Source: Candidatus Methylomirabilia bacterium
GTDB lineage: Bacteria > Methylomirabilota > Methylomirabilia > Rokubacteriales > CSP1-6
Assembly: GCA_041493245.1 (NCBI GenBank)
Contig: JBGPYK010000001.1
Span: 1-33,234, forward strand
Direction: 5' to 3'
Length of the DNA stretch: 33,234 bases
The position numbers and the translations under genes were made by a program. Positions 1-33,234 of this stretch are shown one piece after another (the first letter of the stretch is position 1; every line of letters begins with the position of its first letter). The notes under the pieces were generated by a model, which saw nothing but the letters and a program-made list of their open reading frames with translations, had not been told where the DNA came from and did no database searches.

Positions 1-234
1 GTGCTCGCCGTGCTCGGCGGGATCTCGCTGTTCTTTCACTTCCACGACGGCCGCTTCCATCTCGACGCCATCTACCTGCAGCACGCCGCGATGGGCAGTA
101 CGGCCGTCGGCCTCGGCGTGGCACTACTGATCGCGCGGCGGCGTCTCGAAAGCCGCGCGTCGCTCCTCCGGTGGTCCTGGCCGGCCTTCCTCGTCCTCCT
201 CGGTCTGGTTCTGTTGCTGTATTCCGAGCTCTGA
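1..234 (+). CDS. C-terminal end of an integral membrane protein (gene runs off the left edge)
   Basis: Frame is open from base 1 to TGA at 232-234. The tail has a His-rich loop (FHFHDGRFH) and two hydrophobic helices (AVGLGVALLIA; WPAFLVLLGLVLLLY). No family recognised. Confidence 0.5.
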   Translation: MLAVLGGISLFFHFHDGRFHLDAIYLQHAAMGSTAVGLGVALLIARRRLESRASLLRWSWPAFLVLLGLVLLLYSEL

Positions 235-236
235 CC

Positions 237-1032
237 CTACGGCGCCTTGAGCTTCAGATCCTCGTAGGGGGCGGAGTAGAGGTAGTTGCCGATCAGCCCG
301 AGCCCCGACTCGGCGACGCGTGCGCCCACGCCGTTGAGGAAGGCCGGCTCCGTGAGCGGCAGGAACATCACGCGCTCGTGCATGAGCTGCTGGATCTTGT
401 GAAGGATCGCTTCGCGCTTCTTGCGATCCACTTCAGTGGCCTGCTCGCGGAAGAGCGCGTCGAGATCCGGGTAGCCGCCGTAGGCGTAGATCCCCTCCGA
501 GACGACGAACGCCTCGATCCGGGTCGAGGCATTGCCGGGGGCGCCCGACGCCGTTGCGGACGAGCGGCCGCAGCTTCTTCTCCGCGTTCTCCTTGAGGAA
601 CCCGGCGCGCTCGAGGCCCCGCACCGTCACGCGAATGCCGACGGCCTGCAGATAGTTGGCCGCGGCCTCGATGATGGTCGTGTAGGCCATGTCGGTGGCC
701 ATGGCGCCACCGTCGAAGCCGTTGGGATAACCGGCCTCGGCGAGCAGGGCGCGCGCCTTTGCCGGATCGTAGGGATGCATCGGAGCCGGCCAGGCGAACT
801 CCAGGCCGTGGGGGATGATGCTACCCGTCACGCGGGCCGCCCCCAGGTACTCCGCCTGGTTGATGGCCTGCCGGTCCACGGCGAGATTGGCGGCGAGACG
901 CACGCGGCGGTCGTGCCACGGTGAGCGCGCGTTCCACTGGTCCGCGAACTGGATCCAGTCGGTCCACGTGGCCGACGGGCAGGCACTGTCGATGTGCCGC
1001 TCCCTCCTGTGCCGCTCCGGCCCGACGGCCAC
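237..1032 (-). pseudogene. ABC transporter solute-binding protein, family 5 (DppA/OppA-like); N-terminally truncated and frameshifted
   Basis: ORFs 433-1032 and 237-431 together read as the C-terminal ~260 aa of a family-5 SBP (WHDRRVRLAANLAVDRQAINQAEYLG...; ...YGGYPDLDALFREQATEVDRKKREAILHKIQQLMHERVMFLPL). The pieces join if one base is removed from the G5 run at 537-541 (C5 on the coding strand). The N-terminal half and signal peptide are missing: an in-frame TGA lies 2 codons upstream of 1032, and the neighbouring gene ends at 1064. Confidence 0.75.
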
Positions 1033-1063
1033 ACGTCAAGGCCGGTCCGCGTCGCAGCCAGAC

Positions 1064-1750
1064 CTACCCTACTGTCCTGCTGAGGCCTGCGATCAAGCCA
1101 AGCCCCCGCGCGAGGACCGACACCGCGACGAAGAGCGAGGCCGAGCCGACGTACATCAACGCCATGGCGACGAGGTACTTGATCCAGTGACCGCGTTGCC
1201 GCGGGTGCCGAAGCGCCTCCTCGAGCGGCAAGTAGGCGAGCCCCATGATGGAGCCGTACACGAGCATCACATAGCCCAGTAGGTACAGGCTGGCCAGCGG
1301 GTTCGCGGACAGACTCTGGACAATGGCGACGAGCACCTGGGCATCCTGCTCGACCGGCACGCCGAGTACAGCCGTCGTCAGGAACACCGACGGGAGCGTG
1401 AACCGAAAGAATCTCAGGGCGACGATCCAGGCAAGGGCCCAGCCGCCGTAGTAGCCGACCCCGAACACGGTCAGGTCGTGAACGAGCGTCTGGACCTCGT
1501 CGCCCGCGAGCCGCATGGAAACCCACTTCGTGACTTCGAAGATCATCCCGCTACTCACGACCAAGAGGACCAACTTGAGGGGCGGTGGGAGGAGAACGCG
1601 TCCGACGGCACGGGCGACATGGGGACGCCAGAGCAGCGCGACCACGAAGACGACATAGATCAGCAGCGTCAGGTCCGGCGGCGAGCGCACCAGCCCCAGC
1701 AGGGGGACGACGCCGCTCGCGGCGAGCAGCAGGCGACGGCGGCGGCTCAC
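1064..1750 (-). CDS. Polytopic membrane protein of unknown function (last gene of operon A)
   Basis: 228-aa ORF with about 6 hydrophobic segments, beginning 37 nt after the methyltransferase stop on the same strand. No motif recognised. Confidence 0.6.
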   Translation of the reverse strand: MSRRRRLLLAASGVVPLLGLVRSPPDLTLLIYVVFVVALLWRPHVARAVGRVLLPPPLKLVLLVVSSGMIFEVTKWVSMRLAGDEVQTLVHDLTVFGVGYYGGWALAWIVALRFFRFTLPSVFLTTAVLGVPVEQDAQVLVAIVQSLSANPLASLYLLGYVMLVYGSIMGLAYLPLEEALRHPRQRGHWIKYLVAMALMYVGSASLFVAVSVLARGLGLIAGLSRTVG

Positions 1751-1787
1751 CGATCGGGTTCCAGCCGGCCGGACGAGTCGCTCCGGC

Positions 1788-2747
1788 TCATCTCCTCACG
1801 AGCACGACAAGCCACGGGTTGAGGGCGGTCGGGCGCAGCCAGGCCCCTGCTCGGCTCGACAGCAGTCGGAAGTACAGCTGGACCGGGCCGACGAGGAACC
1901 GCTGCCAGGGGTGCCGGGCCTTCTGCCGGAAGCTGAAGTACGGCTCGAGGGGCAGCGTCTCGATCGAGCGGCACCCGGCGCCCCGCACGAACAGCTCGGC
2001 GTAGTCGTCGAAGGAGCAGAGGAAGCGTTCTCCCGGCGAGTGAAGTCGGACGACGCCGCCCGGGTTGTGGTGCAGGTGCCACATGTCCAACGGGCACGGG
2101 CGGTTGGGACTGGCGACGACGATGTACCCGCCCGGCTTGACGACCCGCACCATCTCGCGAGCCACCTGGTTCCGCTGCTCCCGGTAGTCCGCGACCACCG
2201 CGGTCGTGTCGCCGATCACCCCGACGTGGGGCAGCAGGCACCCCGCCGTCACCAGGTCGAAGGTCTCGTCGGCAAAGGGCAGCGCCTTCGCGTTCGCCAC
2301 GTAGAGACGGTCCGGATACCGCCGCCGGCTCCAGCTCCACGTCCGCTTACCGCAGTCGATGCCGTACGCGGCGAACCCATACTCGTTGAACAGATCCACG
2401 TCCACCGCCACCCCGCATCCGTTAGACAGGATCCGCGGGCGATCCGCCACCTCAGAGCTCGCGGCAGGATCCCCCAGCAGCCGCCGCGCCAGAGGCAAGC
2501 AGTAGTTGAGCGTGGAGAAGGTGTTGGCGTGCTCCTCGGTCAGATCCCGCTCTTCATCGCGCTCGTCCTGGAACCGGTCTGCCGGGTCCTCGAGCAAGTC
2601 GAGGAAGCCGTTTCGCCGAGGGTAACTCCGCGCGCACATCGAGCACTGGAGTTCCGACGCCACGGGCTGGAGGTCCCCTCGGCAGCGTGGGCACACGATC
2701 CAACTCGGGACCACCCGCGGCTCCGGGACGTTCGAGGCAGCGCCCAT
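1788..2747 (-). CDS. Class I SAM-dependent methyltransferase with N-terminal Trm112-like zinc ribbon
   Basis: N-terminal CPRC...x17...CSMC zinc-ribbon pattern. SAM motif I-like ILSNGCGVAVD, and VVKPGGYIVVASPN. ATG at 2747 is preceded by a G7 SD-like run, 13 nt after the upstream stop. Confidence 0.8.
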   Translation of the reverse strand: MGAASNVPEPRVVPSWIVCPRCRGDLQPVASELQCSMCARSYPRRNGFLDLLEDPADRFQDERDEERDLTEEHANTFSTLNYCLPLARRLLGDPAASSEVADRPRILSNGCGVAVDVDLFNEYGFAAYGIDCGKRTWSWSRRRYPDRLYVANAKALPFADETFDLVTAGCLLPHVGVIGDTTAVVADYREQRNQVAREMVRVVKPGGYIVVASPNRPCPLDMWHLHHNPGGVVRLHSPGERFLCSFDDYAELFVRGAGCRSIETLPLEPYFSFRQKARHPWQRFLVGPVQLYFRLLSSRAGAWLRPTALNPWLVVLVRR

Positions 2748-2760
2748 GCGACGCCCCCCC

Positions 2761-3960
2761 TCAGGCGGGCGGCTTCGCCTGGCGCCGCGTCGCGCGTAGC
2801 TCGTCGAGCAGCGTCGCGAACCGGGCCCCGAGCACCTGCCAGTCGTACTGGCGCTCGATCAGCCGCCGGCCTGCCACTGCCAGGTGACTCCGCAGCTCGG
2901 GCGACCGCAATACCTTCACCGTCTCGCGGGCGAAGGCGGTGGGCTCGTCGGCGAGTAGGATGTCCTCCCCGTGGGTCGCGGCGACCCCTTCCGCACCGAT
3001 CGTGGTCGAGACCACCGGCGTCCCGAGCGCGAGCGATTCGAGTACCTTGAACCGGGTCCCTCCGGCGCCGGTGCGCAGGGGCACCGCGCACGCCCAGCTC
3101 CCGGCGATCACCGGTCGCACGTCCGGGACGTACCCCGTGTACTCGACCCCGGGCGCCTGCGGAGCGAAGTTCCTGGCAGGGATCCGCCCCGTGACCACGA
3201 ACCTCACCGCCGGCACCTCGGCACGGATGAGGGGCAGAATCTCCTGGATGAAGTGGCGAGCGCCGTCCAGGTTCGGCGGGTACGTCAACGCGCCGGGGAA
3301 CACCAGCGTGTCAGGCTGGGGCGACGCCAGGCCGAGGGGGTAGCCGGAGAGATCCAGGCCGTTCGGGAGGACCTCCACCCGCGGCCACGCGGGAGCGGCG
3401 GCGACCAGGGCGGCCCGGTCTTCCTCCGAATTGACCACGCACAGGTCATAGCAGTGGGCGATCCGCCTCAGGTGCGCCGCGAACTTCATCCTCCGGAGCG
3501 CCCACAGAGCCTGACGGGGTCCGGTCGAGATCGCCCGCAGCCGCTCGAACTGCAAGGTGGCAACGCACACGTAGTCCAGGATGCGGACGCGGTCCGTGTA
3601 CGGAGCGACGTAGTGCGTGAGGCCCGGGTCGCCGGCCACCAGGACGTCCGGCGAGAACTGAGCCACCAGGCGGGTCACGTGGCGCTCCATCTCGGCGCTG
3701 TGGAATTCGCTCACATCGGACGGGCTGAGGGACAGCCACCGCCGCGGCCGTGGGCCAGGGGGACGCGGGGGGACAATCTTGACGTCCCGGAAATGGCCGC
3801 TCCACACGCCGGCAGGTGACGCGCCAGCCCCGTCGTCCGCAAAGCACGCCAGCGCGACCTCGTGATGCTTCGCCAGCTCGAGAGCCACGGCAGCCGCGCG
3901 CAGCTTGCCGCCATTGTCGGGGGGGAAGGGCAGGGTCGGAGAGATGATGACGATTCGCAT
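2761..3960 (-). CDS. Glycosyltransferase family 4 (GT-B fold)
   Basis: MRIVIISPTLPFPPDNGGKLR N-terminus and a C-terminal E-x7-E-type region (GTRFKVLESLALGTPVVST). The start was moved from the track's 4098 to ATG 3960, because the upstream flippase stops at 3968. Confidence 0.9.
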   Translation of the reverse strand: MRIVIISPTLPFPPDNGGKLRAAAVALELAKHHEVALACFADDGAGASPAGVWSGHFRDVKIVPPRPPGPRPRRWLSLSPSDVSEFHSAEMERHVTRLVAQFSPDVLVAGDPGLTHYVAPYTDRVRILDYVCVATLQFERLRAISTGPRQALWALRRMKFAAHLRRIAHCYDLCVVNSEEDRAALVAAAPAWPRVEVLPNGLDLSGYPLGLASPQPDTLVFPGALTYPPNLDGARHFIQEILPLIRAEVPAVRFVVTGRIPARNFAPQAPGVEYTGYVPDVRPVIAGSWACAVPLRTGAGGTRFKVLESLALGTPVVSTTIGAEGVAATHGEDILLADEPTAFARETVKVLRSPELRSHLAVAGRRLIERQYDWQVLGARFATLLDELRATRRQAKPPA

Positions 3961-3967
3961 CGTGCGC

Positions 3968-5308
3968 CTACGCTGGCGGAGTGGCCGCGCGGTCGAGATC
4001 GGGCCCGGTCGCCGACAGGGCGACAGCCGCCCACACGAGGCAGAACACAGTGCCCACCACGCGGCCACCCAGCAGGACCAGGGCGGCCCCCAGGGCACCC
4101 AGGCTCGGCACGAGCCCCGCGTAGCCCGCGAGCGCCGCCACCAGGCCGATTCCTGCTGCCTTCGCCAGGAGGTCCGGTCGCCCCTCGACGAGGAGCAGCA
4201 CGACCAGGGTCGTGGTCGCCAGCTCCAGCGCGTAGGCGAGACCGAGGATACGAAGCACGGGGACGGCCTCCTCGTATGCGCGCCCGTAGAAGGTCGACAC
4301 GAGCGGCGCCGCGGCCACCATCACCCCGCCGGCCACGACCACGGCGAGCCCACCCACGAGGATGGCCGCCCGCCCCAACGCCCGGCGCCGGGCGCGCCCG
4401 GCGCTCATGCGGCCGAATCGCGGGAGCAGGACCGCCAGGCTCGCCATCGTGAGCACGGAGACTCCAGTGACGATGGCGCGCGCCGCGGCATAGACTCCCA
4501 CCGCTGACGCCCCTCGATAGTAGCTCAACGCGAGCGTGTCCACGGTGTTCGCGAACGTCCCGAACACGACCGTCGGAACGAGCCAGCCGGCGTACCGCCA
4601 GAGATCGCCGGCGACCGTCCGGTACTCGCCGTGCGCTTCGCGGAGCCGGCGCTGGCTCGGCGCCAGGGCGACGACGCTCCCCAAGTAGAGCGAGCAGACG
4701 TAGACCGTCAGGGCCACGCCGACCGTCAGCCCGCCGAGCGCGACCAGCCCCAGCAGCGGCAGAGCTCGCAGCAGCGCCACGGTCACTCCTACCGCAGCAA
4801 ACGACCCGAGCCGCTGGCGAGCCTGAAGGATGGCCAGCCCCAGCTCCGTCAGAGCCACCGCCAGTGCCGCGACGAAGGCGGTCCTCAGGGCGATCACCAG
4901 CTCGGGGCGCCCCAAGATCGAGTCGCCCGCGTACTCCGCGCCGACGAGACCCACGACCATGAGGCCCAGACCCACGACGAGCTTCCCGGCGCCGACGAGC
5001 TGGAAGACCGCCCACGCCCGCTGCGGCGCCCGCTCCCAGTACGGCGCACTGACGCGCATCGCCGCGATGTCGACGCCCATGCCGAGCACCAGCTCGCCCA
5101 CGCTTGTCCCGACCAGCACGCCGAACGCGTAGATGCCGAACGGCGCGGGCCCCAGGGCCCGGGCGAGGGCGATCATCACAATGAAGCTCGACACCTGCAT
5201 GAACGCCCGGGTACCCGCGGCCTGCACGAAGTCGAGCACCGACGCGTGCAGGAACGATCCCGCCCAGGGTCGCTCGGCCGGCATCATCTTTCTGACGGCC
5301 GTCACCAT
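3968..5308 (-). CDS. wzx: Wzx-like oligosaccharide flippase (MOP/polysaccharide biosynthesis protein family)
   Basis: ~445-aa protein that is hydrophobic throughout (about 12-14 helices), with size and position typical of Wzx. ATG 5308 was chosen because the upstream gene stops at 5314; ATGs at 5287 and 5284 are alternatives. Confidence 0.7.
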   Translation of the reverse strand: MVTAVRKMMPAERPWAGSFLHASVLDFVQAAGTRAFMQVSSFIVMIALARALGPAPFGIYAFGVLVGTSVGELVLGMGVDIAAMRVSAPYWERAPQRAWAVFQLVGAGKLVVGLGLMVVGLVGAEYAGDSILGRPELVIALRTAFVAALAVALTELGLAILQARQRLGSFAAVGVTVALLRALPLLGLVALGGLTVGVALTVYVCSLYLGSVVALAPSQRRLREAHGEYRTVAGDLWRYAGWLVPTVVFGTFANTVDTLALSYYRGASAVGVYAAARAIVTGVSVLTMASLAVLLPRFGRMSAGRARRRALGRAAILVGGLAVVVAGGVMVAAAPLVSTFYGRAYEEAVPVLRILGLAYALELATTTLVVLLLVEGRPDLLAKAAGIGLVAALAGYAGLVPSLGALGAALVLLGGRVVGTVFCLVWAAVALSATGPDLDRAATPPA

Positions 5309-5313
5309 CTCCC

Positions 5314-6321
5314 TCAGCGCGCCGGGCCTCCGCCCTCCGCACCGAACTCGGCGCGATACCACGCCACCGTCCGCCGTAGCCCCTCCCGCAGCGGGACGCT
5401 CGGCTTCCAGCCCAGCGCCCGCAGCCGGCTCGTCTTCGGGGCCCAGCGCTGGGGATCACCGGGTCGCACCGCCCCGCTCCACCGGACCCGCGGGCGAACC
5501 CCCATCAACTCGCTCAGCAGGTCCATCAGCTCCCGGATGCTCGCCGGCTCCCCGCTCGCGACGTTGTACGTCTCGCCCCGGAGGGCGCCGTTCAGCGCCG
5601 CACACACCGCCGCACGCACCACGTCGCCGACGTAGTTGAAGTCGCGCACCTGCGTCCCGTCCCCCAGCGCCTCGATCTCGCCGCTCCTGTTCCCCAGCTT
5701 TCGCATGAAGTCGTACACTACCTGCTTCCGCTGGCGAGGCCCGTACACAGAGAACAGACGGAGCGACGCCATCCGCAGCCCGTACAGCTGCGCGTACACC
5801 GCCACGTACCGCTCCGCGGCGAGCTTGCTGACGCCGTACGGCGAGATCGGCACCGTCGGGTCCTCCTCTCCGACCGACGAGGCCTCGCTCTCCCCGTAGA
5901 CGGCGGCCGACGAGGCGACGATCAGCCCCGTCGCCGGCCGGGTCTTGCGCAACGCCTCCAGCACGGATAGGGTCCCAACGACGTTCAGCTGGAAGTCGTA
6001 CCACGGGTCCTCGACCGAGGGCGGCACGTACGGGTTGGCGGCGAGATGAAAGATCAGGTCGAACTCTCGGGCGCGGAGCAGCTCTCCGAACGTCGCGCTC
6101 AGCACATCGTCCTGCACGTACTCGATCGTCGTCCGGCACTGCTCCAGGTTCGCCATCCGGCCGGTCCTGAGGTCGTCCACGACCGTCACCCGCGCACCGG
6201 CCAAGATGAGAGTCTCCACGAGATGTGAGCCGATGAACCCGGCCCCGCCGGTGACCAGAACCGTTCGTCCCGCGAGCCGCTCGGGCTCGATCACGTCCAA
6301 TCCTTGGTTCTCCTCACGCAC
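5314..6321 (-). CDS. NAD-dependent sugar epimerase/dehydratase (extended SDR, UDP-hexose 4-epimerase-like)
   Basis: VLVTGGAGFIGSHL Rossmann motif, FHLAA, catalytic SPYGVSKLAAE (YxxxK), FSVYGPRQ. GTG start at 6321; GTG 6294 (AAGGA SD) is an alternative. Confidence 0.9.
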   Translation of the reverse strand: MREENQGLDVIEPERLAGRTVLVTGGAGFIGSHLVETLILAGARVTVVDDLRTGRMANLEQCRTTIEYVQDDVLSATFGELLRAREFDLIFHLAANPYVPPSVEDPWYDFQLNVVGTLSVLEALRKTRPATGLIVASSAAVYGESEASSVGEEDPTVPISPYGVSKLAAERYVAVYAQLYGLRMASLRLFSVYGPRQRKQVVYDFMRKLGNRSGEIEALGDGTQVRDFNYVGDVVRAAVCAALNGALRGETYNVASGEPASIRELMDLLSELMGVRPRVRWSGAVRPGDPQRWAPKTSRLRALGWKPSVPLREGLRRTVAWYRAEFGAEGGGPAR

Positions 6322-6327
6322 TCGACG

Positions 6328-7797
6328 TCAACGAGCCGGGCTCGCGGCGGCAGAAGCCCGCACCGCACCACGCCACCCGCCGTGGACCGGCGTTCCCGCT
6401 AGCTTCGCCTCCACGCGCACGAGCGCCGCAGCCAGCGCAAACATGAGCCACAGGTAGCGGAAGCTGCCGACCATCGGATACCCCAGCATGGCGATCGCCA
6501 GCCCGGCCAGCGCAACCAGACTGGCTCGCGCGTATGACGCCAGCTCCGGCTCACCCAGCGCGTCGAACCGGCTCACCAGCACGCGAAGCTGCCGCAAGGC
6601 TACGACGACCAGGGCCACGAGGATTACCAGACCGCCCAGTCCCAGTTCCACTCCCGCCAGGATATAGCTGTTGTGTAGCGGCACGGTGGCACCGGGGATC
6701 CCGGTCTGCACGAGGTGTCGGGCGCTCTCCGGCCAGTTGAGGTGCTGTTGCGCCACGCCCACTCCGAGCACCGGGTGCTCGAGCATCATCCGGATCCCGA
6801 TCGGTGTCGTGCTGACGCGCCAGGCCCCGCTGTCCTCCGCCGCCGCGCCGCTCGGTAACGCGACGGACCCCATGGAGATCACTCGGTCGCGCAGCGGGGC
6901 CCAGGCCATCAAGGCCAGGAAGGTCATCATCGCGACGACCGGCGCGAAGGCCACCACGCGCCGCCGGTCGACCATCCACGCCATCAGAAAGAGCACGATG
7001 GCGGTCGTCAGGATGGCGCCGCGCGTGAAGGATAGCAGGTGAGCGGCACCGAACGCGATGAGGACCAGCACCCCGAGGAGCCGCCGGGACCGGCTTCCCT
7101 GCCGCACCATCCAGAAGAACACGAAGGGCATGAGCGTCTGCAGTGACAGCGGAAGAAAGTCGGGCGTCCCCGTGATGCTATCGATTCGAAACCACCCTTC
7201 CCAATGCTGAAGGTCGAGCCCGGTCTGCCCGCGAAAGAATTGCTGGGACAGGGCATAGGCCGTGGTCGAAGGCGGCCAGACGAAGTGCGTCCATGCCTGG
7301 ACGAGTCCAACCACAGCCGTGACGATGCCAGACGCGACCATCAGCCCCACCACGGTCCGCAGCGCCCGCCGGTCGTCCACGATGGTTACGAAGAGCCACG
7401 CCAGGGCGAAGTAGCTGACGTGCACGACCGCCGCGGACCAGATCTCCTCACGAGTCAAGGGGTTGATCGCCGACGCCAGGACGAGCGCGACGTAGAACCC
7501 CACGAGGATCAGCAGCGGGCTCCTGGTGAATAGCGGCCTTCGCGTCCGCAGCACCCACAGGAGCGCCGACACCGTCACCAGCAGCCCCGCGTACCGCGAC
7601 AGGTTCCACGGCCACTGGCCGATGATGGTGGCGGCAAGCCCGTACACTCCCAGGCGCGGCCACAGCAGGATCGCCAGCGCGGCCGGGAAGGCCACCGCCA
7701 GCCCGAAGGCCACCAGCGGGCTGAACATCGTAAGCAACAACGCGACGAGTCCGAGCTGCGCCGACCCGACACCGATCAGGAGGGCGGCGGGTGGCAT
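6328..7797 (-). CDS. wzy: O-antigen polymerase/ligase family membrane protein (Wzy_C domain)
   Basis: Polytopic protein with LLSFTRGAILTTAIVL and PLHNSYILAGVELGLGGLVIL, typical of the Wzy/WaaL family. ATG 7797 was chosen (upstream gene stops at 7817); the track ORF extends to 7917. Confidence 0.8.
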   Translation of the reverse strand: MPPAALLIGVGSAQLGLVALLLTMFSPLVAFGLAVAFPAALAILLWPRLGVYGLAATIIGQWPWNLSRYAGLLVTVSALLWVLRTRRPLFTRSPLLILVGFYVALVLASAINPLTREEIWSAAVVHVSYFALAWLFVTIVDDRRALRTVVGLMVASGIVTAVVGLVQAWTHFVWPPSTTAYALSQQFFRGQTGLDLQHWEGWFRIDSITGTPDFLPLSLQTLMPFVFFWMVRQGSRSRRLLGVLVLIAFGAAHLLSFTRGAILTTAIVLFLMAWMVDRRRVVAFAPVVAMMTFLALMAWAPLRDRVISMGSVALPSGAAAEDSGAWRVSTTPIGIRMMLEHPVLGVGVAQQHLNWPESARHLVQTGIPGATVPLHNSYILAGVELGLGGLVILVALVVVALRQLRVLVSRFDALGEPELASYARASLVALAGLAIAMLGYPMVGSFRYLWLMFALAAALVRVEAKLAGTPVHGGWRGAVRASAAASPAR

Positions 7798-7816
7798 CAG
7801 GCGCGACGGGCCCACC

Positions 7817-9055
7817 CTACGGCCATGGGCGTCCGCCCTGGTCGCCCCCGGCGCCGAGGCCGCTGGCCGCGGGGGCGAGTCGGCCGGCGGTGACGCCGGC
7901 CAGCCCCAGCGCGGCATCGTACGAGCGCATGATCTCGGCCGCCACGTGATCGGCGCTGAACCGTGCCTCCACCGCGCGCCGTGCCGCCGCGCCCATCGCG
8001 CGCGCGGCCGGAAGGTCCCTCAACAGCGTGATCGTCGCGTCCGCCAGCGCCGCCGGGTCACCCGGAGTGACCAGATAGCCCATCTCGCCGTCGGCGACCG
8101 CCTCCTGGGATCCGTACACCCTCGTGGCCACGATCGGCAGCCCCGTCGCCATCCCCTCCAGCAGGCCGACCGACATGCCGTCCCGGACTGACGGCACCAC
8201 CATCAAGTCGGCGGCCCTCAGCGCCTCCAGCCGGTCCGGGTAGTAGCCCGTGAAGCGCACGTGGGCGGCGACGCCGAGCTCCACGGCCTCGCGCCGAAGA
8301 TCCTCGAGCAGCCAGCCCTCGCCGACCGCCAGGTAGATGGTCTGGGGATGCGCCTGCAGCACCCGGAGCATCGCCCGCAGCATGTACCGGTGGCCCTTCT
8401 CGGGATGCAGTCGCGCCAACTGGATCAGCACGGGGACTCCGTCGGGCAGGCCCAGGGCCGCTCTGGCGGTCCGCCGCTGCTCGACCGTCGCCGGGTAAAT
8501 CTCGCTCGTGTCCACGTAGCTCGGAATGATGTCGACCCTCCCCGCCCGAAACCCGAACCGGACCAGCTCGTCCTTCAGCGTCCCGGAGTTGGCCAGCACC
8601 CGGCGGAAGAAGCGCAGGCTGACGAGGCTCGTCGCCTCCGCCAGCTGCACGCGGAGTGGCCACATCGGGAAGCAGCCGAAGTAAGATCCGACCAGGGGAA
8701 TCCCCAGCCCGGGGCGCGCCAGCAGGGTCGCCACTTCCGCCTTTGCACCGTAGGTATGAACCATGTCGACCTGCTCCCGCTGCAGGACCCGTCGCAGCTT
8801 CACCACCACTCCCGGGTCGTAGTCCCAGCGCGTCGCCACCACCTCACTGGCCAGGCCCCGCCGGATCGCTTCTTCGTGAAGCGCGACTCGCAGCGGCTCC
8901 CCATCCCAGAGGTTCACGATGAGGTGGTCGAACCGGCTCCCGCGGAGCCGCTCGGCCAGCATCAGGATCAGGTTCTCGGGCCCCTGGATGCCGCAGTCGC
9001 AGGATCGGATCGCGGCCACCTTGACGCGTCTCTCGCGCACCGTCCTCCTCTTCAC
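7817..9055 (-). CDS. Glycosyltransferase family 4
   Basis: GT-B C-terminal signature (LARLHPEKGHRYML..., VVPSVRDGMSVGLLEGMATGLPIVATRV). The GTG start overlaps the upstream stop as GTGA (9052-9055). Confidence 0.85.
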   Translation of the reverse strand: MKRRTVRERRVKVAAIRSCDCGIQGPENLILMLAERLRGSRFDHLIVNLWDGEPLRVALHEEAIRRGLASEVVATRWDYDPGVVVKLRRVLQREQVDMVHTYGAKAEVATLLARPGLGIPLVGSYFGCFPMWPLRVQLAEATSLVSLRFFRRVLANSGTLKDELVRFGFRAGRVDIIPSYVDTSEIYPATVEQRRTARAALGLPDGVPVLIQLARLHPEKGHRYMLRAMLRVLQAHPQTIYLAVGEGWLLEDLRREAVELGVAAHVRFTGYYPDRLEALRAADLMVVPSVRDGMSVGLLEGMATGLPIVATRVYGSQEAVADGEMGYLVTPGDPAALADATITLLRDLPAARAMGAAARRAVEARFSADHVAAEIMRSYDAALGLAGVTAGRLAPAASGLGAGGDQGGRPWP

Positions 9056-10623
9056 AGGCGGAATCCGCCGAGGTAGGTGACTCCGCGGATCCCCGCGAGA
9101 TCCCGCGGCGTGCTGATCACGTCGTTGAGATACTCGACCAAGAACACCATCGCGACACCGATCAGCAGTCCCGCCGGGAAGCTCAGCGCCACGATGAACA
9201 GCTTGCGCGGATAGACCGCTTCGATCGCCCGCACGGGCGGGCTCAGCACGGAGATGTTCGCGATCCGACGTCGGTCGAGCTCCTCCACGATGAGGCTCTC
9301 CTCCATCCGCTTGACGTAGGTGAGATAGCTCTCCTCGGCGATCTGTCGCTCACGCTCCAGGTCCCTGATCTGCCGCTCGCCCTCATTGATCTGCCGGAGC
9401 TGCTCCTCGATCTCTCGCACACGCGCGCCCCGCTGCGGCCGGCTCGACTCGAGTCCCGCGATCTGCACTCCCGCCTCCTCGATGCTCTGCATGAAGCTCG
9501 CCTTCACCGGGTTCGCCTGGTACGTGATCGCGCCCACCAGCGTCGAGTCCTCGTTGGCCAACAGTTCGGTCAGTGCGACGATCTCCCGTTCGACGTTCCG
9601 GATCACCTGCGATTCCGGCAAGTAGTGGGTCGAGAGCTTGGCGCGCTCCTGCTGCAGCAGAACGAGTCGATCCTTCCGCGCCTGTACGGACGGGTTGGGA
9701 GTGATACTCTGTGACTGCCGTAGCTCGTCGGGTAGGGCGGCCAGTCGGCCCCGCATGAGCGCCTGCTGCGCCTGCAATGCGACCCTCTTCGCCTCGTTCG
9801 CATCGATCTCGTTCCTCACCGTGTCGAGCTGCTTCAGGAGCATCGTGCGCTGTTCGGCGGTCGACACGAGGTTGAACCTCGCCTTGATCTCTTCCCTTGC
9901 GGCGTCGATCTGCTCGACAAGGCGCTTCCGCGCGGCTACCTGGCGGCTGAAGACGCCTCTGATTTCCACATCGCGGCGCACCTCGATGTGCCGGTCCAAG
10001 TACAGATCCAGGAGCAGGCTCAGGATCCGGACGGACAGATCCGGATCGCCGAACTGGAGCCTCACGGTGATGACATCCGAGTCTCGCTCCGCCTCGACCC
10101 GCAGCGCTCCCTCGATGCCGAGGATGAGCCGCTCGCGATCGCTCAGTCGCTTCTGCAGTCCCGTCGCGACCAAGAGCGCCGCCAACCGTTCCCGCGTCCA
10201 TCCCACGCCGGCGCGAACGTAGTGTGTGATCTTCTGCGGAAGCGTCTGCGGCTCGACCATCGGCATCCGAAACGCGTCCGAGCCGATTTGGTCCACCACC
10301 TCCGTCACCAGGCTCCGCGCCGACAGCAGCTGGATCTCCGAATTCAGCTCCTCCTTGCGGACACCCCCACTCAGGACCGCCCCCTTCTGAACGGTGACCG
10401 GCACCTCGGTGTTCTCGCGACCCAATTTCACCAGAACGCTGGCCTTCGTCTCGTACACCTCTCGCAAGACGAACTGCACCGTGACGTAAGCGCTTAACAC
10501 GGTGGCTGTTACCACCACCGCCAACAGCGCCCGGTACTTCACGAGAGCCGCCTTCCACGCCTCTAGGTCGTCCTCGCCCGCGCCTTTCTGCAGCTCCACC
10601 TCGTCCGTCTCCGCCGCACCCAT
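9052..10623 (-). CDS. Polysaccharide co-polymerase (Wzz/GumC-type chain-length determinant) without a kinase domain
   Basis: N-terminal TM (LLAVVVTATVLSAYVTVQFVL) followed by YETKASVLV (Wzz motif). Long coiled-coil periplasmic region and a C-terminal TM (LFIVALSFPAGLLIGVAMVFLVEYL). AGGAG SD lies 7 nt before ATG 10623. Confidence 0.85.
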   Translation of the reverse strand: MGAAETDEVELQKGAGEDDLEAWKAALVKYRALLAVVVTATVLSAYVTVQFVLREVYETKASVLVKLGRENTEVPVTVQKGAVLSGGVRKEELNSEIQLLSARSLVTEVVDQIGSDAFRMPMVEPQTLPQKITHYVRAGVGWTRERLAALLVATGLQKRLSDRERLILGIEGALRVEAERDSDVITVRLQFGDPDLSVRILSLLLDLYLDRHIEVRRDVEIRGVFSRQVAARKRLVEQIDAAREEIKARFNLVSTAEQRTMLLKQLDTVRNEIDANEAKRVALQAQQALMRGRLAALPDELRQSQSITPNPSVQARKDRLVLLQQERAKLSTHYLPESQVIRNVEREIVALTELLANEDSTLVGAITYQANPVKASFMQSIEEAGVQIAGLESSRPQRGARVREIEEQLRQINEGERQIRDLERERQIAEESYLTYVKRMEESLIVEELDRRRIANISVLSPPVRAIEAVYPRKLFIVALSFPAGLLIGVAMVFLVEYLNDVISTPRDLAGIRGVTYLGGFRL

Positions 10624-10707
10624 CCCTCTACTCCTGCTCCGCGTCGCCGTCAGGCGGACGGCTACCGCGCCAGCGCTCGCTCGCTCCGCCAGGACCTCTC
10701 TCCTCGT

Positions 10708-11433
10708 TCAGGCCACCCTCTCCGTCGTCAGCCGATACGCGCCGATCCGCACGCTCCTGAGCGTCATGTCCATCGTCAGCGGCAACGACATCTCCCGCAC
10801 GCTCATCGGCTCGACCGCCGGGCTCGTTAGCCGCGCCATTTCGAGCATGGACAGCCGCCGGTCTCCGGCGATGTGCACCGTCCCCGTCAGCCGGCTCACT
10901 GTCGCGTCGCGGATCGCCTCCGCGACCTGATCCGCGTACAGATACGTTCCGAAGCGATCGACGAACGCCCGCGTGTATGGCCACGGCTCCCTCGCTGCGA
11001 AGTTCGTGCGCACGACGAGGTGGCACGGCAGACGCCGCGCCACATACTCCCCGACCAGCTTCGTTAGCCCGTAGAAGTTCTTCGGGTGGGGGACGTCCTC
11101 CTCCGTGTAGTCTCCGCGGTCCCCGAAGAACACGCACGCCGTGCTCACGTACACGAAGTAGCACTCGACGCCCGCCGCTTGGATCGCCTCCACCAGGCGC
11201 TCCGTGCCTCCCACGTTCGTCTTCCAGCACAACGGCTTCTCGTCCTCCGCGCCCCGGACGCTCGTGTACGCCGCCGCGTGCACCACCATTCGAGGGCGGC
11301 GCTCTGCGACGAACCGCTCCACCGCGGCCGCGTCCAGCAAGTCGAACTCCCGCCGACTAGGTGCCACGGCGTGCGGGAAGACCCCGCGTAGCGCCCGGCC
11401 CAGCTTCCCCGACCCGCCGGTCACGAGCAGCAT
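10708..11433 (-). CDS. RmlD-like (dTDP-4-dehydrorhamnose reductase family) SDR reductase, short form
   Basis: MLLVTGGSGKLG, VVHAAAYTSV, catalytic NFYGLTKLVGE. ATG 11433 lies 2 nt after the upstream TAG (11436-11438); the track ORF extension to 11652 was rejected. Confidence 0.8.
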   Translation of the reverse strand: MLLVTGGSGKLGRALRGVFPHAVAPSRREFDLLDAAAVERFVAERRPRMVVHAAAYTSVRGAEDEKPLCWKTNVGGTERLVEAIQAAGVECYFVYVSTACVFFGDRGDYTEEDVPHPKNFYGLTKLVGEYVARRLPCHLVVRTNFAAREPWPYTRAFVDRFGTYLYADQVAEAIRDATVSRLTGTVHIAGDRRLSMLEMARLTSPAVEPMSVREMSLPLTMDMTLRSVRIGAYRLTTERVA

Positions 11434-11435
11434 CG

Positions 11436-12500
11436 CTAGTGGAACATCGCCTTTCCCTTCCGAAAGAACAGCGGGGCGGACGGCAGCGCCACGCTGCGCG
11501 ACAGGAAACCCTCCTCCCGCAGCAGCGCCTCCATCTCCTCCCGGGAGAACTGCAGGGCGTTGTCTGAATCGTACTCGTTGAAGTCCACGCGCCGAGCGCG
11601 CTCGTACCGCCGGCGCAGCGACGGCGCGGGGAAGAAGGGCAGGATCACCCACATTTCCCGCAGCTCCCGCGCCCGCTCCGCCTCGTTGCGCGAGATCAGC
11701 AGCTCGCGGAACTTTTCCCCTGGCCGCACGTCGATCCGCTCGATGCGGGTGTCCGCATCCCCGAGGTTGTCGATCATGATGCGGACCAGCAGGTCGAGCG
11801 TCGCCGCCTTCATCTTCGGGATGAAGGTCTCGCCCCCGATCCCCGTCATCAGCGTCCGCAGCGCGCGCCGCACGACCTCCTCCTTGCTCGTGAAGAAGCG
11901 CGTCATCTTCGGGTTCGTCAGCGTGACTCTGTTGCTGTGGACCAGCTGCTGCTGGAACACCGGGATCACGCTTCCGGCCGAGCCCATCACGTTTCCGGCC
12001 CGATACACGATGAAGCGTGTCCGTCCTTCATCCTGATTGGCCGCGATCATGAGGCGCTCGGCCGCTAGCTTTGAGATTCCGTAGAAGTTCATCGGATCCA
12101 CGGCCTTGTCCGACGAGACGAACAGGACTCGCGCGACCCCGTTCATACGGGCCGCGTCGATCACGTGCTGGCTTCCGATCGTGTTCGTCTGCAGCGCCTC
12201 CCACAAGTGCTCCTCGACGACCGGCACGTGCTTCAGCGCGGCCAAATGGATGATGCAGTCGACATTCTTTGTCGCATCGCGGAGGCGATCCTTGTCCCGC
12301 ACGTCACCGATGATGAACTTCGGGCGAGGATCGTGCTGGAACGCGCGCCGCATCTCGACTTGGTGATACTCGCCTCGCGAGTAGATGCGGACCTCCCGGG
12401 CCCGGGTCTCTGTCAGGATCTGGTACGTGAACTCGCGGCCCCACGAGCCTGTGCCGCCAGTGATCAGGACCGTCTTCCCGTCCAGGTTGAACGCCATCAT
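11436..12500 (-). CDS. CapD/FnlA/PseB-family UDP-N-acetylglucosamine 4,6-dehydratase (Polysacc_synt_2)
   Basis: VLITGGTGSWG, IIHLAALKHVP, SSDKAVDPMNFYGISKLAAE and RAGNVMGSAGSVIPVF are hallmark motifs of this family. ATGATG at 12500 with GGAG SD 4 nt upstream. Confidence 0.85.
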   Translation of the reverse strand: MMAFNLDGKTVLITGGTGSWGREFTYQILTETRAREVRIYSRGEYHQVEMRRAFQHDPRPKFIIGDVRDKDRLRDATKNVDCIIHLAALKHVPVVEEHLWEALQTNTIGSQHVIDAARMNGVARVLFVSSDKAVDPMNFYGISKLAAERLMIAANQDEGRTRFIVYRAGNVMGSAGSVIPVFQQQLVHSNRVTLTNPKMTRFFTSKEEVVRRALRTLMTGIGGETFIPKMKAATLDLLVRIMIDNLGDADTRIERIDVRPGEKFRELLISRNEAERARELREMWVILPFFPAPSLRRRYERARRVDFNEYDSDNALQFSREEMEALLREEGFLSRSVALPSAPLFFRKGKAMFH

Positions 12501-12538
12501 CGGCTCCGTTCTGTCACGCCGTCGGGATCTGGAGGATG

Positions 12539-13357
12539 CTACACACTGCGCACGCCCCTCGTCGCGAGGTGGCGCAGGATCGCGATCGTCATGGCACGCA
12601 CCTCTGGACGCGCGAGCTCGTACTCGTGGGTCAAGAGCACCACCCATCGCTTTCGGCTCAGAAGGGCGTCCAGCACCGCGCCGAGCCGCTCCGGGCCGAC
12701 TCCCTCCTGCACCAGGCCCTCCACGCGCAGATCCGAGCGGATCAGCCTGAGGCCCTCGTACTCAACGGTGCCCTCTGCCTGGAGTCGCTCCCGCGCTTCC
12801 TTCGGGAGACGGTACGCCACCGCGTCCTTGTCGGTCGTGAATAGGGCGTCGACGCCTCTCTTCCGGAAGTATTCGGCGAGCTCGACCGACTCCGAAAAGC
12901 AGTGGAGACGCAACCATCGGCTCGTCCGGTGATCGCCGGCGAAGCGCTCGATCTCCCGGTAGACCGCATCGAAGGTCTCTCTCTGTCCGGCAGGGCTCTG
13001 GAGGTACGGCGGGGTGTCGACGTCCAAACCGTGGGGCGCGAGCCGCAGCCAGGGACTGTCGGCAAAGGCCGGTTTCATTGCGTCGGACACTTCTCGCAGC
13101 GTGCGCGTCCCCTGCGCCCCGCTCTTGCGATAGAACACGTAGAGATCCATCAGGGCGCCGAACTCTTCGTGGAGGCCCTTCAGGAATCCGAACAGGGGCT
13201 GCTCGAAGAGCTTCCCGCGGGCATCCGACGCCTCGATAAGCGCATCGAAGACGTCGTCGACGGAGAAGTGGTAGAACGCGGCACCCGTGGGCCGGACGGG
13301 CACCTCCGGGACCCCCAGCACCAGCGGTGCGGCCATCGGTCGGCTCGAGACTCGCAT
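12539..13357 (-). CDS. Hypothetical protein; alternating strand/helix pattern suggests a beta/alpha barrel, possibly deacetylase-like
   Basis: 272-aa ORF packed 6 nt after the upstream stop. Strand-end residues are FYHFSVDDV, LAPHGLD, LRLHCFS, ALFTTD, VLLTHEYE. The function assignment is weak inference only. Confidence 0.6.
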   Translation of the reverse strand: MRVSSRPMAAPLVLGVPEVPVRPTGAAFYHFSVDDVFDALIEASDARGKLFEQPLFGFLKGLHEEFGALMDLYVFYRKSGAQGTRTLREVSDAMKPAFADSPWLRLAPHGLDVDTPPYLQSPAGQRETFDAVYREIERFAGDHRTSRWLRLHCFSESVELAEYFRKRGVDALFTTDKDAVAYRLPKEARERLQAEGTVEYEGLRLIRSDLRVEGLVQEGVGPERLGAVLDALLSRKRWVVLLTHEYELARPEVRAMTIAILRHLATRGVRSV

Positions 13358-13363
13358 GCGCCC

Positions 13364-14269
13364 TTACAGCGCCCCGGAGCCCTTGATCATCGCCATTACA
13401 GTCTTCAAGAGCAGGCGGACATCAGTCCAGCGGGACCGCCGCAAGACGTAGTCGACGTCCTGCCTCACAGTCTCCGGGAAGTTCAGGAGGCCGCGGCCAC
13501 TCACCTGGGCCTGGCCCGTGATCCCGGGCTTGACCTTGAACTTCAACCGCTCCCACGTCCGGTAGTACCGCGCCATTTCGACCATCTCGGGACGAGGGCC
13601 GACCAGCGCGATGTCTCCCTTCAAGACGTTCCAGAAGTTAGGCAGTTCGTCCAGACTCGTCCGCCGCAGAAACCGGCCGAGCCGAGACACTCGCGGGTCC
13701 TCTGGGATCTGGAGGTACAGTGACGATAGGGCCTCCTCCTTCCCCTCGAAGGCGAACAGTTGCGGATAGCGCTGACGGCTGTCGTTCCGCATGGTTCGAA
13801 ACTTCCAGAAAACGAAGGGGCGCCCGGGCAGGTCCTGCGCTCGCCGCTCGCTCCGTCGTCGCTCTCGGCCCGCGTGCCCGCCGCTCGCACGACGGCGCCG
13901 GCGATCGCTCCTCCGCCGTCGGTCCTGTCCGATTCGCATCTGCCGGAAGATGACGGGGCCGGGCGACTCCAGGCGGATCAGCACTGCGATGACCAGCATG
14001 AGCGGAAGCGACAGGACAAGGAGCACGCCCGCGATGATCCGGCCCAGTGCAGTCGGCAGTCCCGGTTGGATCTCCACGGCGTCGCGATCCAACCTGTGGT
14101 CCCAGTCCGGGATCCGGGCCCGGTCGTCGCGGAGCTCGGTCGCGCGCACCAGGGACCCGACCGCGCGTCCATCGGACCTCTGCCCGCCGTTGTGCCCGTT
14201 CAGCGCCGCCGCCCGTCCACTCCCCTCACTGAGGCGTCCGACCGCGCGTCCACCGCCCTCCTGCTCCAC
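13364..14269 (-). CDS. Priming phosphoglycosyl transferase (bacterial sugar transferase, PglC/WbaP C-terminal type) with Arg-rich insertion
   Basis: Single hydrophobic helix (IIAGVLLVLSLPLMLVIAVLI), then PGPVIFRQMRIG ... FWKFRTM ... DELPNFWNVLKGDIALVGPRP ... KPGITG. The GTG 14269 start was chosen for the GGGAG SD 7 nt upstream and because it lies 13 nt after the rSAM stop. The track start 14341 would overlap the rSAM gene. Confidence 0.85.
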   Translation of the reverse strand: MEQEGGGRAVGRLSEGSGRAAALNGHNGGQRSDGRAVGSLVRATELRDDRARIPDWDHRLDRDAVEIQPGLPTALGRIIAGVLLVLSLPLMLVIAVLIRLESPGPVIFRQMRIGQDRRRRSDRRRRRASGGHAGRERRRSERRAQDLPGRPFVFWKFRTMRNDSRQRYPQLFAFEGKEEALSSLYLQIPEDPRVSRLGRFLRRTSLDELPNFWNVLKGDIALVGPRPEMVEMARYYRTWERLKFKVKPGITGQAQVSGRGLLNFPETVRQDVDYVLRRSRWTDVRLLLKTVMAMIKGSGAL

Positions 14270-14282
14270 CGACGGGCTCCCT

Positions 14283-15383
14283 CTACCCGTGAATGGTGAG
14301 CGGCGGACCGCCGTTCGGTAGGCGATGCTCGAAGATGTCACAGCGATCGCAGATCGTACCCACGGTCGGCTTCCCGCGGGCCGAGAACAACGCCCGCGCC
14401 GATCTGAACTTCTCGTTGTTCCAGAGTTCCTCGTGATCTTGCGTGAGGCTATCTCCGAAGTCGTTCTTCTCCCCGTACACGATGCAGCAGGGTGACACCC
14501 GCCCGTCGGGGTTCACGGTGAGCGAGCGGTAGAGGTAGAAACACGCCGACTTCCGGGGCTTCTGGAGGAACTGGTACTGGCCGGTGTCCACCCGGGAGGC
14601 GGCGGCGCCGAACTCCGGGTACCACTCGCGCCGCAGCTTCGCCTTGTTCTCCGCCTCCATCGGCAGCCCGACCGGGATGAAGCGCAGGAGGTCCACCCCG
14701 ATCTCCTTGGCCAGCCTTCTCGCCTCGTCCACCTGATGGATGTTGTGCTTCATCACGATGAACTGCCACTCAATGAACGGCGTCTTCCGTCCGAGGCTCT
14801 GTCGCCGCTCGATCAACTGCCGCAGGTTGTCCAGGACGAGCTTCAAGTCGCCCTGCCGGCGGTAGTGGGCGTACACCTCCTGCGTGGTGCCGTCCAGCGA
14901 CACCGTCAAGTACTCGAGGCCCGACCGGGCCAGGTTGTCGATGTCCGTTTCCCGTACCGTGTTGAGGTTCGAGCTCATCGCCGGCAGGAGGTTCTTGCTG
15001 GCCGCGTACTCGATCATCCGGAAGATGTCCTTGTTGAGAAGGGGCTCCCCCCAATTGTAGAGGTTGACCTCGTACGCGTAGGGGGCGTAGCGGTCGATGA
15101 TACCCGTGAAGCAGTCGTACTTCAGCATGCCCGCGCGGCGACCGAGGTCACCCGTCCCTGTGGGGCAGAGAGGGCAGCGGAGATTGCAGACGTTGGTGGG
15201 ATCGACGAACAGGATGTACGGGTGCCCGCGCACGACCTCTCGCCTCAGCAGCCATTCGGCCTCAACGCGCAGGAGGTTCGTGACCTTCCGCCACGTGCTG
15301 TGCACGAGCAGGCTCCGGAGGTGCTTCGCGTGCCTGCGGTATTGCGGAACCTTTTCCAGCTGTCGGCGGAGGCGCCGTGTCAT
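14283..15383 (-). CDS. Radical SAM enzyme with reduced SPASM/Twitch-like C-terminal Cys motif
   Basis: CNLRCPLCP (CxxxCxxC) about 65 aa in. C-terminal C-x17-CC ... ELWNNEKF ... CDRC. ATG 15383 is preferred (GAGGA SD 7 nt upstream); GTG 15473 and ATG 15407 are alternatives. Confidence 0.85.
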   Translation of the reverse strand: MTRRLRRQLEKVPQYRRHAKHLRSLLVHSTWRKVTNLLRVEAEWLLRREVVRGHPYILFVDPTNVCNLRCPLCPTGTGDLGRRAGMLKYDCFTGIIDRYAPYAYEVNLYNWGEPLLNKDIFRMIEYAASKNLLPAMSSNLNTVRETDIDNLARSGLEYLTVSLDGTTQEVYAHYRRQGDLKLVLDNLRQLIERRQSLGRKTPFIEWQFIVMKHNIHQVDEARRLAKEIGVDLLRFIPVGLPMEAENKAKLRREWYPEFGAAASRVDTGQYQFLQKPRKSACFYLYRSLTVNPDGRVSPCCIVYGEKNDFGDSLTQDHEELWNNEKFRSARALFSARGKPTVGTICDRCDIFEHRLPNGGPPLTIHG

Positions 15384-15475
15384 GCCCGTATCCTCACTCG
15401 GGGCCATCCGGCTCGGGGAGCTGTGCGCTGGCGGCGACACTCCCTCCGCCTCCTGCGGCCCGGGTCGGCGCACGG

Positions 15476-16255
15476 CTACTGCGTCAGCCTCACGCCGTTG
15501 AGCTGGTACACGTAGCTGAACCCCATGAGCCGTGAGATCGGAGTCAGGATGATCTTGTCCAAGTACTGGTCCACGAAGTCGCCGACCTTCGCCACGGTGC
15601 TCTTCGGCACGTAGACGACGTCGAACGGCTGGAGGGTGACCTCCGCGCCGTTCCCAGGCTGCTCGACCAGCTTCTTGACGTCGACGAAGAGCACGGCCGG
15701 CACCTCGGCGCCGGCATTGCGGATGATCGCCACGTTACGGGGCTCCGCCGAAGCCTTTAGCCACCCGACCTGGATCAGCGCCTGGAGAAGCGTCGGGGGG
15801 GCGTCGAACGAGACCAGGCCCGGACTGTTGACTTCCCCCCCGACGTAGGCCTTCTGGCCGGAGAACTTCCGGACGAGCACCGAGATCTCGGGGTTCCTCA
15901 GGGTCCCCGCGTACCGCTCGCGGAGCATCCGGGCCAACTGCTCCGCCGTCAGGCCGGCAGCGTCGACCTCTCCGATCAGCTGCAGGGCGATCCGTCCATC
16001 GGGACGGACGGTCACGCTCTCGTTCAACTCCGTGGTGTGGAAGAACTTGACGTCCAGCGCATCGCCCCGCTGGAGGCGGTACTCCGCGCCCTCTGCACTT
16101 CCCGGGGTCCCCGGGCGCTTCGCATCGGCGGCCGGGCGTCCCACCTGCTCGGGCAGGGACGCGGTCGCGCAGCCGGCAGCGAGCAGGATCGCGCCGGCCA
16201 AGCGCCAGCCGCGTCCGACCCAGACACCCACGGGCGAGAGCGCTGTGTTAGTCAT
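15476..16255 (-). CDS. wza: Outer-membrane polysaccharide export (OPX/Wza-family) lipoprotein, short form
   Basis: Lipobox-like LLAAGC. Poly_export motif (YRLQRGDALDVKFF...VRPDGRIALQLIGEVDAAGLT) and one SLBB-like domain. Start is ATG 16255 or ATG 16291. Confidence 0.85.
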   Translation of the reverse strand: MTNTALSPVGVWVGRGWRLAGAILLAAGCATASLPEQVGRPAADAKRPGTPGSAEGAEYRLQRGDALDVKFFHTTELNESVTVRPDGRIALQLIGEVDAAGLTAEQLARMLRERYAGTLRNPEISVLVRKFSGQKAYVGGEVNSPGLVSFDAPPTLLQALIQVGWLKASAEPRNVAIIRNAGAEVPAVLFVDVKKLVEQPGNGAEVTLQPFDVVYVPKSTVAKVGDFVDQYLDKIILTPISRLMGFSYVYQLNGVRLTQ

Positions 16256-16291
16256 CAGTAGCTTGACTTTGTGCCGCACATATCGCGCCAT

Positions 16292-16509
16292 ATCGAAGTA
16301 TGAGATCCGTACAATTCTGTCGCTCCGGACAATCCCGTCATTATTGATGATTCACCCGACGGTCTCGAGGGTGCGCGGATCCGCCTCGGGAGGCGCCGAT
16401 AGAAAAACTTCACACCCTAGCGCGAAGTTGTGCACCGTCGTTCACAGGCCATCATGTGATGAGCACCGTGGCAGGCCCCTGGCTCCAACCGGGATCGCGG
16501 CGACTCGGA
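16292..16509 (-). promoter_or_regulatory. Likely promoter/leader region of operon A
   Basis: 218-nt non-coding gap that is visibly less GC-rich than the flanks. It lies upstream of the first gene of a 15-kb same-strand gene train and contains the direct repeat ACAATTCTGTC / ACAATCCCGTC (16311-16321, 16329-16339). No confident -35/-10 assignment. Confidence 0.4.
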
Positions 16510-17466
16510 CTACGGGTCAGTCAGCGATCTGCAGTCCACCACGAACTTGGGTGAGACGATATGGTACTCAAACCCGGTGACCGAATCAACGTCGGTGTTG
16601 TCGAAGATCAGCGAGTGCGCGACGCGGATCGCGTGCCGTACGGTGACGTTCGCGCCGATCACGCAGTTCTCGATCTTCGCCTGCGGGTTCAGCCGAGTGT
16701 TCCTCCCGATGAGGGCCTGGGGCGGACAGCTCCGAGCCTGCACTAGGTTGCAGCGCAACAGGTCCGCCGGGGCCGTCAGGTTGATGTCGTCGACGACGGC
16801 GTTTGCCGTCCGCACAGGGTGGCCGTCGTCGATCATCACCTGAATGGCATCGGTGATCTCGTACTCGTCTCGCATGGCCGTCCGCGGCGTCCGCCGGATC
16901 GCATCGAAGATCGTCAGGTCGAACAGGTACAGCCCCACGCCCTTCAGCCGGCTGGTCGTGTGGCGCGGCTTCTCCACCACGCGGGTGGCGAAGCCGTCCG
17001 CCGACAGCGTCACTGAATAGTTCCGTCGCACCGCCGCGGGATCGTCCTCTTCCTTGGTCGCCAGGACCGCGCCCCCGCCCTGGCCCTCGAACAACTCGAA
17101 CATCAACCCCAACTCCCCCGGCACGAAGAAGATGTCCCCCAGAAAGAGCAGGAACGGCCGCTGTACCTCGGGCTCGATCTGCCCGACCGCATGGGCTATG
17201 CCCAGGTGCCGGGTCTGCTCAACGTATCGAATGTCGACGTCCAACCTCGACCCGTCGCCCAGCAGCTTGGCAATCTCGAAGCCTTTGTGACCCAGCAGCA
17301 CGATGACGTCCCGGATGCCGATCGCCTTCATGATCTCGATCTGGTGCTCGATCAGGGGCCGGTTGCAGACGGGGAGGATCGGCTTCGGGTACCGTTCGCT
17401 GAACGGCGCCATCCGCGTCCCTCGTCCGGCCGCCAGGATGACACCCGTGTACTCACGCATCGCCAT
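16510..17466 (-). CDS. Sugar-1-phosphate nucleotidyltransferase with C-terminal left-handed beta-helix
   Basis: GVILAAGRGTRMAPFSERYPKPILPV (GxGTRxxPxxxxxPK) and a C-terminal hexapeptide-repeat-like region (IGRNTRLNPQAKIENCVIGANVTV). Confidence 0.85.
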   Translation of the reverse strand: MAMREYTGVILAAGRGTRMAPFSERYPKPILPVCNRPLIEHQIEIMKAIGIRDVIVLLGHKGFEIAKLLGDGSRLDVDIRYVEQTRHLGIAHAVGQIEPEVQRPFLLFLGDIFFVPGELGLMFELFEGQGGGAVLATKEEDDPAAVRRNYSVTLSADGFATRVVEKPRHTTSRLKGVGLYLFDLTIFDAIRRTPRTAMRDEYEITDAIQVMIDDGHPVRTANAVVDDINLTAPADLLRCNLVQARSCPPQALIGRNTRLNPQAKIENCVIGANVTVRHAIRVAHSLIFDNTDVDSVTGFEYHIVSPKFVVDCRSLTDP

Positions 17467-17618
17467 GCTCGCGCCCCCGCCTCCCCCAGCTCTGCTCCAG
17501 ACATCGGGCGGGCCGCGGGCGACACGTCCTCCGGCTCCCTCCCGGTCGGCACCACCCCACCGCGCGCCCCGCGATCCTCACCCGCGGCCGTCCCCCCGGA
17601 TGCGCTCCTTCCCCCGGC

Positions 17619-18563
17619 TCAGTCGCTCGCGCCGACACAGCTCCCCCGATACCAGGCGACCGTCCGCGCCAGGCCTTCTCGCGGCGACCATCGCGGCTCG
17701 AACCCGAGCAACGCCCGCGCCTTCTCGATGCTGACGACTCGCCGCGTCTCGCCTCCGGGCTTGCTGGTGTCGAACACCACCTCGCCACGAAAGTCGGTGA
17801 CCTCGACGATCGCCTGAACCAGCTCCCTGATGGAGGTCTCCACGCCTGACGCGAGGTTCACGTACTCCGGCGCCCTGAGCCGCTCCGCGGCGAGCAACGT
17901 CCCCTCGGCCAGGTCTTCCACGTAGAGAAAGTCACGGATCGCGGTTCCGTCGCCCCACACCACCAGACGGTCGTCCTCCAGGCATTTCCGGATGGTCGCC
18001 GGAATCACGTGAGACGTGGCGGGGTCGAAGTTGTCCCGGGGTCCGTAGGCATTGTTCGCCACCACCACGGCAACGTCGAGCCCATACTGCCGGTGGAACA
18101 CCTGGGCCTGCACGACCAGCGACCGCCGGGAGTACCCGTACCCCAAGTGCGCCTCGTACGGCAGTCCCGCGAAGAGGTCCTCCTCCCGCAGGGGCGAGGG
18201 CGCCTGGCTCGGGTACCCGGTCGAGCTGCTCACCGCCACCATCCTCGGGACGCCCGCCCGCCGAGCCGCCTCCATGACCTGCAGGTCGATCAGCGTCGAG
18301 TTGTAGTACTGCACGGCCGGATGGCTCCGGCTGTAACCCATGCCGCCGACGTCGGCAGCCAGGTGCAGGACCACCTCTACCTCTCTCACCGCCTTCAGGC
18401 AGTGGTCGAGCAGGCGCAGGTCGCACTCCCGCGAGCGCGGCACCACGATGTCCCGCTCCGAGACCCCCCGCGTGCTCACCAGACGCTCGACGACGTGGGA
18501 GCCCACGAAGCCTGCCCCGCCCGTCACCAGGACCCGCTTGCCCCGCCAGAAGTCTCGGTCCAC
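17619..18563 (-). CDS. fcl: GDP-L-fucose synthase-like (GDP-4-keto-6-deoxymannose 3,5-epimerase/4-reductase family)
   Basis: Collinear with E. coli Fcl recalled from memory: NAYGPRDNFDPATSHVIPATIRK, VVWGDGTAIRDFLYVED, VFDTSKPGGETRRV. GTG 18563 lies 8 nt after the upstream stop. The track's 573-aa version is an out-of-context extension across the dehydratase gene. Confidence 0.8.
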   Translation of the reverse strand: MDRDFWRGKRVLVTGGAGFVGSHVVERLVSTRGVSERDIVVPRSRECDLRLLDHCLKAVREVEVVLHLAADVGGMGYSRSHPAVQYYNSTLIDLQVMEAARRAGVPRMVAVSSSTGYPSQAPSPLREEDLFAGLPYEAHLGYGYSRRSLVVQAQVFHRQYGLDVAVVVANNAYGPRDNFDPATSHVIPATIRKCLEDDRLVVWGDGTAIRDFLYVEDLAEGTLLAAERLRAPEYVNLASGVETSIRELVQAIVEVTDFRGEVVFDTSKPGGETRRVVSIEKARALLGFEPRWSPREGLARTVAWYRGSCVGASD

Positions 18564-18571
18564 TCTCGCAC

Positions 18572-19669
18572 CTACCAGTCGACTCGGCCCTTCCACCGGT
18601 CGGGGTGTTGGGCAAACCAGCGAATCGTTTCTCCCAAGCCTTCCTCCCAGCTGTAGCACGGTTCCCAGCCCGTGAGGTTTTTCAGCTTGCTGTAATCCAC
18701 GCGGAGCTCGTTCACCTCGCTCTTGCCTTGGCGCGTTCGCTGCCCCGCCGACGCCTGCAGCTGTTTCTCCCCCCAGTAGCCTTGACGCCGACCGATCGCG
18801 ATGATCAGATCGTACCACCCGCTGATCGTGATGGCCCTTCCGGACCCGTAGACGTATACCCCGCCGGGCTCGCCCCAAAGGGTCGCGTGGATGTGTCCGC
18901 GCACCCCGTCCTTCACGAAGCAGAAATCCCTCTTCGACATCACGTACCCCAGCTCGATCGTATTGCGCGCCAGCGCCTGCGTGATGATGGTGCCCGTAAC
19001 GAACCGCGGATTCTGCCGCGGGCCGTAGTTGTTGAACATCCGCGTGACCACGCCCGGGATCCCGTAGGCGCGGTGAAAGCTCCGGGTGAGGAAATCGGCC
19101 GCCACCTTCGACGCCGCGTAGACACTCTGCGGATTCAACGGCGACCGCTCGTCCAGGATCAAGCCCCCGTCCGCATCGAATCGATAGGACTCTTCCACTT
19201 CCTTCAGGACGTTGCCGTATTCCTCCGAGGACCCAGCGGTGTCGATCCGATAGAGGTCGAGATCCAGATCGACGATGGACTGCAGGATGTTCATCGTCCC
19301 CAACGAGTTCGACGCCAGCGTCTCGTAGGGCCGCGCCCACGACTCTCCCACGTGGGCTTGCGCCCCCAGGTGAAAGATGATCGCTTGCCCACCGTCGGCC
19401 TTCAGGGCCTTCAACGCCACGTTGACGGCCTGCTTGTCCGTTAGGTCGCCGCGGTGCACGACGATCCGGTTCTTCAGCCCGACGATGTTGTGCAGCAGTC
19501 CCGACGAGGTGGCACGCACGAACACGTGGACGCCGGCTCCATACTCCAGCAGCGTCTCGGTCAGGTGAGAGCCCACGAACCCGTCCGCGCCCGTGATCAG
19601 AACGGGTCGTCCACCCAGGAGCTCCCGCGCGCTCGCTTCCCTCGCCGGATCACCCAGAACGTTGCTCAT
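18572..19669 (-). CDS. gmd: GDP-mannose 4,6-dehydratase-like NDP-sugar 4,6-dehydratase
   Basis: VLITGADGFVGSHL, FHLGAQAHVGESWARPYET (compare Gmd NLGAMSHVAVSFESPEYT), AGSSEEYG, VYAASKVAAD, FNNYGPRQNPRFVTGTIITQA. ATG 19669 with GAGG 9 nt upstream; GTG 19675 is an alternative. Confidence 0.8.
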   Translation of the reverse strand: MSNVLGDPAREASARELLGGRPVLITGADGFVGSHLTETLLEYGAGVHVFVRATSSGLLHNIVGLKNRIVVHRGDLTDKQAVNVALKALKADGGQAIIFHLGAQAHVGESWARPYETLASNSLGTMNILQSIVDLDLDLYRIDTAGSSEEYGNVLKEVEESYRFDADGGLILDERSPLNPQSVYAASKVAADFLTRSFHRAYGIPGVVTRMFNNYGPRQNPRFVTGTIITQALARNTIELGYVMSKRDFCFVKDGVRGHIHATLWGEPGGVYVYGSGRAITISGWYDLIIAIGRRQGYWGEKQLQASAGQRTRQGKSEVNELRVDYSKLKNLTGWEPCYSWEEGLGETIRWFAQHPDRWKGRVDW

Positions 19670-19732
19670 CCTCACACGCCTCGACTTTCGTGTTGAGCCG
19701 TGAACGGTCCTCTCGATCTCTCGTTGCCGGCG

Positions 19733-20857
19733 TCAGCCGGCACTTGCCACTCCGCGGAATACCCGCAGGGCCCGCCGGGCCGTCTCATCCCAGGAGAACG
19801 CCTGCGCCCGCACCAGACCCCGTGCCCTCAGCGCCAAACGACACGCCTCATCACTCAGAACTTCCAGCATCCCGCGGGCGATATCACCGACGTCGAGGGG
19901 ATCCACGAGGATGGCCGCGTCACCGACGACCTCCGGCAACGACGTCGCCCGCGCGCACACCACCGGCGTGCCGCAAGCCATCGCCTCGACACAGGGAAGC
20001 CCGAACCCCTCGAACAGCGAGGGAAACACCATGAGGTCCGCGGCATTGAAGAAGAAGGGCAAGTCCTCGTCTGGGACGTGCCCCGTGAACCTGACCCGCT
20101 TGTCCGTCAACTTCAGCCGCTCCAGCGCCTCCGCGACCTCCGCCGTCAGCCACTTGTGCTTGCCAACCAGCAGCAGTTGGTGCTCGATGCCCTCCTCGGC
20201 GACGAGCCGCGCGTACGCCTCGAGGAGCCGAGGAACGTTCTTTCTCGGCTGCAAGCTTCCCACGTAGAGGATGAATCGCTCTCCGATTCCAGCATAGCGC
20301 ACCCGGAGCCGCGCCCACGCGTCCTCTCGCGGGATGGGGCGGTACAGCGCGGTGTCCACTCCGCAGCTCACGACCTCGACCTTGTCCTCCGGCAGCCGAT
20401 ACCACTCGACCAGCTGCCGCTTCGAGTACTCCGAGATCGTGAGGACCTTGCGGGCCCTCCGCACCGAGTAAGGGACGAGCTTCGACAGCCGCAACCGCAA
20501 TCCGAGCGGGAAGTGCCCCGGGTACACTTCGTAGGAGACGTCGAAGGCTGTCACGACCATCCGGGCCGTGCAGACGGGCGGGGTCACGTGGACGACATGG
20601 AGGACGTCCACCCGGTCCTTCCAGGCGGCGCGCGGCAGGGTCAGGGGCGTCCGGATCCAGAGCGACTCGGGTCCCACGCACCGCTCGTGGACGTTGACCT
20701 GGCCGACCAGGGGCCGCGAGGGCGGCGTCGCGTAGTAGAGATAGTAGTCGTTCTCCGCGTCGATCCGCGCCAGGGCGCGGGCGAGGTTAACCGAGTACGT
20801 CTCCTCGCCGCCGCGCTGGTGGCCCAGTCGGCTCATGTCCAGGCCGATGCGGATCAT
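19733..20857 (-). CDS. Glycosyltransferase family 4
   Basis: MIRIGLDMSRLGH N-terminus and GT-B C-terminal motif (VFPSLFEGFGLPCVEAMACGTPVV). ATG 20857 was chosen over the track's 20929. Confidence 0.85.
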   Translation of the reverse strand: MIRIGLDMSRLGHQRGGEETYSVNLARALARIDAENDYYLYYATPPSRPLVGQVNVHERCVGPESLWIRTPLTLPRAAWKDRVDVLHVVHVTPPVCTARMVVTAFDVSYEVYPGHFPLGLRLRLSKLVPYSVRRARKVLTISEYSKRQLVEWYRLPEDKVEVVSCGVDTALYRPIPREDAWARLRVRYAGIGERFILYVGSLQPRKNVPRLLEAYARLVAEEGIEHQLLLVGKHKWLTAEVAEALERLKLTDKRVRFTGHVPDEDLPFFFNAADLMVFPSLFEGFGLPCVEAMACGTPVVCARATSLPEVVGDAAILVDPLDVGDIARGMLEVLSDEACRLALRARGLVRAQAFSWDETARRALRVFRGVASAG

Positions 20858-20951
20858 CGGGCGGCCCGGCCGGCGGTGCCGGCCTCCGCTCGGCCACCCC
20901 ACCCCGCTCCAGTTCGACGCCGGACGCACCCCCTCCGGAGCACGGCGGCCC

Positions 20952-21926
20952 TTATCCAGGCCGGCTCACGTGCGGCGGGGACGGCCTCAGCGCGTTCGCC
21001 ACGAGCATCACGAGCGTGCGCACGCCGAGCCCCACGAAGGCGGCCCCCCGCATCGGGCTCAGCGCGGAAGGCACGTCGTGCTTGCAGTAGTATCGATAGG
21101 CGCCCCGGTGGAAATCGATGATCGCGCGCGGCCGCTGCTTGCTGATCATCTGACCCTCGAGGTGGACCACTCGGGCCGAGGGGACCACGTAGAGTTTCCA
21201 CCCGCGGTCCTTCATGCGCCGGCACCAGTCCACGTCGCTCCAGTATACGAAGAAGCCCTCGTCCATCCCGCCGACGTCGTCGATCGTCTCGCGCCGGATC
21301 AGGATGCATGCTGACGACACGCTGTCCACCTCGTATGGCCCCGTCGGTCGCGCGTACGCGCTCGTCAGGTACCGCCGCGAGAACCGGTTGTTGGGGAACC
21401 AGCGTCGCAGCAGCGATCGCCGTCCGAAGAACGCCGCCAGCGGCGTGGGGAAGGCTTTGTGCGCCCCCTGCTCCGTGCCGTCTGCGTACAGGAGCTGGGG
21501 GCCGACGGCCCCCGCCTCCGGGTGCGCCCGCTGAAACCGCATCAGCTCCTCCAGCGCCGCCTGCGGGATCTCCGTGTCGTCGTTCAGGAAGAGGAAGTGG
21601 CGGCCGCGCGCCAGGGAGATGGCCTGGTTCCCGGCCCGGGTCAGGCCCGGATTCTCCGCGTTCGCCACGACCCGCACGTCGGGATGCCGGTCTCCCAGCA
21701 TTCGTACTGTCCCGTCCCGGGAGCTGTTGTCGACGACGATCACCTCGTACGGGATCGCGACACAGGCGGTGCGCAGGCTCCGGAGGCACTGGTCCAGCAT
21801 CGGCGCCCGGTTGTACGTCACGACACCCACCGAGAGCTCGACGGCCGGATCTGGGGGTGCCATCCGGCTCACCCTCGCCCGGCTGCTCTCATCCGCGTCA
21901 CCCACCTCTCCTCTCCTCGGCGCCAT
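20952..21926 (-). CDS. Glycosyltransferase family 2 (GT-A, rhamnosyltransferase-like)
   Basis: SVGVVTYNRAPML, VVDNSSRDGT, FLFLNDDTEI, GGMDEGFFVYWSDVDWCRR. Start is ATG 21926 or ATG 21863. Confidence 0.85.
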   Translation of the reverse strand: MAPRRGEVGDADESSRARVSRMAPPDPAVELSVGVVTYNRAPMLDQCLRSLRTACVAIPYEVIVVDNSSRDGTVRMLGDRHPDVRVVANAENPGLTRAGNQAISLARGRHFLFLNDDTEIPQAALEELMRFQRAHPEAGAVGPQLLYADGTEQGAHKAFPTPLAAFFGRRSLLRRWFPNNRFSRRYLTSAYARPTGPYEVDSVSSACILIRRETIDDVGGMDEGFFVYWSDVDWCRRMKDRGWKLYVVPSARVVHLEGQMISKQRPRAIIDFHRGAYRYYCKHDVPSALSPMRGAAFVGLGVRTLVMLVANALRPSPPHVSRPG

Positions 21927-21929
21927 CCT

Positions 21930-22190
21930 CAGTCCGCTTCGTGTCCGCGTCCTCGTAGAAGTCCTTCACCGAGGCCCGCACGCTGACCCGCCGCAAGGTG
22001 GACTACCGCGTCGACATCGACGCACGCCGTGAGCATCGCATCGGCGTCGCGCACGTCCGCGTGAACGGGTCACACGTCTCCCGCCTGCCCGCCACGGAGG
22101 GACCCCGCGCCGCCCACCCCGTTACGCGTGCCTACCCAGGGCGCATCCGTTAGGGCCGGCCGCCACCCCTGACGCCCCCGCGGTCCGAAC
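21930..22190 (-). pseudogene. Degraded fragment of an extended-SDR epimerase/dehydratase gene
   Basis: The minus strand reads PVHADVRDADAMLTACVDVDAVVHLAAG (from 22066). After a frame change it reads VRASVKDFYEDADTKRT, which is the DxxD...VvHLAA...S..dp core of sugar SDRs. An in-frame TGA lies just upstream, and the fragment is cut off at the GT2 start. Confidence 0.35.
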
Positions 22191-22207
22191 TCGAACTCGG
22201 TCCGCCC

Positions 22208-22873
22208 TCATCCGCCAGCCCGCCGCCGGCTCGACCTGGAGCTCAGCACGACCCCGATGATCTGGATCCGCAGCCCGTCGAGCACGCGCTTGATCTCGCG
22301 AACCTCGGCCCGGCGTCGCTTGCCCGCCGCGATCACGATGACCACACCGTCCACGTGGGGCGCGATCAGCGTCGCTTCCACCGACTCGAGGATCGGCGGG
22401 GAGTCGACGAGCACCAACGGGAACTTCCCGCGCAAGGTGCGCATGACACCCGAGTAGCCGGCCGGCGTCAAGAGCGCCACGGGGTCCGCGACAGCCTCGC
22501 CCACTGGAAGGACGGACAGCCCCGGGACCTCCGTGGCGTGAATCGCCTCGTCCACGCTGGCCTTCTTCGCGATGACATCCGACAGGCCCGGGACCGGCGT
22601 GACCTCGAAGGTCACGTGCAGGGACGGCGCGCGCACGTTCGCCTCCACCAGGAGGACGGGCCCCTGCTCCATCTGGGCCAGCGCGATCCCGATGCGGCTG
22701 ACGATCGTGCTCACCCCGTCCCCCGTCGCCGCGCCTGTGAACAGGATCACCTTCTCCGGCGTCGTGCACGCGGCCCGCAGCCGCGCCGCTAAGCGGACCG
22801 CGTCCTCGGGGACACGAAGGGGCCACATCGGGTCTTCACCGCCATCGGTCTGCGTGTCGAGCTGAGCGCCCAC
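22208..22873 (-). CDS. Stand-alone BY-kinase-like (CpsD/CapB/Wzc C-terminal type) P-loop protein with degenerate Walker A and no Tyr tail
   Basis: ILFTGAATGDGVSTIV (Walker A position, Lys replaced by Val), VLLVEANVRAPSLH (Walker A'), LSVLPVG, LVLVDSPPI (Walker B). The C-terminus SSRSSRRRAGG lacks Tyr. GTG start at 22873. Confidence 0.75.
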   Translation of the reverse strand: MGAQLDTQTDGGEDPMWPLRVPEDAVRLAARLRAACTTPEKVILFTGAATGDGVSTIVSRIGIALAQMEQGPVLLVEANVRAPSLHVTFEVTPVPGLSDVIAKKASVDEAIHATEVPGLSVLPVGEAVADPVALLTPAGYSGVMRTLRGKFPLVLVDSPPILESVEATLIAPHVDGVVIVIAAGKRRRAEVREIKRVLDGLRIQIIGVVLSSRSSRRRAGG

Positions 22874-22876
22874 CCT

Positions 22877-23119
22877 TCACTCGCGCCGTCGGGCGTCCTC
22901 GCCAGGCCGCCCGTCATTGACTCGAGCCCCGACCGCGAGGCGCCGCACCTCTCCCGGCGTGGTCGGCGTCATGTCGCCACAGCGTACCACATCGGGCTCT
23001 TCGGGAAGTCGTGTGGGTGACATCCGGGGGTCGATGGAGCTGAAACCCGCTCTGGGGACGACCCAGAGCGCCCTTGATGGGCGGTGCCCCAGCCGACTCA
23101 TGTCGAGGCCTGTGCGCAT
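22877..23119 (-). pseudogene. Possible N-terminal remnant of a GT4 gene (or an unrelated 80-aa ORF)
   Basis: Begins MRTGLDMSRLGH, against MIRIGLDMSRLGH of the GT4 at 19733-20857, with matching nucleotide stretches (gacatgag..ctggg.cac). Similarity is lost after about 13 codons. It fills the gap between the GT-C stop and the kinase-like start. Confidence 0.3.
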
Positions 23120-23158
23120 GCCAGCCCCGCTCCCGCGCGACGCTCGATCACCGGTCCA

Positions 23159-24433
23159 TCACGCGGACCGGACGTCGCGGTCGGCGCCGCCACCCAAATC
23201 TCCCCTGGTCAACGTCGCGCTCACCCAGCTCCCGATGAACATGGCGACCAGCGCGATCAGCGCATAGTCGACCGGGAGGCGATAGCGGATCCGCGTGTGG
23301 AAGATCGCGTAGATGAAGGCACTCGACACGTACAGCCACGCCAGCAGCACCTCGAACGCCGACAGCGGATACCGCTTTCGGCGGGCCACGCGCACGATGA
23401 AGAGCAGCAGCAGGGGCACGTAGGTGAGGCCCATGACGACCGTCTTCGCCCAGGAGGCCTCGGCTGCTGCGTAATGCTGATTGTAGAAGCTGAAGTGGTT
23501 GAGCACTTTCAAGAAGTAGAAGCCGATCGTCCCCGTCCTGTTCGCCAACATCGCCTTCACGGCTTCCGACGTAAAGTAGGCGCTGCGCTCGACCTCGTTC
23601 ATGGCCGCGGCAGCCGCGTACTGGCGGATCAGAAAATCGACGTCGGCCCCCCCGATCGTCGCGTGCTCCGAGTTTCCCCACAGGAGCGCCGCGCCCGAGC
23701 CCGTCGTGAAGAGGACGAAGGACCCGAACACTAGATAATTCCGGAGCGTCCATAGCCCGGCGACCAGGAACGCCGGCACCACCACCGCCACCGCCGACCG
23801 GATCCTCCGCTCGCGCCTGGTGATCAATAGCCACCCGACGACGACGGCCAGGAAGAACACGAACAGGGGAATCGTGAGGAGGAGACAGCCGAACACCAGG
23901 CCCACCGGCACGAGCGACCGAGTCCGGACCGCTCTGGAGAGGAGGAACAGGACCAGGACGAAGAGCAGCGCGCCGAGCGTCTGGGGAAAGAGCGTGCCGG
24001 CGGCGTAGAAGAGCACGGGGTAGCAGACGACCAGCATCGCCGCGACCACTCCTGCGAAGTCCGAGACGAGGCTCCGCACCATCGCGTAGAGCAGGTAGAT
24101 GGACAGGGCCAGCGCCACGAAGTTGAGGACCCGGAGGGCGGGCACCCCGGCGCCGAGAAAGACCAGCAGGGAGAGGACGAGCGGGTACGCGGGCGCCCGG
24201 GACGCGTTGGGATGCTCGCCGTCAGCCGAGTAGACGTGCTTGTGGGCGACGTTCTTGGCGATCGCGTAGTAGTCGCGCTCGTCGATATAGGGAAGGTGAT
24301 CGCCCAGATAGAACGAGTACGGTATGCCCGCCAGGAGCACCACTCCGACCAGCGTCCCGACGAGGAGGCGCCCCCTCGCCTCCACGGCCCCCGCGATGTA
24401 CCGCGCTGCTCCGGTCACGCCGACCGCGAACAC
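23159..24433 (-). CDS. GT-C fold glycosyltransferase (ArnT/PMT-like, GT39/GT83-type; polyprenyl-phosphate-sugar dependent)
   Basis: ~425 aa with about 10-12 TM helices. First-loop acidic motif LPYIDERDYY and overall ArnT/PMT-like topology. GTG 24433 lies 1 nt after the reconstructed stop of the upstream pseudogene; GTG 24418 is an alternative. The track ORF to 24913 was rejected. Confidence 0.75.
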   Translation of the reverse strand: MFAVGVTGAARYIAGAVEARGRLLVGTLVGVVLLAGIPYSFYLGDHLPYIDERDYYAIAKNVAHKHVYSADGEHPNASRAPAYPLVLSLLVFLGAGVPALRVLNFVALALSIYLLYAMVRSLVSDFAGVVAAMLVVCYPVLFYAAGTLFPQTLGALLFVLVLFLLSRAVRTRSLVPVGLVFGCLLLTIPLFVFFLAVVVGWLLITRRERRIRSAVAVVVPAFLVAGLWTLRNYLVFGSFVLFTTGSGAALLWGNSEHATIGGADVDFLIRQYAAAAAMNEVERSAYFTSEAVKAMLANRTGTIGFYFLKVLNHFSFYNQHYAAAEASWAKTVVMGLTYVPLLLLFIVRVARRKRYPLSAFEVLLAWLYVSSAFIYAIFHTRIRYRLPVDYALIALVAMFIGSWVSATLTRGDLGGGADRDVRSA

Positions 24434-24434
24434 G

Positions 24435-25091
24435 TCAGGTGGCGCCCGATCTGCCTGGGCCTTTCGGCCGCCCGGCGTCCTTTCGCGTGTCGGATAGCAC
24501 GATGCCGAGGAGCTTGACCTCCACGCCATCGAGGATCCGCTTGATCTCCCGCACCTCGGCGCCGCTCGCCGGCGGCCACCACGAGAACCACGCCGCCGGC
24601 CCGCGGAGCGATCAGCGCCGTGTCGGTGAATCCGAGGCCGGGCGGGCCGTCGAGGACAATGAACCGGAACAGCCGGCGCAACGCCTGCATCACGTCGGCG
24701 TACCCGGTGGACGCGAGGAGCGAGAGCGGCTCGGCGAGGGGGCTTCCGGCGGGTAACACGAACAGCGACGGAATCTCGGAGACGCGAACGGCGGACTCGA
24801 TGTCCGTCTTCTTCAGGAACAGCTCCGACAGCCCCGGGACCCGCTCCACCTCGAACGTCTCGTGCGCGGACGGCGCCGTAGGTTGAGATCGACGAGCAAG
24901 ACGCGGTCCTCATTCATGTGAGCGACCGCGACGGATACCTGCGTCGCGACAATGCTGACGCCGTCCCCGCCGTACGCCCCGGCGAACAGGACCACGTTCT
25001 CCGATTCCGTGAACACGGCGCGAAGCCGCGCGGCGAGGCGGACTCCGTCCTCGCGTAGCTGGAGCGGATCCCGACACGCCGGCTCGCTCAC
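24435..25091 (-). pseudogene. Second BY-kinase-like paralog, disrupted by two compensating frameshifts
   Basis: Three collinear segments match the 22208-22873 protein. Segment 1 (25091 to ~24876): DPLQLREDGVRLAARLRA...VLFAGAYGGDGVS...VLLVDLNLRR. Segment 2 (other frame, ~24875 to ~24562): PSAHETFEVERVPGLSE...FIVLDGPPG...VVLVVAAGERR. Segment 3 (back in the first frame): AEVREIKRILDGVEVKLLGIVLS... to TGA at 24435-24437. The GTG start overlaps the GT2 stop as GTGA (25088-25091). Total length is 657 nt, which is 219 codons. Confidence 0.75.
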
Positions 25092-26275
25092 AGGCGGCGC
25101 ATTCCGAGGATGCTGACGAAGAAGCTGGACAGAACCGTCTGAAATCCCATCGCCGTCAGCGTGACTCCCGGCACGACCAGTCGCATCGTGCGAGCGTAGT
25201 CCAGCGGCCCGAAATCGGCGAGCCGCCACTGGTTGACCGCGCCCAGGAGCAGCGTCACACCAATGAGCATCGCCGCCGCGGCGACGATCAGCCCTCGCTC
25301 CAGGTTGACCAGCTCGAAGAAGCGGGTCGTGAACGGATCTTCGGGCAGGAGGCCCTCACTGATCGCGAAGGTCTTCGTAAAGATGGCGAAGAGCATCGAC
25401 TGGTAGCCGATCAAGACGGCCAGACTCGCGAACAGTAGGGTGTGGGCGTCGAAGGCGACACCCCGGAACCTGAAACCGGGCATGGCCAAGGCGTACCCGA
25501 GCAGGCCCAGGACTACCAGCGCCACGCCGGGGACGAGGAACAGCCAGCGCGGAGAGTACATGAGGAAGAAGCGCAGGGTGCGCCAGCCGTCGCGAAACGT
25601 CTTGAGGTGCGGCGGGTGCGCCTTCCGGCCGTCGAGGTGCAGCGTGATCGGGACTTCCGCGATCTTCGCCCCGCGCAAGCTCGACTTGATGATCATCTCG
25701 GTCGCGAATTCCATACCCGTGCAGCGTTGGCCGAGCCGGTCGTACAGGGCCCTGGTGAAACCGCGGAAGCCGCAGTACACGTCGTGGATCGGCGCGCCGA
25801 ACCAGCGTCGGGCCATCAGTGAGAACTGGGGATTGCCCCACCAGCGATGCAGGAAAGGCATGGCACCCGGCATCACCCGGCCCCCGCCAGACGGCAGACG
25901 ACAGCCCTGCACCAGGTCGTAACCCTGCCGGAGCTTCGCCACAAACCTGGGCAACTCGAGGAAATCGTAGCTGTCATCGGCGTCGCCCATGATCACGAAC
26001 CGGCCCCGGGCCGCCGCGATGCCGCCCATGAGGGCGTTGCCGTAGCCCCGGGCCTCCACGCGAATCACGCGCGCGCCCAGGCGGCGAGCGATGTCGCCCG
26101 ACCCATCGGCGCTGCCGTTGTCGGCCACGATGATCTCGCCCGCGATGTCGTTCTCGCGCAGCGCGCGCTGCGCCTTGCCGATGCACGTTTCCAGCGTGTC
26201 CGCCTCGTTCAGGCACGGCATTACCACCGTCACCTCGGGGTTCTCCTCGATCCTTCCCTGGCCTCCGTGCATCAC
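25088..26275 (-). CDS. GT2 polyprenyl-phosphate glycosyltransferase (Dpm1/GtrB/ArnC-like) with C-terminal 4-TM domain
   Basis: VVMPCLNEADTLETCI, IVADNGSADGS and IMGDADDSYD (DxD), followed by four hydrophobic helices. First gene after a 430-nt AT-richer gap. Confidence 0.85.
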   Translation of the reverse strand: MMHGGQGRIEENPEVTVVMPCLNEADTLETCIGKAQRALRENDIAGEIIVADNGSADGSGDIARRLGARVIRVEARGYGNALMGGIAAARGRFVIMGDADDSYDFLELPRFVAKLRQGYDLVQGCRLPSGGGRVMPGAMPFLHRWWGNPQFSLMARRWFGAPIHDVYCGFRGFTRALYDRLGQRCTGMEFATEMIIKSSLRGAKIAEVPITLHLDGRKAHPPHLKTFRDGWRTLRFFLMYSPRWLFLVPGVALVVLGLLGYALAMPGFRFRGVAFDAHTLLFASLAVLIGYQSMLFAIFTKTFAISEGLLPEDPFTTRFFELVNLERGLIVAAAAMLIGVTLLLGAVNQWRLADFGPLDYARTMRLVVPGVTLTAMGFQTVLSSFFVSILGMRRL

Positions 26276-26707
26276 GCTGAGCTCACGCCGGTGGGCGGTC
26301 AGAAACCAGTGCGCCCGCTAGCTTTCTGAACCTCGACTGAGAGTTTGTGAATAAATCCCGAAGCTGGCAGTGGAGTGACCTGCAACTACTTGATTTCTCG
26401 TGGTGCCGACACGCCGCCATGAGATTAATTCACAACCTCTGACCGGAATAGATGCCTCGACAGCATCCCCTGAGTAGGATACGAGATGATACTGCATGAC
26501 TTATCCAGAGATCAACAGGCCGTCTCGCGCCGTCTAAGATGTTACCTGAGCGGGAATCGTCGCGCCATTTACGATGTAACTTTTGGCCGCGCCCCGGCCA
26601 GAGGAGTCCGACATCGTGAGTGCGCAAGCGAAACGGTCGCGTGTGTGGTTACGGGCCGGTGGCAGATCCCGGGCCTCAGATTCGTTGCGGTACCAACAGC
26701 CGATGAA
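26276..26707 (-). promoter_or_regulatory. Likely promoter/leader region of operon B
   Basis: 432-nt gap with the lowest GC in the window (runs such as tgtgaataaatc, gagattaattcaca, gatgatactgcatgacttatcc). It lies directly upstream of a ~10-kb same-strand gene train. ORFs here are short and lack SD or motif support. Confidence 0.4.
26345..26435. repeat. 12-bp inverted repeat TTGTGAATAAAT / ATTAATTCACAA (11/12 match), arms 67 bp apart
   Basis: Read directly: 26345-26356 ttgtgaataaat. The reverse complement of 26424-26435 is ttgtgaattaat. Confidence 0.6.
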
Positions 26708-27892
26708 CTACCGAGATTCTGCGGGCCGCAGCACGTTCTGCTGGACGACATACCGCGCGATCTCGGTGGCCGCGAGACGATGTCCTTCGGCGGTCCAGTG
26801 GCCGTCGCGGGCAAAATGCAGCGGCGGAGGTGCCGTCGCCGCCTGTCGGAAGGCGGGTGATAGATCCAAGAGCCGCCAACCACGGCGGTCAGCGATCTCC
26901 CGGACTCTCCGATTGGAGAACTCAAGGTCCCACTCAGGTGGCGGCAACGCGAAGGGGGCGGTCAGCTTTTGCCAGCTCTCCTCGTATACCTGGTGAGGCT
27001 CAGCGGCCATGACCAGGAGGAAGTCCGCCCCGCGCGCCTGCGCCGAGACCCTCAGGCGCTCGATCAGCAATTCAGTGATCAACCAGGCCTCGTACCACTC
27101 CGGCGTCGCCGTGCGAGAGTAGACATAGAGGTCGCGGGGCAGTTCACGCGAAGGCGTGCCGAAGAGGCTCCCCAGCCCCGATACCAGGGGGTCGATCACC
27201 CCGGTCTTGAAGACCACAGTGAAGACCGACCGGCCCAAGACCGTGCGCACCGCCGTCTCGGCCGCGTTTAGCACCGCCGGCCTCGGCGCCAGACCGATCA
27301 GCTTCAGATCGCTGGGCCCGTCGAGCGCGAAGTACGGCTTCCTGGCGGCCAGCGTGCTGTCGCGGTTGAGTCGGCGGCTGTTACCGGCCACGTCGCTGTC
27401 GAGGAAGAGCAGAACTACGAGGTCGGGTTGATAGTTCAGGCCCTCTTGCTCGAAGAAGAGCAACTGTTGGTCTGTGCTGTAGGCGATGACGCCGCCGTTG
27501 ATCACCTCGACGCGTCGGCCACCCGCTTGGGCGGCGAGCCGCTGCTCCAGCACGCGCGGGAAGGACTGCTCGAGCGGCACTTGGATCGCTTCCGGAAAGG
27601 AGTCGCCAAGTACTAGGATGCGGTAGACATCACGTTCCTTGGCGTAACCCCGCTCCACGTCGCGGAGGCCAAGGCTGTTGATCTTCGAGTAGGCGGTGAA
27701 CTCAGGGGTCTTTAGCCAGGCCGCAGAGCCCGGAATGTGATACCAGCCGAACGTGGGATGACGGTCCCAGAGTAGACCGGTCCGGTAGTTGCCGGGGAGA
27801 GACGGAACGGTCAGGCGTAGCACGAACTCCATCAGGAGGGCTACGCCCAGGAGTTGGATGACCAGTCGGCCGGCGAGGTGTCTCAGGTTCAC
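26708..27892 (-). CDS. SGNH/GDSL-fold protein of the AlgX/AlgJ (DxHW) type, N-terminally membrane anchored
   Basis: N-terminal helix (LVIQLLGVALLMEFVL). Block I ILVLGDSF, INGGV, and C-terminal ARDGHWTAEGH (the D-x-H-W-T..G motif of AlgJ/AlgX-like O-acetyltransferases/esterases). Confidence 0.75.
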   Translation of the reverse strand: MNLRHLAGRLVIQLLGVALLMEFVLRLTVPSLPGNYRTGLLWDRHPTFGWYHIPGSAAWLKTPEFTAYSKINSLGLRDVERGYAKERDVYRILVLGDSFPEAIQVPLEQSFPRVLEQRLAAQAGGRRVEVINGGVIAYSTDQQLLFFEQEGLNYQPDLVVLLFLDSDVAGNSRRLNRDSTLAARKPYFALDGPSDLKLIGLAPRPAVLNAAETAVRTVLGRSVFTVVFKTGVIDPLVSGLGSLFGTPSRELPRDLYVYSRTATPEWYEAWLITELLIERLRVSAQARGADFLLVMAAEPHQVYEESWQKLTAPFALPPPEWDLEFSNRRVREIADRRGWRLLDLSPAFRQAATAPPPLHFARDGHWTAEGHRLAATEIARYVVQQNVLRPAESR

Positions 27893-28317
27893 GTTCGCTC
27901 ACCTTTCCGAGGCGCCCGAGTCCGGATCCACCTGCGACATACCACAGCTGCCAGGCCCTATCAACCCCCACGAATCACGTGTGTAGGGAGCACATGATCT
28001 GTCCGCTCCCGAGAGCAAATGAAATGTCCGCTTCTGAGACGCCTGGAAGCCGCACGTAGGTACCGCGGCCAGGCATAGTCACTCACGCCCGTAACCACTG
28101 GACATCATGCGATTTTGCTCTCGAGACCGTGGAAGTTCGGCCAGCGCTGTGCCGGCCTACGCCAAATTTCTCCCGGATCTCGCGGGACCGCCGCCATGGT
28201 CGGCTCGACGGCCTCCGAAGGGCCCGCAACCGGCCGTGCTTCCGAGCCCCGATGGGCCTGTGATACGCGCCCATGATAGGGTCAACGGCGACCGTATCCG
28301 GCGCCAAGGAGACCTTC
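27893..28317. promoter_or_regulatory. Divergent intergenic region between the SGNH gene (minus) and the GT-C-like gene (plus)
   Basis: 425-nt gap between divergent genes. It contains a 15-bp direct repeat (see the 28000-28039 feature) and a CACGTG palindrome at 27976-27981. Confidence 0.35.
28000..28039. repeat. Direct repeat TGTCCGCTCCCGAGA / TGTCCGCTTCTGAGA (13/15), 25 bp start to start
   Basis: Read directly at 28000-28014 and 28025-28039. Confidence 0.55.
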
Positions 28318-29790
28318 GTGTCCGACTTCAGCGGCCACGTCCGCCCGACACTGGCCGAGCGTCCAGGCCACACCTCACCGGGGCCCAGCGGCGTGCCGGG
28401 TCCCCGCCTCCCCCGTCGCTTCCTCCTCTTGCTAGGACTGGCCCTCCTCTACTACGTGATCAACAAGCACCCCCAGTATCAGCCGCAGGAGCACGAGCTG
28501 TCGGCGCCCGTCCCGCTTTTGCCCATCCCGATCGTTGTCTGGCACACGATCGGCTGGCTCATCTTCGGAACCGGATTGTGGACGCTGTTCGCGTCCCGCG
28601 CCGAGTGGGCTCCTTCCGCCGACGACGTGCCGCTTCGCCGGAGCGCGCTCGCGACCCTCGCCCTCGCGTTCGCCATCGAGCTCGTGGCCCGGCTTTCCGG
28701 CGTCGGCTTCTTCGGCCTCGAGCAGCGCGTCGGCTGGGCAGGGCTGTTGGTCCCGGGGACGCTCGGCCTCCTCGCCCTCGCGGCGCTGCTACGGTGGCCC
28801 CCGGCCACTCCGGTCCTCACGCTCCTGATGCTGGCCGGTGGGCTCGGCGTCCGTCTGAGCTGGCTCGCCCTGGTCCCCCCGGATCCCAAGCACTCCGACA
28901 ACATGTTCGTCATCCGCGGGGGATTCGAGCGACTCGTGGCAGGCCAGACGCCCTACGCGTACTTCGACTTCGGAACGCACACCAACCCGATGCCGTACCT
29001 GCCCTGGACGTTCCTCAGCTACCTGCCGCCGTTCCTCGCCCGGCTGGATCTGCGCGTGACGAGCATCGTCCTGTCCCTGGCACTCGTTCTGCTGCTCTGG
29101 GCCCTTTTCCGAGCGCTTCCGATGAGCCCCACCGTTCGAAACGGGCTGGTGCTGGTCCTGGGCGTCCTCTACGCCCTGCCTCTGAGCATCAGCCTCGACG
29201 TGCAAACCGAGTTCCCGATGTTCAACCTGATGCTGGTGCTCACGTTTGCACTGATCGCGCTGCGGCGACTTCACCCAGCGGCCGTGGTCTACGGTGTCGC
29301 GTTGGGGGCCATGCCGGTCGCGCTCTACACCGTCGCCCCACTGCTGTGCTTCACCGTCCGCGGCAGACCATGGCGGCAGGCGGCAAGTCTGGTGGCGATC
29401 GTCTTGGTCGTGGCCGGCGTGCCGGTGTTGGCGTTTCTGTTCTGGGACCCTCACGCGTTCCTGTGGGCCGTCTCCTACGTCCCGCGCGAGGCCTGGAAGA
29501 GCCTGGACAACGGGCACTGGGACACGCCGTTCACGCCGATCGTCTGGCACCGTCTCGGAGGCTGGCTCCGTGCGGTCCAGGTCGCTTGGTTCCTCGTCTT
29601 CGCCACGCTAGCCTGGCAGCGCCTCCGCACCGTGCACGGGTTGATTGCCCTCGCTGCCGGGAGCCATCTGGCACTCGTCCTGTCCGGGCCCTATGTCGGG
29701 CCTCATCTCGTCCAGGTGGTGCTCTTCCTCGCGGTGCTGGGGGAGGCCGTCCGGGCTGCCGAGGTGGAGAGCCTGCCTCGTTCAGCCTGA
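28318..29790 (+). CDS. Polytopic membrane protein, GT-C-like (DUF2029/GT87-type polyprenyl-phosphate-sugar glycosyltransferase)
   Basis: About 11+ TM helices. First-loop motif HSDNMFVIRGGFERLVAGQTPYAYF...NPMPYLPWTFLSYLP resembles the D..vy..g...l.G..pY...f.Y.P motif of DUF2029/GT87. GTG 28318 has AAGGAG 6 nt upstream; ATG 28273 is an alternative. The overlapping 627-aa ORF in another frame was rejected. Confidence 0.65.
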   Translation: MSDFSGHVRPTLAERPGHTSPGPSGVPGPRLPRRFLLLLGLALLYYVINKHPQYQPQEHELSAPVPLLPIPIVVWHTIGWLIFGTGLWTLFASRAEWAPSADDVPLRRSALATLALAFAIELVARLSGVGFFGLEQRVGWAGLLVPGTLGLLALAALLRWPPATPVLTLLMLAGGLGVRLSWLALVPPDPKHSDNMFVIRGGFERLVAGQTPYAYFDFGTHTNPMPYLPWTFLSYLPPFLARLDLRVTSIVLSLALVLLLWALFRALPMSPTVRNGLVLVLGVLYALPLSISLDVQTEFPMFNLMLVLTFALIALRRLHPAAVVYGVALGAMPVALYTVAPLLCFTVRGRPWRQAASLVAIVLVVAGVPVLAFLFWDPHAFLWAVSYVPREAWKSLDNGHWDTPFTPIVWHRLGGWLRAVQVAWFLVFATLAWQRLRTVHGLIALAAGSHLALVLSGPYVGPHLVQVVLFLAVLGEAVRAAEVESLPRSA

Positions 29791-30384
29791 CCGGCACCCC
29801 TCCGCCACGCCATCCGCTCCGGCCGGACCCGCGCCTCTGCGGCGTCCAAGGCCCGCCGTCTCGCAGTCCCAAGGTTCCGCGCCCCGACGCATTCTTGTCA
29901 CCTTACAACCAGGGCATGCCAGCTTGTCACAGCTTCCCTAGCCGGGCCGCGGGGGCGCCCGGGGAACCACGGGTTCTGCCAGGGCCTTGACATCATTAAA
30001 TCCTCTCACCACCCCCCTCGGGCCTGGCTTTGGCACGCCTCTGCCCGTCCTCGGCAGTCACAGCGGAGCGCCGCGTTAGGCGAGGTGCTCGCCGAGGAGT
30101 ATCTCGTGGTCAAGCGTACGAAGACGGACAGGCGAGGCGGGGCGTCGACGGGCACCACCTCACGGAAACCTTCTCGAAGCTCGTCGCAGCAACCCTGTGG
30201 CTGCCTACACGGAAAACTTCCAATCATGCAACCGGTTAGCGCGCGGTTTGCCAATACTTGTAAGAGTGCTGCCCGATCTCGAAGGTTACGTCGTTGCCCT
30301 CCGAACCACGGACCTTAACAGGAGCGGATGAGGCGATCGAGTCGACTGGCATGCGGATTGAACCTTCAGTCTGGCAGCAGTAGT

Positions 30385-30427
30385 GGGACCCCCTTCCTGA
30401 CAAAAGCAAGCCGTACAAAGGGGTCCC
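30385..30427 (+). other. Stem-loop just upstream of the hydrolase ribosome-binding site
   Basis: GGGACCCC (30385-30392) pairs perfectly with GGGGTCCC (30420-30427). With a 1-nt bulge, TT/AA extends the stem. The loop is 27 nt between the 8-bp arms (22 nt if the TT/AA extension forms). The stem ends about 9 nt before the GGAGGAG SD of the 30452 ATG. Confidence 0.4.
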
Positions 30428-30451
30428 CAATGAAGCGGAGGAGTCTTTTCT

Positions 30452-32857
30452 ATGCGTCCACTTTGCAGGGCCGCAGGGCCCGAAGGAATGGGTGGAAAAC
30501 GGCAGCTCTCACGTGGCTGTCAGCGTTTCTCCCGGATGATCGTCCTCGCAGCAGCACTCGTGTCCAGTTACTCGGTGGCCGAAGCTCAGTCACTCTCCGC
30601 GCCGACCACATTCAAGGCCACGACCTACTCGAAGACCCAAATCAACCTGGCCTGGAACGACCCCAACCCGGGTCTGACCGGCACCCAGGAATCGGGCTAC
30701 ATAGTCCAGCGGGCCCAAGGCGCACCCACCCTCTGGAGCAAGGTCTTCACCTCGGGTCCGGATGTGGCGAGCTGGTCCAGCGCCGGCCTTTATGCGGGCA
30801 CGACCTACTACTACCGGGTCCGGGCTTACGCCGTGGTGGGAGGGCAGACCATCTACTCCAGTTATTCTGCCATCGCCAGTGCCAAGACCCAGTCGAACCT
30901 CTACCCCAACGCACCGACAAGCCTCACCGCGTCTGCCCTTTCCGAGACTCAGATCGCGCTGAAGTGGCTCGACAACGCGAACAACGAGACGGGGTACAAG
31001 GTGCAACGGGCGCCTTCCTCGTCGGGCCCCTGGAGTCTCATCGGCACCACCAGGACGAACCAGGTTACCTACGCTGATTCCGGCCTCACCAGTGGAACGA
31101 CCCACTATTACCTCGTACAGGCGTACAACTCGACGGGGACTTCTTCGCCGAGCAATGTGGCGACGGGGACCACCAAGCCGGACGACACCACCGGGCCCGC
31201 GGGCTCGCTCTCGATCAACGGCAACGCGCCCTACACCGGCTCGGCGGTCGTGACCGTGACCCTCGCCGCCACCGATGCGGTCGGCGTCACCGGCTACTAC
31301 GTCTCCACCAGCGCCACCCCGCCCGCCGCCACCGCGACCGGCTGGACCGCCGTGACCTCGACGACGAACTACAGCGGGGCCCTTGGCTACACCCTGACCA
31401 CCGCCGACGGGACCAAAACCCTCTACGCCTGGTACAAGGACGCGGCCGGCAACGTGTCCGCGACGGCCTCGGCCTCCATCCTCCTGGATCAGACGGCCCC
31501 AACGAATGGCACCGTGATACCGACTCCGGCCAGCGGCCAGGTCACGCTCAACTGGTCCGGCTTTGCCGACACCGGCAGCGGCCTCGCCTCCGCCTCCTAC
31601 AAGCTCGTCTTCAGCCCCACCGGTTTCCCGACCTCCTGCACCGGCGGGACCGTGCTCTTGTCAGGAGGTTTCACCAGCTTCACCCATATCGGCCTCACCA
31701 ACGGCACCACCTACTTCTACCGGGTCTGTGTCGCCGACAAGGCCGACAATGTCGCCACCGGCGCCACCGCCAGCGCCACGCCTCAGGGCGGGGCCGGACC
31801 CGCCCTCTACGGGTTCACCGCCTTCCCCTACGACGCCACGTTCGAGGCGATCGACAAGGTCCATGAGATCATCCTGCCGAACTCCAACCTCTACGCGATC
31901 CACGGTGTCGGCGGCGGCGAGGAGTGCCTGGCCTGGGAAGAGGCGCTGGCAGACCAGCCGTTCCCGGACTCGATACAGAGCAACTGGGTGGACGTCAAAG
32001 CCCGCATTCCGAGCTCCCACGCCGTGTACGTCGCGGTGACGCCCACGGACAAGGATCGGCGCCAGGTGATTTCGGCGTGCGACGCCGACGGGCGGCGCGA
32101 CCCGAACGCCGGACCCTGGCGCGACCGCCTCGATCACCCCGACGTGATGCGGGCCTACACGGCCTACGTCCGTCGCGTGGTATCGTTCTTCCAGCCGCGC
32201 TACCTCAACATCGGGATCGAGATGAGCGAGCTGTCGCTGGGACACCCCGAGGAGTGGCCCACTTTCGAAGCTCTGTTCACGCACGTCTACGACACGGTCA
32301 AGGCCGAGTACCCCGACCTGCAGATCGGCATGGAGTTCGTCCTGCAGTCGCTCCTGCTGCCTCGCGTGGCCGAGCAGGTGCGGCCCGTCGTCGACAAGAG
32401 TGACTACCTAGGCCTCAGCTTCTATCCGTACGGCTCGCCGTTCGGGGTCTGGTACGGCGCCCCGCCCCTGCCCGAGGGCGAGGACCAGTGGCGGCAGCCG
32501 CTCACCTGGGTCCGGCAGTACACGACCAAGCCGATCGCCATCTGCGAGACCGGGTACATCACGGCGCCGGTCAGCTTCCCCGAGATGGGGCTAACGCTCG
32601 AGGGGGATCCGGCCCGGCAGGCCGCCTTCCTGCGCGACCTCGTCACCTTCGCCACGCAAGACCAGTATGCGTTCGTGGTGTGGTTCATCCCCGTCGACTA
32701 CGACCGCCTCTACGCGACGCTCCCAGCCGGCTCCGAGTGGGCGCTCATCTGGATGCAGGCGGGCCTGTTCGACAAGGACCTGAACCCCAAGCCCGCGTGG
32801 CCGATCTGGCAGGGGGCCATGCAGGCCAACACGGACCAGCCCGTCGTGGGGCACTGA
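30452..32857 (+). CDS. Secreted multidomain glycoside hydrolase: signal peptide, two FN3 domains, two further Ig/FN3-like domains, C-terminal clan GH-A-like TIM barrel
   Basis: GGAGGAG SD 8 nt before ATG 30452. Hydrophobic signal MIVLAAALVSSYSVAEA. FN3 repeats (TQINLAWNDP...TTYYYRVRAY; TQIALKWLDN...THYYLVQAYN). DTTGP/DQTAP-bounded Ig-like modules. Catalytic-domain motifs YLNIGIEMSE (acid/base-like), KPIAICETGY (nucleophile-like), GLFDKDLNPKPAW. Confidence 0.8.
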   Translation: MRPLCRAAGPEGMGGKRQLSRGCQRFSRMIVLAAALVSSYSVAEAQSLSAPTTFKATTYSKTQINLAWNDPNPGLTGTQESGYIVQRAQGAPTLWSKVFTSGPDVASWSSAGLYAGTTYYYRVRAYAVVGGQTIYSSYSAIASAKTQSNLYPNAPTSLTASALSETQIALKWLDNANNETGYKVQRAPSSSGPWSLIGTTRTNQVTYADSGLTSGTTHYYLVQAYNSTGTSSPSNVATGTTKPDDTTGPAGSLSINGNAPYTGSAVVTVTLAATDAVGVTGYYVSTSATPPAATATGWTAVTSTTNYSGALGYTLTTADGTKTLYAWYKDAAGNVSATASASILLDQTAPTNGTVIPTPASGQVTLNWSGFADTGSGLASASYKLVFSPTGFPTSCTGGTVLLSGGFTSFTHIGLTNGTTYFYRVCVADKADNVATGATASATPQGGAGPALYGFTAFPYDATFEAIDKVHEIILPNSNLYAIHGVGGGEECLAWEEALADQPFPDSIQSNWVDVKARIPSSHAVYVAVTPTDKDRRQVISACDADGRRDPNAGPWRDRLDHPDVMRAYTAYVRRVVSFFQPRYLNIGIEMSELSLGHPEEWPTFEALFTHVYDTVKAEYPDLQIGMEFVLQSLLLPRVAEQVRPVVDKSDYLGLSFYPYGSPFGVWYGAPPLPEGEDQWRQPLTWVRQYTTKPIAICETGYITAPVSFPEMGLTLEGDPARQAAFLRDLVTFATQDQYAFVVWFIPVDYDRLYATLPAGSEWALIWMQAGLFDKDLNPKPAWPIWQGAMQANTDQPVVGH

Positions 32858-32867
32858 AGGGTCGAGC

Positions 32868-32892
32868 CAGGGGCTCCATTCGCCCGCCCCTG
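32868..32892. terminator. Possible bidirectional terminator hairpin between convergent genes
   Basis: CAGGGGC (32868-32874) and GCCCCTG (32886-32892) form a perfect 7-bp stem with an 11-nt loop, 11 nt after the hydrolase stop. No U-tract. Confidence 0.35.
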
Positions 32893-32952
32893 ACAGGTCG
32901 GTCGGTCGGACGGGTCGCGCCGCTGCCGGCGAGCCCAGTCCGTAGGGCTACC

Positions 32953-33234
32953 TCACTCGAAGGTCAGATCCGACAACCACACAGTCCGCTCGCCCCGCGC
33001 CGCGCCCTCCAAGCCATTCCCCTCGGCCACGATGATCCGCACGACCCGCTCCGGCTCCAGACGGCCGTTCCCCTTCGAGGTCTGATCCCGGCTAAGGTCC
33101 GCGAGCGGCTGCCTCTCCCACCGCCACTCCCGACCCACTGGAAGCACCGTGTAGAAGGACTCGCCGTCGGCCTCGTCGAGCCGCATCACGATCGGGCCGT
33201 CGCGGTCACTCTTGACCCAGATCCCCAGTGCCGA
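32953..33234 (-). CDS. C-terminal part of a carbohydrate-binding-module-like (beta-sandwich) protein; gene runs off the right edge
   Basis: The minus-strand frame is open from the window edge to TGA at 32953-32955. The sequence LGIWVKSDRDGPIVMRLDEADGESFYTVLPVGREWRWERQPLADL...VVRIIVAEG...TVWLSDLTFE has the pattern of CBM/CIA30-like domains. Confidence 0.5.
   Translation of the reverse strand, partial: SALGIWVKSDRDGPIVMRLDEADGESFYTVLPVGREWRWERQPLADLSRDQTSKGNGRLEPERVVRIIVAEGNGLEGAARGERTVWLSDLTFE

Follow-up and report, generated by a model that had tools for sequence, protein, structure and literature searches.

The window analysed here is the whole stretch of 33,234 nucleotides at the start of contig JBGPYK010000001.1 (Candidatus Methylomirabilia bacterium). 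It carries a polysaccharide locus whose genes, all on the minus strand, include those for a Wzx-like flippase (Polysacc_synt; 3968..5362), a Wzy-like polymerase (Wzy_C; 6328..7917), a small initiating phosphoglycosyltransferase (PGT; Bac_transf; 13364..14269, the start being approximate and taken from the gene call in the related assembly L025) and a Wza/OPX-like outer-membrane export protein (Poly_export and SLBB; 15476..16291). Pfam, NCBIfam and the translation identify the product of 9052..10623 (minus strand), our proposed partner protein, as a PCP-2 with Wzz and GNVR domains and no fused kinase. This PCP ends 24 residues after TM2, and its cytoplasmic C-terminal tail, NDVISTPRDLAGIRGVTYLGGFRL (9055..9126, minus strand), is the proposed docking segment; it resembles the juxtamembrane linker of fused kinases and the activator tail of CapA. 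An aromatic residue or a Tyr lies near the end of the PCP tail both in the window and in one related locus (L030). Elsewhere in the window, an RmlD-like gene is intact in one frame, so that a split version of it was rejected, and a 627-aa ORF (28107-29990) had neither a Pfam or NCBIfam match nor similarity to a large unannotated protein of another related locus (L036), and was treated as unrelated.

The proposed BY pseudokinase gene that is our target (22208..22873, minus strand) lies in the same cluster and on the same strand as the PCP gene, not adjacent to it, the gap being ~11.6 kb. Also on the minus strand are a GT2 with a C-terminal membrane domain (25088..26275), a frameshifted paralog of the target (24435..25091) and a PMT_2-like GT-C membrane glycosyltransferase (23159..24433), which together make up a triad (GT2, pseudokinase, GT-C) that is conserved in the window, in the P0002 contig and in L036; read from the coordinates, stop and start codons of the triad genes overlap or abut. 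A radical SAM/SPASM enzyme (14283..15383, minus strand) is found alongside both the pseudokinase family and the PGT, and its gene directly adjoins a pseudokinase gene in three other lineages. A literature search on the association of radical SAM/SPASM enzymes with sugar transferases returned nothing relevant.

Neither a kinase nor a phosphatase was found in the window: no long ORF contains G....GK[ST], and there is no LMW-PTP signature or phosphatase Pfam match, as a preliminary description had stated for phosphotyrosine phosphatases along with the kinase-less state of the PCP. This result covers the window, and a canonical kinase or phosphatase may be encoded elsewhere in the genome. The related loci are alike. 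Those long enough to judge have kinase-less PCP and Poly_export genes, each with a PCP or PCP-like protein bearing a docking-type tail, and LMW-PTP or PHP matches were absent from every related locus examined.

The target was studied as an ORF, with HMMs, with an AlphaFold2 model and Foldseek, and in five assemblies. Its ORF starts with GTG and encodes 221 aa; a stop two codons upstream of the GTG means that it cannot be extended, and an alternative start at M16 (ATG, 22826-22828), which would give 206 aa, leaves every motif unchanged. The target departs from both the Walker A pattern G-x5-G-K-[ST], with its catalytic Lys, and the Walker A' pattern hhhh-D-x-D-x-R. The degenerate Walker A (22706..22735, minus strand) reads G47-AATGD-G53-V54-S55-T56, including GDGVST at 22706-22723; Lys is replaced by Val while the glycines and Ser/Thr are kept, and in pairwise alignments V54 falls on the catalytic Lys of VpsO and CapB, the position of Met in engineered CapB K55M. 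Walker A' (22631..22657, minus strand) reads V73-LLV-E77-A-N79-V-R81, turning D-x-D-x-R into E-x-N-x-R, the family consensus being D-A-N-L-R. Walker B is retained, its pattern hhhh-D-x-x-P appearing as L153-VLV-D157-SPP (22394..22417, minus strand), with D157 invariant in the closest clade.

The C-terminal tail, SSRSSRRRAGG (22211..22243, minus strand), is short, basic and free of Tyr, at the place where canonical kinases have a Tyr cluster. The sole Tyr in the whole protein, Y140, is internal, and no hidden Tyr cluster was seen when the three frames downstream of the stop were read. At the other end, the helix E23-DAVRLAAR-LR33 (22775..22807, minus strand), recognized with the family logo, is a modified version of the oligomerisation (O) motif, which PMC9800525 defines as E-x2-R-x2-R and which here reads D-x2-R-x3-R; residues 23-35 are helical in the AlphaFold2 model. 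The preliminary description had called the protein BY-kinase-like and had listed a Walker A of GDGVST lacking Lys, VEAN in place of DxD, a retained LVLVDSPP and a Tyr-free C-terminus, and on all of these points we read the sequence in the same way. A promoter and terminator scan of 21800-23300 and an Rfam scan of the whole window gave nothing.

The AlphaFold2 model has a pLDDT of 89.7 and a pTM of 0.87, and its top 50 Foldseek matches in the PDB are all BY-kinases (CapB, Wzc, Etk, BceF, VpsO), at query-normalised TM-scores of 0.75-0.83. Sequence matches in the PDB are led by VpsO (8e-22) and CapB (1e-19), also including BceF, Wzc and Etk, with MinD at 3e-8. Among HMMs the BY-kinase models score highest: TIGR01007 gives 108.0 bits (4.5e-31), just below its curated cut-off of 108.05, and TIGR03018 gives 97.9 bits (4.7e-28), below its cut-off of 230.65, against 5.5e-12 or weaker for MinD HMMs. 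We are confident that the target is an intact stand-alone protein with a predicted BY-kinase fold.

The unusual motifs are not the product of sequencing error. Four related assemblies (L025, L026, L027 and L029; ~98-99% DNA identity) retain the 221-aa ORF, with A34V, V58I and S120F as the only amino-acid changes, and since these five independent assemblies agree in every motif codon, assembly indel errors were rejected as the source of GDGVST. No canonical GK[ST] arises with any start site or in any of the five. The 4 synonymous and 3 non-synonymous substitutions in the target within the species are too few to measure selection, and the counts for the paralog are likewise too low.

The paralog, 48% identical to the target, contains GDGVS as the preliminary description had noted, but it is not an intact gene. 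Three-frame translation, DNA alignment with L025-L027 and a tree show a pseudogene that belongs to a second subtype of pseudokinase. Its reading frame is broken by a 1-nt deletion at ~24874-24875 that is common to related contigs and by a 5-bp deletion between 24558 and 24557 that is specific to the window, and in other assemblies it is called as fragments of 92 aa and 139 aa. Because three independent JGI contigs share the first frameshift, we regard that frameshift as real.

Loss of the Lys had been proposed to be a family trait older than the duplication, and a database search for Lys-less variants and their context uncovered a large family, found in Wzx/Wzy loci with a kinase-less PCP where this could be judged. 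The library comprised 1.84 billion proteins, and in a sample of its best 150 representatives, with 160 matched domains, the Walker A Lys is missing in 121 (V in 49, A in 29, T in 16, S in 15). The other losses accompany it in this sample: Asn stands at the second A' Asp in 78 of the 121 Lys-less domains against 2 of the 39 that keep Lys, and the tail is without Tyr in 95/121 against 8/39. Lys-less family tails have a median of 9 residues and a mean net charge of +1.8, and 79% are Tyr-free, while at least two Tyr occur in 88% of the Lys-containing tails. The resulting signature, G-x5-G-[VAT]-[ST] for Walker A, D-A-N-L-R for A', an S-E-D-A-V-R-L-A-A-R-L-R helix (logo S-[ED]-D-A-[VI]-R-L-A-A-R-L-R) and a short basic tail, is common to at least ~100 clusters at 50% identity. 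On this sequence evidence, Lys loss is a trait of a large family and long predates the split of target and paralog.

Conservation within the family is graded. Intact homologs at 40-55% identity share the specific signature, including the N-terminal helix that is exclusive to the family, and those at 45-55% identity retain G53, S/T55, T56, D157 and P160; the Mg2+-coordinating pair S55 and D157 is conserved in the clade closest to the target. In the wider family the P-loop glycine stands at 73%, S/T55 at 76% and the Walker B Asp at 63%, a drift that argues against a universally retained nucleotide site. A single-protein search of species-representative genomes gave no close ortholog of the target, the best match being 36% identical and most matches being canonical fused kinases. 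The intact frame and the shared signature suggest that the target is under selection rather than in decay.

We interpret the target as a stand-alone BY pseudokinase that probably docks on the tail of the PCP-2 as a non-phosphorylating scaffold. Autophosphorylation appears implausible for this full BY-kinase fold, which would be disabled by Val54 at the Walker A Lys position, by Asn79 at the second A' Asp that positions the substrate tyrosine, and by the missing Tyr cluster. By analogy with CapB-CapA and EcpK-EpsV, the docking site would be the cytoplasmic tail, 24 residues long, of the kinase-less PCP-2; once docked, the target may hold or organise the PCP oligomer in a ring or other scaffold. 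That oligomer would then link Wzy-dependent polymerisation with export by way of the Wza-like channel, and no cycle of phosphorylation and dephosphorylation would be involved. Mg2+ or nucleotide may still bind at the retained glycine loop, Ser55 and Asp157 and may favour a closed, ring-competent conformation, as in Wzc K540M and CapB K55M. The preliminary description had proposed a nucleotide-independent or non-phosphorylating variant; the motif losses favour the non-phosphorylating part, while, with S55 and D157 conserved in the closest clade, the target may still bind nucleotide.

A more specific form of the scaffold reading makes these proteins intermediate pseudokinases, which would have lost phosphotransfer and kept Mg2+/nucleotide binding through the glycine loop, Ser55 and Asp157, with ligand occupancy, in place of a kinase/phosphatase cycle, gating the assembly and disassembly of PCP rings, and the family perhaps tied functionally to the radical SAM/SPASM and PGT module. 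We put this forward tentatively, as somewhat unlikely in its entirety. Such a tie, if true, would mark out a separate kind of Wzx/Wzy polysaccharide pathway, widespread in uncultivated diderm bacteria and so far uncharacterised.

Since syntenic relatives lie between GT2 and GT-C or beside the radical SAM gene, the direct partner could be a protein other than the PCP, with the target serving the GT2/GT-C pair, or the radical SAM/SPASM and PGT module, as a regulatory or assembly subunit. The tightly packed, conserved triad and the radical SAM adjacency in three lineages count for this, and canonical BY-kinases do act on other polysaccharide-synthesis enzymes too. Neither neighbourhood is universal, however, and the target itself sits outside the triad position, where the pseudokinase copy has decayed while GT2 and GT-C remain intact. 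The radical SAM family, moreover, is itself a large one (>3,000 proteins at E<=1e-30) whose members are in some cases fused to the PGT, not to the pseudokinase, whereas every locus long enough to judge has a PCP or PCP-like protein that lacks a kinase and bears a docking-type tail. We therefore hold another direct partner to be unlikely. It is less likely again that the target is still an active ATPase or kinase, using a relocated catalytic residue and a Tyr in trans, such as Tyr518 of the PCP tail, or its own Tyr140. The target keeps the glycine-rich loop, S55, T56, R81 and D157, which are conserved in its closest clade, an aromatic residue or Tyr stands near the end of the PCP tail in the window and in L030, and the kinase activity of A. 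baumannii Wzc K547Q was reported as "not affected" (PMC9800525). Against this, the loss of Lys goes together with that of the second A' Asp and of the Tyr cluster, the pocket is more degenerate in the wider family, and a phosphatase was found in none of the loci examined. Mutation of the Walker A Lys abolishes activity in ExoP (K589I) and VpsO (K551A) and the ATPase of Wzc (K540M), and kinase activity is also reduced or abolished by D81A/D83A at the Walker A' Asp of YwqD and by D569N in A. baumannii Wzc (PMC9800525).

The loss of catalytic residues, a neighbouring paralog that is a real pseudogene and a substitution count too small to prove purifying selection would also fit a decaying, non-functional remnant of a BY-kinase. 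A remnant would hardly be expected to keep its frame and length in five assemblies or to give so confident a fold prediction, and intact homologs at 40-55% identity carry the same signature and family-only N-terminal helix across at least ~100 clusters, so that we consider decay very improbable. Even more remote is the reading as a positioning ATPase of MinD/ParA type with no part in polysaccharide export. Weak, sub-cut-off Pfam matches to BcsQ, AAA_31, ParA and MipZ point in that direction; MinD, however, scores many orders of magnitude below BY-kinase models and structures. Neither lysine of the deviant Walker A, K-G-G-x-G-K-[ST], is present in the target, and the family was always in Wzx/Wzy polysaccharide loci among the loci examined. 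The preliminary description had named best homology to MinD/ParA ATPases as grounds for abandoning the BY-kinase assignment; BY-kinases are far ahead, and the MinD/ParA alternative is effectively refuted.

To our knowledge only two stand-alone pseudokinase partners, EcpK and HfsB, have been studied experimentally. That BY pseudokinases partner kinase-less PCP-2 proteins is already published, for EcpK/EpsV and HfsB/HfsA and, with a fused domain, for GumC (PMC12004946, PMC9800525). EcpK (MXAN_7447) of Myxococcus xanthus interacts directly with EpsV and is required for EPS (2025; PMC12004946). Like the target it is a stand-alone protein of BY-kinase fold in a Wzx/Wzy EPS pathway with a kinase-less PCP-2; both lack the catalytic Lys and a Tyr tail, have a basic C-terminus and are not encoded beside the PCP. 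EcpK has been proposed to be a scaffold acting via the cytoplasmic C-terminus of the PCP, which is what we propose for the target. As published, however, EcpK has none of the three Walker motifs, is missing several secondary-structure elements (its sheet is five-stranded) and ends in a basic alpha-helix, whereas in the target Walker B, the glycine loop and Ser/Thr are still present and the tail is short, basic and unstructured. The target aligns to CapB and Wzc over ~200/221 residues at a TM-score of ~0.8; the contrast with EcpK is drawn from its description. HfsB of Caulobacter crescentus holdfast synthesis, compared by its summary in PMC12004946, is likewise a stand-alone BYK-like protein without catalytic residues or Tyr tail that works with a kinase-less PCP-2, HfsA, which it stabilises. 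In the same account a C-terminal helix of HfsB is modelled against the transmembrane base of the PCP, where the target has a basic stretch of only 11 residues.

Among canonical systems, CapB (with CapA), VpsO and Wzc are the best sequence and structure matches of the target and share its fold. CapB/CapA offers the same bipartite arrangement, with an activator-like tail on the PCP, and the natural GDGVST of the target mimics GAGMST of CapB K55M (2VED). The Lys mutants CapB K55M and Wzc K540M (3LA6, 7NHR) still form octameric rings with Mg2+ or nucleotide, the latter oligomerising with Mg2+ or ATP-Mg2+ (PMC9800525). Beyond the Lys, the target differs from these mutants in having lost the second A' Asp and its entire Tyr cluster, and with no cognate phosphatase nearby no phosphorylation cycle would be possible. 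GumC of Xanthomonas, a "pseudo-BY-kinase", has a BY-kinase-like cytosolic domain that lacks a Y-cluster as the target does, and its regulation is phosphorylation-independent, with clustering or scaffolding proposed (PMC9800525); this domain is fused to the PCP, whereas the target is a separate polypeptide.

Sequence places the target in a large family, so far uncharacterised, which is less degenerate than the published EcpK. In the textbook view, PCP-2 proteins control chain length and export of capsule and exopolysaccharide by means of BY-kinase cycling. Pseudokinase partners show that the PCP-2 machine can run without phosphorylation, and the present locus adds to them a large environmental family with a clear signature. 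As this family is much less degenerate than EcpK, it should be a good natural system for nucleotide and Mg2+ binding, ring formation and PCP docking without catalysis. The labels "protein-tyrosine kinase" and "capsular exopolysaccharide synthesis family protein" given to such proteins in metagenomes overstate their activity.

The BY-kinase-like gene at 22208-22873 (-), hereafter the target, is a genuine open reading frame of 221 codons with a GTG start. Upstream extension is blocked by a TGA two codons before the start, and use of the alternative ATG at codon 16 (22826-22828) would trim just the low-confidence N-terminus. In the translated sequence, Walker A corresponds to G47-A-A-T-G-D-G53-V54-S55-T56, Walker A′ to V73-L-L-V-E77-A-N79-V-R81, and Walker B to L153-V-L-V-D157-S-P-P. 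The protein ends SSRSSRRRAGG; its sole Tyr is internal (Y140), and no Tyr-rich stretch is hidden in any of the three frames 3′ of the stop. Four related assemblies at ~98-99% DNA identity (three metagenome contigs from JGI, one contig from Logan) keep the 221-codon length, with A34V, V58I and S120F as their sole changes; this excludes a sequencing or frame error as the source of GDGVST, and correcting the start brings no canonical motif into frame. The preliminary description, of a protein without the Walker A Lys, altered at Walker A′, retaining Walker B and ending in a Tyr-free tail, is thereby confirmed.

Homology to MinD/ParA-type ATPases was weighed as an alternative; sequence and fold favour BY-kinases. 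The best NCBIfam scores were TIGR01007 (4.5e-31), TIGR03018 (4.7e-28) and EpsG (3.5e-26), all under their curated cut-offs, TIGR01007 narrowly (108.0 vs 108.05), with MinD models much weaker; Pfam gave only P-loop matches, all sub-threshold. The top PDB sequence matches were VpsO (8e-22) and CapB chimeras (~1e-19), then BceF, Wzc and Etk, whereas MinD reached 3e-8. V54 aligns with the catalytic Lys of the PDB BY-kinases, and with the Met of engineered CapB K55M. An AlphaFold2 model built from an alignment of 40 sequences (mean pLDDT 89.7, pTM 0.87) predicts a complete BY-kinase fold; all 50 of its best Foldseek matches in the PDB were BY-kinase domains (query-normalised TM-score 0.75-0.83 over ~190-210 columns).

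The database relatives closest to the target (P0002-P0008, 45-55% identity) share G-[DE]-G-[VTN]-[ST]-T and D-A-N, and their short tails lack a tyrosine cluster; the next tier (P0009-P0015, ~30-38%) is canonical, with E-G-K-[ST], D-x-D and tails rich in Tyr. A profile built from the clade was run against 1.84 billion representative proteins, and motifs were tallied in the best 150 (160 matched domains). Among these the Lys is absent from 121 of 160 domains, replaced most often by V (49), A (29), T (16) or S (15), which bears out the suggestion that its loss is a conserved family trait. The Lys-less domains have Asn at the second Walker A′ Asp in 78/121 cases and a Tyr-free tail in 95/121; the 39 that keep the Lys have D-x-D in 36 and at least three tail Tyr in 21. 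Lys-less tails run a median of 9 residues past the last strand, are 79% Tyr-free and carry a mean charge of +1.8; in Lys-containing members the median is 26 residues, with at least two Tyr in 88%. Column logos add a family-specific N-terminal helix, S-[ED]-D-A-[VI]-R-L-A-A-R-L-R, Gly vs the canonical Ser at the Walker A start, Gln/Glu vs a 90%-conserved Asn after the P-loop helix, and Arg/His for a conserved Thr. Judged from these alignments, the motif losses are the trait of a family. Within the closest clade there is no variation at G53, T56, D157 or P160, and position 55 is Ser/Thr throughout, while the wider family drifts (G53 73%, S/T55 76%, D157 63%), so the pocket looks constrained in the former and not in the latter.

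A second paralog carrying the same motif had been reported at 24435-25091 (-). GDGVS is present there, yet the region is not an open frame: its N-terminal part lies in frame 2, its middle in frame 1 and its tail in frame 2, and it is just 48% identical to the target once repaired. Alignment with three independent related contigs mapped the first lesion, a 1-nt deletion at ~24874-24875 within L-N-L-R-x-P-S, to all four sequences, and the second, a 5-bp deletion between 24558 and 24557, to the window only; other assemblies call fragments of 92 and 139 aa. Its DNA divergence from the relatives (16/690 bases, counted from the alignment) is about twice that of the target (7/666) and the adjacent GT-C gene (14-15/1275). 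In the tree the repaired paralog groups with P0054, P0002 and P0005, and the target with P0003 and P0004; the pair represent two old subtypes of one Lys-less family. In the window lineage the paralog subtype is dead, a pseudogene, and the target subtype is intact.

The window is a single long minus-strand polysaccharide cluster. Besides nucleotide-sugar enzymes and several glycosyltransferases of the GT4 and GT2 types, it encodes a flippase (Wzx-like), a polymerase (Wzy-like), an exporter (Wza/OPX-like), a radical SAM/SPASM enzyme, a small phosphoglycosyltransferase and a PCP-2. As first described, this PCP (9052-10623 (-), 523 aa) has Wzz and GNVR and no kinase domain, and the window shows no LMW-PTP signature or phosphatase Pfam match, in line with the reported absence of a Wzb- or PHP-type phosphatase. 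G....GK[ST] was found in none of its long ORFs in any frame. The PCP tail extends 24 residues past the second membrane segment, ending NDVISTPRDLAGIRGVTYLGGFRL, the pattern of the juxtamembrane linker in fused PCP-kinases (e.g. VEYLDNTIKSPDDVDKYFRLPLLGQIP); PCP tails in related loci are similar. In CapA/CapB, and in the model of EcpK/EpsV, a segment of this kind docks on the kinase-fold protein (PMC12004946). Loci of six other family members were surveyed, and each is a polysaccharide gene cluster; Poly_export and a PCP without a kinase domain occur in 4/4 loci long enough to judge, a small Bac_transf in most, and a phosphatase match in none.

The concept of a pseudokinase partner is already published, and our interpretation is not novel. 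In M. xanthus the stand-alone BY pseudokinase EcpK binds EpsV, a PCP-2 without a kinase domain, and is required for EPS (PMC12004946). The same article gives HfsB/HfsA of Caulobacter as a second such case and, with reference to an earlier sequence survey, proposes that phosphorylation-independent PCP-2 proteins form a third subfamily, widespread in Gram-negative bacteria (PMC12004946); GumC has been termed a pseudo-BY-kinase (PMC9800525). The target has the sequence and context features of the EcpK/EpsV-HfsB/HfsA class, to which it adds a member of a large uncharacterised family. EcpK is described as having none of the three Walker motifs, missing several structural elements and ending in a basic helix; set against that published description, the target shows point losses in an otherwise almost complete BY-kinase, and its basic tail is short. 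It is of value for the family signature, for this intermediate degree of degeneration and for an annotation problem, as Lys-less BY-kinase-like proteins are labelled kinases in metagenome records.

In published mutants, changes at the equivalent catalytic residues reduce or abolish kinase activity, for example ExoP K589I and VpsO K551A (Walker A Lys), YwqD D81A/D83A (Walker A′ Asp) and A. baumannii Wzc D569N; a role in substrate tyrosine recognition has been proposed for the second Walker A′ Asp (PMC9800525). Wzc K540M still oligomerises with Mg2+ or ATP-Mg2+, and an H-bond from the Walker B Asp to the Walker A Thr marks the closed, ring-competent state (PMC9800525); the equivalent pair in the target is D157/S55. 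The target would dock on the PCP tail, assemble into an oligomer, probably via its modified O-motif helix (D24-x2-R27-x3-R31 vs canonical E-x2-R-x2-R), and scaffold the PCP without a phosphorylation cycle. The analysis directly establishes its fold, the absence of the Walker A Lys, second A′ Asp and Tyr cluster, the conservation of its other features and the pathway context, and a role as pseudokinase scaffold partner of the kinase-less PCP is supported.

Some library representatives (P0095, P0105, P0113, P0116, P0146, P0103) contain a tandem pair of BY-kinase-like domains. Most pair a degenerate, Lys-free N-terminal domain with a canonical C-terminal one (G-K-S, D-x-D) and look like natural pseudokinase-kinase fusions; in P0103 both domains are degenerate. 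A second Lys-less subfamily (P0017, P0028, P0029, P0034, P0134, P0138, P0145 and others; loci L006, L014, L019, L034) has G-E-G-[TV]-S-T, with a conserved C-terminal R-x-Y-x-I-P-x-F-x-Y-x-x-L motif replacing the Tyr cluster. Its hosts are Nitrospinaceae, Nitrospira (PCP-fused) and Desulfatiglandaceae MAGs, and in L034 the gene adjoins an AAA_22 + SPOR protein in an EPS locus.

The radical SAM/SPASM gene (14283-15383 (-)) lies directly upstream of the small phosphoglycosyltransferase (13364-14269 (-)). Clear orthologs occur in most pseudokinase loci examined (6/8 lineages; L001, L025, L030, L032, L036), from a family of >3,000 proteins at E<=1e-30 (50-79% identity), fused to Bac_transf in P0298-P0301 and P0360 (510-598 aa). 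It matched no specific NCBIfam family, and we found no literature on it. A compact operon triad is conserved in three lineages (window 23159-26275 (-), the P0002 contig and L036 5690-9090): a pseudokinase gene follows that of a GT2 with a membrane domain at its C-terminus and precedes that of a PMT_2-like GT-C glycosyltransferase. The GT-C proteins of window and L036 are 52% identical; in the window lineage the middle gene of the triad has decayed and both neighbours are intact.

The 825 bp at 21331-22155, which take in the spacer below the target as well as the N-terminal part of GT2 gene 20952-21926, are replaced in the 98-99% identical contigs L025-L027 by ~180 bp with small epimerase-like gene fragments, so the window alone has this GT2 gene intact. 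The similarity of ORF 433-1032 (-) to the SBP_bac_5 solute-binding profile is confined to the C-terminal portion of the profile (positions 203-338 of 368), and the ORFs directly upstream of it have no Pfam match; 433-1750 (-) may represent a gene at the cluster edge that is truncated or disrupted.
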